Below are positions 1 through 64,000 of a stretch of DNA of 64,000 nt, one piece after another. The DNA is from Leptolyngbyaceae cyanobacterium (GTDB lineage Bacteria; Cyanobacteriota; Cyanobacteriia; Phormidesmidales; Phormidesmidaceae). How positions within the stretch are numbered: the stretch's first letter is position 1; every line of letters starts with the position of its first letter. The translations under genes and the position numbers were made by a program. The DNA is taken from assembly GCA_965263355.1 (NCBI GenBank), contig CBDHHL010000032.1, positions 2,304,001 to 2,368,000 of the forward strand. Reading direction: 5' to 3'. The notes beneath the pieces are model-generated. The model was given only the letters and a program-made list of their open reading frames with translations. It ran no database searches and was not told where the DNA came from.

Positions 1-184
1 TTGCTGTGAGGTGGGCGAGTATGGGCGGCCCTTTAGCAGGGTCATGGTTAGGTCTTAGGAGCAGGGTATGTCGATACTCCCAAGGTATGTTAAGGAACTG
101 GAGAAAACATTGTTCAATGCTCTGTCCGGCAGTTTTTGGAATGTGAATAAAAAGACTATTTAAGGGGTATATTAACATTAACTG

Positions 185-1519
185 TTAGTGCATATAGTTA
201 CGGTTCAGCGTGCTACAGCGAGCAACGCATTCTGTGGCAAACGGTACCAAGTGGGTAAGGTTTAACTCACGTAAACTCTTTAAGATGTGTTCCCTGGCTA
301 GGGCTGATTGAGTAACGGTTTGGGGAATTATCCACTGAAGCCATTGTTTGATATCGGTATCACGGGCTGCCAAATATTGAATACGATTCCACCGATTGCC
401 CATTTTTGACTGTATTGAATGCAGATAAGACACTAAGGCATCTTCATTAAAGATAGGAAGTCCCTGGCACCTATTCAAATTACCGTTGGGGTGAATACTA
501 CAAAGTATACCTTGACTAACGTCAATGTATGAAACTTTGTTAGTGCGAGCAGTCAAAAGATTTTTAGCAAGGCGAAAGCCGGGTCTGCGCACCAGAACAT
601 GGACTTGACCAACGGATCGACCTAATAGTTGTAGCCCATACAGGGCAGACCCTTCCGAGAAAATTAGTTGGTCAGCGGCGGCGTATGTGGCTATTTGCTC
701 ATTGAGCGGTAAGGTTTCGGGGCGCATGACTTGAATGCCGACAGATTGCATTAATCTTTCAAGATAAGCTTCCCCGGCAAAATGAATTTTGACACCAGCT
801 CTAGAGACGAAAATAATCCCCTGGCAAGGACATTTAGGTAACTTTCTATCGACGTGCTCGTCTACGAGGTCAAGATACTTTGATGATGGGCCATACTGTT
901 CCAAATTAAGCTCTTTTGAGGGTGGACCATACTTAATGAGTTGCTCGGCCTGGGGAGCCACCAATAGATCACGTACTGATGTGGGTTGGGTGATCATTTT
1001 GACCCTGTCAGGTTGGAGGTTATACCAACTTAAGAGCGAGCGAAATAAGACTGGTGTTTGTGCCAGGGTTGTATATTGCTTACTTGCTTTAGACGAAAAT
1101 AGAAATTTTATCTTGGGGTAAGCGTTTCGAGTTTGCAGAATACGTGTGCTAAAGTCTGCGATTTGATGGCCAAAATGATTGACAATCGCTCCACACCAAG
1201 CGCTTGGTTCTGTTATGGAGTCAGTGTTGTTGTCGTGTAGCATTGTTGGTAAGTCGTCAATGGGGTGCCCGTTACGACAATGCCGCGCCTCCAATTGATG
1301 ATCCCAATTTGGCCAAAGGGGACCTCCTTGATGGGCAGAAAAGCCCAAAGGTCTTTCCAATAGATGTTGATAGGGAGTAATTAAAATGTTTTCAAAAGCA
1401 AGAATTTTCCCTAACGATGCTTTGTTGGTCCGCAACGCCAACGACGTTATCGATGTCGATATAGTGTTGGAATAAAGGTTGCGAGCTGCCCTCTGAAGAT
1501 TGAAAGATATACAAGGCAT
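185..1519 (-). CDS. Glycosyltransferase family 61 / DUF563-like protein
   Basis: HFGHQIADF motif, 'IFVSR' and 'PETLPLNEQIATYAAADQLIFSEGSAL' match the GT61 pattern; true start may be downstream. Confidence 0.7.
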   Translation of the reverse strand: MPCISFNLQRAARNLYSNTISTSITSLALRTNKASLGKILAFENILITPYQHLLERPLGFSAHQGGPLWPNWDHQLEARHCRNGHPIDDLPTMLHDNNTDSITEPSAWCGAIVNHFGHQIADFSTRILQTRNAYPKIKFLFSSKASKQYTTLAQTPVLFRSLLSWYNLQPDRVKMITQPTSVRDLLVAPQAEQLIKYGPPSKELNLEQYGPSSKYLDLVDEHVDRKLPKCPCQGIIFVSRAGVKIHFAGEAYLERLMQSVGIQVMRPETLPLNEQIATYAAADQLIFSEGSALYGLQLLGRSVGQVHVLVRRPGFRLAKNLLTARTNKVSYIDVSQGILCSIHPNGNLNRCQGLPIFNEDALVSYLHSIQSKMGNRWNRIQYLAARDTDIKQWLQWIIPQTVTQSALAREHILKSLRELNLTHLVPFATECVARCSTLNRNYMH

Positions 1520-1747
1520 CGAAAACCTGCTGACATATCAACTTAAGTACATGGTTTACATGGTGTTAAGAATACCCACTTTCCAGGGATAGCAACCGAT
1601 AGCGAACAATCTGTTATTGCTAGCGTGTAACCAACATATTTTATTGATATAGTTTTTGGTCTTTGGGAATACTAGGCAGGCCTTTCAATGGGCGCTACCA
1701 AGAGTATACATTCTCAAAATCTTGGATAATAGGGGCCTAATGTCCTA

Positions 1748-2911
1748 ATGATATTTTCTAAAGTTCCTTTAGCATGGTTACAACTCGCTAGAAATAAGAC
1801 ACGACTCTTAGTGGCTCTTATGGGGATTGCTTTCGCAGTAATCCTTATTTTCATGCAATTGGCATTCTTAAACTCGTTGTACGAAAGTCAAACAGCAGTA
1901 CATACTCGTCTTAAGGGTGACCTGGTAATGGTCAATGCCAATCTAAAAACCCTGGTTAATACGGTAGATTTTAACCGGATTAATCTTTATCGCAGCTTAA
2001 ATTTCCCAGAGGTCAAATCTGTTAACTATATTTACCATGGTCAAATCGCCCTAAAATATGGGAACAAGCGAGGGGCTAAAGGTATTGTTACGTTAGGTAT
2101 TAACCCGGAAAATTCTCCGTTTGATTTACCCACATTAGATCCTTTACTCAGTCAGCTTCTGACTTTAGATACCGTTATTTTTGATGCTAAATCTGATTTG
2201 AATGAGTACGGTGATATTGTTGGGGATTTTAATGCAGGAAAATCTGTCACCCTTGAGGCAGAGGTTCGACAAGTGCATGTGCGTGGAGTTGTCGATTTTG
2301 CAGGTGCCTCATTTGGCGATGATGGTAATTTGATAATGAGTACGGCTACTTTCCAACATGTAACTCCTTGGAGAAATGCAGATAAGATTACCATTGGTTT
2401 AATTACGTTAATGCCTGGCACTGATCCACAAGTAGCTATTAATAAGATAGACTCGCAGCTTCCGCCTAATATACGAGTGATGACGGTGCAAGATTTTATC
2501 AATCTTGAGAAAAAATACTGGTCTACCAGCGCACCTATTGGGTTTATCTTTGGAATAGGAACATTAGTTGGCTTTTTGGTAGGTGTTGTGATTGTTTATC
2601 AAGTGCTTTACAACGAAGTAAACGATCATCTTCCCGATTATGCCTTACTCAAAGCCAGAGGGTATAAGCAGCGTTACTTTTCTGGCATTCTTTTTCAGGA
2701 AGCATCGATCCTGGCTGTATTGGGTTATATTCCAGGTTTTGCAATTTCTTTGGGACTATACGATGTCACCCAAAGTTCTACGGCTTTACCTATTTATATG
2801 ACCCTATATCGAGGTGTTTTTGTCTTTCTATTGACACTGGCAATGTGCTTTACGTCTGGAGCAATTGCGATGAATAAGCTTCAGGAAGCTGATCCCGCCG
2901 ATCTTTTTTAA
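1748..2911 (+). CDS. devC: ABC exporter permease, DevC family
   Basis: N-term 'PLAWLQL..NKTRLLVALMGIAFAVILIFMQL' and C-term 'KLQEADPADLF' are typical of DevC; no devB/devA adjacent. Confidence 0.85.
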   Translation: MIFSKVPLAWLQLARNKTRLLVALMGIAFAVILIFMQLAFLNSLYESQTAVHTRLKGDLVMVNANLKTLVNTVDFNRINLYRSLNFPEVKSVNYIYHGQIALKYGNKRGAKGIVTLGINPENSPFDLPTLDPLLSQLLTLDTVIFDAKSDLNEYGDIVGDFNAGKSVTLEAEVRQVHVRGVVDFAGASFGDDGNLIMSTATFQHVTPWRNADKITIGLITLMPGTDPQVAINKIDSQLPPNIRVMTVQDFINLEKKYWSTSAPIGFIFGIGTLVGFLVGVVIVYQVLYNEVNDHLPDYALLKARGYKQRYFSGILFQEASILAVLGYIPGFAISLGLYDVTQSSTALPIYMTLYRGVFVFLLTLAMCFTSGAIAMNKLQEADPADLF

Positions 2912-2924
2912 CCTGTTTATCCTA

Positions 2925-3160
2925 CTCGGGCACCAATATAAAGCGGGACGATTTCCCCAGGGATTTAGAGTTCGGAATACTCTGCGAGAAAAGCAACGCT
3001 TTACGGAGTTCGGAATTCGGAGTTCGGAGTTCGGAGTACTCTACTCTTTGAGAATGCCAGGGGCAAGCGAGAAGGGCAAAGCCCTACGGAACGACCTCTC
3101 TTTATGATTTCCTTACCGTTAGGTCGTCCAGAAGACTTATTCTGACTTCTGAATTCAGTC
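2925..3160 (+). repeat. Small dispersed / MITE-like repeat with internal heptamer (CGGAGTT/CGGAATT) tandem, copy 1
   Basis: About 110 bp homologous to the reverse complement of 36701-36801; five heptamer units at 3004-3038. Confidence 0.75.
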
Positions 3161-3326
3161 TTATCTGATCCCGCTGGTCCATGTGAACCGAAGACAGGAG
3201 CGTTTTGCTTGACAGATAGTCAGGCGTAGCAATGTGTTGAAGGATACTGTAAATCATGACGGATTGTAACGGATAATAAATCTGTGGGCTTTCAGCCTAC
3301 AGTTGCCATGTCATGCGAGCATTCCT

Positions 3327-4187
3327 ATGATTTCTGAGGCGGTTAAGCCTACTGGTTCGAATTTGCGATCGCTCAAAAATCACCAGGTTGGTCCCTTTTC
3401 CTGGGTGCGGTTCACCTTCTTTACCTTCATTCATGCCGTGGCACTGCTGGCACCCTGGCATTTTTCCTGGCCAGCATTGAGCATTACGTTATTCCTCCAT
3501 TGGCTGACCGGCAGTTTAGGGATTTGTCTGGGGTTTCATCGTTTATTGACCCACCGTAGTTTGCGGGTACCCAAGGGGTGGGAGTACTTTTTTGCCGTCT
3601 GCGGTTGTCTGGCAATTCAGGGCAGCCCCATTTTCTGGGTGTCTGGTCACCGGCAACACCATCTACACACGGAGCATCGAGATAAGGATCCCTACTCAGC
3701 TCAACGGGGGTTTTGGTGGAGTCATATGCAGTGGGTACTCTACCGTCGACCTGAATTTTTTGAGTATGACTCCTATGCCAAGCTAGCCCCTGATTTAGCA
3801 AAGGATCCGGTGTATCGCTGGATGGATAAATATTTTTATGTGCTGCAGATTCCGGTTGCGTTGATTCTCTACGCTATCGGCGGCTGGGGTTTTCTTGTTT
3901 ACGGAGTATGTTTACGCCTGGTGTTGTTGTGGCATAGCACCTGGTTTATTAACTCTGCCTGCCACCTGTGGGGCAACCGCACCTATGACTGCGAGGACGA
4001 TGCCCGCAATCTATGGTGGGCTGCGATTTTAGCCTATGGTGAAGGGTGGCATAACAATCATCATGCACACCCAAACGCTGCTCCTGCAGGGCGCAAATGG
4101 TGGCAGATTGATATGACCTGGTGGGTGATTTTATTGTTGAGAAGACTGGGTTTGGCAACCCATGTGGTGATGCCTCCCATGTTGTAA
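3327..4187 (+). CDS. Acyl-lipid/acyl-CoA delta-9-type fatty acid desaturase (DesC family)
   Basis: His boxes HRLLTH, HRQHH, HNNHH plus GEGWHNNHHA; ATG 3327 preferred over TTG 3303. Confidence 0.88.
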   Translation: MISEAVKPTGSNLRSLKNHQVGPFSWVRFTFFTFIHAVALLAPWHFSWPALSITLFLHWLTGSLGICLGFHRLLTHRSLRVPKGWEYFFAVCGCLAIQGSPIFWVSGHRQHHLHTEHRDKDPYSAQRGFWWSHMQWVLYRRPEFFEYDSYAKLAPDLAKDPVYRWMDKYFYVLQIPVALILYAIGGWGFLVYGVCLRLVLLWHSTWFINSACHLWGNRTYDCEDDARNLWWAAILAYGEGWHNNHHAHPNAAPAGRKWWQIDMTWWVILLLRRLGLATHVVMPPML

Positions 4188-4221
4188 TAGATAACAGTAA
4201 CAGAGTTATTTAGCAGCAACC

Positions 4222-5184
4222 CTAAAAACCGTCTCCCCAGGCAGCGGCAGCAGTTGACGCAACTTCATTTGTAACGGGTGCCGCTTCTCTCGCTTCGGCA
4301 AATTTGTTAGTAGAGACACAGTCTACGTTAGCTGGCAAGATAACATCACCCTTGTAAAAGCAAGCAAACTGCCCATCAACCAGGTTAGAAAGCCTGCTAA
4401 AGTCAGCATTGGCAACTTCTATTCTTTTCTCACCATCGGTAAATATCGCACCATGGAAACACCCTAAATAGGCAAATTTCTCGCCCCCCAAACAATAGAA
4501 TCGTGCCCCCACTAGATAGGTATGGCTAAAGTCTGTGGCCTCAGCAGTCACGGTAGCACTAAAGTCAACACCAGCTAAATTAGCTCCTGTAAGGATAGCG
4601 GCTGACAAATTGGCTCCATTAAAACTAGATTTAGCCAGGTTGGCTCCAGTAAAGTTACAGCCGCTTAAGTTAGCTGCCGTAAAGTTAGCACTTTCTAAAT
4701 TGCACCCCGTAAAATCAGTTCCGGTTAAATCCGCTTGCTTGAAGTTCGCTCGGCTCAGGTTTGCGCCCTTACCAACGGCGGTTGGCTGATGTTCCGTTAC
4801 CGGCTGCTTTATCGGTGTCACTATCTGAAACTTGTATCCCCGGCCTTTTACCAAAACAAAGCGGCTATTATGAATCACCGTTGGATGATGATCATCCAAG
4901 GCATCCCCATTCAAACCAGGATAATGGCCAATAAACGTGGATGAATCCACCTTAGCCCCTGAAACGATCATGCCGATGTGCTCACTATCGGGGGCAAATG
5001 ATGTATTCATGGGATCCCGATCTAGATGTCCCCCAACGATATGGTTTTGAGCCAATGAAGCCCCGGCGAGGCTAATATCATCAGTGCTTTCCATAAGGAT
5101 TAGTTTTTTAGGCCCATAGTTGGCCTGTGGCTGCGCATAGACAGCATTTACAGGATTGAGCTTAAGAGTTTCAGGGGGTTCCAT
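4222..5184 (-). CDS. Pentapeptide repeat protein
   Basis: Run of A(N/D)L(S/T)x pentapeptides (ANLSR ANFKQ ADLTG ...). Confidence 0.8.
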   Translation of the reverse strand: MEPPETLKLNPVNAVYAQPQANYGPKKLILMESTDDISLAGASLAQNHIVGGHLDRDPMNTSFAPDSEHIGMIVSGAKVDSSTFIGHYPGLNGDALDDHHPTVIHNSRFVLVKGRGYKFQIVTPIKQPVTEHQPTAVGKGANLSRANFKQADLTGTDFTGCNLESANFTAANLSGCNFTGANLAKSSFNGANLSAAILTGANLAGVDFSATVTAEATDFSHTYLVGARFYCLGGEKFAYLGCFHGAIFTDGEKRIEVANADFSRLSNLVDGQFACFYKGDVILPANVDCVSTNKFAEAREAAPVTNEVASTAAAAWGDGF

Positions 5185-5321
5185 CGGATTTGCCCAGTAG
5201 CTGCAACCACTTAGAGGTCAACACGCATGTCAGCCCCTTGAGTGAATTCGTATTCCCCGGATTTTAACTAGCAACTTTGCGTAGTAACACCTACTATTCA
5301 CAGAACTTATATTAGGGCAAT

Positions 5322-8201
5322 CTACAGGATCACAAATTCCACTACCATATCGTTGTAGTCGCGATCGCCCAGGCCGCTGATATCTTCAAATCCGAAGATA
5401 TTGTCGCCCAGCAGCTTGGCATGATCGTTGTTACCCTTATTAGCCCCGGCATGGCTAAAGAACACATCATTTGTCGCTGGATCACCGCCCCCAACCACGA
5501 GAAATGTGGCCAAGAAGCCACCTGCAGTCAATTCAGCTGAAAATGTGCTCACCTGGTCATTCTCTCCGGTTAGCTCTATCGCTAGCTTGTTAGCTAAAGC
5601 CGCTGCTTTATAGCCTGCATCACCCGGTCGCAAAATGTTGTTAGTTAAGGGGTCGCGGATACCACCATCAATAAAATCGGTCTTGTAAAGACCAATCGTA
5701 TTATCAAGGGCCGCTTCACGATAAACCCTAAAGTCAACATTGACCAATCCTATTTGGCCACTGAGATCAATGGCCGCAGCATCATTCACTAACAAGTTTG
5801 TTGTTGTTGTTTGGGTAACTGTTTCTACAGTCAGTTGGGTACCGTTACCAAAGTTAAGCCCAACTTCAGTGGTGCTAATGGCGGTTGGTGTTGCTAGTTG
5901 AGTTGTGCCATTCACCACTAGCTGAAACTCTAAAAACTGGCCCTCGCTTATCTGATTGCTATCGATACTAAATCCAGGCATATAGGCAGCGGGTAACTGC
6001 CCCCCTTCAAGCAGAAAGAAATTGCCTATTTGAGTACGGTTGTTGCTATCAACATCAACATCAACAATACGAATCTCACCTACATCAGAGATATTCACCG
6101 ACTCTACCTGCAAGCGTAGGGTGTTGGCACTGCCCAGACCCGTGATTTCTAAGCCTGACAACGGGGTGAGCTGGGCCGGGTTAATCGGCGTTATGATCGC
6201 TTCATTAGTTAGAGTATAGGTCTCATCTATCTCGGGCTCAGTTGTCGGCAACGGATTGCCAATGGGGTCTGTAATATCTTGACTCGCCGCCAAATCTAGC
6301 CCAACAGTACCGTTAAAGGCCGCCAGGTCCCCTCCAGAAACCGTGATGTCGTAGGCAGTGGCACTGATGGCAGTAATGCTTGTAACTTCGGCAGTTGAAC
6401 CACCTGTGACAGTGAAGTCAGTCGTCGTAATGTTTTGGATACTTTCACTAAAGGTGACACGAAACACCAGACTATCCGCATCGGTCTCTGCTGTGGCAGG
6501 TATTTGGCGAGCGATGCTAAGTAGGCTAGGGGACAGGTCGCGGTTAAACGCTGTCAAGGCGGAATCCGTAGCACTTACCGAAAACACCTGCTGGTCATCA
6601 GGGCTAACGGCCACTCCAATCGCTCCAGCTAATTCGTTTGCCCCATTGACACCATCTTGATCCTGAATAACCTGGCTGACCGCTAATCGCCCATTCACAT
6701 CCCGGTCAAATACGGTGATGGCACTGTCCCCAAAGCTACTTACAAATACCTGATTGCCATCGGGGCTAATGGTGACATCCGTAAACCCATCAACGTTAAT
6801 AATCCCGGTACCACCGATGCCGCCAAATAGTTCTGCGTTGTCGTCGCCATCTTGCACAACTTGGGCAAAACTCAGGGTACCGTCGGCATTACGGTCAAAT
6901 ACGGTAATCGCCGCATCGATAGCACTGGCTACATAAACCTGGTTACCATCGGGACTGACCACCACACCCGAGGCCCCAAATAGGTGTTCAGCACCATTCT
7001 GGCCATCTTTTATGGCTTGGCGAAAGGCTACATTACCTGAGGCATCTCGATCAAATACGGTAATTGCCGCATCGTCCCGGCTAGTAACAAATACCTGGTT
7101 ACCCTCAGGGCTAATTGCTACCCCCGAGGCTCCAAATAGTTCATCAGCTCCACCTAAATTATCGGTAACAGTCTGGCGAAAAGTTAAATTACCAGACTCA
7201 TCTCGATCAAATACCGTCAGGGCAGAATCGACAATGCTAACCACAAATATCTGGCTACCGTCAGGACTAATGGCGACATCAATTGCCCCTTCAAGGGTAT
7301 TAATGCCGTCACGGCCATCCTTGAGTAATTGTTGCTCAGTCAGGGTGCCAGTAGCATCACGGTTAAATACTGTCAGGGAATGATCGCCAGTGCTGGCCAC
7401 AAATACTTGACTGCCATCAGGACTGACGGTTACTCCAAAGGCTCCAAATAGTTCATCTACCTCAAAGCTATCTCGAATCACCTGGTTAAAGGTCAAATTA
7501 CCAAATGCATCCAGGTTAAAGACGGTTAGGGCGGCGTCTACTGCACTGGTCACAAACACTTGAGTACCATCGGGACTGACGGTTACTCCTGATGCACCAA
7601 AAAGGCGATTAAGGTTTGGGTCAACAATACCAATTTCCCCATCCTTAATATCTTGCTGAAATGTGAGCACCAGGGTGGCTGTGTAGGCATCAAGCACCGT
7701 TTGCCGAAATGTCTGTGTGGCTACCGGCGGCCACTGGCCATTGCCCACTGCTGTCGCTGAGGCAGTGATCACCGTGCCGGTTAATGCGGCTAGCGCTTGC
7801 ACAAATTCAGTGCCCGCATCGCCTGCGGCCACATGGCAAGCCAAGAGGGTCAGCTGTGCCGCATCCACTGTTCTAAACCAGCTTTGAAGATGCTGGGCGT
7901 AACTGTTCAGATTGTTCAGTTCTAGGTTGCCAGCTCCCAGTTGCATCTCGCCAGGGGCACCGTGGGCCACCAAAGTAAGCGATGCCGTTGGGTGCTGATG
8001 GAGTAGCTCGCTGATTTGCTCAATGCCATCACGGTCTGGGTCAAGCACATGGGCGCTGACACCGGGGCGTAGACCAGCCAGCAACAACGGTAAATCATCT
8101 ACACGACTGTCAAAAACTACCAGCGCCGTTTCGTCAATGGAAATTTGCTGTCCCACGGGCTGACGATGATCAGACTTAGCAGTAGGTGTAGAGGAGGTCA
8201 T
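5322..8201 (-). CDS. DUF4347 + lactonase-type beta-propeller + C-terminal DUF4114 protein (probably extracellular)
   Basis: 'VVFDSRV..LVAHGAPG..LLACHVAAG..G.EFV..LA.LTG..I.AS' (DUF4347); about 7 'V.VSPDG.QVFV' repeats; 'FGFEDISGLGDRDYNDMVV' (DUF4114). Confidence 0.8.
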   Translation of the reverse strand: MTSSTPTAKSDHRQPVGQQISIDETALVVFDSRVDDLPLLLAGLRPGVSAHVLDPDRDGIEQISELLHQHPTASLTLVAHGAPGEMQLGAGNLELNNLNSYAQHLQSWFRTVDAAQLTLLACHVAAGDAGTEFVQALAALTGTVITASATAVGNGQWPPVATQTFRQTVLDAYTATLVLTFQQDIKDGEIGIVDPNLNRLFGASGVTVSPDGTQVFVTSAVDAALTVFNLDAFGNLTFNQVIRDSFEVDELFGAFGVTVSPDGSQVFVASTGDHSLTVFNRDATGTLTEQQLLKDGRDGINTLEGAIDVAISPDGSQIFVVSIVDSALTVFDRDESGNLTFRQTVTDNLGGADELFGASGVAISPEGNQVFVTSRDDAAITVFDRDASGNVAFRQAIKDGQNGAEHLFGASGVVVSPDGNQVYVASAIDAAITVFDRNADGTLSFAQVVQDGDDNAELFGGIGGTGIINVDGFTDVTISPDGNQVFVSSFGDSAITVFDRDVNGRLAVSQVIQDQDGVNGANELAGAIGVAVSPDDQQVFSVSATDSALTAFNRDLSPSLLSIARQIPATAETDADSLVFRVTFSESIQNITTTDFTVTGGSTAEVTSITAISATAYDITVSGGDLAAFNGTVGLDLAASQDITDPIGNPLPTTEPEIDETYTLTNEAIITPINPAQLTPLSGLEITGLGSANTLRLQVESVNISDVGEIRIVDVDVDSNNRTQIGNFFLLEGGQLPAAYMPGFSIDSNQISEGQFLEFQLVVNGTTQLATPTAISTTEVGLNFGNGTQLTVETVTQTTTTNLLVNDAAAIDLSGQIGLVNVDFRVYREAALDNTIGLYKTDFIDGGIRDPLTNNILRPGDAGYKAAALANKLAIELTGENDQVSTFSAELTAGGFLATFLVVGGGDPATNDVFFSHAGANKGNNDHAKLLGDNIFGFEDISGLGDRDYNDMVVEFVIL

Positions 8202-8511
8202 AGGAACTTTTTTACAAACTGATATTGGTAAATCTGACGGGAAAATAGGCTCAGAACTGGCTAAATCAGATCCTTAAAAAGAGCAATTTTTTTCCTATCA
8301 AGATGTCCAGTGACCTTGCTAATCATCAGTATCCTTAACGAACAAACATGAAACATTTATGGCTCTTTACAAGAGCCATAAACTTTGGTTCCGATAACTC
8401 ACTTCTATAGTTGGAACAACAACCTGCAGGACGCTAGGGTCCCAAAAAGGACTTACTGAATAAACGGTAAAAGCCCTTATGATGTAGCCTGACCACCGGT
8501 ATTTATTCTCC

Positions 8512-10122
8512 ATGTTCTTAGATAGCGCTTTGCCCGATTTACACGGTGTTTTAGCCACCGCCGCTGCCGACGTGGTCATTGAAAATGAGGCCATCGAGGA
8601 GAACCTGCGCCAGTTTTTGCTAGTCCTGTCAGTCTCGTTAGGGGTGGCTACGCTGTCACGCGTGGTCAGCTGGCTACGGAATATTCCCTACACCCTGTTG
8701 CTGTTGCTGGTGGGATTAGGTCTGGCGGTACTTAATGTGCGGCTGGTTAACTTGTCACCTGAGCTAATTTTATTCATTTTCCTGCCGCCGTTATTGTTTG
8801 AGGCGGCCTGGAATATTAAGTGGGAAAACCTTAAGCGTGATTGGGTGCCCATTGTGCTCTATGCCATCATTGGCGTGGTGATTTGTGTTGGGGCACTACT
8901 TTGGGGATTAATCAATGTCGCTGGCGCTTCCTTAGCCACGGCATTGCTGGTAGGGGCCAGCCTATCAGCCACCGATCCGGTTTCGGTGGTGGCCCTATTT
9001 CGTGAACTAGGGGTAAATAAACGGCTGACCACCCTGATGGAGGGGGAAAGTCTGTTTAACGATGGGGTGGCTGTAGTCGCGTTTAACTTGGTGATTGGTA
9101 TCGCACTGGGGGTGGAGCGGTTTGACCTGTCAGTTACCATTGCTCAGTTTTTAGTATTTACTGGCATCGGCGTTAGTGTCGGCGCGCTCATCGGCTTCGG
9201 TATTTCGTTTTTGACCCAGCGCTTTGACCTGCCTTTAGTGGAACAGTCGCTTACACTGGTGTCGGCCTATGGCACCTACATTGTGGCGGAAGAGTTGGGG
9301 GGCTCTGGTGTCATCGCAGTGGTGACTACGGCACTAATTTTGGGGAATTTTGGATCCCGTATTGGCATGAACCCCCGTACCCGGTTGGTGGTATCAGAAT
9401 TTTGGGAGTTTTTAGCGTTTTTTGTTAACTCCATTGTATTTTTGCTGATTGGGGATCAGGTGGAGTTTAGTAGTCTGAGTAATTACTTGGATTCAATTTT
9501 GATTGCGATCGCAATCATGCTGTTAGCCCGTCTGATCAGCGTCTTTGGCCTCAGCTTTTTTAGCAATATGGTCACCCCAGACAACGAAGACATTAGCTGG
9601 CAGGGCCAGACCGTCCTATGGTGGGGAGGGCTACGTGGGTCCGTTTCGATAGCCCTGGCCTTGAGTGTGCCCGCTGCCCTGGCTGAGCGAGAAGAGATCA
9701 TTGCCACGGTCTTTGGCGTCATGTTATTCACCCTGTTGGTCCAGGGATTAACCACCAAGTCATTGTTGGAAGTCCTTGATCTCCTAGGCGATCAACCCTT
9801 GCGGCAGCAGTACATGCAAAGCGTTGCTCGACGAGTTGCCTTAAACCGTGTCATCTGTCGCGTCAACGAACTCATAGAGCGGCAAGAAGTGGATAATGAA
9901 TTTGGCCGCTATCAGTTAGCTCTGGTGGAAGGACAGGTGCAGAAGCTGCAGGAAGAACTGCAAACGATGCAGGCCAGTCATCCCGAACTCCAAACCTTTG
10001 CCGCAGAACAGATCAAAGAGGAATTATTAGCCATTGAGTCCGATACCTATGCAGAGTTTATTCGAGCCGGGCAACTTAAGGATGAACTGGCCCCGCTCCT
10101 GCAGGACGTACTGTCAGATTAA
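8512..10122 (+). CDS. Na+/H+ antiporter, CPA1/NhaP family (NhaS1-like)
   Basis: IFLPPLLFEAA, ATDPVSV, EGESLFNDG and GGLRG motifs. Confidence 0.92.
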   Translation: MFLDSALPDLHGVLATAAADVVIENEAIEENLRQFLLVLSVSLGVATLSRVVSWLRNIPYTLLLLLVGLGLAVLNVRLVNLSPELILFIFLPPLLFEAAWNIKWENLKRDWVPIVLYAIIGVVICVGALLWGLINVAGASLATALLVGASLSATDPVSVVALFRELGVNKRLTTLMEGESLFNDGVAVVAFNLVIGIALGVERFDLSVTIAQFLVFTGIGVSVGALIGFGISFLTQRFDLPLVEQSLTLVSAYGTYIVAEELGGSGVIAVVTTALILGNFGSRIGMNPRTRLVVSEFWEFLAFFVNSIVFLLIGDQVEFSSLSNYLDSILIAIAIMLLARLISVFGLSFFSNMVTPDNEDISWQGQTVLWWGGLRGSVSIALALSVPAALAEREEIIATVFGVMLFTLLVQGLTTKSLLEVLDLLGDQPLRQQYMQSVARRVALNRVICRVNELIERQEVDNEFGRYQLALVEGQVQKLQEELQTMQASHPELQTFAAEQIKEELLAIESDTYAEFIRAGQLKDELAPLLQDVLSD

Positions 10123-10444
10123 CCCGTCAGGCTTGTTTCATGACAATCTCTACCCAAGGTTCGGAAACCATTTGTCGAGCGTACAATCTGTAGTCATATA
10201 TTATGACTAGCTAATATTGAAAAGTGGATAAAGTGTTAAATCTGTATTGAATTGGGTATTAAGTATTGAACTTTTATAGGGTGCTGGTAAATCAAATGTG
10301 GGCAATCGCTGGCTAGGATTTAGTTTATAGCAGTGCTTTACACTGTACGGACTAGATTACAAAGGTCTGGTATCCTCAGTACTCCAGGCTCTAGAAGGGT
10401 ATTATTCCACTATCCAGCCAGTTTATGCAGGTATAGGAGTTTTT

Positions 10445-11458
10445 ATGAAGGCGTTTGTAACTGGCAGTACTGGTTTGCTTGGCAGCAACCTGACAAAATT
10501 ATTACTAAGTCAGGGATTTGAGGTCATTGCATTAACCCGTGAATTAACTAAAGCCAGTAAGGTTCTAGAAGAGCACCCAAGTTTGAAGGTGGTGCAAGGC
10601 GATATGCAAGAAGTTGCAGATTTTGCCCACTACTTGCAAGGCTGCGATGTTTTATTTCACACTGCATCTTACTTTCGAGAGTCCTTTGATTATGGCGATC
10701 ATTGGCATCAACTCAAAGCCATCAATGTAGACGCCACCATTAAGCTACTCGAAGCTGCAGATAAAGCAGGCGTATCCAAGGTAATTTATGTTAGCGATGC
10801 CTGTGGCTGTGTCGGCATCATTCGTGGGGGTGCTCCCAGCAATGAGGCCACACCATTCCAGGAATTTAATCATAAAAATCCTTATTTTAAGAGTAAGCTC
10901 ATGGCCGAGGAGGCCATCTCTAACTTTATTAAGGGTCACAAGCTGCCTGTGGTCTTGATTTTGCCAGCAGGCATGCTCGGCCCTAGTGATGCTGCGCCCA
11001 CCGAAATGGGTCGCTTTATTCTTAATGTGATGAAAGGAAACTCACCGTTGATCCCTAGCGGCGGCTTTCCCTTGGTAGATGCCCGTGATGTGGCCATGAC
11101 CATGATTTCTGCTTTATATTCGGGGCAACCTAACGAGCGCTATGTAGTGTCAGGGGGCTATTATTCAGTCAATGAAATTATGCATGATGTTGCTGAAGTT
11201 AGCGGTCAGCGCATCCCTAACCGAAAGCTTCCCTGGCTTTTCGTACCTCTATGGGCATTTATCCAAAACCTGATTAGTCGGATTAAAGGCAAGAAACCCT
11301 TTATCCATGGCGACATGGTAAGAGTAATGCTATCCAGGCAATGGTTTGATGTGAGCAAAGCTAACCAGACCCTCAAAGCCACCTATCGTCCCTTCAAAGA
11401 GACTATTAAAGATACGGTGCAGTGGTATCAACAAAATGGATATGTGCGCGATGTTTAA
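10445..11458 (+). CDS. NAD-dependent epimerase/dehydratase (extended SDR, dihydroflavonol-reductase-like)
   Basis: TGSTGLLG Rossmann motif; YxxSK (YFKSK). Confidence 0.85.
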   Translation: MKAFVTGSTGLLGSNLTKLLLSQGFEVIALTRELTKASKVLEEHPSLKVVQGDMQEVADFAHYLQGCDVLFHTASYFRESFDYGDHWHQLKAINVDATIKLLEAADKAGVSKVIYVSDACGCVGIIRGGAPSNEATPFQEFNHKNPYFKSKLMAEEAISNFIKGHKLPVVLILPAGMLGPSDAAPTEMGRFILNVMKGNSPLIPSGGFPLVDARDVAMTMISALYSGQPNERYVVSGGYYSVNEIMHDVAEVSGQRIPNRKLPWLFVPLWAFIQNLISRIKGKKPFIHGDMVRVMLSRQWFDVSKANQTLKATYRPFKETIKDTVQWYQQNGYVRDV

Positions 11459-11608
11459 GGGGCCATTTCGGTAGCATCACGGCTTTCTGTGAATACTAAA
11501 CCTGTCCATGTCCAGAACGGTCATTTTTCCGTAGAAGACCTACAGGTCTCAACTTGGACATAGTTTAGGTTGTGGTGTGAAATATCCTATCTACCGGAGA
11601 CGTTACCT

Positions 11609-14600
11609 ATGGTACAGAGCAAACATTGTGCCCTTCTCATCATTGGCAGCTTGTTCATTGGTGTGGAAGATGTCTGTGCCCAGTCAATCGTTCCCAATGG
11701 AGCTAACACCTCAGTCACCAATGTCAATGGTGACCATCAGGTTACTGGAGGAACTGCATCCAACGGTGGCCAGAATCTATTTCATAGTTTTGAGCAATTT
11801 GGCCTCACGTCTAACGAATCTGCCACCTTTGTCACCCAGCCTAATGTGGTCAATGTATTGGGGCAGATCAATGGAGGTAGCCCTTCGATTATCAATGGTC
11901 AGTTAGGGATTACTGGCAGTACGGCCAACTTATTTTTATTGAACCCAGCGGGAGTGGTGTTTGGGCCAGATGCCACCCTGGCATTGCCCAGAAATCTAAG
12001 TGTTTCAACGGCTGATGGGGTGGCCTTTGGAGACAATATTTTAGAGGTCATGGGCACCTCTGACTATGGCAGTCTAGTTGGCAATCCCACTGGGCTAGTC
12101 TTTCGATTTAGTACCCCTGGGTCGATCATTAATGCCGCGAACCTTAACCTCGGTGTGAATAACTCCCTGATGTTAGCAGGGGAAACCGTTGTATCAACGG
12201 GCAATATATCGGCTGGAGAGGTTGCGATCGCAGCTGTCCCCGGTGAACAACTCATCCGGCTTAACCCAGATGGAGCGATCCTCGGCTATGACATCGCCCC
12301 CAGTGGCGACAACGGTTTGTTATCTCCCCTGAGCCTTCCAGAACTCTTGACTGGTGCTGGTGATATTGCCAACAGTTTACAGCTAGACACTGATGGCACC
12401 GTACGGCTAGTTAATCATGGGTTAGCTATTCCAGACACACCGGGCACAACCATCGTAAATGGTGATATCACTGCCAGTGAGATTACCCTATTAGGAGACA
12501 TTGTCGGTGTTGTCGATAGTCTGCTAGCAGCTAGCGGTCCCGATGGCGGTGGTGCTATCTCCATTGGTGGCAGCTATCAGGGACAGGGACCTTTGCCCAA
12601 TGCCAAGATTACCTATATCAGTGCTGATTCGGTATTAAATGCCAGTGCTACCGTTAATGGGGATGGTGGCGAGATTATTGTCTGGAGCGATCAGACTACC
12701 CATGCCCTGGGTCAATTTTTAGCCCTAGGAGGACCCAGTGGCGGTAACGGTGGTTTAATCGAAACCAGTGGCCGACAAGGATTAACATTGGGCACCACTG
12801 CTCCCGATGTGTCGGCACCAGCAGGATTAGCTGGCCTATGGTTAATTGACCCATTTAATGTGGTGATTGGTGAATTTGAAACCTCTACCGAATTTTCTGA
12901 AGGAGATGTCTTTAGTCCAATTGCGTCTCCAGCTGAGTTAGATGTCGACCTTATTGTCAATGCCCTGAAAGATGGCAATGTTACGATAACGACAGGAACT
13001 GAGGGGCAAGAAGAGGGAACTATCACCCTCATCAGTGACCTGCTCTATGAGAATTTAGCAGGTCAAACAAACACATTAACGTTAGAAGCGGCAGGAAGTA
13101 TTTTTATCAATGCCAGTATCGAGCCTCTGTCGTTTAGTAATCCTATCAATATCAACCTTTTAGCCGACTCTGACAACACAGGTAATGGTCAGGTTGTTAT
13201 CGGTAATGGAGGAAATACTGATTTTTTCAGCGATATCGACACAGCTGGTGGGAATCTTACAGTAGAAGCAGATAGTACAACCTTAACTGGTATAACAGAC
13301 CCATCAGCCATCATTCTTGATAATTTTACAACGATCTCGACGTTTGATCGGTTTGGCGACGGAGAGACAGGTGGAACTGTTTTTCTAGAAGGGATTGCCA
13401 GCAGTGGTAAGGGGATTCAGCTGAGAACTGAATCTGCTCTTAGAGCTGCAAGCGATGTCACATTAATCGGTGATTCTAATGGCGATGTCGGCGTCTCCAT
13501 TGAGGGTGAACTTGAGATTAGTAATGGCTCTTTACTGGTAACGGGTAACAGCACAAACAACCCAGTCGGTATTTTTACATCAACTGATCTGCAGACTAAT
13601 ATTAACAACAATAGTCAAATTATTCTCACCAGTGACAGTGATATTCAAGTTGAGGGTTTGCGTGCCGGTGGCGATATTACAGTGACAACGCCAGCCTTCT
13701 TTAGGGCATCAGGCATCATTTTTAATGGAGAAATAGACGGGGAGATACCAGGAGAAATAGACGGAGAGATACCAGGAGAAATAGACGGGGAGATACCAGG
13801 AGAAATAGACGGAGAGATACCAGGAGAAATAGACGGAGAGATACCAGGAGAAATAGAAATAAGACCGCTTGGCAGCATTATTAGTGAGACTGGCCAGGTC
13901 ATTATTACCCACGGTGGTAATGGCCTAACTACGTTTGATGTAGGCAACGACTTGGTCAACGGTACGGCAGCTGCAATTGTTGCCACATCGGACGAGATAC
14001 AACCCCCTGCTTCCTTTACAGAAAGTTTCATAGCAATCAATGAAACTATTTCTATTTTGACTGGGGAAGTTGACCCAACAGTCCCGGTAGTCCCGGTAGT
14101 CCCGGTAGTCCCGACAGTCCCGGTAGTCCCGACAGTCCCGACAGTCCCGACAGTCCCGGCAGGTCCAGAAGAAGAACTTCCAGAAGTGGGCTGTATTGTG
14201 GACTGCCAAGAGATTCCTGTCAATCCTGATACAACGTCTATTGCAATTGACGATGCGATTATTGATATCGACTCAAATCGATTGCTCGGCGATGAGAGAG
14301 CTATTCGCCAGATTGACAATAGCTATACAAATAGTTATCAAAGCTATCTCAATTTAGGTAATGATGAATCACCGACCTTTAACATACCTCAGGTACAGAC
14401 CGATCTAGCCTTGGTAACTGAAAAAACTGGCATTCGTCCAGCCATTGTCTATGTTTCATTTGTCCCCAACAGGGACAAATCGGTTACCAATAGACAACTA
14501 TCTAAACAACAGATCGAAATAGGACAAGAAATTCAACCAACGGATGTTTTGGAATTGGTGGTGGTTACCCCTGAGGGTAAACCAATCCTCAAAACCCTAC

Positions 14601-15574
14601 CGATACAACAGGAGCAAGTATTAAAAACAGCGGCTCGGTTTCGCGCTAATGTCACTAATCTGGGACGAGTGCAGACGCAAACCTATCTCAGTGCTGCTCA
14701 GACATTACATGATTGGCTGATTGCTCCCCTAGAAGCAGAACTAGAACAGCGAGGGATTGGTAACCTGGCCTTTGTGATGCCCCCTGGATTGCGATCGCTC
14801 CCCGTATCTGCCCTCCATAACGGCGAGCAATTTCTGATTGAGCGCTACAGTGTCGGTCTAATGCCCAGCGTCAGTTTAACGGATCTGAGCTATGTAGATA
14901 TACGTGACTCTGAGGTATTGGCCATGGGGGCATCTGACTTTGCTGATCAACCCAAGTTGCCAGCGGTCCCCCTTGAACTCAGCACCATTGCCAATAAACT
15001 ATGGTCTGGTGATTTCGTTATCAATGAAACCTTTACCCCCGATTCCCTGGTGGCCAGTCGGACATTAAAACCCTATGGTATTGTCCATTTGGCTACCCAT
15101 AGTGAATTTAGGGCAGGTAGTCTTGATAACTCCTACATTCAGTTTTGGGATCAACGTCTGAGCCTTGACCAGGTTCGTTCCTTGGAGCTTAACAATCCCC
15201 CGGTTGAGCTTATGGTTCTCAGTGCCTGTCGTACCGCCCTAGGCAATGAGGAAGCTGAGTTAGGCTTTGCCGGTTTTGCTGTCCAGGCGGGTGTTAAAAC
15301 TGCCATTGCCAGCCTATGGAAAGTAGACGATGTCGGCACAGCGGGCTTAATGACCCAGTTTTATACGAGTTTACAAACCGAGCCCATCAAGGCCGAAGCC
15401 CTGCGTCAGGCACAGTTAGCCATGATCAATGGCGATATTCGAGTCGAGAATGGCCAATTGCGCTGGTCCGGAGGCACACTACCGCTGCCCGATAATTTAG
15501 CCTGGGTTGACAGTAGCCTATTTTCCCATCCCTATTTCTGGGCCTCCTTTACCTCCATTGGCAGTCCTTGGTGA
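11609..15574 (+). CDS. Filamentous haemagglutinin (TPS) N-terminal domain + C-terminal CHAT caspase-like domain protein
   Basis: Signal peptide; NLFHSFEQF and LFLLNPAG (TPS domain); HLATH and VLSAC dyad; 'HPYFWASF..IGSPW' CHAT terminus. Confidence 0.9.
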   Translation: MVQSKHCALLIIGSLFIGVEDVCAQSIVPNGANTSVTNVNGDHQVTGGTASNGGQNLFHSFEQFGLTSNESATFVTQPNVVNVLGQINGGSPSIINGQLGITGSTANLFLLNPAGVVFGPDATLALPRNLSVSTADGVAFGDNILEVMGTSDYGSLVGNPTGLVFRFSTPGSIINAANLNLGVNNSLMLAGETVVSTGNISAGEVAIAAVPGEQLIRLNPDGAILGYDIAPSGDNGLLSPLSLPELLTGAGDIANSLQLDTDGTVRLVNHGLAIPDTPGTTIVNGDITASEITLLGDIVGVVDSLLAASGPDGGGAISIGGSYQGQGPLPNAKITYISADSVLNASATVNGDGGEIIVWSDQTTHALGQFLALGGPSGGNGGLIETSGRQGLTLGTTAPDVSAPAGLAGLWLIDPFNVVIGEFETSTEFSEGDVFSPIASPAELDVDLIVNALKDGNVTITTGTEGQEEGTITLISDLLYENLAGQTNTLTLEAAGSIFINASIEPLSFSNPININLLADSDNTGNGQVVIGNGGNTDFFSDIDTAGGNLTVEADSTTLTGITDPSAIILDNFTTISTFDRFGDGETGGTVFLEGIASSGKGIQLRTESALRAASDVTLIGDSNGDVGVSIEGELEISNGSLLVTGNSTNNPVGIFTSTDLQTNINNNSQIILTSDSDIQVEGLRAGGDITVTTPAFFRASGIIFNGEIDGEIPGEIDGEIPGEIDGEIPGEIDGEIPGEIDGEIPGEIEIRPLGSIISETGQVIITHGGNGLTTFDVGNDLVNGTAAAIVATSDEIQPPASFTESFIAINETISILTGEVDPTVPVVPVVPVVPTVPVVPTVPTVPTVPAGPEEELPEVGCIVDCQEIPVNPDTTSIAIDDAIIDIDSNRLLGDERAIRQIDNSYTNSYQSYLNLGNDESPTFNIPQVQTDLALVTEKTGIRPAIVYVSFVPNRDKSVTNRQLSKQQIEIGQEIQPTDVLELVVVTPEGKPILKTLPIQQEQVLKTAARFRANVTNLGRVQTQTYLSAAQTLHDWLIAPLEAELEQRGIGNLAFVMPPGLRSLPVSALHNGEQFLIERYSVGLMPSVSLTDLSYVDIRDSEVLAMGASDFADQPKLPAVPLELSTIANKLWSGDFVINETFTPDSLVASRTLKPYGIVHLATHSEFRAGSLDNSYIQFWDQRLSLDQVRSLELNNPPVELMVLSACRTALGNEEAELGFAGFAVQAGVKTAIASLWKVDDVGTAGLMTQFYTSLQTEPIKAEALRQAQLAMINGDIRVENGQLRWSGGTLPLPDNLAWVDSSLFSHPYFWASFTSIGSPW
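13727..13857 (+). repeat. In-frame 24-bp tandem repeat, 5 copies plus a partial (GEIDGEIP)
   Basis: ggagaaatagacgg(g/a)gagatacca repeated, read directly. Confidence 0.95.
14075..14158 (+). repeat. In-frame 9-bp tandem repeat, 9 copies (P-T/V-V linker)
   Basis: ccggtagtc / ccgacagtc units read directly. Confidence 0.95.
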
Positions 15575-16198
15575 GGCAAGCTTTTTCATATCAATGCTCT
15601 TGTAGATTAAAATATTTTGTGGCTTAGTTGTGGATCGAACATCGTCAATTTTGTTTCTATATTCGTCTAGCAGCTCAATTTATCTCACTTCTAAGCTCTG
15701 ATTTGTCTGTCTCCAGATTGGACTGTAGTATTGGGAATTGTTTTATCAGTAGCATAGAAAAATCACCATTTAATCTTGTTGAAAAGTCTGCAAGGCGGCA
15801 ACCCAGAAACTGCCAGTCACAATCAGGACTACTAAGACAATGAATAGAATAATCATTGTCTTAGTAGTCTCCTTCGTCAGGTATGACAAGAACGATACGC
15901 GGACGATATGCGGACGTTCTCAGGACGTTCCTTTGAATAGCCTGTTATTAAAGCAATAACAGGACACATACGACGTTGACTCGGCTCATAGTCATTTTGG
16001 ATTCCAGCAACCGCTGATCAGCCAATGTCTTTGCTTTAGTTTCAGCCTGATTAAATGCAGACTGCTGAGCAGGGGGTTCCGCTGCAACATCCAAATTTTT
16101 GCGAATATCGCTAGCTGGAGCGGACTGATTCTGAAGTATCGGCTACACTCAAAGGCATCGGCAAGCCACTTGGCTCAAGAACCATATAAGCACATTTT

Positions 16199-16546
16199 AT
16201 GGAAGGAGTCCGCAAATTGATTCATAAAATTCGAAACGAAGGCGCATCCAGATGGCATGAACCACATAGTCCAAGTGAGGAGGAAGACTTTGCATTGGTA
16301 TCCAAAGTTATATTGCCTAACAATCGGAAAGCACTGATTATGGGCGGAATTGGCCCACAGGGGACAGAGCACATAGGGGAGTATGTGCGCAAAAATTGGC
16401 GCGAAGAAATTTACTCTTATTCACAGTCAACTGGTGCTGGGCCTTCTCACTCTATTAAAGGAAACGAGTTTGCTATGTCCATCGCAATACCTTTAGAAAC
16501 GGGAGAACCCTTAGTACAACATCGCGTATACAGCCGTCCCCATTAG
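16199..16546 (+). CDS. Hypothetical protein, possibly the C-terminal remnant of a larger gene
   Basis: 115-aa ORF with globular-looking 'DFALVSKV...LIMGGIGPQGT...YVRKNW' segment; no clear RBS. Confidence 0.4.
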   Translation: MEGVRKLIHKIRNEGASRWHEPHSPSEEEDFALVSKVILPNNRKALIMGGIGPQGTEHIGEYVRKNWREEIYSYSQSTGAGPSHSIKGNEFAMSIAIPLETGEPLVQHRVYSRPH

Positions 16547-16848
16547 GCAGCATCCTACCTGGGCTTCGCTCCCTTATACGCTTCGCTCAATTCCACTCCA
16601 GACTTTTACTCTGAGAAAGGCTGGTTTTTCATCAAGCCATTCATCTCATTTGAAGGTTTTTGTGATTAACTGGGTGCCTAGCAGTCGAGCCGGGGTTTCT
16701 GCTTGATGTTTTATGCCAGTGGTTGCCGATGAGTTTTAGTAAAAAGTAAAAACTCATCTTTGTAAAGACTGGTTATTTATACTTTTATTTCTCTTGGTGA
16801 GTTATGCCTTGCATGAATAGGTAGATGTAATTTGTTAGAGATCTTCCT

Positions 16849-17631
16849 ATGAAACTTAAACGCTTGTTTTTATGGCTTTTTCCGATGGCATTGTTGGCGT
16901 CGTTATTGTGGAATAACGTTCAACTTTTGCCAGTACGTGCTGCTGTTGACGATGCTGCTGGTCAACCCCTATTTTCTCAGACTAAACTGGCAGAGCAGTC
17001 GGCTGGGGAGTTTACCCTACCGCCTTTGCCCTATGGCTATGATGCCTTGAATGACTATATAGATAGTGAAACAATGACGATACATCATGATCGTCACCAT
17101 GCTGGCTATGTACGGAAATTAAATGCTGCGATCGCAAACCATCCTGAATTGCAGAATGATTCCTTAGAAGAATTAGTCAGTAAAGTCCATGACCTGCCCT
17201 TGGATATTCGGGCAAATGTGCGCAAAAACGGTGGTGGCCATGCCAATCACACAATGTTTTGGGAAATCATGACTCCCAATAGTCAAGGACGCCCCACAGG
17301 TGCGATCGCTACAGCCATTGATGATAAATTTGGTAACTTTGAACAGTTCAAACAAACGTTTAAGAGTGCAGGCACCAGCCAGTTTGGTAGCGGCTGGGTA
17401 TGGTTAACATTAACTAAAAACGGTCAACTGAAAGTAACCAAGACAGCGAACCAAGACAGTCCTTTGATGGAGGGTGACTATCCCATCCTAGGCAATGATG
17501 TTTGGGAGCATGCCTATTACTTAAAGTATCAAAACCGCCGAGGAGACTATCTAGACGCCTGGTGGAATGTAGTCAACTGGGACGAAGTCAATCATCGGTT
17601 TGAGCAGGCCCAAGCCTACATAGCTGGTTAA
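16849..17631 (+). CDS. sodA: Mn-type superoxide dismutase with N-terminal signal/membrane anchor
   Basis: [20 protein letters not shown] (Mn-type GG), DVWEHAYY; hydrophobic N-terminus. Confidence 0.88.
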
Positions 17632-17761
17632 GCAAGGACTTCTACCACTAACGGCTACAGCTATTCTGTTTCCAAGGCTCCCTTGTAACAACGCGTTAGG
17701 TTGAGGTTTGTAAAATAAACTATCGTTAGTATTTTACATTTACTTGACTGACTAAATCTCC

Positions 17762-18022
17762 TCAAACAGTTTCTGTTGCTACCACCGACTCTTCTGAGCT
17801 GTTCAGAGGGCGAATATTAACAATTTTGCCACCTAGCAAATTGATTCGCTGCATTTCCTCATTCATACGATGGAACGGAACTTGAATAAATTGGGTATGA
17901 CTGTGACGAATGGGAGACTGATGAGTAAACGTCACCTCATTTTCGTTTAGCCCAACCAATTCATAGACAAACATGCGGTTGTCTGAGGTAGACAACGTAC
18001 TATTGGAATATTGTCCTAACAT
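17762..18022 (-). CDS. cpcD: Phycocyanin rod-capping linker CpcD
   Basis: 'MLGQ...NRMFVYE...VPFHRMNEEMQRINLLGGKIVNIRP'; last gene of cpc operon 1. Confidence 0.92.
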   Translation of the reverse strand: MLGQYSNSTLSTSDNRMFVYELVGLNENEVTFTHQSPIRHSHTQFIQVPFHRMNEEMQRINLLGGKIVNIRPLNSSEESVVATETV

Positions 18023-18097
18023 AGTTATCACCTTTTAAAGGATACTCAGAGAGTGATGAAGCTGATTGTTTGCTATTGCTGATGTAAGGGATGAACC

Positions 18098-18136
18098 GAT
18101 CAAAAAAACATGCTATTGGCAGATGTTTTTTTGATC
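18098..18136 (-). terminator. Stem-loop between the rod linker gene and cpcD
   Basis: gatcaaaaaaacat ... atgtttttttgatc inverted repeat. Confidence 0.55.
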
Positions 18137-18170
18137 CAACCCTATTGGGGATCAGCAATGCCGATTTTTT

Positions 18171-19043
18171 TCACGCGCGGGCAATACTGGCAACCCGTCC
18201 TCCAGTTTTGTTGATACGCTGCAGAGTTTGGGATAGAGTTTCGTAAGGTACTACAAACACTCGATTGCTGCGGCGAATACTGGGATAGCCTGGGGTACTC
18301 ATACCAGCAACTTCAATTCGATATAGAGTGCCACGTTCCTGAGTTGTGTGAGGTCGTCCAAAGACACGCGTTTGAGGAGTATTTTTCGTGGAGGCTAAAT
18401 ATGTACTGACGCCACTACCAGTTCCTGAAGGGGTATTAATTACAGATGTAGTCCCCAGGGCCAATTCTGTTGCTAAGCGGGATTTATTACCCGCAAGCTG
18501 TGATCGATCGCTATTGGCATAGCCCCGATAAAGGCTAAACATTCTAGTAAACCCTGAGATACTTTGCCCTACCTCAGTATTAAAACTGCGATAGTAGGGA
18601 ACAATGTTATCTCCAAAGGCTTGTTCATACTCCTGTGTATCGATGTAGGAATCGATATCAGCATCAAATCCTTCAGTTTCGTAACGATCTAAATGCTCAA
18701 TGATCTCTGCTTCGCTATAGGGTGCCCGCCCTAACAGATGCTTGAAATTTAGTTCAATAACACGAGTTTGAAAGTTAGGATACAAAAACTTAGTCTTGTA
18801 TAGCTCAGATTTAGCCACAGCTCTAACAAACTCTCGAACGGTTAATGTCCCATTGACAAGTAGAGATTCCAAACCGACTAACCGTTCAGATTCCATTAAG
18901 TAGTCATTGCCTAAAACATGCCGATAAACGGCCTGAATGACTGCTTTTATAGTGTCTGACGAGGCATTGGGACGAAACTCTAGGGGGCCTTGCTCACTAA
19001 ACGGTGTAGTGCCTAACCAAGCAGCCGATTGGGTAATAGCCAC
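18171..19043 (-). CDS. cpcC: Phycocyanin-associated rod linker (CpcC/CpcI-like), operon 1
   Basis: 'MAIT.SA..LGT', [21 protein letters not shown] and C-terminal CpcD-like domain; GTG start with GGAG RBS. Confidence 0.92.
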
Positions 19044-19133
19044 AGATCAATCTCCTTCAAAGTACTTAACTCGGTAATCTTGATTACCTGGATTCAGATG
19101 TCTGTATGAGGTAATACTCCAAAAGTGAGAATA

Positions 19134-19952
19134 TTACGCAGATGTAATATTGATAATACGACTACCCCTTTGATTAAGTCGTTGCAATGTGGATGATAGT
19201 TGCTCGTAGGAAACTAGATACTCTTGAACACCTAGTCGAATCTGCGGGGTACGTCCACTAGCAGATTGAGAAACGCGAATGCGATAGAGCTTTTCCCGTT
19301 TGCCCCTGGTGACACCCTGTAGCTCCTTACCAAAACCGGACGCTCTAACAGGTGTGGCTGTATTAGTTGCTAATTCTGTTGTCAAACATCCTTTTTTGTT
19401 CTGGGTCCGGGCTCGATCGCTGCTAGCATATCCTCGATATAGCTGAAACATTCTGACAAAGCCTACTGTCTTCTGATTTCTCTGAGTAGCAAACCCTCGA
19501 TAATATGGAACAATTTGGTTACCAAAGGTATCGCGATATTCATCAGAATCAAAATAGCTGCTAATTTCAGCTTCGTATCCCTTCTGAATATAAAGATCTA
19601 CATGCTCAGAAATTTCTGTCTGGTCATAGGGCGCCCGACCCAGAAAATGCTTGAAATTTAGCTCGATAAAACGAACTTGGGGATTGTTACTAAAGAACTT
19701 ATGCTTGTAGAGAGTTGACATAGCCAGGGCGCGCACAAAGTCACGAACATGAATATGTCCCTGCTTTAGCAAAGATTCAGCACTGGTCAGACGTTCTGAA
19801 CGCATTATGTGATCATTGCCAAACAACTGGCGATAGGCAGCCTCAATAATGGTTTTAATATCTGTTTCAGTCGCATTCTCCCGAAGCTCAGAGGGGGTTA
19901 CTTGAGCAAATGGTTCAAATCCTAATGAACTGGCTGATGCTTCACTTATCAT
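19134..19952 (-). CDS. cpcC: Phycocyanin-associated rod linker (CpcC2/CpcH-like), operon 1
   Basis: [21 protein letters not shown]; start set at ATG 19952. Confidence 0.9.
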   Translation of the reverse strand: MISEASASSLGFEPFAQVTPSELRENATETDIKTIIEAAYRQLFGNDHIMRSERLTSAESLLKQGHIHVRDFVRALAMSTLYKHKFFSNNPQVRFIELNFKHFLGRAPYDQTEISEHVDLYIQKGYEAEISSYFDSDEYRDTFGNQIVPYYRGFATQRNQKTVGFVRMFQLYRGYASSDRARTQNKKGCLTTELATNTATPVRASGFGKELQGVTRGKREKLYRIRVSQSASGRTPQIRLGVQEYLVSYEQLSSTLQRLNQRGSRIINITSA

Positions 19953-19996
19953 AATGGTTTTCCAGAACTGTCGTTTATGAACAATGCTTTTCTTGC

Positions 19997-20034
19997 ATCC
20001 ATTGCCTGACATGTTCGTTAGTCAGGCAATGGAT
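19997..20034 (-). terminator. Perfect 14-bp stem-loop just after cpcA (partial terminator / mRNA stabiliser)
   Basis: atccattgcctgac-N10-gtcaggcaatggat, 12 nt past the cpcA stop. Confidence 0.75.
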
Positions 20035-20046
20035 AGGCCTTAACCG

Positions 20047-20535
20047 TTAACTAAGCGCGTTAATGGCATAGTCAATGTAGGAATTTGCCTCAACGGCTGC
20101 ATCTCCACTTAGACCATGGTTGGCTTTGATATGGCTGAGCGCTTCAACATACCAACTGGGAGATAGTTCGAACGCTTTGTTAATTTCTGCAGCTCCAGCA
20201 ACCAGATAATCGTCCATTGGGCCTGTACCACCTGCCACTAGACAATAGGTAACCATCCGCAGATAATAGCCAATGTCACGAGAGCACTTAGCTTTACCTT
20301 CAGGTGTGGAAGCATAGTTGTTGCCCTGCATTTGGGTAGTGTAGGGGAACTTTTGGTATACAGCCTGAGCCGCACCGTTAACTAAGCTTTCTGCATTTTT
20401 TGTAAGGGTTTGAGCAGCAGATAGGCCTGCCTGGGCCTGACGAAAACGGCCAAAAGCAACTTGCATTTCAACGCTGCTTAGAAAGCGACCCTGGGAATCA
20501 GCTGTTGCGACAGCTTCTGTCATGGGTGTTTTCAT
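20047..20535 (-). CDS. cpcA: C-phycocyanin alpha subunit, operon 1
   Basis: [18 protein letters not shown]84SRDIGYYLR; 162 aa. Confidence 0.97.
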
Positions 20536-20601
20536 GATGCTAAATCTCTCCAAAAAAAATATCTACAAAATTGACAAACGAGTTATTAACGTTGCGCAGA
20601 G

Positions 20602-21120
20602 TTAACCAACAGCACTTGCTGCCCGATCAAAGTAGCTGCTAAGTTCAGCCATCAAGGAGCTGCAATCACCTTGAGTAATACCTGCTCTGTCATTTGCGAT
20701 CGCAATTGCCGCTTCTTTCATCTTATTCACACCTTCTGCCACTGAAGCACCGGGTACGCCTAAGGCTAGATAAGTTTCACGTAAACCATTCAAACACCGA
20801 TCATCTAATACGCTGGCATCACCCGTAAATATTGCATAGGTAACATAGCGCAGAATGATTTCCATATCCCGTAAACAAGCAGCCATACGACGATGGGTAT
20901 ATGCATTACCCCCTGGTGCAATTAGTTGGGGCTGCTCCTTGAACAGTACCCGTGCTGCATTGGTAACAATGGCACTGGCGTTACCTGTTAGCCGGTTAAC
21001 CACATCCATGCGCTTACTTCCCTCTGCAACGAGTTGACTCAGCGCTTGGATTTGGGAATCGCCAATGTATTCACCTCGTGCATCGGCTTGGGCAATAACC
21101 TTTGTAAAAGCATCGAACAT
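20602..21120 (-). CDS. cpcB: C-phycocyanin beta subunit, operon 1
   Basis: [17 protein letters not shown]82LRD, GDC153; 172 aa. Confidence 0.97.
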
Positions 21121-21568
21121 GGAAAAATCTCCTACTCAAAACAAGCATATACAAGTATTAAAGAAGCTGTTGGAAAAAGCTTCAAATTTCACCAACAAGA
21201 TGTTCTAAACAAAACATATCTCAAACGAGTGAAACTAATTTCCTTCTATTTGAGAGAGGAGAGCAACGCCCTAACAAGAAAAAATTGAAGAACATCTTAA
21301 TGGAGAAAAGCATCAAAATACATCTCCCTCAAAGCTTATAAACTTTATCGGAAATAAATCCTTGTTGTACAAGGTTTTAGAAACTGTTGGAAGGCAGCCT
21401 AAATACTTGCTAAAAGGCATGGAGTTAGTGACGCTCCTAATCTTACTTGCCGATTAAGTCTAATGCGCTGTTAGCAAATGTTACTTTGCTAACAACCTTT
21501 GAGGGAAGAGAGCCCTGACCTCAATCAAGGCTCTGACTTTTGAACCAAGTTGATTTAATCAATTTGAT

Positions 21569-21586
21569 TGTGCAAGCACTGTGCAT
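21569..21586 (-). promoter_or_regulatory. L-box (RcaC binding site) upstream of cpcB operon 1
   Basis: Minus strand ATGCACA-GTGC-TTGCACA versus consensus TTGCACA-N4-TTGCACA. Confidence 0.8.
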
Positions 21587-21668
21587 GGCTTTGTATCTGA
21601 ATGCTTACAATTCTCTAAATGCCTGTGAAATATACCTTAGAGAGACTGGTAGCAGGATTTGCACAAGC

Positions 21669-22451
21669 TTATGAATGTTTACATTCTGTTGCATCCTTCT
21701 CAGTCATAGTCGCATCTCCACAATCAAACAGCATGGTACGCAGATATCGATCGGCCCATTCAGCGCCAAAGGCACACTCTAGGATTCGTCTGGTTTTATC
21801 ATTTTTTTGTTGCTGTAGGCAATAGCGACGTTGACCAGCCATAATCAGTGCCTCTTGTTCCATAGAATCAACAGGACTGGTCTGTTTACTTAATTGACAA
21901 TGAATTGACAAAAATTGACTTGCTTGAGTTAGAAATAACATTTCTTCCTGCTCGTTTGTAGGGCTAACAAACAAACAAAAATCAGAAAAAATATCGCCCC
22001 AATCGGGTAACTTTCGTGGTTGGGTAAACTGGTTCCTTGGCAACTGTTTCAAAGCCTGATAATAATTGGCAGGTAAGCTTTGAACAGCGGAAACAGGGGA
22101 TAAATCAACAATTGCAGCACTAATCTTTCCTCGGCCTGCTACAATATCAACGCCAAAAATTGGTAAGGGATAATTAGTCCGTGGGAACATGACGCAGTGA
22201 AGAATATCCAAATGTTGTCCCACTTTGGCTAGCTCTAAATGAACTTTACGAAACTGCACCGTTTGATAACAGTGGTTTTCAATGGTTAGTCTCTCACCTT
22301 CAAGCGTCCCTTCGATATAGCCTAAGTCCTTGGGCGTCTGATAAGGATAAAGTACAAACTGACTTTGCCAGATTGATTCAAGGGTTTTGGCTAGTTGAGA
22401 GATTAAAGGGTGCTGATATTGACACAGAGAGCTGTAACGAACTTGATTCAT
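21669..22451 (-). CDS. pcyA: Phycocyanobilin:ferredoxin oxidoreductase
   Basis: FRKVHLE, LDILHCVMFP, PIFGVD, LPDWGDIFS, NDKTRRILE; start may be 22451 or 22487. Confidence 0.95.
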   Translation of the reverse strand: MNQVRYSSLCQYQHPLISQLAKTLESIWQSQFVLYPYQTPKDLGYIEGTLEGERLTIENHCYQTVQFRKVHLELAKVGQHLDILHCVMFPRTNYPLPIFGVDIVAGRGKISAAIVDLSPVSAVQSLPANYYQALKQLPRNQFTQPRKLPDWGDIFSDFCLFVSPTNEQEEMLFLTQASQFLSIHCQLSKQTSPVDSMEQEALIMAGQRRYCLQQQKNDKTRRILECAFGAEWADRYLRTMLFDCGDATMTEKDATECKHS

Positions 22452-22614
22452 GATTATAGGTAAGTCATTGTGAAGTCTTGATGGCAATGGTTGCCGCCCT
22501 TTGTTCGATCACCTCCCAAATATGGTGCATTGTTTAACTGGTTGATCACATTTGGAAGTTGAAAAACCTGTGGGTTGAGTATTGCAAAGGTATACCCTTA
22601 CCATGCCGTACCAC

Positions 22615-22632
22615 TGTGCAAACTCTGTGCAC
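22615..22632 (-). promoter_or_regulatory. L-box (RcaC binding site) upstream of pcyA
   Basis: Minus strand GTGCACA-GAGT-TTGCACA; pcyA is a known L-box target in Fremyella diplosiphon. Confidence 0.8.
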
Positions 22633-22670
22633 ATTTAAGGCTGTATTGACAAATATCTGGTGTGTAGGGG

Positions 22671-24587
22671 CTATTCTAAGGCAAAAATCGCATTTTCTTG
22701 GTTACACCAGGCGTGATAACGCTTTAACCGATTCAGGATACGGAATACTAGATTCTGTCCCTGGGTTAATTTAGTAATGTAGTCATCTGCGCCAACAGCA
22801 AATGCTTTAGATTGACTATCTTGATCCCCATGGACGCTTAAAAAAATAATAGGTATATGCTGCCATTCAGGATGACTACGGATCACTTTACAAAGTTCAA
22901 ATCCATTGATACCAGGCATTTCAATATCTAGAATAATAACATCGGGTATTATTTGGTTAAATATTGTCCAAAAGCGCTGTGAATTCGCTAAAGGAGTAAT
23001 TTGAAAATGCCAGGGCTGCAGCAATTTCATCACCTGTTGTAGGTAATGACTATCGTCATCGACCAACATGATTTTGCTGTGACGGTATCTAAGGTATGTT
23101 GCCTGATCGATAGCTTCTAACACTTCTGCAGGACTAACTGGATATTCCAGGACCATAGCAGCCCCTCGACGAGTCAAATCCAGGCGATTGCTAAAATCTG
23201 CTTGGGGGGTGATCAAGATCATCGGCAGCTGAGGCCAATGGCTATTCAATTTGGTAATCAATTGCAGCAGCAGCTGTGAATTAGCTTCAGCCAATACAAG
23301 ATCGCTGTCGCTACCAACAAGGTTGATGAGCACCAGGTCTGGGAGGTCTGCAGCTACATCCAGGGAGTTTTGTTGGAAGTCATTTAAACCTAGTGCTTGG
23401 GCTGCCATCTCATTAGAGGTAGCGATCTCTAGGCACAGACCTTGGGCCACGGCCAACGCCATTAGCTGCTGAATATACGGAGCTTCATTCGTATCGATGA
23501 TGAGAATTTTAGGCAAATGGGGGGTGGTTTCTGACCAAGACACTAACTGAGGTGGATTGTCTAATGTATGGCCTAAGGTGGTCACCAGGGTCTGGAATTG
23601 TTTTGTTTGTGTAGAGGATAGGGTCACTGTTTCCAGGAGCTGCTCTATCTGTACAGCTAAACGATGTCCCTCAAGCAATCCAAAAATTCCTAAGGTGCCT
23701 GCCAAACTATGGGCCATTTGTTTGGCCTGCATCCGCTGCTGCTCATTTATGTCCTGTTCTCTGAGGGTTTGTGACAGATGTGCTAGGTAACGCCAACGTT
23801 TTACGCTTTCATCTTTATGGGTTTGCCAAGTTTGAGTTAGTCCCTGTAAATACTGAGCCTGACGTTCAGGCGAAATTGTTTGAGATAGTTTTTGATTGTG
23901 CAGGGACGTTAGTGGGGATGCACCTAGGCGATAGCCTAACCCCCGTACAGTTTCAATCACCTCAGCCGAAATGCCCGCAGCCTTGAGTTTTTGGCGTAGT
24001 CCCCGAATATGCGATCGCACAGTCGCTTCACTGGGAAATTCATCTGAAGACCAGATCTGATCTAGCAGGACAGATGTGCTAAAAACCTGATGGCTATGGC
24101 GTAAGAAAAATTCAAGCAGGGCGTACTCTTTGGCCGTTAGCGTTACAGGATACCCTTGGTAGGTAACGTTACAGCTGACTGGATCCAGACATAGATCCCC
24201 CCAACCCAAAACAGGTTGCGGTTCGGCAGCCATACGCCGTACCAATACTTGAATACGCGCTAGCAGTTCTTTGATATCAAAAGGCTTTACTAAATAATCG
24301 TCTGCACCGGCCTCTAGACCTTGGATTTTGTCAACCTGTTGATGTCTAGACGACAACAGCAAAATGGGCACACCATAGCCTTCACTGCGCAACCGCTGAC
24401 AGAGTTGCAGACCATTAAGGTGAGGCAGTACCCAATCCAAGAGAATCAGGTCATAGCTAAAGGTAGACGCATAGGACCAACCCATTTCGCCATCAGCTAC
24501 CCGATCAACAATATAATTCTGTATTGTTAACTGCTGAATGAGGACTTCAGCGAGGGCATTATCATCGTCTACTAATAAGATTTTCAT
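22671..24587 (-). CDS. rcaC: RcaC-type response regulator (REC - OmpR wHTH - HPt - pseudo-REC - REC)
   Basis: N-terminal REC (LILLDW), wHTH (TVRSHIRGLRQKL..VRGLGY), HPt (AHSLAG), C-terminal REC (IILDIEMP); gene order rcaE-F-C. Confidence 0.88.
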   Translation of the reverse strand: MKILLVDDDNALAEVLIQQLTIQNYIVDRVADGEMGWSYASTFSYDLILLDWVLPHLNGLQLCQRLRSEGYGVPILLLSSRHQQVDKIQGLEAGADDYLVKPFDIKELLARIQVLVRRMAAEPQPVLGWGDLCLDPVSCNVTYQGYPVTLTAKEYALLEFFLRHSHQVFSTSVLLDQIWSSDEFPSEATVRSHIRGLRQKLKAAGISAEVIETVRGLGYRLGASPLTSLHNQKLSQTISPERQAQYLQGLTQTWQTHKDESVKRWRYLAHLSQTLREQDINEQQRMQAKQMAHSLAGTLGIFGLLEGHRLAVQIEQLLETVTLSSTQTKQFQTLVTTLGHTLDNPPQLVSWSETTPHLPKILIIDTNEAPYIQQLMALAVAQGLCLEIATSNEMAAQALGLNDFQQNSLDVAADLPDLVLINLVGSDSDLVLAEANSQLLLQLITKLNSHWPQLPMILITPQADFSNRLDLTRRGAAMVLEYPVSPAEVLEAIDQATYLRYRHSKIMLVDDDSHYLQQVMKLLQPWHFQITPLANSQRFWTIFNQIIPDVIILDIEMPGINGFELCKVIRSHPEWQHIPIIFLSVHGDQDSQSKAFAVGADDYITKLTQGQNLVFRILNRLKRYHAWCNQENAIFALE

Positions 24588-24595
24588 TGTTTAAT

Positions 24596-24976
24596 CTAGA
24601 GTCTCCATCCTATTAGCTTGGCTATTTGACTGGCTAAGGATAAGGGGTCAAAGGGTTTAGTAATGACCCCAGTCACCCCAATCTTTTGAAACAGACGTTT
24701 TTCTGCTGTTCCAGTTTTAGCCGTCAACAAAATAACTGGAATATTTTTAGTCTGAAGATTACTATGTAAACTCTCAAAAGTACTAATACCATCTACCTCA
24801 GGCATCATGACATCAAGTAAGATGGCATCTGGTTGGCGTGTTTCAGCCAGATGCAGCCCTTCTTGCCCTGAAGATGCACAAATGATTTGCCAGTTAGCTT
24901 CCATCTTTAAACTGAGCCTAACCACCTTCTGAATAGGCTCCTCATCGTCAATCACCAGTATCAGTTTGGATGTCAT
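24596..24976 (-). CDS. rcaF: Single-domain response regulator RcaF
   Basis: REC domain only (IDDE, LLDVMMP, TKPF); ATGA overlap with the rcaE stop. Confidence 0.85.
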   Translation of the reverse strand: MTSKLILVIDDEEPIQKVVRLSLKMEANWQIICASSGQEGLHLAETRQPDAILLDVMMPEVDGISTFESLHSNLQTKNIPVILLTAKTGTAEKRLFQKIGVTGVITKPFDPLSLASQIAKLIGWRL

Positions 24977-27213
24977 GGTGTTTTGCATATCTGATCGTAG
25001 ACCTGCTGATGGGAAAGAGGGACCGTAAAATAAAAGCTACTACCTGCACCTACTTGACTTTCGGCCCAAATTTTGCCGCCATGTTGTTCTATAATTTTAC
25101 GACAGATAGTTAAGCCTAGACCTGTTCCTCCCTTCTTCCGAGAATCAGAAGAATCAACCTGCTGAAATCGTTCAAATATACTATCTAATTTATCGGTCGG
25201 AATGCCCTGTCCATTATCCTTCACACAGAAAAGTGCGGCTTCTGAAGAACAAGATTTAAGATACCCATTAGACAATTGCTTTGCAGTAGAGTATAGCTGC
25301 AAACTTAAAATGATTGTGTTACCAGGAACTGAAAATTTAATCGCGTTACCAATTAAATTGGTTAAGGTTTGCACAATGTAGTCTGGATCAGCCCAAATCG
25401 AAATCGGTTCCAGACGGGTATGTATTTTGATACCGTTTTGCTGGGCCATGGTCTGCATTGCTTCAGCCGCTTGTTCTACCAAATCTGCTGCTTTACAAGT
25501 ACAGTTGTCCATGGTAACTTCACCGGACTCTATCCGCTGCAGATCCAGTACATTGTTGACTAAACGGACAAGTCTATCGGTACTCTCATCGGCAACTGCC
25601 AACATTTGTTGACCTTCTTCTGATAGGTGTCCCAAACGCCCCGTGGCAATCAGCTTTAATGAGCCATGCAGTGAGGTTAGCGGGGTTCTTAATTCATGGC
25701 TGACAACAGCAATAAATTCATCTTTCATGCGTTCGATGGCTTTGCGATCGCTAATGTCTGTTGTCAGTGCAAAAAAGCCATTTATTTTTGCCTGTCCTTT
25801 TTTAATCAGTTCCAGATGAGGAATATAGCTGACACTAACGGAACGGATACGTCCATCTTTGAAAATGAGTTCACTCTCGTAGGTGACTTGATCGCCTCTT
25901 AAAGCTGCTTCAATATAAGGGTAGATCGTCTGATAGTAGTCAGGGTCTTTAAAAGCCTTGATGGGGTTACCATAAAGGGCTGCTGGATCTTGACCCAGCC
26001 AGTAGTCATAGGCCTGATTGTTAAATCGATAACATTGTTGGGCATCGACATAGGCAATAAGAACTGGCAAATTATTTGTAATCAAACGTACTTGCTCTTC
26101 ACTTTGTCGCAATGCTATTTCAATCTGCTTTCGTTCTTGAATTTCTTGTTGTAGGCTTCTATTAGCTGTAGTTAATTCTGCTGTGCGCAACTTTACCCGT
26201 TTTTCTAAATATTCCAGCATCTGGCTTTGGGAAAGCGCAATGCTAATCTGAACAGCTAATTGCTGCATTAAATCTAATTCAAATTCTGTCCATTTCCGTG
26301 GGCTTTTACATTGGTGCGCAATCAGCAAACCCCAGAGATGATGTCTGTTGGATGCATCGGGTGATGATTGTTCCGGTGCTAATGGATGCACGATCGGAAC
26401 AATAAGCTTAGATTGAATCTCCCACTGTTCAACAAATTCAATTAAGCACTCAGCTATTCCAGCGTCAGGGGCATGAACATCTGTAATGGCGTGCACACGA
26501 CCTTTTGCATAGAGCTGCTGATACTCTTCTGGAAACACCTCTTCAGGAAAGTCCATGCCTAAAACGGCTGGATAGGGTGCCTTAACAGCCTCACTCGTTG
26601 CCTTGCCGGTGCCATCTGGTAAAACTCTGTAGATTAATACTCGATCGGCATTTAGTAGGTTTTGGACCTCCTCAACGGTGGTTTGCAAGATTTCTTTGAG
26701 CTGTAGGGACTGACGGATTTTGAGGGTAATTTCTGCAAAGATTTGAGCGCGTTGATGCTGGCGCTTGGTCACCACCTCAGTATTTTGATTATTAGAGGCT
26801 ATTAACAGACGCTTGTGAGAAATGACTCCCTCTAAACTACCCTGCCCATCCAACACGGGAAGATAGCCAATCTGATGGCGCTCAAACTGCTCCAGTAGCG
26901 ATGCAACCGTAGATAATTCAGAGTTTGCTGCCGTTATCACAGGCCGTGTCATTACCTTCGATAATCGTAATTTGGCCCAGTCAGTTCTTTGAGCAATGAT
27001 TTTTAGGACATCGTGTCGAGTAACAATGCCAACGACCTGGCCACGACGCAACACAACAATGCAGCCGATTTCAGGATGAGCCGTAAATTTCGCTAAAGCT
27101 CTGGGCAGCAGAGTTTGACTGGAGGCAGTCAATGGCTGAACATTAATTACCTCTTTCCAGGGAGAAAGTTCGCGTACGCCAAGCACCATCAGCGATAAAC
27201 TAAATTGCGCCAC
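24973..27213 (-). CDS. rcaE: RcaE-type green/red cyanobacteriochrome histidine kinase (CBS pair - GAF - PAS - HisKA - HATPase)
   Basis: GAF 'DFPEEVFPEEYQQLY..GRV..I.DVH...IAECLIEF...SKLIVP' keeps the chromophore Cys and the Glu/Leu/Lys protochromic residues; SHELRTPL H-box; GTGLGL. Confidence 0.9.
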   Translation of the reverse strand: MAQFSLSLMVLGVRELSPWKEVINVQPLTASSQTLLPRALAKFTAHPEIGCIVVLRRGQVVGIVTRHDVLKIIAQRTDWAKLRLSKVMTRPVITAANSELSTVASLLEQFERHQIGYLPVLDGQGSLEGVISHKRLLIASNNQNTEVVTKRQHQRAQIFAEITLKIRQSLQLKEILQTTVEEVQNLLNADRVLIYRVLPDGTGKATSEAVKAPYPAVLGMDFPEEVFPEEYQQLYAKGRVHAITDVHAPDAGIAECLIEFVEQWEIQSKLIVPIVHPLAPEQSSPDASNRHHLWGLLIAHQCKSPRKWTEFELDLMQQLAVQISIALSQSQMLEYLEKRVKLRTAELTTANRSLQQEIQERKQIEIALRQSEEQVRLITNNLPVLIAYVDAQQCYRFNNQAYDYWLGQDPAALYGNPIKAFKDPDYYQTIYPYIEAALRGDQVTYESELIFKDGRIRSVSVSYIPHLELIKKGQAKINGFFALTTDISDRKAIERMKDEFIAVVSHELRTPLTSLHGSLKLIATGRLGHLSEEGQQMLAVADESTDRLVRLVNNVLDLQRIESGEVTMDNCTCKAADLVEQAAEAMQTMAQQNGIKIHTRLEPISIWADPDYIVQTLTNLIGNAIKFSVPGNTIILSLQLYSTAKQLSNGYLKSCSSEAALFCVKDNGQGIPTDKLDSIFERFQQVDSSDSRKKGGTGLGLTICRKIIEQHGGKIWAESQVGAGSSFYFTVPLSHQQVYDQICKTP

Positions 27214-27306
27214 TAATAATCTATTAGGTATTTGGCAGAATCGTTACTAAATTGTTTACATTCTTTAAGTTTTAAGAAATTATTCAAAGCATCACCATAA
27301 AAAAAT

Positions 27307-27344
27307 ATTGCTGGTAAGAAAGTAATCACTTCCCTGCCAGCAAT
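27307..27344 (-). terminator. Imperfect stem-loop between operon 2 and rcaE
   Basis: attgctgg ... ccagcaat arms followed on the minus strand by a T-run. Confidence 0.5.
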
Positions 27345-27431
27345 GTTCTGCTTGACGCAAGCCTAAATCTTGTCCCTATCCAGAGCTGATTTTTCTCTGT
27401 AAGAGACTATAAATTCTAACGGTAGTGTCGT

Positions 27432-28301
27432 TTAGAGTTCTATTATGCTTGCAATTTTTCCCCCCTGGCGTTGCACCCGTTGCATATGGGGCGTTAACTC
27501 CTCATAGGGAATGATGACCGCTTTGTTTACTCGCCGGACTTTGGGGTAGCCTGGGCCACTGATCGCGGCAACTTCAACCCGGAAAAGCCGACCAGACCCA
27601 AAGGCCTTTGAACCCCCAAAGGCACTGACAGAGGCATCTCCTTTAAGCGCTGGTCTAAACGCATTATTGTTGGTGCTACCCAAGGGGGGCTTCACTACCG
27701 AGGCTGTGTTCCGAGCAAGATCTTTGACAAGCTGAGGGGCATTCCCGGTAAATTGGGCTTTGTCGCTGCTGGCATAGCCACGATAGAGCTGGAAGAGACG
27801 GGGAAACCCGACGGAGCGCTGTCCTATCCCTGTCGTCACCAGATCACGGTAATAGGGGACAACATTTTCTCCAAAGTAGGTTTGATACTCGACTGAGTCA
27901 ATGTAAGTATCAATATCCGCCTCAAAGCCTTTAGACTCATAAAAATCTAAGTGTTCTACAATTTCACCTTGATCATAGGGAGCCCGACCCAGGAGATGTT
28001 TAAAGTTCAGCTCGATTGTCCGACTTTGGAAGGTGTTGTAGAAAAACTTTTGCTTGTACAAGTCTGACTTAGCGACTTGTCGTACAAATTCCTGTACGGT
28101 GATTTTGCGATCGCGTAGCAACGATTCAGCAATCACAAGCCGATCAGATGACAGCAGGTGGGGGTTACCGAGTACCTGCTGATACACGGCCAGAATAATC
28201 ACTTCAACGTCTTGCGATGTAGCATTAGGTCGCAGTTCTAATAGAGCCGCATCACTAAACGCAGAGGTACCTAGACGAGAGGCTGCTGTTGTAATAGCCA
28301 T
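27432..28301 (-). CDS. cpcC: Phycocyanin-associated rod linker (CpcC/CpcI-like), operon 2
   Basis: [27 protein letters not shown], '[16 protein letters not shown]'. Confidence 0.93.
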
Positions 28302-28327
28302 TAGAAATTTTCCTTTATTTCACAGAA

Positions 28328-29143
28328 CTAGACAGCAGTCACACTAAGCACCCTATTACCAGAACGATTTAGCTGTTGTAGCTTATTCGTCAGCTGGTCA
28401 TAGGAAACCAGTACCTCTGTAACACTTTGTCTGACGACAGTAGCATTAGGGGATGCCGCCCGGACAACTCGAAGTTGGTAGACATCACCACGAGCGCCCC
28501 CTAATGGTCCAGATAGAGCCACACGCTTGGATACACTCAGCGGAGCCGGTAAATTTTTAGCCACGGCCACTGTCAATCGAGGTTGTTTTTGGCCCTGGGC
28601 GCGATCGCTGTTGGCATAGCCACCATAAAGCTCTAACAAACGACTAAAGCCAACTGTCCGTTGACCAGGATGATCGGTTTGAAAGTCTCTGTGGTAGGGA
28701 ACAATATTATCCCCAAAACTATTTTCATATTCTACAGAGCTGATGTAAGAGTCAATCTCCGCTTCGTATCCCTTGGTCAGGAAGAGATCTAAATGGTAGG
28801 CAATTTCACTTTGATCATAGGGAGCCCGACCCAGCAGATGCTTGTAGTTCAGCTCAATAAAGCGAACATGGAAGTTGGGATATAAAAACTTTTGGCGGTA
28901 GAGGTCTGACTCTGCAATTGCGCGAACAAAGTCTCGGACTGAAATAATGCCCTGGGCCAAAAGTGACTCAGGTTCTTCCAATCTATCATTCTCCATGAGA
29001 TGCTCATTGCCGAGCACCTGCCGATAGGCTGCCGAAATAACCGCTTGGACATCATCTCGGAGCCAATTGGGTCTCAATTCAACAGGATCAGCCTCATCAA
29101 AGGGTTTAATTCCCAATCTTCCGGCTTCTTGCAAACCAGCCAT
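28328..29143 (-). CDS. cpcC: Phycocyanin-associated rod linker (CpcH-like), operon 2
   Basis: 'A.RLGIKPF...VELRPN', [19 protein letters not shown]. Confidence 0.9.
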
Positions 29144-29378
29144 AGTTTTTTACCTAACGTCACTACTTAATAAACAAGCCTTTCCATGGATTTTTAACGT
29201 TATGATTTACAAAGTTATCCGAAATGCAAAAAAGCAACATTGCTGATTCTCAAACGTCTCTAATCTGTAAATTTTGCCAAAAAGCGTTTATTTCAGATTG
29301 ATTTGCTCTAAAAACCAGCAATGATAGCAGCACCGTCCCACTTTTTAACCCTTATCCATGGCCGGACAGTAATCGCCC

Positions 29379-29864
29379 TTAAAGCGCGTTGATGATGTAA
29401 TCAATGTAGGAATTGATCTCAAGTCCGGGGTCACCCGTTAAACCATGATTTTCCTTGATATACTTAAGGGCCTCAGCATACCAACTTGGAACTAATTCAA
29501 AGCTACTGTGCATTTCCGCTAAACCTGCTAATAGATAGTCATCAGCTGGACCAGTCCCCCCTGCAATCAGGCAGTATTGAATAATCCGCACATAGTAACC
29601 AATGTCACGCAGGCACTTAGCTTGACCACGGGCATCAAAGGCATAGTTACTGCCCTGCATAGTTTTCGTATAAGGAAATGCCTGATAAACTGCGTTGGCA
29701 GCTCCTTCGGTCAGTTGGTCTGCCTTGATGCTGAGTTCTCTGGCTGCCTCTAGATCAGCCGTTGCCAGACGTAAACGACCAAAGGCAATTTGAAGTTCAA
29801 CATTACCTAGGTAGCGACCTTGGGAGTCAGCAGCTACAACGGCTTCAGTTAATTGTGTTTTCAT
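29379..29864 (-). CDS. cpcA: Divergent phycocyanin alpha subunit, operon 2
   Basis: KC84LRDIGYY, GGTGP and PSWY conserved, with many atypical substitutions. Confidence 0.9.
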
Positions 29865-29986
29865 TGGGATAGTTCTTTACTCGTGTTTTAGTAAGGATGG
29901 TTTGGGAAAGCATTGTTGAGAGCAAGTGGCTTAGAGGGATAACTTGCTCAGCGATGGCTGGAAATTGTTGTCCAGGGTTAACTCAA

Positions 29987-30505
29987 TTAGCTCACGGCGG
30001 CAGCAGCGCGATCAAAGTAGCCAGCCACTTCAGCCATCAGGGCACTGCAATCACCCGGTTGAATATTGTTGGGGTCGCTTGCGATCGCAATTGCAGCATC
30101 CTTCATCTTAAGGATACTAGTCGCCATTGAAGAGCTAGGAACTCCCAAAGCCAAATAGGTCTCACGCAGACCATTCAAACAGCGATCATCTAGGACACTA
30201 GCATCGCCTAGAAACACAGCATACGTGACATAGCGAAGAATAATATCCATATCGCGTAAACAGGCCGAAACTCGACGATTCGTATAAGCATTACCGCCAG
30301 GAGCAATTAATTGGGGTTGCTCTTCAAATAATGCCCGTGCAGCATTGGTGACGATTGCAGAAGCATTGCCTGTAATTCGATTCACAACATCAGTACGCTT
30401 TGCCCCATCCTTAACGACAGCCAATAGAGCATTAATTTGATCAGTACCCACTAACTGGCCCCGATTATCAGCCTGCGAAACAACCTTCGTAAAGGCATCT
30501 AACAT
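29987..30505 (-). CDS. cpcB: Divergent phycocyanin beta subunit, operon 2
   Basis: PGGN72AY, C82 and C153 conserved; 172 aa. Confidence 0.93.
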
Positions 30506-30820
30506 TGATCTAATCTCCTAATTTCTTCTTTTCGATTGAGTTAGATGGTGCAATCTGACTTAGTCAATGCCAACTAACGTCTGTCTGAACAGCCTGAAAA
30601 GCTCGCCATCCAAAACCTATTCGCCTTACACAGTTATCTCAGTGCAGAGGACGTGGGCAAAACCATAAGTTTCCTCAACGGTAACTGATGATATGTATTG
30701 GCTTTGTCGACGACAGACTAGTAACCTCAAGAATTACATGGATTTTAATCACTTTTTTCTAAGCATTAAAGTCCCTAATTCCTTCGGTCAAATCCTAGTA
30801 ATTTATTAGAGCAGTCAAAT

Positions 30821-30838
30821 TGTGCAGAATCTGTGCAG
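30821..30838 (-). promoter_or_regulatory. Variant L-box upstream of cpcB operon 2
   Basis: Minus strand CTGCACA-GATT-CTGCACA, a perfect direct repeat with 11-bp period. Confidence 0.7.
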
Positions 30839-31265
30839 AATCCAGGAAAGAATATGCAACATATACCTAAACAAGCATCTTGAAAGGTTACAAGGCTATT
30901 TTTTAGGATACGTATAACAGATTAGCTTCTAGAAAACATGCATTAAGGAAGCAACATTTTTATAGAGTGTAACTCTGGTAAAACGCCCTTTCCAAAAGGA
31001 GTTTGCAGATTGATTCATTTTATTGATCACATATTTAATGATTAAAAAAACAATGAGGTTTATATAGTTAAAATTGGTTGATTTAGCTTTGCCAAATTGG
31101 CATGCTTTCAATTATTTTGGTGACAAAGACCTGACAAGTTGAGATTAAGGTCTGTAACATTTTGTTCGTTTGAGGAAGATTGCAATTTGCTTTACCTCTT
31201 ATAATTCAATATAGGTATTGCATTTTCTTCCTTTGAAAACATAAGAGTGAAGGCTTACAACAAAT

Positions 31266-32072
31266 ATGACGATTCCACTATTAGCGTATTCTCCCTCTTG
31301 TCCTAATCAGCGTGTTGATGCCCTGGGTGCTCCAGATGATGAAGCAATCATCTATTCAACCGATGATTTGTTTTCGCCGACAGAGATGGGGGCTCTTATT
31401 GATGCAGCCTATCGACAAATTTTCTTTTACGCGTTTAGGTGGGACCGTGAGATTGCTCTAGAATCTCAGTTGCGTAACAGACAGATCACGGTACGTGATT
31501 TCATTCGAGGATTGCTGTTGTCAAATACCTTTATTGATAGTTTTTACAGTAAGAACAGTAACTACCGCTTTGTTAAGCATTGCGTCGAGAGAGTTTTAGG
31601 GCGTCAAGTTTATAGTAAAGCAGAGCAAATTGCTTGGTCGGCAGTGGTTATGAGCAAAGGGCTCCAGGGCTTTATTGATGAGTTGCTCAATAGTGATGAA
31701 TATATTGAAAGCTTCGGTGAAAATGTTGTACCTTATCATCGCCGTCGAACGTTGCCTAGTCGTTCTGTAGGAGAAATTCCCTTTAATATTGCGTCTCCTC
31801 GCTACGATGCCTATCATCGCGACCAGTTAGGATTCCCTCAACCGATTTGGCAAGAAGCTGTTCGCACCTTCCGTTCCTATGAGCAAAAACCCAAGGTTGG
31901 GGATCCCACTTTGTTTCTTAATATGGCAAAGGCACTGGTTCCTCAAACGCGTAACCCAAATACTGTTTCCATTGAGAGTATTGATATCAATTCTACTGTT
32001 CCCTATCGTGACATTGATAGGGGAACATCCTTAAAGTGGGGCAAGCCATCAGCATCCGCCTCAATCAAATGA
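31266..32072 (+). CDS. cpcG: Rod-core linker CpcG
   Basis: [30 protein letters not shown]; hydrophilic C-terminus with GDP..FL.MA and VPYR (no CpcL hydrophobic tail). Confidence 0.92.
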
Positions 32073-32583
32073 CTGGGTGATGAGCTGGGACCCTAGTGCA
32101 TTGTGTCAGCGCTAACAATTCGGGTTGGTTACGGATAGGGTAAAGAGTGACTCTTCATCCCTGTAGGCTCTTTACCAGTCTTACCTGAAATCTTAGTAGG
32201 CTTGACAAACCTCTAGGAGCTTGGCCTGGGTTCCCAGCTTGTCATATCCCACGATCGACTAGCACTATGTTTTTGCAGGGGTTTACCTGGCTTAAAGCGC
32301 TACAAGAAAGCCTGAAGCCCTTGAAAGTATGTGCTGCAAATTGCTATCCCCTATTACCGAAGCTTGGTACCTTATATTAATAAGGTGCTAAGCAGTTGCC
32401 TGGGAATTTCTGGTAACAGCATAAATAGAACAATTTCAAGAGTTGATAAAAGATTGTGCATCCTTTACGGATATTTGCAACCCTTGATGATCCTGTGAAC
32501 AGCTAATTTTGGGCTGATTGACATACTATAATTAGCGGGGTTCAATACCGCATTGTGACAGAATTTCGTTTTTAGTAGGAGGT

Positions 32584-33057
32584 ATGGCAGGTATGGAAAG
32601 GTTTCGATCACTGGCGCGATCGATTATGGGCGTTTTCTTGGTTGCGATCGCAACTCTACTTGTAAGCTGTAGTTCTGGCAGTCAATCTGCTGCCCCCCAA
32701 ACCTACTCTGCTGACCAGATAGCTCAAATTGCTATTTATGCTGGTCGCATCCAAACATCAAAAGATCGTCTACCCGAATTAGCTGGCTACATTCGCGATG
32801 AAAACTGGGCGAATATCGACAACTTTATCCATGGTCCCTTGGGTGAACTAAGGGAGCGGATGAACCGCTTAGCGTTTAAACTACTGCCTAGTGATAAAGC
32901 TGAGGCACTGGCACTATCCGATGATATTTCAGAGGATCTAGAAGCCATGAGTGCAGCTGTGGGTGCCTTTGACAGTGATCGTACTAATAGAGCTTACATC
33001 AGGTTTGCAAAGGATTTGAGCACGTTTCTCAACCTGGTACCTACCGAAGCATCATAA
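32584..33057 (+). CDS. psbQ: Photosystem II extrinsic lipoprotein PsbQ (CyanoQ)
   Basis: Lipobox LVSC; 'W.NI..FIHGPLGELR' motif. Confidence 0.9.
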   Translation: MAGMERFRSLARSIMGVFLVAIATLLVSCSSGSQSAAPQTYSADQIAQIAIYAGRIQTSKDRLPELAGYIRDENWANIDNFIHGPLGELRERMNRLAFKLLPSDKAEALALSDDISEDLEAMSAAVGAFDSDRTNRAYIRFAKDLSTFLNLVPTEAS

Positions 33058-33080
33058 GTAGACTTAATCCACAGATCTGT

Positions 33081-34241
33081 ATGACACGAATTGCTATCGT
33101 TGGTTGCGGCATTATTGGCGCAATGCTGGCTTACGAACTGAGCAGCCATAGCCACTTAGACATTCACGTCATCGATCAAGGGAATCCTGCCCAAGGCTCT
33201 ACCCAAGCAGCCTTGGGCGTTTTGATGGGTATCATTAGCCATAAAGTCAAAGGTCGTAACTGGCGTTTACGCCGGGATAGTATTGAACGCTACAAAACCT
33301 TACTCCCTGAACTAGAAGAGACCCTAGGGAAAACAATTCCCCATATTCAAGGGTTACTCAGTCTGTGTTTTGATCCCGAACAACTGTCTCACTGGCAGTC
33401 CTTACAAGAAAAGCGAGCCAGCCAGGGATATCCTTTAGAAATTTGGACCCCTGACCAGCTGCGACAGCACTGCCCGCAGATCAATGCCCATACGGTGGCG
33501 GCAGCGATTTACTCTCCCCAAGATGGTCAGGTACATCCTCAAGAATTAGCCCTGGCCCTGGTAGAGGCCGCCCAACGGCGGGGGGTGACAACCCACTGGC
33601 AAAGTCCGGTTTTGGGTCTAAACACTCGGTCCGGCTATTGTTCACAGCTACAGCTGCCTGACGAAACCCTGGATGTGGATTATGTAGTGCTATCAGCCGG
33701 ACTGGACTCGGCTGACTTGAGTCAAATTGGCACTGAGCCTTTGCCTATGATTCCGGTACTGGGGCAGGCCATGGAAATTGAGTTAGACCACCCCCTGGGA
33801 CATGACGACTTTCAGCCAGTACTTACTGGCCATGATGTACATATTGTGCCGTTGGGGCAGGCACGTTATTGGGTCGGTGCAACGGTAGAGTTTCCCCCTG
33901 GGGGCGAAGCGGTAGAACTGCCGCTAGAAGACGACCTTGAGTTGGTCCCCGATGTAGAACGTTTGGAACAGATGCGGCAAATAGCCACAGACTATTGCCC
34001 AGCTTTGCTCAAGGGCCGGATTGTACGCCATTGGATTGGGCTACGACCTCGTCCGCAGGGGCAGGGTGCCCCAGTCATTAAACCCTTGGCGGGATTTGAG
34101 AATGTGATCTTAGCCACAGGCCATTATCGCAATGGGGTATTGCTGGCACCGGGAACAGCGATAACCGTGGCAGAGCTACTGGGTTTAACCGCAAAAAATG
34201 AAGATAACGACTCAGAAAACAATAACCCAGAAGTCCAATAG
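33081..34241 (+). CDS. FAD-dependent oxidoreductase (DAO / glycine oxidase family)
   Basis: GCGIIG, GLRPRP, ATGHYRNGVLLAP. Confidence 0.88.
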   Translation: MTRIAIVGCGIIGAMLAYELSSHSHLDIHVIDQGNPAQGSTQAALGVLMGIISHKVKGRNWRLRRDSIERYKTLLPELEETLGKTIPHIQGLLSLCFDPEQLSHWQSLQEKRASQGYPLEIWTPDQLRQHCPQINAHTVAAAIYSPQDGQVHPQELALALVEAAQRRGVTTHWQSPVLGLNTRSGYCSQLQLPDETLDVDYVVLSAGLDSADLSQIGTEPLPMIPVLGQAMEIELDHPLGHDDFQPVLTGHDVHIVPLGQARYWVGATVEFPPGGEAVELPLEDDLELVPDVERLEQMRQIATDYCPALLKGRIVRHWIGLRPRPQGQGAPVIKPLAGFENVILATGHYRNGVLLAPGTAITVAELLGLTAKNEDNDSENNNPEVQ

Positions 34242-34426
34242 GAAATCTGAAAAGGGCAAATGCTGAAACCTTGAGTTCCTGAGTTCCTAGCTAGCTGTAA
34301 GACGGTTTGTCCATAGACGCTGTGCTACAGGTGCATGGACGAAATCAACCATCCTACGCAATTTAGTCTGGAAAAATAGCGGCATAATTTGAAGAGATCC
34401 CAGTGATTGGCTGCTAGGTGCTTCCC

Positions 34427-34788
34427 ATGACTGACGTTTTTATCTCTTACTCCCGCAAAGATAAAGCTTTTGTACAGGTACTACATCAAGCACTGACTCA
34501 GAGTAAATATGATGCCTGGGTGGATTGGCAGGATATACCCCTCACTGCTGACTGGTGGGAAGAAATTAAGTCAGGCATTGAAGCGGCGGATACCTTCGTG
34601 TGTGTAATTAGCCCAGACTCGATGGCAATACCCTAATCGCACTGGGGCAAAACGGAGTAGTCAGACAACTACCAATTAAAATTGAATCCTTAAATGATCT
34701 GCTACAGCGGGGATGCAACTGGCTGCAAGATTATTTAGCTCACAGCAATCTTGCTACGGATAAACAACGGTTGCTGTGTGAGCAATAA
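34427..34788 (+). pseudogene. Internally deleted TIR...WD40 gene
   Basis: TIR start 'DVFISYSRKD...W.EEI..GIE.AD.FV.VISPDS' abuts, in another frame from 34621, 'DGNTLIALGQNGVV...LNDLLQRGCNWLQDYL', the typical C-tail of cyanobacterial WD40 proteins. Confidence 0.8.
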
Positions 34789-34851
34789 GGGATCAAGTCA
34801 GAAATAGGCATAATTTCTGACAGATTTGTCCACCTATTTACTAAAACTCCC

Positions 34852-35565
34852 ATGGTCGTTAAGTTAGACAACGTAGTCCCCTTTGGTCGATCATTTGACG
34901 AATATGTCAAAATGTTTAACCTGACAGAGAAAGATTTTCAACAGCCGATTCTCAGTGTTGCCGATGGTCCGGCTAGCTTTAACGCAGAAGGAACCAAGCT
35001 AGGGTATCGCATTATGTCTGTTGATCCGCTTTATTGTTTTAGTGCCGCGCAGATCAAGCAACGGTTTGATGCCGTTGTTGACAACATTATTTACCAGGTA
35101 GAAGCCTCGCTAGACGATTGGGTTTGGAGCTATCATCGCTCGCCTGAAAACCTGCGAAAAAACCGGGAGAACGCTATCCAGTTATTCTGCCAGGACTTTG
35201 AAAAGGGCAAATTTGAAGGCCGTTATCAGATAGGAGAATTACCTCAGCTACGCTATTCAGACCTGGCCTACAATCTAGGTTTATGTTCTCATTTTTTGTT
35301 TCTGTATTCTGAGCAATTTGACCAGACATTTCATCTGGATGCCATCGGTGAAATGCTGCGAGTCTGTCAGGAAATACGTATTTTCCCATTGCTTAATCTG
35401 GACCTAAAACCGTCACCCCATCTAGAGTTTGTGATTACTACCCTGACAGCGAGGGGATATCACTGCGAGATTCAAACCGTTGCCTATGAATTTCAACGCC
35501 GTGGCAACAGGATGTTAACAATTACCCACAGGCCCAATAACACTTTCTCAACAAGAGTAGCATAG
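34852..35565 (+). CDS. SAM-dependent methyltransferase-like protein
   Basis: 'GRSFDEYVKMF', 'DGPASF', 'LCSHFLFLY', 'EIRIFPL' family pattern. Confidence 0.75.
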   Translation: MVVKLDNVVPFGRSFDEYVKMFNLTEKDFQQPILSVADGPASFNAEGTKLGYRIMSVDPLYCFSAAQIKQRFDAVVDNIIYQVEASLDDWVWSYHRSPENLRKNRENAIQLFCQDFEKGKFEGRYQIGELPQLRYSDLAYNLGLCSHFLFLYSEQFDQTFHLDAIGEMLRVCQEIRIFPLLNLDLKPSPHLEFVITTLTARGYHCEIQTVAYEFQRRGNRMLTITHRPNNTFSTRVA

Positions 35566-35585
35566 GTAGAGTGTACGCAAATAAT

Positions 35586-36698
35586 ATGATCAGAAGACGA
35601 CAATTCCTTCAAAGTACGGTGCTGTTTGTTGGAGGGATAGTTATGGGATGTACCCCTGCTAAGACCGGGGGTAATCAATGGTATATGCCCGATGAATCGA
35701 TGCCCCATGAACGTACCTGGATGGCCTTTGGAGCTAGTGAACGGATTTGGGGACGACGGCTATTGCCGGAGGTCAGGCGTAATTTGGTTACCATTGCCCA
35801 AACCATTGCCCAGTATGAGCCAGTATCAATGCTAGTCAGAGCGGAGGAATATGATCTGGCCAAAGATTTACTGGGATCGTCCGTTGAGTTAATTGTTTCG
35901 CCATTGGATGATCTGTGGATACGGGATACGGGACCGTTATTTGTTTTTTCTAAGGAGGGACAAAAAGCTGGTATCGACTTTAATTTTAACGGCTGGGGTA
36001 GGAAGCAAGCCTTTCAGCAGGATGCAGCGGTGGCTAGTTTTGTAACCCAACAGGTGGGTGTTGAGGTCATTCACACTGACCTGGTGTTGGAGGGGGGGTG
36101 CATTGAGCTGGATGGTCATGGGACAGCCATCATCACCGAAAGCTGTGTGCTCAATGACAATCGCAACCCAGGTATGACCAAAGCCCAGTTTGAAGACCAG
36201 CTGATGCCGCTTCTCGGTCTGGAGAAGATTATCTGGTTACCGGGGATTAAAGGACAAGATATTACAGATGGTCATACTGATTTTTATGCTCGTTTTGCCA
36301 GACCAGATGTAGTGCTTGCCAGCTATGAGCCCGATCCACGTTTTGCTGACCATGAGATTACTAAACAGCATCTGGAAATTTTAGCGAGGGCCACAGATGC
36401 TCAGGATAACCCCCTCGATGTCATTGTGCTTGAAGCACCCAGTACCATTCGAGAGACCTACGAGACGTCAGACTTTGCCGCTGGTTATATTGGGTTCTAT
36501 GTCTGTAATGGTGCTGTGATTATGCAAGAATTTGGCGATGACCAAGCCGATAAAGCAGCTCAGCAAACATTACAGCAGGCCTTTCCAGACCGTGAAATCG
36601 TTGCCATTAATATTGACGGTATTGCCGCTGGCGGTGGCAGCATCCACTGTGCGACGCAGCAGGAGCCAGCAATGGATATAACGGTTCTAAACATATAA
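35586..36698 (+). CDS. Agmatine / peptidylarginine deiminase family protein with twin-arginine signal
   Basis: MPDE..H, W.RD.GP, LEGG..E.DG.GT, TDGHTD, GGG.IHCATQQ; N-term RRRQFL...GC. Confidence 0.88.
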   Translation: MIRRRQFLQSTVLFVGGIVMGCTPAKTGGNQWYMPDESMPHERTWMAFGASERIWGRRLLPEVRRNLVTIAQTIAQYEPVSMLVRAEEYDLAKDLLGSSVELIVSPLDDLWIRDTGPLFVFSKEGQKAGIDFNFNGWGRKQAFQQDAAVASFVTQQVGVEVIHTDLVLEGGCIELDGHGTAIITESCVLNDNRNPGMTKAQFEDQLMPLLGLEKIIWLPGIKGQDITDGHTDFYARFARPDVVLASYEPDPRFADHEITKQHLEILARATDAQDNPLDVIVLEAPSTIRETYETSDFAAGYIGFYVCNGAVIMQEFGDDQADKAAQQTLQQAFPDREIVAINIDGIAAGGGSIHCATQQEPAMDITVLNI

Positions 36699-36700
36699 GG

Positions 36701-36801
36701 GAATTCCGAACTCCGAATTCCGAATTTCGTAGGGCTTTGCCCTTCTCGCAGAATACTCTAGATCCCTGGAGAAATCGTCCCGCTTTATCTTGGTACCCTA
36801 G
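36701..36801 (-). repeat. Small dispersed / MITE-like repeat, copy 2
   Basis: Reverse complement aligns with 2925-3030 (ataaagcgggacgattt(c/t)ccagggat.tagag...gcgagaa...ttcggaattcggagttcgga). Confidence 0.75.
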
Positions 36802-36928
36802 CCTGGTTATAACAGTGAGTTGGAAATAGGTGCATTCAATGCCTTTTGGAACCGCTACAGAATGTGGATGCTTATGCTACGCTTACGGCATCGTTATAGG
36901 CTGAAAATACAGTTCTGGTTCTGAATTC

Positions 36929-37435
36929 ATGACTATGCGTAACGTTACAGCTGCCATCGGTTTATTAGGATTAATCCTGCTTGCAGGCACTGCTTATTTT
37001 TCTCGCCAGCAGGCTATTGCCCAGGCGACAGCCCCCACAGGATTAATTGTGAAGGCCAGTCCCTACAGTGTTGAGGAGACAGAAGCCAGGTTTAAGCAGA
37101 TTCTAGACGCTAAAGGTTTAAACGTATTTGCCACCGTTGACCATGAGAAAAATGCAGCGGGGGCAGGTCTGGAGCTACGCCCCACCCGCGTGGTTATTTT
37201 TGGTAATCCTAAGGTGGGTACTCCCTTGATGCAGTGTCAGCAAACGATTGCCATTGACTTACCACAAAAGGTCCTGATCTGGGAGGATGAGCAAGGTCAG
37301 GTACAGCTGGCTTACAATGACCCGCAATATTTAGGGGGACGTCATCGGTTAGATGGCTGTGGTGTAGAGGCTTTGAAGACAATTTCAGGTGCGTTGGATA
37401 ATTTAACGAATGGTGCATTGGCGAAGTCTCTTTGA
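36929..37435 (+). CDS. DUF302 domain protein with signal peptide
   Basis: 'FATVDH...A...GL.L.PT.V.IFGNPK.GT.LMQ.....IDLP.K.L.WED'. Confidence 0.85.
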   Translation: MTMRNVTAAIGLLGLILLAGTAYFSRQQAIAQATAPTGLIVKASPYSVEETEARFKQILDAKGLNVFATVDHEKNAAGAGLELRPTRVVIFGNPKVGTPLMQCQQTIAIDLPQKVLIWEDEQGQVQLAYNDPQYLGGRHRLDGCGVEALKTISGALDNLTNGALAKSL

Positions 37436-37740
37436 AGAGAATCGCATCGTAAGGACTGTATAACTACCAATACTGGGAACTATAGATTATTAGACAGACC
37501 CTTTATTGTCTAAACCTCTATATCTAACCAAAGCCCTTTGTGCCCCTTAGTGTCCATAGAGGGCTTTTTATTATCTATCGCAGAGAAGACTTTCCCAAAA
37601 TTGGGTGTTAGTAAATCTGGGAAAGATCGTTACATTTTTTATTTTTCTTTTCTCGCAAGTATTTAGAGTAGCCTAAGCGCCGCTACAATTCTACAAACAA
37701 GCACCTATGCTGACACCATAGAGACATTTTGGGACATTCT

Positions 37741-38781
37741 ATGGTTAAGCCAAACGCCCATAATACAACGAAGGAAGCAAGTACTCATCCTTCAAAAAAG
37801 ACCCCTAATAAACCTAAAGCTACCCAGAAGCAAACTGTCAAAGCTGCCAAGCGCAGGGCCACTAAAAAGATGGCTGACAAAACGCCAGTAAATCAGATCG
37901 CAACGATTCCTATGGCTAAACCAGAAAAGGCGACAAAAAAGAAACTTGCCAAACGTGACGAATCTAAGAACAAACTTGTTCAGCAAAAGGAGCTAAAAGC
38001 CAATAAAAAGCTGAGTAAGCCTATTTACGAAGCTGAACTGGAGCGTTTGCAGCTTGAACTGGTGAAAATGCAAGAGTGGGTAAAGCATGCGGGTCTCAAA
38101 GTTGTTGTTATCTTTGAAGGTCGAGATGCGGCGGGTAAGGGGGGCGTGATTAAGCGCATTGCTGAATGCCTCAACCCTCGTGGTTGTAGGATTGTGGCGT
38201 TGGGCAAACCAACGGATCGAGAACGAACCCAATGGTATTTTCAGCGCTATGTGAGTCAGCTACCGGCAGCGGGGGAAATTGTTCTTTTTGATCGTAGTTG
38301 GTATAACCGAGCAGGGGTGGAGCGGGTGATGGGCTTTTGTACCCACAATGAATACACCGAATTTATGCGCACCTGTCCTGAATTTGAACATATGCTGCAG
38401 CGCTCAGGCATTATCTTGGTTAAATATTGGTTTTCTGTTAGTGACAAGGAACAGGAACGCCGATTCCAAGATCGAATTGACGATCCCACCAAACGCTGGA
38501 AGCTCAGCTCAATGGACCTGGAGGCCCGTGCGCGCTGGGTTGAGTATTCTAAGGCCAAGGATGACATGTTTGCCATGACTGACACCAGTAATTCACCCTG
38601 GTATGTGGTGGATGCCGATGATAAAAAACGGGCTAGACTTAACTGCATCAGTCATTTGCTTAGCCTGATTCCCTACGAGGAACTACCCTACGAACCGATT
38701 GTGTTACCGAAGCGTCAGCGGGCTATGGATTATGAGCGTCCGCCAAAGGAGACTCAACGGATGGTGCCTGTCCAGTTTTGA
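37741..38781 (+). CDS. ppk2: Polyphosphate kinase 2
   Basis: FEGRDAAGKGG, FDRSWYNRAGVERVMGF; Lys-rich N-terminal extension. Confidence 0.95.
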   Translation: MVKPNAHNTTKEASTHPSKKTPNKPKATQKQTVKAAKRRATKKMADKTPVNQIATIPMAKPEKATKKKLAKRDESKNKLVQQKELKANKKLSKPIYEAELERLQLELVKMQEWVKHAGLKVVVIFEGRDAAGKGGVIKRIAECLNPRGCRIVALGKPTDRERTQWYFQRYVSQLPAAGEIVLFDRSWYNRAGVERVMGFCTHNEYTEFMRTCPEFEHMLQRSGIILVKYWFSVSDKEQERRFQDRIDDPTKRWKLSSMDLEARARWVEYSKAKDDMFAMTDTSNSPWYVVDADDKKRARLNCISHLLSLIPYEELPYEPIVLPKRQRAMDYERPPKETQRMVPVQF

Positions 38782-38786
38782 TCGGC

Positions 38787-38830
38787 AACAATTCTTAGGG
38801 GCGTTGCATGCAATGCCTCTAAGAATTGTT
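38787..38830. terminator. Near-perfect 44-bp palindrome between convergent ppk2 and glycosyltransferase genes
   Basis: aacaattcttaggggcgttgca / tgcaatgcctctaagaattgtt. Confidence 0.7.
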
Positions 38831-38885
38831 TAATAGCGATCGCACAATCCCATAGGATATTGAGAGCAACCGCAAGGGTGTGCCC

Positions 38886-40529
38886 CTACTGGGGTCTGTA
38901 TAACACCAGCCAGCGACCGGCCCATTCCATTTTGGGATAATTAATTTTCACCCAGTTCCAACGGGCAGGCAACTTACCCGGAATTATCAACACCGATGGA
39001 TCGCTCATCAGTCGTCGCAAGAGTCGATTATCACTAGGGTTACCCAGATGAATCCACCGGCCCTTTAAATCATGGACAGTCGAGTCAGAGATAGCTGACA
39101 AGTTGGTTTCACTCACCAAACCATCATTGATAGTAATGGTGTCTTTATTGAGGCCAAAAGCTAACGAGGGTAGGGTTTCGTTATAAACTAGCACCGGCAA
39201 CTTCTCTAGCTGTCGTTGGTAAATCACCTGAGAGACAATATCGGTACTCTCTTTCCAGGGACCGTTAGCTTGCACATAATAGCCACCATATAACAACAAA
39301 AGCAGCGACGGTACCAACACCATGGCCACCAGTCGGACTCTCGGGTTAACCTGGACAAAACGGTATAACCAAATTATCGTTCCCAGGGCTATTAGGGCCG
39401 GAATCGCCATGGGCCAGGTGACCGTTGAAGCCTGACCCAACAACTGATAGCCCATGGGAATCATTACTGCAAGAACAGCCAAGGTGCCATAGATTTGGGC
39501 GAACCAACGACTGTATTGCCATAACTGTTGTTGAGAGAGGGTGTGCAACAAATAGGCCACCAAAATGGCAAATCCGGCCAGAATGGGTAAGAGTCCGGCC
39601 AGGGATAGGCTGCCGGTGACACTATAAAATAACAACGGCAACGCTAGCCATAAAATGGATACTTGGCCTACGGTGGGATTTTGCCAGATGGGGCCGGTCA
39701 GATTGGGAACAACAACTACCCACCAGGGTAAACTCCCTAAAACAAACCCCAGGCTATACTGCCAGCGGGGATGCAACGGCGGTCCCCAAAAGGTATCTCG
39801 CCAGAAGAGTTTACGGGTATAGACCCAAAAGTCGGATATATGGCTATGGGCATGGATAAACCAAACACTGATTAGGGCGATACAGAGGAGGATGGCTGCG
39901 ATCGCATGTCGCCAATGCACCCAATAGTTAGTCGGCCCAAACAGTAGCACATAGGCCCCCACCGTCAGCGGCAACAGCAAACTGCCCACCCCACTACACA
40001 GCGCCCCCAGGGCCAACATTACCGCCAGACCGTATAGACCCACCGGGCGTTTATCCAGGTGGTAAAACAAAGTGCAGTAAATCGCCCCCAGCTCAAAGGT
40101 AGCCAAAAAGATATCGGCAGACAAATAGCGACTACAGGCCAGCACCAGAGGGCAAGATAAATAGACCAATCCGGCCAGTAGACCCATGCGAGGCATACCA
40201 AACAGCCGCATGGAAATGCGATAGGTAAACACCACCTGGACCACCAGACAGAGTTGCACAAAAAAGCGCGCTCCAAAGGGGGTAATGCCCCACAGCTTCA
40301 TCCCCAGACTGGTAAACCACAGGGGCACCGGCAAATAGCTAAAGTCATCCACCCCCAGCAAGCGTGGATGCATAAAATTCCCACTGGCCAGCATCTCCCG
40401 ACTGATATCGGCAATGGCCCCTTCGGTGCCGGTGGTTACCACCCATAGATGTACATTTAGCAGCAGCACAGTCAGTACCACTGCCATCAGTAAATAGACA
40501 AATCGGTCAAGCCGAACGGGCTTGGTCAT
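38886..40529 (-). CDS. ArnT-like membrane glycosyltransferase (GT83/GT39, PMT_2)
   Basis: 'EG..A.ISREM..SG....P.L.G', 'P..W......K.WG....GARF', multiple TM helices. Confidence 0.8.
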   Translation of the reverse strand: MTKPVRLDRFVYLLMAVVLTVLLLNVHLWVVTTGTEGAIADISREMLASGNFMHPRLLGVDDFSYLPVPLWFTSLGMKLWGITPFGARFFVQLCLVVQVVFTYRISMRLFGMPRMGLLAGLVYLSCPLVLACSRYLSADIFLATFELGAIYCTLFYHLDKRPVGLYGLAVMLALGALCSGVGSLLLPLTVGAYVLLFGPTNYWVHWRHAIAAILLCIALISVWFIHAHSHISDFWVYTRKLFWRDTFWGPPLHPRWQYSLGFVLGSLPWWVVVVPNLTGPIWQNPTVGQVSILWLALPLLFYSVTGSLSLAGLLPILAGFAILVAYLLHTLSQQQLWQYSRWFAQIYGTLAVLAVMIPMGYQLLGQASTVTWPMAIPALIALGTIIWLYRFVQVNPRVRLVAMVLVPSLLLLLYGGYYVQANGPWKESTDIVSQVIYQRQLEKLPVLVYNETLPSLAFGLNKDTITINDGLVSETNLSAISDSTVHDLKGRWIHLGNPSDNRLLRRLMSDPSVLIIPGKLPARWNWVKINYPKMEWAGRWLVLYRPQ

Positions 40530-40732
40530 GGGCAGGTTAGAGCAGGGCAAAGCTTAAATAGTACAACATGCCAGTTAAGGCCCTGAAAGCGCTATTCGGC
40601 GTATTAGCGGCGCAATCTTAATAAAATCTAGAAATTTTTTAGTAAAGTCTGACTTCGAAACTTCAGTCAGCATAATGACAAAGAGGGTTTATACCTTCTT
40701 TTGTGTCCACTATTTCTGCCCTAAGACAGCCA

Positions 40733-43700
40733 ATGCCCATTCCAGAGTTCATCATTGAAAAAGTCGTTGATGCTGTTCTAGAAGGCTCAGGCCTCAAGGA
40801 AAAAATAGGACGCAATGAACGTATTATCCGGCTGCTACAACACTTTGGTCTGGACGACATCCAGTCATTAACAAAATTTGAGGATGTCTATGCCTACGCC
40901 ATAGTGCAATATGCCTTTGACGAAATAGGGCAGTGCAAGCCCAGACCGCTGATCGAATTTTTTAAGCTCAAAGAAGTTCGCGACGTTTTTCAAAGTGCCT
41001 ACAGTCAAAATGATCCGGAAGTGTGGTTAAAAAAAGGAGAAGAGATTGCCCAATTTAAGCTGGGTAATAAGCTGCCAGCCTTGGACCCCAAGCGAGAACT
41101 GGCTACATTTGCTGGGGTATTTGTGGAACTGGTTAAAGAGACTCGCTCCGTTAAGGAAATTCGAGCAGAACAGAAGCAGCAAGCACGGTTTGAAAAATTA
41201 CAACGGCAGCTGCAAACAATTCAAACCCAGATGCAGCAGTTACCAAGCCTGGAGGCCATTAATCAAAAGGTCAATCAGATTGCAGGCAATGAAACCCTAT
41301 TGTTACCACCAGCGGCGCAGACCAGTAATGCCGCTAGTCTGGCCCGTGAGCTAGGGGACTGGTTTGATGTATTAGAGTATGACCGAGATCCAGATTACGA
41401 AGTCTGGAATACGAATTATTTTGAATGGATTATCAACTTTCCTCTGAGCCGTCGAAAGGTGTCTCGCACATTGGTGCGGGGTATGGCAGGGGAAGTGGGA
41501 ATGGATGATCTAAAGGGATTTCAAAAACAAATTGAAGCAACCGGCGCAAATGAAGGTTGGATCGTGAGCCATCGACGGGTGAGTAAAGCAGCCCGCACCG
41601 CCGTAAATCAAGAGGAAATCTATGGAGATATTAGCTGCTACACCTTTGACGAACTCCTAGACGAAGATGCCGACTTTAGTAAATATTTAGAATGGCTGGA
41701 AGCAGATATTAAAAAGAGAACTGTAGATACAGACTACATCCCACTAGCCTGTCGCAAGGATGAACTTGACCCAGTTAACCAACAGAAAATTGGCGAGAGT
41801 GTCTATAGCGAAGACGATGGTTGGATCGATGGCTATGTAGACCAGTGGTTAGACGACCCGGCCAAAGAGCATCTGTCGATTTTAGGCGAGTTTGGTACCG
41901 GTAAAACCTGGTTTGCGCTGCACTATGCCTGGGTAGCGCTACAGCGATATCAGGATGCAAAAAAACGGGGGGTGGATCGACCACGGGTGCCTATTGTGGT
42001 ACCGCTGCGGGACTATGCTAAAGCGGTAACGGTAGAATCTCTCTTTTCAGAGTTCTTTTTTCGTAAGCATGAAATTCTGAAAAACTATTCTGTCTTTGAG
42101 CAGCTTAACCGCATGGGGAAACTGTTGCTAATCTTTGATGGCTTTGATGAGATGGCTGCCAAAGTTGACCTGCAGGCCATGGTGGATAACTTTTGGGAAT
42201 TAGCTAAAGTAGTAGTACCAGGGGCAAAGGCAATTTTGACCTGCCGCACGGAACATTTCCCTGATGCCATTAAGGGACGGCAGTTATTAAATGCAGAGCT
42301 GTTAGCCTCCACCGCTAGTCGGGCGGGGGAACCCCCTCAGTTTGAGGTGTTAGAGCTAGAAAAGTTTAGTGATCAACAGATTGCCCAACTTTTAGAACGT
42401 CAAGCCCAAGAGGCAACGGTTGAAAAAGTGCTTGGCAATCCGCAATTGCTGGATCTGGCGCGGCGTCCGGTGATGGTGGAGTTAATTTTAGAAGCGTTGC
42501 CGGATATTGAAGCGGGTAAACCCATTGATATGTCGCGGGTATATCTCTATGCGGTAACCCACAAGATGGAGAAGGATATTACCAGCAAGCGCACCTTTAC
42601 CTCGTTGGCAGACAAGCTATATTTCCTCTGTGAGCTGTCCTGGGAAATGTTATCTACGGACCAGATGAGCCTTAACTATCGGGCCTTTCCAGAACGATTG
42701 GAACAGATGTTTGGTGACCGGGTGCAGGAAGAGCGAGAGCTAGACCACTGGCGCTATGACATGATGGGGCAAACCATGCTGATTCGCAATTCAGAAGGGG
42801 ACTATAGCCCAGCTCATCGGTCGCTGTTGGAGTTTTTTGTCGCCTACAAGATTGTTGCTTCTTTGGGGGTGTTGGCAGAAGACTTTACAGCGGTGGCGCG
42901 ACAGCAGTCTAATCTGCGTACAGAGTCTCCCCAGGTTTATGGCTGGGACGCTTACTTTAAACGCAGATGCGATGGCGAGGGCCACCCTGAGGCGATCGCG
43001 CCCCTGGCTAAGTTTGCCAGCTTATCAATGGATCAATTGTTGCCGCTGTTGAGTCAGGCAAAGCTGGCTAAGGCGGTGTTAGATTTGGCCCATCCCATGG
43101 TGGATGATGGCATTATGCGGGAGAGGCTATTACCGCTGCTGTGGGCCACTCGGGAGAAGTCTCTTAAAGAGATTGGTTATTTGGGGGGCAATGTGACCCA
43201 GCTGATGTTGGCGAAAACGCCTCATGGGCTTTCAAATAGTGATTTGAGTCGGGTAAAACTGCGGGGGGTGGACTTTGTTAAAACCTATCTCCATCGGATT
43301 AATTTTCAAGGGGCGCACCTGACAGAAGCTATCTTTTCTAAGGTGCTGGGTAACGTCAACTCGGTGGCCTTTAGCCCCGATGGCAAGCGACTGGCCATTG
43401 GTGATGGCAAAGGCTCTGTGCAGGTTTGGGATGTGGCCACCGGTCAGGTGGTGCTGATGTGTACCGGTCACTCAGGAGGGGTTAGGTCTGTGGCCTTTAG
43501 CCCGGATGGCGAGCGGTTGGCCTCGGGCAGTGATGACAAGACGGTGAAGCTGTGGTCGAGTGAGCGTGGCGAGTGTGTGGCCACCCTGGCGGGGCATGAA
43601 GATACGGTTAGGTCGGTGGCCTTTAGCCCGGATGGCGAGCGGTTGGCCTCGGGCAGTGATGACAAGACGGTGAAGCTGTGGTCGAGTGAGCGTGGCGAGT

Positions 43701-44822
43701 GTGTGGCCACCCTGGCGGGGCATGAAGATTGGGTTAGGTCGGTGGCCTTTAGCCCGGATGGCGAGCGGTTGGCCTCGGGCAGTGATGACAAGACGGTGAA
43801 GCTGTGGTCGAGTGAGCGTGGCGAGTGTGTGGCCACCCTGGCGGGGCATGAAGATGTGTGGCCACCCTGGCGGGGCATAGGTTTTCTCGGTGGCCTTTAG
43901 CCCGGATGGCGAGCGGTTGGCCTCGGGCAGTGATGACAAGACGGTGAAGCTGTGGTCGAGTGAGCGTGGCGAGTGTGTGGCCACCCTGGCGGGGCATGAA
44001 AATTGGGTTAGGTCTGTGGCCTTTAGCCCGGATGGCGAGCGGTTGGCCTCGGGCAGTTATGACCAGACGGTGAAGCTGTGGTCGAGTGAAAGTGGCGAGT
44101 GTGTGGCCACCCTGGCGGGGCATGAAAATGGGGTTAGGTCTGTGGCCTTTAGCCCGGATGGCGAGCGGTTGGCCTCGGGCAGTTCTGACCAGACGGTGAA
44201 GCTGTGGTCGAGTGGAGACTGTGTGGTGGCGAGGGTTTGGTGTGGCCTTTAGCCCGGATGGCGGTTGGCCTCGGGCATGACCAGACGGTGAAGCTGTGGT
44301 CGAGTAAAAGTGGAGACTGTGTGGCCACCCTGGCGGGGCATGAAGATTGGGTTAGGTCGGTGGCCTTTAGCCCGGATGGCGAGCGGTTGGCCTCGGGCAG
44401 TTCTGACCAGACGGTGAAGCTGTGGTCGAGTGAGCGTGGCGAGTGTGTGGCCACCCTGGCGGGGCATGAAGATTGGGTTAGGTCGGTGGCCTTTAGCCCG
44501 GATGGCGAGCGGTTGGCCTCGGGCAGTTCTGACAAGACGGTGAAGCTGTGGTCGAGTGAGCGTGGCGACTGTGTGGCCACCCTGGCGGGGCATGAAAATA
44601 CGGTTGTCGGTTTTGTCTGTGGCCTTTAGCCCCGATGGCACCCGCCTGGCCTCGGGCAGTGCTGACAATACGATTCGTATCTGGGATGTTGCCACGGGGG
44701 AATGTTTACATGTAATTGATGAGCGTGTGTGCGGCGGGATGGATATTACGGGTGTAGAGGGCTTGAATGTAGGTCAACGCGCTACTCTGATACTAATGGG
44801 GGCGATTGATAACAACGGGTAA
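40733..44822 (+). CDS. NLR-like STAND protein: N-terminal helical domain - Mrr/REase-like fold - NACHT - pentapeptide - WD40 repeats; frameshifted in the repeat array (assembly artefact or pseudogene)
   Basis: Walker A GEFGTGKT, Walker [11 protein letters not shown], 'LTCR', WD40 repeats, C-tail '[19 protein letters not shown]'; reading frame breaks near 43855, 44215, 44270 and 44605. Confidence 0.85.
43364..44700 (+). repeat. Tandem 126-bp WD40-coding repeat array, 11 units
   Basis: Anchor gtggcctttagccc at 43364, 43490, 43616, 43742, 43890, 44016, 44142, 44242, 44360, 44486, 44619. Confidence 0.95.
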
Positions 44823-45227
44823 CCCACCCCGCAGACTCCCCCAGGAGCAGGGGCGTTTTAGGTTTAGGGGGCGTTCAAAAATAACATGCCTCTAGCGGCA
44901 TGGGATATTTACTTTGGCTCTTTTTCCATAGCAAACAGTCATGCATGATCGATACCATGGGTGAGCAGCTATGCTCATCAGGCGATGGACCTGGGACCTG
45001 CGCTGGATTTCAATCCGGCGTGGGTGAATGCATCATGCCAGTCTATCCAAGTATGAGCAGTGTACCGTTATGCTCAGAGAGGACATAACGGCTAACACGA
45101 AAACGGTATGAATTGTAATGGAACTGAGTGATTCAGAATGAACATCCCACCTTCAACCCATTTGAGAATCGCTATAGTAAACCCTTCGCTAAAATGGTGA
45201 ATACTCAATCAGCCTAAGATTTTGGCA

Positions 45228-46001
45228 ATGCCTGCATCATCTCCCTTTCCTGGGATGAACCCCTATCTAGAGTCTCCAGCCCTGTGGTCGGAGGTTCACT
45301 CCTGGTTAATTGTGGAACTGGCCCGCATGCTAAATCCACGGATTACGCCCAAGTATCGAGCCGCTGTAGAAAAACGGGTATACGAGGAAACGATTTTAAT
45401 TGGCATACCCGATGTATCTATCGTGCAGCAACGGCCAAACGAAACTAAGCTTACCCAAGCATCAACAGCAACATTGAGCCAGCCTGTTTTGGTGGAACTA
45501 CCGGAATGGGAGGCGACCGTTGAACGTTATTTAGAGATTCGTGATGTGACGACCGGAGCGGTAGTTACGGTGATAGAAGTGTTGTCACCCAAAAATAAGC
45601 GGTCTGGAGAGGGGCGTAATCAGTATTTGACTAAGCGGACCAAGGTGCTCAATAGTCAGAGTCATTTGATTGAGATAGATTTGTTGCGGGGTGGAGAACC
45701 GCTGCCAGTGAATCATGATCAAGTGTCGGATTATCGGGTTTTGGTAAGTCGGGTGGACCAGCGCCCGCTTGCCCAGCTTTACCCGTTTAATTTGAGAGAT
45801 TCGTTACCGTGTTTTGCAGTGCCATTACGGATTGGGGATGAGGAACCGGTAATTGATCTTAATGAGTTGATGCAAATTGTTTACGAGTCGGCTGCATTGG
45901 ATTTAACAATTGATTATGGACAACAGCCGATACCGCCACTGAATGAGACAGCGTATGGGTGGGTGAAAAGTTTAAAGTTAGGAGACTTACCAAGAACTTA
46001 G
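45228..46001 (+). CDS. DUF4058 family protein (restriction-endonuclease-like fold)
   Basis: SPFPGMNPYLE, PDV, IEVLSPKNK, LIEIDLLRGG. Confidence 0.88.
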   Translation: MPASSPFPGMNPYLESPALWSEVHSWLIVELARMLNPRITPKYRAAVEKRVYEETILIGIPDVSIVQQRPNETKLTQASTATLSQPVLVELPEWEATVERYLEIRDVTTGAVVTVIEVLSPKNKRSGEGRNQYLTKRTKVLNSQSHLIEIDLLRGGEPLPVNHDQVSDYRVLVSRVDQRPLAQLYPFNLRDSLPCFAVPLRIGDEEPVIDLNELMQIVYESAALDLTIDYGQQPIPPLNETAYGWVKSLKLGDLPRT

Positions 46002-46447
46002 CGAGGATGCGTTAACCTGCCTTGAACTCAAAGTCGCAAGGCTAATTGGAGCAAAACCCACTAAAGGGGTTAAGATGTCGGCAAAAGATATACATATAAG
46101 GCTTTACAGTCAATTTTGTCGCTACCCTGCGAGAAGTCTTACGCCTATAGCGACAGCACTCAATTAGCGTTGAGTTTTGAACCTAACGTGGGTTTAAGCC
46201 TTCCAACTAACTTGGAGCAAGATTTCAGTTAACGAAACAACCGGTTAAATAGTTTAACTATCTAACCGGCTGGCTCCCTGCCAAGGACTTAACTTAAATT
46301 GTCGGTAAATACCTTCTTAGAAGTAAAGGTGTAATCCCTTCCTACCCTTAGCTTATCAAAATACGAGATAACTTTTCCCCTCCTGGGAGGGGCGTAGGGG
46401 TGGGTTTGCTAGAGAACGACAAATTTATTAACGTTTCGATTCGAGCC

Positions 46448-48187
46448 CTAATAATAGTTACCAATCTTACGATGATGCACAGCCGTTATCGACTCATCCT
46501 TAGAAACCTTACCCTCTTCAACCGTAGAGTACACCAGCCAGTGATCGCTCAGTTCCATCCGGGTAGTCACCGTGCATTCAAGATAGGCCAGCGCATCCGC
46601 CAGAATCGGAGACTTGTTATTAGCAGGGCGAGTACGAATCCCCGCAAATCGATCCGCACCGGGGGGAAACCGCTTAAGAAAGTGCTTCATCAAAGGCGCG
46701 TAATTACCCTCTTCGAGAATATTTAGCACAAAGGTATCGCCCACCTGCATAAGAGACTCAATCGCGCGGTCCTTAGCCACCGCGATAGTAAAGCCCAGGG
46801 GCTTAAAGCTAGCCTGAGAAATCCAGGACGCTAACATCGCACTGGTCACTTCACCTTTGGCCGCAGTAATAATATACAAGCCACTGCTGATCCGGCCTAG
46901 GGCCTTCTCCAAATCAACATTGAGAGACTTAATCTTCTTAATTTTCTTAGCCTTGGCCAGGTCCTGTCCCAGGTCAGTGCCGGTCTCATCACAGAGCTGA
47001 TAAAGGGCCTCAGACGGCGTATCTTTTACCCGAATGGGGGCAAACGCCACCTTTAGATCCAAATCTTGCAGCTTACTTTGCAGCGTATCAATGGGTTCGT
47101 CATCACCACCGTAGGACTCAAACAGACCAAAGGTCTGCTTGTCAGTGACAGCAGCCAAAATGGAACTAAGTGCAGTTTGAACCTCCTCTGCCCCCTGACC
47201 CGAAGACGGTGGCATCCCCATCAAAATGCCTTTAGCCCGACCAACGAGTTCAGTGACATCGTGGGGATCGGCCAGACGCATGTCCATCATTTCCACAGCG
47301 ACGCCGGTTTTGGTAATGCCTTTGGCGAGGGCTTGGGAGATGCGATCGCAATACCCATAGTCCGACACATAGAACACCGCCACCATATTCTCGGCCTTGC
47401 TTTTCTCATTACTCCAGCGCCGATAGCGACCGGTCAGCTCTTCCAAATTGTGTCGAATCAAAGGCCCATGGCCCACAGCGATAGTATTAATCTCCCCCAG
47501 ATTATCCATCCGCTTCATCGCAGAAATCACCGAGCGAGCATTGGGAGCCATCAAACACTCATAATAAAAACGAAAGTCAGGAGACAGGGCCTCCAGGTCT
47601 TCGTCAAAAGTATCATCGCTACAGTAGTGAGCACCAAAAGCATCGCAGGTGTAGAGAATGCCAGTCTTTTGGTCGTAGGAAAAGATAGTATCAGGCCAGT
47701 GAAGATTCGGCGCACTGACAAACTCCAGCACATGGCCATTACCCAGGTCCAGGGTGTCACCATTTTTCACCAACTCAGACTTAAAGGGCTGATGCACCAG
47801 GTCTTCCAAAAACTTGACCGCTACCTTGGCACCCACAACCACAGCCTGGGGAGCCAGGTCCAACACATCTTTAACCAGACCGCTATGGTCCGGCTCGGTG
47901 TGACTAATCACGATATAGTCAATTTCCTTAGGGTCAATCAGACCCGTCAGCGCATCCATATAGAGCTGCTGAAATTTAGCATGGGATGTGTCGATTAGCG
48001 CCGTCTTTTCCCCACGCACCAGATAGGAATTGTATGTGGTGCCGTTCTGCAAGCCAAACTCAATATCAAACCGGTCCCGGTCCCAGTCCAGGGAACGAAT
48101 CACAGTAGTATTTTCCGCCAGGTCACCAACAGTCAGGGTGAGGCGCTTTTCAGCTGAGTTAGCAAGGTTTGGAGCAGCTACAACCAT
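46448..48187 (-). CDS. flv3: Class C flavodiiron protein, Flv3-type
   Basis: RSLDWDRDRFDIEFGLQNGTTYNSY, canonical HTEPDH iron ligands, flavodoxin and flavin-reductase domains ending HHRKIGNYY. Confidence 0.82.
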   Translation of the reverse strand: MVVAAPNLANSAEKRLTLTVGDLAENTTVIRSLDWDRDRFDIEFGLQNGTTYNSYLVRGEKTALIDTSHAKFQQLYMDALTGLIDPKEIDYIVISHTEPDHSGLVKDVLDLAPQAVVVGAKVAVKFLEDLVHQPFKSELVKNGDTLDLGNGHVLEFVSAPNLHWPDTIFSYDQKTGILYTCDAFGAHYCSDDTFDEDLEALSPDFRFYYECLMAPNARSVISAMKRMDNLGEINTIAVGHGPLIRHNLEELTGRYRRWSNEKSKAENMVAVFYVSDYGYCDRISQALAKGITKTGVAVEMMDMRLADPHDVTELVGRAKGILMGMPPSSGQGAEEVQTALSSILAAVTDKQTFGLFESYGGDDEPIDTLQSKLQDLDLKVAFAPIRVKDTPSEALYQLCDETGTDLGQDLAKAKKIKKIKSLNVDLEKALGRISSGLYIITAAKGEVTSAMLASWISQASFKPLGFTIAVAKDRAIESLMQVGDTFVLNILEEGNYAPLMKHFLKRFPPGADRFAGIRTRPANNKSPILADALAYLECTVTTRMELSDHWLVYSTVEEGKVSKDESITAVHHRKIGNYY

Positions 48188-48569
48188 GGGTTTTCTCTAT
48201 GGGAATATCCTAGAGGGCGACTTTAACAACATATATGTTGCTTTAGTCTCTATTGTGTATCAAAACATTAACCTTAGCCAATAAAAAAATGAGCTTGTCC
48301 CCCAATAAGCAATAAACCTTGATTCCTAGTTGAGATCGCACTCTTTCAAACACAATGTCTCTTAATCAACTAAACCTATGCTGCTCTTAGCAGCCTGGTA
48401 GGCAGTGTGTGAATCAGCCAAAATCAAACTTAGATATGGATGACCTTGCACCAGCTTATATTGCAGTTATTGAATTTAGCCAACCCTCAGCCTGGGTTGT
48501 AGAAAAAGTAGCGTTTTAGTCATCTCTCCACAAATCGTCTGAAAAGTCTGTTCTGGTTAGCAACAACTT

Positions 48570-48597
48570 GCCCGTTGCATTGCGCAATGCAACGGGC
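48570..48597. repeat. Perfect 28-bp palindrome (REP-like)
   Basis: gcccgttgcattgc|gcaatgcaacgggc; core resembles 38801-38817. Confidence 0.8.
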
Positions 48598-48718
48598 TTT
48601 TCCAGAGTGCGTTGCTCTATAAGTTTTACTTTTATGGTTCATAAAAAACCATAAGTGCTACTTACTTGCAGCCGTACAAAACTCAGCATAGACTTTAGTT
48701 AATGCTAAATCAGAAAAG

Positions 48719-48734
48719 ATAGATTTTAGTCTAT
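48719..48734. promoter_or_regulatory. NdhR/CcmR operator ATAG-N8-CTAT
   Basis: ATAG-attttagt-CTAT about 150 bp upstream of bicA; second imperfect site ATAG-actttagt-TAAT at 48688-48703. Confidence 0.75.
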
Positions 48735-48884
48735 CTTGGTTCTGTTTCCTTCCAGCTCGTTATCCTGATAGAGTTCTTGGTATCGAATACCCTACCTGTG
48801 TAAGGATTTCAACCAGAGCAATGGGAACGGCGGATGGACTGTAAAGCACGTTGATATTGGATGTGGCGCTGCTAGGTGGTTCGT

Positions 48885-50573
48885 ATGCAAATAACCAACC
48901 GGATAAATTTTCGACACTTTCGCGGAGACCTCTTTGGTGGGGTAACCGCTGCTGTTATCGCGTTACCGATGGCCCTTGCTTTCGGTGTTGCCTCTGGTGC
49001 AGGACCCACGTCTGGTCTCTGGGGAGCTGTTTTGGTGGGCTTTTTTGCCGCCTTGTTTGGGGGTACACCAACGCTGATTTCAGAGCCGACAGGTCCCATG
49101 ACCGTGGTGATGACTGCGGTGATTGCTAATTTGACCGCCAGTAACCCTGAAAATGGCATGGCCATGGCCTTCACCGTGGTCATGATGGCGGGGGTTTTTC
49201 AAATTATTTTTGGCTCTCTGAAGCTGGGAAGATACGTCACGATGATGCCTTACACCGTGATTTCAGGCTTTATGTCTGGGATTGGTATCATCCTAATAAT
49301 TTTGCAGATTGCACCATTTTTGGGACAAGACAGTCCAGGGGGCGGGGTGATTGGCACCCTGGGGGCTCTGCCGAACCTAATGGCCAATGTGCAACCGGCG
49401 GAAACGGCTTTAGCAGCGCTTTCCATTGGCATTATTTGGTTTATGCCCTCCAAGTTTAAGCGCATTGTGCCTCCCCAGCTGGTGGCGCTAATTGTTGGTA
49501 CCATCCTATCTTTGGTGCTGTTCCCTGATATTGAGATTCGCCGCATTGATGAGATTACAGCTGGATTGCCAACGTTGCAGCTACCTACATTCAGTGCCGA
49601 TCAGCTACAGCTGATGTTTGTGGATGCAGCAGTTTTAGGAATGTTGGGCTGTATTGATGCCCTGTTAACCTCAGTGGTGGCCGACAGTCTGACTAGGACT
49701 GAACACAACTCCAACAAGGAGCTGATTGGTCAGGGTATTGGTAACCTGGTTTCTGGTTTATTCGGTGGTATTGCCGGTGCAGGTGCCACCATGGGTACGG
49801 TAGTCAACATTCAAACTGGTGGCCGTACGGCCCTGTCTGGTTTAATTCGTGCTGGTGTTTTGTTGGTGGTGATCTTAGGGGCGGCTAATTTGGCGGCTAC
49901 CATTCCCCTGGCGGTGCTGGCAGGTATTGCCCTCAAAGTGGGTATCGACATTATCGATTGGGACTTCCTAAAACGGGCTCACCATATCTCTCGCAAAGCT
50001 GCCCTGATTATGTATGGGGTAATTATCCTGACGGTACTGGTAGACCTGATTACGGCAGTGGGTATCGGGGTGTTTGTGGCCAATATTCTGACCATCGACA
50101 AGATGAGTGCACTGCAGTCAGAGTCGGTTAAAACCATTACCGATGCGGATGATGCCATTCGCCTGAATCCAGAAGAAAAGCGCTGGTTAAATGAGGCCAA
50201 TGGTCGCGTTCTATTGTTCCAGCTTAGCGGGCCGATGATCTTCGGTGTGGCTAAGGCCATTAACCGTGAACACAATGCCATTCGCGACTGTGATACGATT
50301 ATTTTTGACCTGGGCGATGTGCCCCACTTGGGGGTAACGGCTTCGCTAGCGTTGGAAAATGCCATGCAAGAAGCCCTGGATGAGGGTCGTCAGGTATATG
50401 TGGTGGGAGCGGCTGGTCAAACCCATCGACGGCTGAGCAAACTAAAAGTCTTTAGTCAGTTGCCTGCAAACCACCTCTATATGGATCGCACGGAAGCGTT
50501 ACGGAATGTTGTTGCTCAGATACCGTCTGGCGGTGTAGCAATACCTCAAACCCCTCCTCATGTGATGGTTTAG
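48885..50573 (+). CDS. bicA: Na+-dependent bicarbonate transporter BicA (SulP/SLC26)
   Basis: MQITN.I.F...RGD.FGG.TAAVIALPMALAFGVASGAG; SEPTGPM; C-terminal STAS domain. Confidence 0.93.
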   Translation: MQITNRINFRHFRGDLFGGVTAAVIALPMALAFGVASGAGPTSGLWGAVLVGFFAALFGGTPTLISEPTGPMTVVMTAVIANLTASNPENGMAMAFTVVMMAGVFQIIFGSLKLGRYVTMMPYTVISGFMSGIGIILIILQIAPFLGQDSPGGGVIGTLGALPNLMANVQPAETALAALSIGIIWFMPSKFKRIVPPQLVALIVGTILSLVLFPDIEIRRIDEITAGLPTLQLPTFSADQLQLMFVDAAVLGMLGCIDALLTSVVADSLTRTEHNSNKELIGQGIGNLVSGLFGGIAGAGATMGTVVNIQTGGRTALSGLIRAGVLLVVILGAANLAATIPLAVLAGIALKVGIDIIDWDFLKRAHHISRKAALIMYGVIILTVLVDLITAVGIGVFVANILTIDKMSALQSESVKTITDADDAIRLNPEEKRWLNEANGRVLLFQLSGPMIFGVAKAINREHNAIRDCDTIIFDLGDVPHLGVTASLALENAMQEALDEGRQVYVVGAAGQTHRRLSKLKVFSQLPANHLYMDRTEALRNVVAQIPSGGVAIPQTPPHVMV

Positions 50574-50579
50574 GTGACA

Positions 50580-50792
50580 ATGGGTACATGGCTAATGATG
50601 CTGGTGGTTGCCCTGTTGCTAATGGTCTGGGGGCGATGGTTGACAATCATTGATGAGATTTACAGCTTGGCGGTTTATACAACGGGTGTTCTCATATTGA
50701 TTTTTGGCTTGATCATGGCTCCCGGTCACATTCCAATTTTGTTGGGCGCATTTGCCCTGGGTTGGCTTCAGCTCAGGTTCTCCCACCCCTGA
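50580..50792 (+). CDS. Small hydrophobic membrane protein within the bicA operon
   Basis: About 70 aa, almost entirely hydrophobic, starts a few nt after the bicA stop. Confidence 0.6.
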   Translation: MGTWLMMLVVALLLMVWGRWLTIIDEIYSLAVYTTGVLILIFGLIMAPGHIPILLGAFALGWLQLRFSHP

Positions 50793-50869
50793 AGGATTCA
50801 ATCTCTCAAGTTTTCATCAAAGTCTTATTGACTACTTTCTAGTGTTTCTCTCTCCGAACTCAAACAAAA

Positions 50870-52282
50870 ATGATGAATTTGCTAACTCACTACTCAATGA
50901 TTTATGGCATTGATGTCTGTGAAATGTTTCCATTTACAGTTGCAAGGGTTCCAGAAGCTGACTACAGTTCCTTTGTTTTGGCCAGTGTACTGTTGACTCT
51001 AGTGGTCATCTATCTGATGAGTAAGCTAGGGGGGGAACTGTCCAAACGTCTGGATCTACCCCCTGTACTGGGGGAACTGGTAGGCGGTGTGCTGGTGGGT
51101 GTCTCGGTTCTTCACCTGTTGGTGTTTCCTGAAACTGGGGCAACTGCTAGTGATTCGGCAATTATGTTAGCGCTGCAGCGGCTAGGCAATCTGGATGCAG
51201 CTGCTGTTGCCCACATTTTTCAAAGCCAGAGTGAGGTAATCTCGGTGCTGGCGGAATTGGGGGTGATTGTGCTGCTCTTTGAGATTGGGCTGGAGTCTGA
51301 TCTAAGGGAGTTGGGCAAGGTGGGCTATCAGGCCGCCATCGTAGCGGTGGTGGGCGTAGCGGCCCCATTTGTTCTTGGTACCGTTGGTCTGGTAATGCTA
51401 TTTCATGCCCCACTGATTCCAGCTATTTTTGCCGGGGCTGCATTGACTGCCACCAGTATTGGAATTACATCTAAGGTATTGTCAGAGCTTGGTTATCTCA
51501 AATCTACCGAGGGCCAGATTATTGTTGGCGCTGCGGTGATGGACGATGTGTTAGGCATTATCATCCTGGCTGTGGTGGCTAGTTTGGCCAAAACGGGTGA
51601 GGTGGATTTGTGGAATGTGGTGTACCTGATTGTTAGTGCCAGTGCGTTTTTGCTAGGGTCGGTGCTACTGGGTAAGTTCTTTAACCAGAGTTTTGAGGCC
51701 CTTGGCAACAAGCTTCAAACTAGGGGTGCGCTGCTGATTCCGGCATTCACATTTGCCCTGGCAATGGCATTTCTGGCCAATGTGATTCACCTGGAGGCAA
51801 TTCTTGGAGCCTTTGCGGCGGGCTTGGTACTGGATGAAACGGACAAGCGTAATGAGCTGGACCAGCAGGTGATGCCCATTTCCGATATTCTGGTGCCGAT
51901 CTTCTTTGTAACGGTGGGGGCTAAGGCAGACCTCAGTGTGTTGAACCCCGCCGTTGCGGAAAACCGGGCCGGGTTGGTGATTGCGCTGTTTTTAATCGCG
52001 ATCGCGATCGCAGGCAAAGTCATCACCGGTTGGGCCGTGTTTGGCAAACCCGGGGTAAATCGACTGGCTATTGGCATTGGCATGGTGCCCCGAGGCGAGG
52101 TTGGCCTCGTGTTTGCCGGCATCGGTTCAGCCAGCGGCGTATTGGATAAGCCCTTAGAGGCAGCCATTATTGTTATGGTGATTCTCACCACGTTCCTGGC
52201 ACCGCCACTGTTGCAATGGGCTTTAAAAGAAAAGTCTATTCCCGAATCGACCGTGCTCTCTACCGTTGAGCAATCTGGGTAA
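50870..52282 (+). CDS. nhaS3: Na+/H+ antiporter, CPA2 family (NhaS3)
   Basis: PPVLGEL, LLFEIGLESDL, TSIGIT, AAVMDD, PRGEVG; position in the bicA-mnh operon. Confidence 0.88.
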   Translation: MMNLLTHYSMIYGIDVCEMFPFTVARVPEADYSSFVLASVLLTLVVIYLMSKLGGELSKRLDLPPVLGELVGGVLVGVSVLHLLVFPETGATASDSAIMLALQRLGNLDAAAVAHIFQSQSEVISVLAELGVIVLLFEIGLESDLRELGKVGYQAAIVAVVGVAAPFVLGTVGLVMLFHAPLIPAIFAGAALTATSIGITSKVLSELGYLKSTEGQIIVGAAVMDDVLGIIILAVVASLAKTGEVDLWNVVYLIVSASAFLLGSVLLGKFFNQSFEALGNKLQTRGALLIPAFTFALAMAFLANVIHLEAILGAFAAGLVLDETDKRNELDQQVMPISDILVPIFFVTVGAKADLSVLNPAVAENRAGLVIALFLIAIAIAGKVITGWAVFGKPGVNRLAIGIGMVPRGEVGLVFAGIGSASGVLDKPLEAAIIVMVILTTFLAPPLLQWALKEKSIPESTVLSTVEQSG

Positions 52283-52426
52283 GGGTCCCACGAGGTTGGG
52301 AAGATTATTACGATTCTCCTGGATATAAGTCTCGGATTTACTTGGACTATTACAATAATTTTATTGAAATCTAAGTAACATTCGAGACTTTTTCTTCAAA
52401 GCCTGTTGTATCGTTTAACAGCTGTC

Positions 52427-52771
52427 ATGGCTATTTTGGAAGCGTTTGTTTTTGCCACTGTTATCGGTGGTTTTTTCGGTATCTTGCTCAAAAAGAACAT
52501 CATGATGAAAATCATCTCCATGGATGTGATGAGCACGGGGGTGATTGCTTACTACGTGCTGGTGGCCGCTCGAGGTGGGGTGTTTACGCCCATTGATGAT
52601 GGGACCTCTGCCCAGGGTGCCTATGCTGATCCGGTACCCCAGGCAGTGATTTTAACCGCGATTGTGATTGGGTTATCTTTGCAGGCGCTGATGTTGGTGG
52701 GGGTGATGAAGATCTCCCGCGACGTTCCCACCCTGGACATTGATGACATTGAGACGGAGTACACACCCTGA
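52427..52771 (+). CDS. mnhC: Mrp/Mnh antiporter subunit C
   Basis: ADPVPQAVILTAIVIG. Confidence 0.9.
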   Translation: MAILEAFVFATVIGGFFGILLKKNIMMKIISMDVMSTGVIAYYVLVAARGGVFTPIDDGTSAQGAYADPVPQAVILTAIVIGLSLQALMLVGVMKISRDVPTLDIDDIETEYTP

Positions 52772-52773
52772 CC

Positions 52774-54198
52774 ATGACCATTGCCTGGATTGCCCTTCCC
52801 CTCTTTATTGGATTTAGTAGTTATCTGTTGCCAAAGGTGGCGCGCTACCTGGCCCTGGTAGTACCGCTGCTGTCAGTAGCCTACGGCCTCTGGCATATAG
52901 TAATGCCTGAACCGGAGACTTTAAAGCTGTTAGACAGTTTTGGGGTCACCCTGGTGGTGGATTCCCTAAGTGGTTTTTTTATTCTCACCAATGGGCTGGT
53001 GACTGCTGCGGTGGTGCTTTACTGTTGGGCACAGGGGAAATCGGCATTCTTTTATGCCCAGGCAATTATTCTGCACGGCAGTGTCAATTCGGCGTTTATC
53101 TGCGCTGACTTTATTAGCCTGTATGTGGCGTTAGAAGTGATTAGTATCGCCACATTTTTGTTGGTGTCTTATACACGCAGCAACAAATCCATATGGGTGG
53201 GACTGCGCTATTTGTTTGTCAGCAATACGGCCATGTTGTTCTATTTGATTGGGGCCTTGCTGGTATATCAGGCGAATCAGTCCTTTGCCTATGAGGGGTT
53301 GGGGCAGGGACCGCCGGAGGCAATTGCTCTGATCTTTTTAGGACTGCTGACCAAGGGAGGGATTTTTGTTTCTGGTTTATGGCTGCCCCTTACCCATTCC
53401 GAGTCGGAAACGCCCGTGTCGGCCATGCTCTCTGGATCGGTTATCAAGGCGGGGGTGTTTCCCCTGGTGCGCTGTGCCCTGATGTTGGAGTCGATTGACC
53501 CGATTGTGCGGCTGTTTGGGGTGGGTACGGCCCTGCTGGGGGTGGGCTATGCCATGGTAGAAAAAGACACTAAACGGATGTTGGCCTTCCATACGGTGTC
53601 CCAGTTGGGGTTTGTGCTGGCCGCCCCAGCCGTAGGAGGATTTTACGCCCTCACCCATGGACTGGTGAAGTCGGCTCTCTTTTTGATTGCTGGCAACTTA
53701 CCCAGCCGTAAGTTTAAAGAGCTAAAACAAACCGCCATCGCCACTCCCGTTTGGGTTGCGCTGGTGTTGGCGAGCTTTTCGATTTCTGGCTTTCCACTCC
53801 TATCTGGGTTTGGGGCGAAGGTGCTGACCATGAAGACGCTGTTGCCCTGGCAGGTAATTGCAATGAATCTGGCGGCCTTGGGGACGGCAATCTCCTTTGC
53901 TAAGTTTATCTTTTTACCCCATGAATCGCAGCCAGAGAGTTCTCTAAAACCAGGGTTTTGGCTGGCCATGGGAGTACTGTTAGGGGGGCTAGTTGTTGCC
54001 AATATTGGGTACTACGATGCCTACACCTGGAGCAACGTGGTAAAACCCCTGGCTACCATCGGCGCGGGCTGGTTGGCCTATTTAGTAATTGTGCAGCGGG
54101 CTGCCTTTAAGCTTCCCCGCCTGTTGGAGCAGTTTGAACATCTGATTGGGGTGATGACCCTGGTACTGATGACGCTTTTTTGGATGGCACTGGCATGA
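52774..54198 (+). CDS. mnhD: Mrp/Mnh antiporter subunit D (NdhD5-like)
   Basis: 'LYVALE', WLP.TH, 'KRMLAFHTVSQLG', HGL.K. Confidence 0.88.
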   Translation: MTIAWIALPLFIGFSSYLLPKVARYLALVVPLLSVAYGLWHIVMPEPETLKLLDSFGVTLVVDSLSGFFILTNGLVTAAVVLYCWAQGKSAFFYAQAIILHGSVNSAFICADFISLYVALEVISIATFLLVSYTRSNKSIWVGLRYLFVSNTAMLFYLIGALLVYQANQSFAYEGLGQGPPEAIALIFLGLLTKGGIFVSGLWLPLTHSESETPVSAMLSGSVIKAGVFPLVRCALMLESIDPIVRLFGVGTALLGVGYAMVEKDTKRMLAFHTVSQLGFVLAAPAVGGFYALTHGLVKSALFLIAGNLPSRKFKELKQTAIATPVWVALVLASFSISGFPLLSGFGAKVLTMKTLLPWQVIAMNLAALGTAISFAKFIFLPHESQPESSLKPGFWLAMGVLLGGLVVANIGYYDAYTWSNVVKPLATIGAGWLAYLVIVQRAAFKLPRLLEQFEHLIGVMTLVLMTLFWMALA

Positions 54199-54587
54199 TT
54201 GGACTGTTAGAAATCTTTCTACGTTTGGGTATCTGGTTTTTGTTGACGGCGGATTTTGGGGTCGTTAACGTGCTGATTGGTGTTGCGATCGCACTGCTGC
54301 TCCCCCGCTCGACGGTGGTGTCCAATAGCTTGCGAGACTGGTTGCGGGCAGTGAGGGAAGTGATCATAGCGATTCCCCAGGCCTTTGTAGAAGCGATTGA
54401 AATTATGGTGCGTCCCCACCGCTATGAGTCTCACACCATGGAGCGAATCAAGGGGAAACGGTCGCCGGGGCTGATCTTTTTGGATGTGTTTCTGATTACC
54501 TTTACCCCCAAAACCATTGTCGTTAAGTACCACGGGGATGGTCAGTATGAAGTTCATCGGATTCAGCGTCGGAGGAAACAGTCATGA
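54195..54587 (+). CDS. mnhE: Mrp/Mnh antiporter subunit E
   Basis: ITFTPKT motif; ATGA coupling to mnhD. Confidence 0.82.
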   Translation: MIGLLEIFLRLGIWFLLTADFGVVNVLIGVAIALLLPRSTVVSNSLRDWLRAVREVIIAIPQAFVEAIEIMVRPHRYESHTMERIKGKRSPGLIFLDVFLITFTPKTIVVKYHGDGQYEVHRIQRRRKQS

Positions 54588-54838
54588 ATGGCAGCATAAT
54601 GTGGCCCATGCTTGGGGTGTTGTTGATTCCCATCTATGAAGCCTGGCGAGACAATGACATCTGGCAAAAAATGTTGGCTTTTGCCAGCATCGAAACTAAG
54701 GCCTCTATTTTGATTTTGGTGGTGTCAGTGCTGCGGGATGACTGGATGATTGGTGTTGTTGGAGTACTGATTCTCAGTATTGGCAATGCCTCCTTAATGT
54801 TGTTGGCCCATATTATCAAACGGACAAACCAGGTATGA
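54584..54838 (+). CDS. mnhF: Mrp/Mnh antiporter subunit F
   Basis: Small three-TM protein between mnhE and mnhG with overlapping start/stop. Confidence 0.75.
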   Translation: MNGSIMWPMLGVLLIPIYEAWRDNDIWQKMLAFASIETKASILILVVSVLRDDWMIGVVGVLILSIGNASLMLLAHIIKRTNQV

Positions 54839-55128
54839 ATTTAGTCACCATCGCTAGCTATATCTGTATGGGCATGGGCATTGTGTTTTGGGTTTGGGGT
54901 ACCTGGCCCTTGCTGGGCAACCGTTCTGTATTATTTAAGCTACATAGTTTGTCGGTAGCGGACACCCTGGGTTCCATGCTGATTGTGGTGGGGCTGTTGC
55001 TCAGAATTCCACGGGAATGGCCATTACTCGTATTGGCCCTGATCTCGTTAGCGATTTGGAATACGGTGCTGGGCTATGTGCTGGCCTATTGTTCACGGGG
55101 AAGACAAGTACAGGGAGGCAGACGATGA
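54835..55128 (+). CDS. mnhG: Mrp/Mnh antiporter subunit G
   Basis: 'KLHSLSVADTLG' motif. Confidence 0.85.
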   Translation: MNLVTIASYICMGMGIVFWVWGTWPLLGNRSVLFKLHSLSVADTLGSMLIVVGLLLRIPREWPLLVLALISLAIWNTVLGYVLAYCSRGRQVQGGRR

Positions 55129-55727
55129 TACAAGATGGATATACAGTAGCGATAACGGCGCTGTTACCCCTTACCGCTGCTATGGTAATCACCCAAAAAA
55201 ATCCTTACCATGCCCTGGTAATGCGGGGTATTTTAGGGGCTGTGGCGGCGTTGGTCTACGCTCTTTTTGGGGCGGCGGATGTGGCTCTGACTGAGGCGCT
55301 GGTGGGGACGATGCTATCGATTACGTTGTATGCGATCGCAGTCCGCTCATCCATGACAGTGCGATTGGGGGTGCTAGACGATGACAATCATAACCAGAGT
55401 CCTAACGGGCAGGAGCATTACAAAAACCTGTTAATTGACCTACAAAAATCCCTGCACATCCATAACCTGCGTCTTGAACAAGTGTCCTATTCTTCAGTGG
55501 CAGACCTGCAGGACGCTTTGCACCTAAAAGCTGTCCATGGTATCTGCACCCTGGTACCTGGAAGCGATACGTATCGGCTACACCTCCGAGTGCCGAAGCT
55601 ATATCAACTATTGCAAACGTATCTGTCTGTAGAGGGAGTAACGCTGTCCCTTGTTGCCCAAAAGACCGCAGAGCCTACCCCACTTCTCCTGACCGAGTCT
55701 CCCTATCCTAGTTCTTCCGAAGCGTAA
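55125..55727 (+). CDS. DUF4040 protein (MrpA C-terminal / MnhB-associated module)
   Basis: 'GAADVALTEALVG'; ATGA coupling to mnhG. Confidence 0.82.
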   Translation: MIQDGYTVAITALLPLTAAMVITQKNPYHALVMRGILGAVAALVYALFGAADVALTEALVGTMLSITLYAIAVRSSMTVRLGVLDDDNHNQSPNGQEHYKNLLIDLQKSLHIHNLRLEQVSYSSVADLQDALHLKAVHGICTLVPGSDTYRLHLRVPKLYQLLQTYLSVEGVTLSLVAQKTAEPTPLLLTESPYPSSSEA

Positions 55728-55729
55728 CC

Positions 55730-56392
55730 ATGATCTGGATTTACATTATTGCCGGTGTAGCGTTGTACCTCAAGATGCTGGTATTTCCTAATCCAGCCAT
55801 GGAACTGATCGATCTCTCTATTGTGGAAGCTGTAGTACAGGATAGCGGAGTTCCCAACGCAGTCTCGGGTATCATTTTTCGCAATCGCCTGTACGACACC
55901 ATTTTTGAAGTAGTGGTCTTCACCCTATCGATTATGGGGGTGAGATACTTGCTGGCGGATGAACAGGCCGTATCCACCGTACGTAAATTTACCGACCAAC
56001 CCTCCATTGTGTTGGCTCGCCTGGGTGCCACGATCGCTGCCCTGATTAGCATCGAGCTAGCTCTCCGGGGACACCTGAGCCCTGGTGGTGGCTTTGCAGC
56101 AGGGGTGGCGGGGGGCACGGCCATCGGTCTGGTGGCCATCACTGCCTCATCCCAATGGATGGAAGACATTTACCGACAATGGCGTGCGGCCACTATAGAA
56201 AAAGTCTCAGTGCTGATTTTTATCGTGTTGTCAGTTCTCGCCTTGATTGGTCTGGAGCTGCCCCAGGGAGACCTTGGCATGCTCCTCAGCGGGGGATGGA
56301 TTCCGTTTCTAAACATTTTAGTGACCATTAAAGTCGCCCTTGGCGCCTGGGCCGCGATTCTTATGTTTATTCGGTATCGGGGATTACTGTAG
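55730..56392 (+). CDS. mnhB: Mrp/Mnh antiporter subunit B
   Basis: NAVSGI..RNRLYDTIFE; GHLSPGGGFAAG. Confidence 0.9.
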   Translation: MIWIYIIAGVALYLKMLVFPNPAMELIDLSIVEAVVQDSGVPNAVSGIIFRNRLYDTIFEVVVFTLSIMGVRYLLADEQAVSTVRKFTDQPSIVLARLGATIAALISIELALRGHLSPGGGFAAGVAGGTAIGLVAITASSQWMEDIYRQWRAATIEKVSVLIFIVLSVLALIGLELPQGDLGMLLSGGWIPFLNILVTIKVALGAWAAILMFIRYRGLL

Positions 56393-57053
56393 TGAGTGAT
56401 TTCCTTGGTTGCTGGCATTGACATTGTATCCAAAGTGTTATTTGAGCCAGATTATCTCAAATCAATCATAAGCATAAGTTTTGTTGCCGCCGCTTTCATT
56501 GATAAAAAACAGTTTCTTACGTTAGAATTTGTTTAGCAAGATTAATTCAAGTATCTGTCATCGCTTATGAGACAGTGTTTTTGATATGTAGGACGGCCTA
56601 GTCTGTAAAGCAGTCTGTTTATTAACACTTTACAGAGGTCAATAGCATCAAAAATTGACTGCCTTTTGCTGTAGCAGATATTGGTTTTCTCTTGACATAT
56701 TCATCATATACTCACTCCTTCTAAACCTAATTCGAAATAGGTTAATGGATTTGAGCTTGTCAGGTACGTGATGAATAGTGAATTTTAGTAATTGGACAAA
56801 ATGAGGAGGCAACAGAATGTTTAGTGCTTTTCTAGGTATCATTATTTTAGGCTGGATTTCAACTGTTATAGCTAGTTCTCAGTCCTACTCTTCTGACAAT
56901 TAGTTTTACACCATACCCCTAATAAATTCTGGCCATAGTTCGGAATACGAGGTATAGAAGTCAGAATACTCTCCCCTTCTGACTTTCGTACCGTTAGGGG
57001 AATGAAGGTATTGCGATCAACTTTGTTAGTCCCCTTGGGATAGGTGCCCGACT

Positions 57054-58190
57054 TCAGCGGCCCGATAAACGCATGATATAGTCGTCAAACTCTTTTATAT
57101 ACACTTCCAATGGTGCATGCAATAACCCTGCTTTATCCGACCCAAAATTTGCCCCTGCTTGCATCCGTTCAACCATCTCTTTGTCCTCAGTGGTCGCTAT
57201 TTCAATCACATTGACTACCTCTTCAACAAACTTCTCAGCATCAGGCATTGCATCCATCGCGTGATGGGAGAAAGAAAGTCCCCAACGAGCATTCGTTTGG
57301 TTAACAGATTTGGGTTCAAGGGCCATCCACCACACAAAATTTGGATCAATCGCAATTAAACCATTGGGAAAAACACCTACTACATAAAACCGTCTAAACT
57401 CATCCTTATCTAACTGCGGATTATAAATATCTGGCTGATGTTCAACGGTGTAAGAATTACTGTGAATTGTAAAATTTGGATCGCCCATTGGGGGACCATA
57501 TTCAACTGCTTTGGTCGGGTTTGTTGGCCCGATAGACTTTGTATGGGTGTAGGTCGTGTGATAGCTCTCAATAAAATTATGATAGATCAGCTTCCAATTG
57601 GCATTCCATAGCTCTTCATGCACCACATGCCGATCTTCATAACGATCCAGCTCAAAATTCTTTAGGATTAGGCCAAGATTTTGTAACCGCTCAGACACTG
57701 GCTGTAGATCTTTTTGTAGGGAAACAAAAATATAACCAAGATACTCATCCGTAGCCAGGGTTTCCAGTGCAAGTCCCTCAATATCTTCGGTGCAAAATCC
57801 CTCCCGCTCAGGCACACCAATCAACTCACCATCTAATTTATAAACCCAACAATGGTAGGGACACACAATACTCTTGGTAGACCCACTGCCTTCTAACAGT
57901 TTGACGTAGCGATGCAGGCAATAGTTTGCCATCGTACGAATTGAACCATTCTGCTGTCGCATGACAATAATGGGCCGCTGTCCCAAAAATGCCGTCATAT
58001 AGTCACCAGGCTCGGGAATTGCGCCCGATCGACCGACCATGACCCAGTCATTGTCAAAAATGCTGGTCACTTCATGGTGAAAAATGTCAGAGTCCGTAAA
58101 CGTTTGTTGCTTACGGGCCAACATCCGGTTCGGAATGTTGGGAGCCAGGGGTTGATCTAAGGTGTAATTGAACTGTTTAGAGTGGCTCAT
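57054..58190 (-). CDS. Rieske non-heme iron oxygenase alpha subunit (choline monooxygenase-like)
   Basis: Rieske CLH...CPYH; ANWK; ESYHTTYTH; distal ED. Confidence 0.88.
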   Translation of the reverse strand: MSHSKQFNYTLDQPLAPNIPNRMLARKQQTFTDSDIFHHEVTSIFDNDWVMVGRSGAIPEPGDYMTAFLGQRPIIVMRQQNGSIRTMANYCLHRYVKLLEGSGSTKSIVCPYHCWVYKLDGELIGVPEREGFCTEDIEGLALETLATDEYLGYIFVSLQKDLQPVSERLQNLGLILKNFELDRYEDRHVVHEELWNANWKLIYHNFIESYHTTYTHTKSIGPTNPTKAVEYGPPMGDPNFTIHSNSYTVEHQPDIYNPQLDKDEFRRFYVVGVFPNGLIAIDPNFVWWMALEPKSVNQTNARWGLSFSHHAMDAMPDAEKFVEEVVNVIEIATTEDKEMVERMQAGANFGSDKAGLLHAPLEVYIKEFDDYIMRLSGR

Positions 58191-58385
58191 AATGGATCAT
58201 CTCTTTCGCAGCAGTATCTATCCGTATAGACTGGCTATGCTAATAACCGTTGGATACGCTTATGATGCATAAACTTCACTTCTATTACAGTGTTTATTGC
58301 AACGGAAGCGCGTCATAAAGTAAGTAGTATTGTGTCAAGCCTGGAATTTAGGGTAAGGCAGTGAATGGTGCATCGTTAATATTGT

Positions 58386-59753
58386 TTACTTCTTCATAAA
58401 CTTTGGCTTCCAGCCTTTAATGACTCGTCGTTCCCCACGGGTCACAATCAGACAGTCATCATCCACATCCTTGGTTACTATGGCACCTGCGCCCACTGTA
58501 ACACTCTCTCCCAAGGTGATTGGGGCCACTAAAACACTGTTTGAACCTGTTTTAGTGTGGTCTTTAATCACTGTCGGATGCTTGTTATAGCCATCATAGT
58601 TAGCTGTGATGGTACCGGCACCAATGTTGACCTTGTTGCCCAGGGTGGCATTGCCTAAATAGGACAGATGGGCCGCATTGGTTTTGTTGCCGATGGTAGT
58701 TTTTTTCACTTCAACAAAGTTCCCAATGCGACAGCCTTCGCCAATAATTACTTCGCCGCGCAAATGGGTGTAGGGTCCAATTTGGCCAGTGCCTTCAATC
58801 TTACTATCGTTGATGACAGAATATTTAATTGTGGTGTCTGCACCGATGGTGCTATCGGTAATCAGGGTACCTGGGCCAATGTGGCAACCGGCAGCAATGG
58901 TGGTGTTCCCGCGCAGATGCGTTTCTGGTTCAATGACTACGTCAGGCTCAATTTTTACGGTAGCGTCAATGGTAATGCTGTCTGGGTTAATCATGGTGAT
59001 CCCCGAGAGCATTAAGTCATCCTTAATGCGGCGCTGCAGAATAGTGGCTGCATCTGATAGCTGTTTTCGGTTATTGATGCCTGAAATCTCTTCGATGTCG
59101 TCTACATCAAGGGCCATGACCGGTGACAGGTCTTTGACCACATCGGTCAAGTAGTACTCATTCTGGTCGTTATCTGACTTCAGATGAGGTAACACTGTCA
59201 TCAGTTTTTGCCAGTTAAAGCAGTAAATGCCTGAGTTAATGCGCTTATTACTGCGTTGCTCAGGAGTACAATCGCGGTGCTCAATAATCTCAGAGACAAT
59301 ATAATTTTCGTCACAGAATACTCGGCCATAACCTGTGGGGTCATCAAACTGGGCCGTTAGAATCGTGGCGGCATTGTTATTTTCAATATGGGTCTGGACC
59401 ATTTTGGCGATGGTTTCGGGACGCAGTAGGGGCACATCACCATTGAGCACCAGCAGGTTACCCTCAAACTCTGTCAATGCTGGAATTACCTGCTGGACGG
59501 CATGACCGGTGCCTAGCTGTGCGGTTTGCTCAACAAATTCCAACTCGGTAACATGGGCCAGGGCAGCACGCACTTCATCAGCCAGATATCCTACAATCGC
59601 AATTTGTCGCTCAGGTTGCACCTGCCCTAAACTTGCTAATACATTTTCTACCAATGTCCGTCCCCCTAAGGGATGGAGTACCTTTGGTAGACGCGATCGC
59701 ATCCGGGTTCCCTTACCTGCTGCCAATACTGCCACGGCTAATGAATTAGTCAT
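58386..59753 (-). CDS. glmU: Bifunctional UDP-GlcNAc pyrophosphorylase / glucosamine-1-phosphate acetyltransferase
   Basis: [30 protein letters not shown], hexapeptide repeats; start set at 59753. Confidence 0.96.
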
Positions 59754-59843
59754 CGGAATTACGAGGGTAAAAATTAGTGTAAGAAAATGGAAAATTATGG
59801 GTGGAGTATACCGCGCAGCGGTTGGACTCCCCAAGTATGTTGG

Positions 59844-60746
59844 CTATTTAGAACTTCTATGTCCCGTTAACCAACGTCGTCGCCAGGCACCCGTTGGTTC
59901 CAGGTTAGATTGCTGTTGTTCCTGCTGGCGTGTAGCCACAATGGCCTCGGCAGTGGCGGTCCCTGTGGGGTCGCGATAGGGAATCGCCGCCCGCGTTTGC
60001 AGATGTTCAAGTTCTTGTTGTGACAGGGGGGGCAACGGTCGCTGGTCTTTGGTGGCGATGGTACAAGGCCAGTGGCGACCTACCCCTGGCAATGAGCCAA
60101 TGGTTAGCCCTGCTAACGCCATGGCTGATCGGACTGCGGCGGCACAGGAATAGGTGGCTAGAATGCCATCATCGGCTAAGCATTGAGCGGTGAGTTGAAA
60201 AAACTCCAAGGTCCAAAGTTGGGGACAGCGGGTAGGGGAAAAGGGATCAAACAGGATGGCATCGGCCTGCCAACCTTTGGTTACAAGGGGCTGAAGTGTT
60301 TGGCGGGCGTCGCCGATAATTAACTGGAGGTCCAGGGTGGAGCTTTTGTAGTGGTGCTCGGTGGCTAGCGCCTTAAGAATGGTTTGGGTAGCTGGAGTCC
60401 AATGGTGAATCAGGTTGTTTGCGATCGCACCCCGAACCACCGCTGCATTGATCTCCAACGCCCGAATCGTCACCTGACAGTCAGGATTGACCTGCTGGAT
60501 CGTATCCAGGGCAGCAGCCGTGTTGTAGCCTAACCCATAGCAAACATCTAATATAGACAGTCGTTCTGCCTTAGCCAACGCTGGAATATTCGCCGCATCC
60601 ACATAGTTGCGCTGGGCGTCAGTATAGGCCCCTGCGCGATTGTGAAACCACTCACCAAATTCCTCTGAATAGAACGTGGCCGAGCCATCTCCTGTGATTT
60701 CAAGGGTTAAACCAGCCGATAAAGCTTTAGAATCACCACCAACCAT
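59844..60746 (-). CDS. MnmC/MnmD-family tRNA methyltransferase
   Basis: TGDGS.T.YSE.F.E.FH, DVCYGLGYN, DPFSP..CP.LWT. Confidence 0.85.
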   Translation of the reverse strand: MVGGDSKALSAGLTLEITGDGSATFYSEEFGEWFHNRAGAYTDAQRNYVDAANIPALAKAERLSILDVCYGLGYNTAAALDTIQQVNPDCQVTIRALEINAAVVRGAIANNLIHHWTPATQTILKALATEHHYKSSTLDLQLIIGDARQTLQPLVTKGWQADAILFDPFSPTRCPQLWTLEFFQLTAQCLADDGILATYSCAAAVRSAMALAGLTIGSLPGVGRHWPCTIATKDQRPLPPLSQQELEHLQTRAAIPYRDPTGTATAEAIVATRQQEQQQSNLEPTGAWRRRWLTGHRSSK

Positions 60747-60820
60747 CAATTACTAATTAGCCACTATCCACGACGCCCCCAGAATTATAATGAACACCGT
60801 CTTTATCCTGCATTAGAGCC

Positions 60821-61669
60821 TTGTCTGCATCGCTAGATTCACCGATCGATCTGACTAATATCCATATCGTTAGCCCCCCATGGTTAGCTGAGCATCTCGA
60901 CCGGGGCGTAATCGTGATTGATTGCCGATTTTCGTTGCCAGAGCCTGACCTGGGACAGCGGCAGTATGATGCCGGTCATATTCCCGGTGCCTATTATCTG
61001 GACCTTAACCGCCATCTTTCCAATGCTGTACAACCCCATGGCGGGCGTCATCCGCTACCTGACTGGTCTAAATTTGTCGATAATTTAAATGTATTAGGCA
61101 TTCAATCTACGCCCCAAACACCTGTTGTTATTTATGATGCCTCCCGTTTTGCGTTTGCTGCCCGTCTCTGGTGGATGTTGCGCTATTTGGGCCACAAAAA
61201 TATTGCTCTGTTAGATGGAGGCATTAATGCTTGGGTTGAGGCGGGATTACCTCTCAGTAGTGAAATGCCACAGCCTCAGGTGGGGCATTTTGTGCCACAG
61301 CCCCAAGCAAACTGGATTGTGGATATTGACTATGTTCGTCAGCACAAAGATCAACTTGGCACAATGGTGATTGATTCACGATCTGCCGATCGATTTCGGG
61401 GTGAACGGGAACCGATTGATCCGATTGCTGGCTCTGTTCCTGGCGCAGTGAACTACTTTTGGAAAGACGTCAGTACTGAAACGGGGCTACTAAAATCTCC
61501 TGAGATTCTCGCGGCTCATTGGCGGGCAGTAAATGATGCGGATGATGTCATTGTTTACTGTGGGTCTGGGGTAACGGCCTGTGTAAATCTCTTTTCGCAG
61601 GTGGTGGCGGGTAAACCCATGGGAAAGCTTTACCCTGGTGGCTGGAGCGATTGGTGTTCGTATTTGTGA
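60821..61669 (+). CDS. Tandem-domain sulfurtransferase (rhodanese / SseA family)
   Basis: GHIPGA, GRHPLP, YCGSGVTAC, YPGGWSDW. Confidence 0.9.
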   Translation: MSASLDSPIDLTNIHIVSPPWLAEHLDRGVIVIDCRFSLPEPDLGQRQYDAGHIPGAYYLDLNRHLSNAVQPHGGRHPLPDWSKFVDNLNVLGIQSTPQTPVVIYDASRFAFAARLWWMLRYLGHKNIALLDGGINAWVEAGLPLSSEMPQPQVGHFVPQPQANWIVDIDYVRQHKDQLGTMVIDSRSADRFRGEREPIDPIAGSVPGAVNYFWKDVSTETGLLKSPEILAAHWRAVNDADDVIVYCGSGVTACVNLFSQVVAGKPMGKLYPGGWSDWCSYL

Positions 61670-61672
61670 TTT

Positions 61673-62215
61673 ATGTCTATCCGCATTTATGGTAATCGCG
61701 CCATTAAGACCTTACCAGGAGAGGCGACACGACCGACACCAGCCAAGGTGAGAGAAGCTCTCTTTAATATCTGGCAGGGACGGGTGCAGGGCTGTCGTTG
61801 GTTGGATCTCTGTGCTGGGAGCGGTGCCATGGGGGCAGAAGCGTTGTGTCGAGGGGCAAGCACAGTAGTTGGCATTGAACAATCGGGGCCTGCCTGTCGC
61901 ATTGTGCAAATCAACTGGCAAACGGTTGCTCGACCAGAACAATCGTTTCAGGTGATTCGGGGAGATGTGACTAAAAAGTTACGGAATCTATCATTGGAAC
62001 CGTTTGAGCTGGTATATTTTGATCCGCCCTATGCTGGGGGGCTGTATGGGCCGGTTTTAGAGACGTTGGTGCAAAACTCTTTGCTGGTGGCAGGGGGTGC
62101 GATCGCAGCAGAGTTCACCCCGGAACATTGGTTACCGAAGTCGATAGATGGACTAGAGCTACAACGAATAAAGCGCTACGGATTAACTCATCTGGCGTTC
62201 TTTAAAGTGGCCTGA
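61673..62215 (+). CDS. rsmD: 16S rRNA m2G966 methyltransferase
   Basis: TRPT..KVREALFNI, LDLCAGSG, EALCRG, DPPY. Confidence 0.93.
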   Translation: MSIRIYGNRAIKTLPGEATRPTPAKVREALFNIWQGRVQGCRWLDLCAGSGAMGAEALCRGASTVVGIEQSGPACRIVQINWQTVARPEQSFQVIRGDVTKKLRNLSLEPFELVYFDPPYAGGLYGPVLETLVQNSLLVAGGAIAAEFTPEHWLPKSIDGLELQRIKRYGLTHLAFFKVA

Positions 62216-62267
62216 TAAGGTCGCTACGGATTAACTCATCTGGCGTTCTTTAAAGTGGCCTGATAAG
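62174..62267 (+). repeat. Exact 46-bp tandem duplication of the rsmD 3' end
   Basis: cgctacggattaactcatctggcgttctttaaagtggcctgataag at 62174-62219 and 62222-62267. Confidence 0.95.
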
Positions 62268-62269
62268 AA

Positions 62270-62420
62270 TACCCTCGTTCTTGGTTTTCTCGGCTTTAGG
62301 CAGCGTTAAAGATAGAATACCATCGCTGTAGTCAGCAGCAACATTTTGATGATTGATTCTCCCCAGTAGGGTGAGCATACGGCTAAATGACCCATGGCGG
62401 AACTCGCTATCAATCACTAG
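62270..62420 (-). pseudogene. Small heat-shock protein (Hsp20) C-terminal remnant
   Basis: 'SEFRHGSFSR...V.ADYSDGILSLTLPKAE' alpha-crystallin C-terminal half only. Confidence 0.75.
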
Positions 62421-62472
62421 CCTAGATGATTCACTCGGCTGCCAAACTGGGGGAATCATCAACACGCACGTA

Positions 62473-63951
62473 TTACTCAGTCTCCCCTATTAGAGAGTTC
62501 TGTGGCAGCGTAATCTCTCCAAAAACAGGACTTACAATATGCCAAAACTGATGAGCAATATCCAAAAGTTGTTGATCTTTGTATAGCGCCCCCACCAGCT
62601 GGCAGCCCAGTGGTAAATTATCCATTGTCTTTCCCAGAGGGATATTCAAAGCAGGTAAACCACATAAGCTCCACAATCCGCAAAATATCGGTGAACCTGT
62701 ATTGAGTAACCCCAAAGGCGCAGGTCCCGTAGTCACCGGACTAATAACAGCATCATATTGAGCAAAGATAGGAGCCAATAGCTCACGGTAGCGCACTCTC
62801 CATTCACAAGCTTGCTTATAGGTATCTTCAGAAATAGCATTTCCCCGTTTCAACCAATCTCGTAATTGTGGAGAACATTGGTCAGGAGACTCCGTCAAAA
62901 GAGCACCATGATTTTGATACAAGCCATAGGCACACAGTTTTCGCACAATATGCCAATACTGATTAAACTCTGTAGGTAACGACACCAGGTCAACGGTCAC
63001 ATGCGCCTGTCTCAATATATCAACAGCTTGCAACAATCGGGATTGGGCCACATTCTCTGCTTGCTTCCAGTGGGGTGTTTGCACTAGCCCTAAACAGATG
63101 GGTCGGGACCTATTCTCCAGCTTTTCAAATACAGACTGTTCAAAGGAAACAATCTCCCTAGAGGACTGACAATCAGGATCTCGAACATCTGGTTTGATCA
63201 AAACAGTGAGCAACCGCTGAATATCATCTAAGCTACGGGCAAACACGCCCACATGATCCAATATCTGAGAAACTGGCATCATACCATAGCGAGAAATTAA
63301 CCCAAAACTAGGCTTAAACCCAAATATCCCGCAGTAGGCCGCTGGTCGTAACGTTGACCCCATGGTTTGTGAGCCAATGGCTAGAGGTACCATACCATCA
63401 GCCACCGCCGCTGCTGAGCCGCTGGAGCTACCACCAGGTGTGTGGGCCATATTGTGGGGATTGGTCGTCGGCCCGGCAGTGGCCGTGGCCAAACCTGTGG
63501 TGACGGTCTTTCCTAAAATGATAGCACCAGCAGATTTAAGGTGTGAGACAACGGCTGCTTCGTGATCCAAATATCGATTTTGATAAAGGTCTGTTCCCCA
63601 ACCAGTGGGCATTTCCAATGTGGCAAAAATATCTTTTACTGCAACTGGTATCCCCAACAGGGGGTAGGTTTCTATAATCTGGCTTCCCTGTTGTTTAAAT
63701 ACCTGTTCCCACTCAGCAACCTGTTTTTTGGCATGGTCAATGTCAAGATATGTCCAGGCATGCACTTGGGGTTCCCGTAATTGAATTCGCTGAAGACATG
63801 CCTGTAATAATTCCGTGATGCTTAACTCCCGGCTAAGCAATCTAACTACACGCCCATGGGGATCGGCCAGCTGCATCTCAATAATGACTCCATTTTGCAG
63901 TTCGTAGCGCTCTGTTTCTGGTTTCCAGGCCAGAAATTCTTGCAATAGCAT
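62473..63951 (-). CDS. Amidase-signature family protein carrying a Uma2-like N-terminal fragment
   Basis: VAVKD, GGSSSGSAAAVA, GSQTMGS.LRPA; N-term 'EFLAWKPE..RYEL.NGVIIEMQ' is Uma2-like. Confidence 0.85.
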   Translation of the reverse strand: MLLQEFLAWKPETERYELQNGVIIEMQLADPHGRVVRLLSRELSITELLQACLQRIQLREPQVHAWTYLDIDHAKKQVAEWEQVFKQQGSQIIETYPLLGIPVAVKDIFATLEMPTGWGTDLYQNRYLDHEAAVVSHLKSAGAIILGKTVTTGLATATAGPTTNPHNMAHTPGGSSSGSAAAVADGMVPLAIGSQTMGSTLRPAAYCGIFGFKPSFGLISRYGMMPVSQILDHVGVFARSLDDIQRLLTVLIKPDVRDPDCQSSREIVSFEQSVFEKLENRSRPICLGLVQTPHWKQAENVAQSRLLQAVDILRQAHVTVDLVSLPTEFNQYWHIVRKLCAYGLYQNHGALLTESPDQCSPQLRDWLKRGNAISEDTYKQACEWRVRYRELLAPIFAQYDAVISPVTTGPAPLGLLNTGSPIFCGLWSLCGLPALNIPLGKTMDNLPLGCQLVGALYKDQQLLDIAHQFWHIVSPVFGEITLPQNSLIGETE

Positions 63952-64000
63952 TTACTTGGGAAGTGCTTAAACCATGGTCTGCGTCAATCCTCTAAATTTA

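What the first reader, a model, noticed from the sequence alone, without database searches (positions are those of the whole stretch)
17762..32072. RcaEFC locus flanked by two L-box-bearing phycocyanin operons
Seen: order cpcG (+) | cpcB-A-C-C > rcaE-rcaF-rcaC > pcyA > cpcB-A-C-C-D (all minus strand), with three 11-bp-period TGCACA direct repeats in the same orientation upstream of operon 2, pcyA and operon 1. Established: in Fremyella diplosiphon type III chromatic acclimation, RcaC activates one inducible operon (cpcB2A2H2I2D2) and pcyA through such L-boxes, while the constitutive cpc operon lacks one. Inference: one photosensor here controls two different phycocyanins, each with its own rod linkers, plus possibly a dedicated CpcG. 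That would be an expanded acclimation system able to build two rod types or spectrally graded rods. No phycoerythrin or lyase genes are in the window, so the acclimation type cannot be assigned, and I cannot confirm the arrangement is undescribed.
Basis: partly seen in the sequence, partly recalled or inferred. Interest (0 to 1): 0.8.

Follow-up and report, generated by a model that had tools for sequence, protein, structure and literature searches.

The report
Third phycocyanin cassette under red-light switch
Beside the standard red/green light-sensor genes of this cyanobacterium sits an extra, distinct and widely conserved set of blue-pigment antenna genes with its own linker proteins, which the same sensor likely switches on in red light and which would add a further kind of light-harvesting rod.

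Summary
Gene order and the three TGCACA-N5-TGCACA boxes are real (3 found, 0.08 expected). Half the locus is ordinary: rcaE-rcaF-rcaC, box-pcyA, box-cpcB2A2-linker-linker-cpcD is the usual type III chromatic acclimation (CA3) cluster. The other operon is no simple duplicate. Its phycocyanin (CpcA*/CpcB*, 65%/73% identical to the neighbouring one) belongs to a separate clade found in 21 of 401 sampled cyanobacterial genomes, under purifying selection, with its own clades of two rod linkers and a non-membrane CpcG. Its box precedes a conserved extended -10 element, and box presence tracks RcaE: 14 genomes have both, 6 neither, 1 box only. A close relative with identical layout has phycoerythrin and a third, boxless cpcBA, so this is likely CA3 with two red-induced phycocyanins. 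Corrections: cpcG* has its own RpaB-like promoter element, not an L-box; four kin keep the linkers and cpcG* without cpcB*A*; the layout is not unique. Several beta-153 bilin contacts are replaced, so a spectral shift is possible but untested. No expression data were available. I did not find the cassette described in ten literature searches, but key CA papers were not readable.

The parts
17762..18031 (-). cpcD (rod-capping linker), end of operon 2
   Evidence: NF058509 over cut-off
18171..19043 (-). rod linker 2b (CpcI2-like; name inferred from gene order)
   Evidence: PF00427+PF01383; own clade with other rcaEFC-linked operons
19134..20012 (-). rod linker 2a (CpcH2-like; name inferred from gene order)
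   Evidence: PF00427+PF01383
20047..20535 (-). cpcA2, alpha subunit of the ordinary inducible phycocyanin
   Evidence: TIGR01338 over cut-off; groups with box-led operons of kin
20602..21120 (-). cpcB2, beta subunit of the ordinary inducible phycocyanin
   Evidence: TIGR01339
21553..21585 (-). L-box-type direct repeat (21569-21585) and extended -10-like TGATTAAAT (21553-21561) of operon 2
   Evidence: same box-plus-element upstream of cpcB2 in 13 of 13 such operons
21669..22487 (-). pcyA, phycocyanobilin:ferredoxin oxidoreductase
   Evidence: NF002760 over cut-off
22615..22631 (-). L-box-type direct repeat upstream of pcyA
   Evidence: conserved in kin
22671..24587 (-). rcaC, response regulator (receiver, winged helix, Hpt, receiver)
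   Evidence: Pfam; Asp51 and the Hpt His present
24596..24988 (-). rcaF, single receiver domain
   Evidence: PF00072; position
24973..27213 (-). rcaE, green/red cyanobacteriochrome kinase (CBS-CBS, GAF, PAS, HisKA, HATPase)
   Evidence: best PDB matches 8k9o and 7ckv 'RcaE'; Cys-Leu motif; Pfam
27299..27344 (-). terminator-like hairpin with T-run between operon 1 and rcaE
   Evidence: predicted fold conserved in G439; missed by the simple scan
27432..28301 (-). rod linker 1b of the cassette
   Evidence: own clade, support 100
28328..29143 (-). rod linker 1a of the cassette
   Evidence: own clade, support 99
29379..29864 (-). cpcA*, alpha subunit of the divergent phycocyanin clade
29987..30505 (-). 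cpcB*, beta subunit of the divergent phycocyanin clade (Cys82, Cys153, Asn72 kept)
30805..30837 (-). L-box-type direct repeat (30821-30837) and extended -10-like TGCTCTAAT (30805-30813) of the cassette
31139..31205 (+). cpcG* promoter region: conserved TCTGTAAC(A/G)TTTT element (HLR1/RpaB-like, 31139-31163) and TATAAT (31200-31205)
31266..32072 (+). cpcG*, cassette-specific rod-core linker without a membrane helix
   Evidence: own clade, support 100; C-terminal hydropathy 0.25 against 2.2-2.7 for CpcL-type

Best explanation
The locus joins the ordinary CA3 switch (rcaE-rcaF-rcaC, pcyA, cpcB2A2 operon) to a separate five-gene cassette (cpcB*, cpcA*, two rod linkers, cpcG*) that encodes a third, divergent phycocyanin, which RcaC likely turns on in red light and which would assemble into additional rods docked on the core by CpcG*. 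Steps: (1) red light makes RcaE phosphorylate RcaF and RcaC (established for Fremyella; domains and key residues shown here). (2) RcaC binds the three direct repeats, each just upstream of the -10 position, and activates pcyA, cpcB2A2-linkers-cpcD and cpcB*A*-linkers (sites and spacing shown; binding inferred). (3) The cassette transcript likely ends at a hairpin before rcaE (predicted). (4) cpcG* is likely driven by its own RpaB-type promoter, so docking sites would follow light intensity and pigment would follow light colour (inferred). (5) CpcB*A* keeps all three bilin cysteines but has fixed changes at subunit interfaces and bilin pockets, so it likely pairs preferentially with itself and may absorb at a shifted wavelength (direction unknown; untested). 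In green light the rods would revert to constitutive phycocyanin plus phycoerythrin, as in other CA3 strains (inferred from kin).
For: Distinct clade: 21 of 401 class-sampled genomes hit at 80-90% identity, the next at 74%; 17 of 172 family genomes; CpcB+CpcA tree, 24 rows, SH-aLRT 100, stem 0.16; CpcG*, linker 1a, linker 1b clades 100, 99, 100. dN about 0.07-0.12 with dS above 1.3 or saturated in 5 of 5 comparisons. Cassette integrity: cpcG* adjacent in 20 of 21, both linkers in 20 of 21. Box followed after 7 nt by TG-n-T(C/T)TAAT in window and distant genomes. Box versus RcaE in the 21 genomes: both 14, box only 1, neither 6, RcaE only 0; Fisher p 1.3e-4, or 1.3e-3 with three near-identical genomes merged. 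In G225 and L077 cpcB2A2 is gone and cpcB*A* stands under the operon-2 box. G439 (83% DNA identity over 12.5 kb) has the same layout, three boxes, cpeBA and exactly three cpcB. Of the beta-153 bilin H-bond partners named in PMC6614406, betaAsn35, betaThr149 and alphaGln33 are Ala, Gln and Leu here.
Against: No expression, binding or spectral data. 6 of 21 cassettes lack the box, so the cassette is not in itself a CA part. Two boxes counted as present are degenerate (G026 two mismatches, G296 three) and three are counted through an upstream operon. G322 has perfect boxes without an RcaE-level hit. G001, G002, G003 and G075 keep box, linkers and cpcG* without cpcB*A* at the locus (whole-genome absence checked for G001-G003 only), so linkers and CpcG* can serve other phycocyanins. 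AlphaGln33Leu and three more alpha changes are shared with sister housekeeping-type operons; beta35 is Asn in only 20 of 44 other pairs and beta149 is Gln in only 16 of 24 clade members. Phycocyanin monomers of different strains mix in vitro (PMC13022049, passage), which argues against strictly separate rods. The HLR1 match at cpcG* is strong in one half only.
Confidence: 0.6

Rival explanations
1. Dosage model: the cassette is red-induced but its phycocyanin is functionally equal to CpcB2A2; subunits mix, and the useful products are extra rod mass, linkers and a second CpcG.
For: Four close kin lost cpcB*A* and kept the rest; G225 and L077 use cpcB*A* in place of cpcB2A2; PMC13022049 passage on mixed hexamers.
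Against: Ten alpha signature residues are all present in 83 of the 119 homologs scored and nine in 7 more, across Nostocales, Pleurocapsales and filamentous orders by source names; genomes keep it beside two other cpcBA pairs.
Confidence: 0.25
2. Low-light model: the cassette is mainly an RpaB-driven, shade-induced antenna extension, and the L-box is a secondary input in some lineages.
For: The HLR1-like element upstream of cpcG* occurs with and without the box; boxless cassettes carry TTACA/TGTAA repeats upstream of cpcB*; 6 of 21 carriers lack both box and RcaE.
Against: In this window and in G439 the box is perfect and the extended -10 is in register; no RcaE-bearing carrier among the 21 lacks the box.
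Confidence: 0.1
3. The cassette builds a CpcL-type rod that feeds photosystem I.
For: A self-contained rod kit with its own CpcG-family linker resembles CpcL-rod modules (PMC9415938, section 3.2.2).
Against: None of the clade's linkers has a hydrophobic C-terminal helix (maximum 0.84 against 2.16-2.66 for CpcL-type) and they fall outside the CpcL clade.
Confidence: 0.03
4. The divergent phycocyanin is a sulfur-sparing (cpc3-type) form or a decaying duplicate.
For: It is a third cpcBA pair, as cpc3 is in Fremyella (recalled), and it scores under the family cut-off.
Against: Met+Cys is 12-17 per pair (13 here) against a minimum of 5 among other pairs; strong purifying selection.
Confidence: 0.02

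Closest known systems
Type III chromatic acclimation (RcaE-RcaF-RcaC, L-box, cpcB2A2H2I2D2, pcyA) of Fremyella diplosiphon
   Same: Sensor, relay and regulator architecture; boxes upstream of pcyA and of an inducible cpcBA-linker-linker-cpcD operon; close kin have cpeBA and a boxless constitutive cpcBA-EF.
   Different: A second box-led operon with a divergent phycocyanin, its own linker clades and a linked CpcG paralog; RcaE has two N-terminal CBS domains; all parts are clustered.
cpc3 (sulfur-sparing phycocyanin) of Fremyella (recalled)
   Same: A third cpcBA pair with linkers in a CA3-type genome.
   Different: Not depleted in Met/Cys; carries an L-box-type promoter.
CpcL-rod modules of CA1/CA7 (CcaS-CcaR, G-box)
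   Same: A photosensor-linked kit for a special rod with its own CpcG-family linker.
   Different: CpcG* lacks the membrane helix; the sensor is RcaE-type; the operon includes phycocyanin genes.
FaRLiP/LoLiP paralogous allophycocyanins
   Same: Light-regime-specific paralogs of phycobiliproteins with altered bilin pockets.
   Different: Here the paralog is a rod phycocyanin with all three Cys kept; no spectral shift has been shown.
Housekeeping cpcG | cpcB-A-C-C-D-E-F operons (L214, L218, L219, G017, G059, G294)
   Same: Same linker types, in some the same divergent cpcG, and part of the alpha N-terminal signature; nearest rows in the trees, the likely source by duplication.
   Different: The cassette lacks cpcD and, in 19 of 21 loci, any adjacent cpcE, and has further fixed substitutions.

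Membership tests
RcaE green/red cyanobacteriochrome | GAF domain of the RcaE/CcaS type with Cys-Leu at the bilin site | tested here: met
   Aligned to 8k9o (E 1.6e-73) and 7ckv RcaE; AECL at 254-257, with the upstream Glu and downstream Lys aligned; Cys-Leu rule from PMC9415938 section 3.1.1; triad roles recalled
RcaE green/red cyanobacteriochrome | GAF-PAS-histidine kinase followed by rcaF and rcaC | tested here: met
RcaE green/red cyanobacteriochrome | green/red photocycle with PCB | not testable with these tools
   needs spectroscopy
CA3 system | L-box upstream of inducible cpcBA and pcyA | tested here: met
   consensus itself recalled
CA3 system | phycoerythrin genes and a constitutive cpcBA in the same genome | tested here: inconclusive
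   own genome not held; met in G439, G001, G003; cpeBA-like contigs about 85% alike to G001 occur in runs X1-X3 but these are mixed samples
CA3 system | reciprocal PC/PE change in red versus green light | not testable with these tools
   no RNA run listed
C-phycocyanin (operon 1) | alphaCys84, betaCys82, betaCys153, betaAsn72 and counter-ion Asp residues | tested here: met
   24 of 24 clade pairs
C-phycocyanin (operon 1) | equivalog cut-offs TIGR01338 / TIGR01339 | tested here: inconclusive
   beta passes (287.2 vs 279.3), alpha fails (237.9 vs 269.45)
CpcL rod-membrane linker | hydrophobic C-terminal helix | tested here: not met
cpc3 sulfur-sparing phycocyanin | Met and Cys removed except bilin Cys | tested here: not met
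   8 Met + 5 Cys
HLR1 (RpaB) site at cpcG* | two (G/T)TTACA(T/A)(T/A) halves 2 nt apart, 50-100 nt upstream of the start | tested here: inconclusive
   one half 7 of 8, the other about half, roughly 40 nt before TATAAT; consensus from PMC11633204 passage

The most novel reading that the evidence does not exclude
CpcB*A* is an unrecognised, spectrally tuned phycocyanin family that forms its own rod class on a dedicated CpcG*, so one green/red sensor builds phycobilisomes with two red-light rod types; and carriers with intact rcaEFC but no phycoerythrin (G005, G019, G295) perform a phycocyanin-only chromatic acclimation outside the CA1-CA7 scheme.
Probability: 0.3. Interest if true: 0.82.

Novelty: new variant of a known kind. 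Interest (0 to 1): 0.62.

Why it matters
CA3 is taught as one inducible phycocyanin swapped against phycoerythrin. A conserved third phycocyanin with matched linkers and rod-core linker, in about 5% of sampled cyanobacterial genomes and wired to the same regulator in most, would widen that model and give a natural test of how fixed pocket changes tune phycocyanin and how paralogous rods sort. Cultured carriers exist by source names (Calothrix sp. 336/3, Xenococcus sp. PCC 7305, Leptolyngbya sp. 'hensonii', Alkalinema sp. FACHB-956), so it is directly testable. RcaE without phycoerythrin also departs from the survey in PMC9415938, where all 27 RcaE carriers could make PEB.

Tried and rejected
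Own genome not held. No RNA holder listed. The generic promoter/terminator scan gave counts at chance level (25 vs 30.1; 11 vs 13.3) and was not used. Read-through from the cassette into rcaE as a feedback loop: disfavoured by the conserved hairpin with T-run. Repression or activation of cpcG* by the reversed box: box-to-gene distance varies from 145 to 428 nt and cpcG* has its own element, so not adopted. NtcA site at cpcG*: the TAC half is not conserved. Decay of operon 1, suggested at first by its absence in L001/L004/L005: rejected. Recent foreign origin: GC and GC3 match the neighbours, and cpcG* and both linkers group with close kin. No remnant of cpcB*A* was found between box and linker in the four kin. 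My first reading of 'RcaE-negative' genomes was rechecked with all candidates scored; six of the seven keep rcaF-rcaC next to a box-led cpcB2A2. One Fisher table had a miscount (15 for 14) and was redone; row L214 beta was out of register and is ignored. Runs X4 and X5 hold relatives only and give no habitat claim. No structure or complex prediction was run: bilins are not modelled and the controls would not separate paralogs. Three look-ups in earlier scan findings returned nothing.
Full report
Observation. The three direct repeats are the only exact TGCACA-N(4-6)-TGCACA matches in 64 kb, against 0.08 expected. One contig of run X1 covers 20849-32310 with no difference, so the linkage from cpcB2 to cpcG is not an assembly join, though X1 may be the source sample. 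The window's own genome is not held.

The ordinary half. RcaE has CBS-CBS-GAF-PAS-kinase domains and its GAF matches the solved RcaE GAF best. RcaC has receiver, winged-helix and Hpt domains with Asp51. Of 79 loci returned for RcaE, 23 passed my display filter; those with flanking cpc genes show rcaE-rcaF-rcaC, pcyA and a box-led cpcBA-linker-linker-cpcD. In 20 further regions, 13 held such an operon and all 13 had a box with at most one mismatch, followed by a TG-n-TTAA(A/T)T-like element. In G160 and G219 a box lies reversed upstream of a cpeC-like linker gene, as recalled for the repressed cpeC promoter. This half is the known CA3 circuit: PMC5737509 and PMC4752607 (passages) state that phosphorylated RcaC activates phycocyanin and pcyA genes through the L-box and represses phycoerythrin genes.

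The unusual half. CpcA and CpcB of operon 1 are 65% and 73% identical to those of operon 2 and 65% and 74% to a constitutive pair of G001. The best solved phycocyanins are ordinary ones. A class-wide sample found 21 of 401 genomes at 80-90% identity and then a gap to 74%; in the family of G001 it was 17 of 172. In a tree of 68 CpcB+CpcA pairs plus an outgroup the 24 such pairs form one clade (SH-aLRT 100, stem 0.16; quick search, no bootstrap). The class label was set by identity to the window protein, so the residue lists below partly follow from that choice; the identity gap and the linker trees are independent of it. CpcG*, linker 1a and linker 1b each form their own clade (100, 99, 100; FastTree). 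Among the 21 genomes cpcG* is divergent upstream in 16, last in the operon in 4 and missing in 1; both linkers follow in 20. Against 5 relatives dN is 0.07-0.12 and dS above 1.3 or saturated. Source names place the clade in Calothrix sp. 336/3, Xenococcus sp. PCC 7305, Leptolyngbya sp. 'hensonii', Alkalinema, Microseira wollei, Chamaesiphon and Phormidesmis priestleyi Ana, each checked one with all ten alpha signature residues (16 of 16; Chamaesiphon). The nearest rows are housekeeping-type cpcB-A-C-C-D-E-F operons, the likely source by duplication (inference).

Regulation. Upstream of cpcB* the box is followed after 7 nt by TG-n-T(C/T)TAAT in the window and in distant genomes, the geometry expected for an activator at the -35 position (inference). 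Of the 21 genomes, 10 have a direct box with at most one mismatch, 2 a degenerate box with the element in register, 3 lie downstream of a box-led operon, and 6 have none. RcaE-level GAF hits (E at most 1e-64) occur in 14 of the 15 with a box and 0 of the 6 without (Fisher p 1.3e-4, 1.3e-3 after merging G194/G234/G308; kinship is not otherwise corrected). The exception is G322. RcaE is found in 14 of 21 carriers against 59 of 380 others. In G225 and L077 cpcB2A2 has been lost and cpcB*A* stands under the operon-2 box; G225 has only two cpcB plus a cpeB. cpcG* has its own element: TCTGTAA occurs in 14 of 21 upstream regions, about 40 nt before a TATAAT-like hexamer, with or without the L-box, and 25 bases around it are identical in the window and G439. 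It resembles the HLR1 site of RpaB, which activates antenna genes in low light (PMC11633204, passages), but only one half matches well. A hairpin with a T-run at 27299-27344, conserved in G439, likely ends the cassette transcript before rcaE.

Kin and acclimation type. G439 is 83% identical in DNA over 12.5 kb, has the same order and all three boxes (one with a mismatch), a constitutive cpcBA-cpcE beside a peb-type gene, several cpeBA copies and exactly three cpcB. So the window's organism is likely CA3 with three phycocyanins. Runs X1-X3 also hold cpeBA-like contigs, but they are mixed samples and this is only a hint. G001, G002, G003 and G075 keep cpcG*, box and linkers upstream of rcaE without cpcB*A* (no copy elsewhere in G001-G003), and G136 and G390 lack the cassette at this locus. 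Phormidesmis-like genomes place it in tandem behind operon 2. Eight of 21 carriers gave no CpeB-level hit; G005, G019 and G295 have whole rcaEFC, operon 2 and the cassette, and gave no intact hit above PcyA level with a peb-type query. Incomplete assemblies could explain some, but G005 holds broken cpe and peb-like remnants, and PMC8941735 (passages) reports P. priestleyi without phycoerythrin and an unexplained rcaE-without-PE case.

The protein. All bilin cysteines and counter-ions are kept in 24 of 24 pairs. Fixed differences against 44 other pairs include alpha P4Q, S21N, Q33L, S/G37D, T96Q, M107A, I112L, I118M, N119H, V148L and beta Y18L, 35A, M38T, M79V, A80S, V127M, G130S. PMC6614406 (parts 2 and 3 of 4 read; supplement unreadable) names betaAsn35, betaThr149, betaAsp39, alphaPhe28, alphaGln33 and alphaAsp145 as contacts of the beta-153 bilin and links ring twist to colour; PMC8556327 (passages) ties betaAsn35 to hexamer stability. 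Here positions 35, 149 and 33 are Ala, Gln and Leu, the other three are kept. Against over-reading: beta35 varies widely elsewhere, beta149 is Gln in 16 of 24 only, and alphaLeu33 is shared with sister housekeeping-type pairs. Placing the other changes at the alpha-84 and beta-82 pockets and at subunit interfaces rests on my recall. The pair is not sulfur-sparing and CpcG* is not CpcL.

Mechanism and odds. Red induction of cpcB*A* through RcaC in this organism: about 0.8. A separate rod class on CpcG*: about 0.5. A measurable spectral shift: about 0.45. Overall best explanation 0.6; equal-function dosage 0.25; low-light cassette 0.1.

Prior description. Ten full-text searches returned no title or abstract start describing this cassette. 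Besides the papers named above I saw PMC9415938 (parts 2 and 3 of 5; it surveys 65 genomes and does not mention it there), PMC13436157, PMC12461855 and PMC13022049 (passages) and PMC12581863 (no hits for my terms). Not seen: Hirose et al. 2019, Alvey et al. 2007, Li et al. 2008, Bezy and Kehoe 2010, Bryant 1981, the PCC 7335 proteomics paper, and the supplements of PMC9415938; any of these could list it. Verdict: a real feature, a new variant of CA3 as far as I could check, more interesting as a family-wide cassette than as a local gene order. Interest 0.62.

Noticed in passing
L234:19070-19901 with L235:108-1817 (G439); L167:12617-15268 (G075): A second apcE (about 885 aa, three linker domains, about 71-75% to other ApcE) follows cpcD of the box-led operon in two close kin, but not in the window; it may put a core-membrane linker under RcaC.
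   Followed up: partly
L158-L163 (G234, G194, G308, G322, G260, G170): rcaF-rcaC and a box-led cpcB2A2 persist without rcaE; the input to RcaC there is unknown. RcaC is shortened to 500 aa in G322.
   Followed up: partly
L097 (G005:C68): Fused, broken remnant of cpeB and cpeA, with a stop-containing peb-like remnant nearby, in a genome with intact rcaEFC.
   Followed up: partly
L290:516-1517 (G003): A perfect box upstream of a divergent apcA-like (36%) and apcB-like (63%) pair, possibly a low-light allophycocyanin under RcaC; the same 17-mer is repeated elsewhere in G003.
   Followed up: no
L199:1501 (G322): A perfect box, reversed, about 770 nt upstream of the constitutive-type cpcBA.
   Followed up: no
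L143:6618-7478, L147:6670-7518: A cpcE-like lyase gene (52-54%) directly follows the cassette in G016 and G295.
   Followed up: no
L214, L217-L220, L153; P0094-P0119: A sister group of housekeeping-type phycocyanins shares alpha Gln4, Asn21, Leu33, Asp37 (source names include Cyanothece PCC 7425 and Neosynechococcus).
   Followed up: partly
window 32137-32175: Short repeated element downstream of cpcG*, seen as many loose contig ends in runs X1 and X2.
   Followed up: no
window 24973-27213: RcaE carries two N-terminal CBS domains, as do the roughly 730-780 aa relatives by length; other RcaE are about 600-650 aa.
   Followed up: no
window 21470-21536: Two strong hairpins in the long leader of cpcB2.
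   Followed up: no
window 34418-34636 and 40703-43900: A short TIR-domain ORF and a NACHT-type WD40 protein, both possibly broken into pieces.
   Followed up: no
window 11570-15574: Secreted TPS-domain/CHAT protein with tandem EIDGEIPG and VPTV repeats.
   Followed up: no
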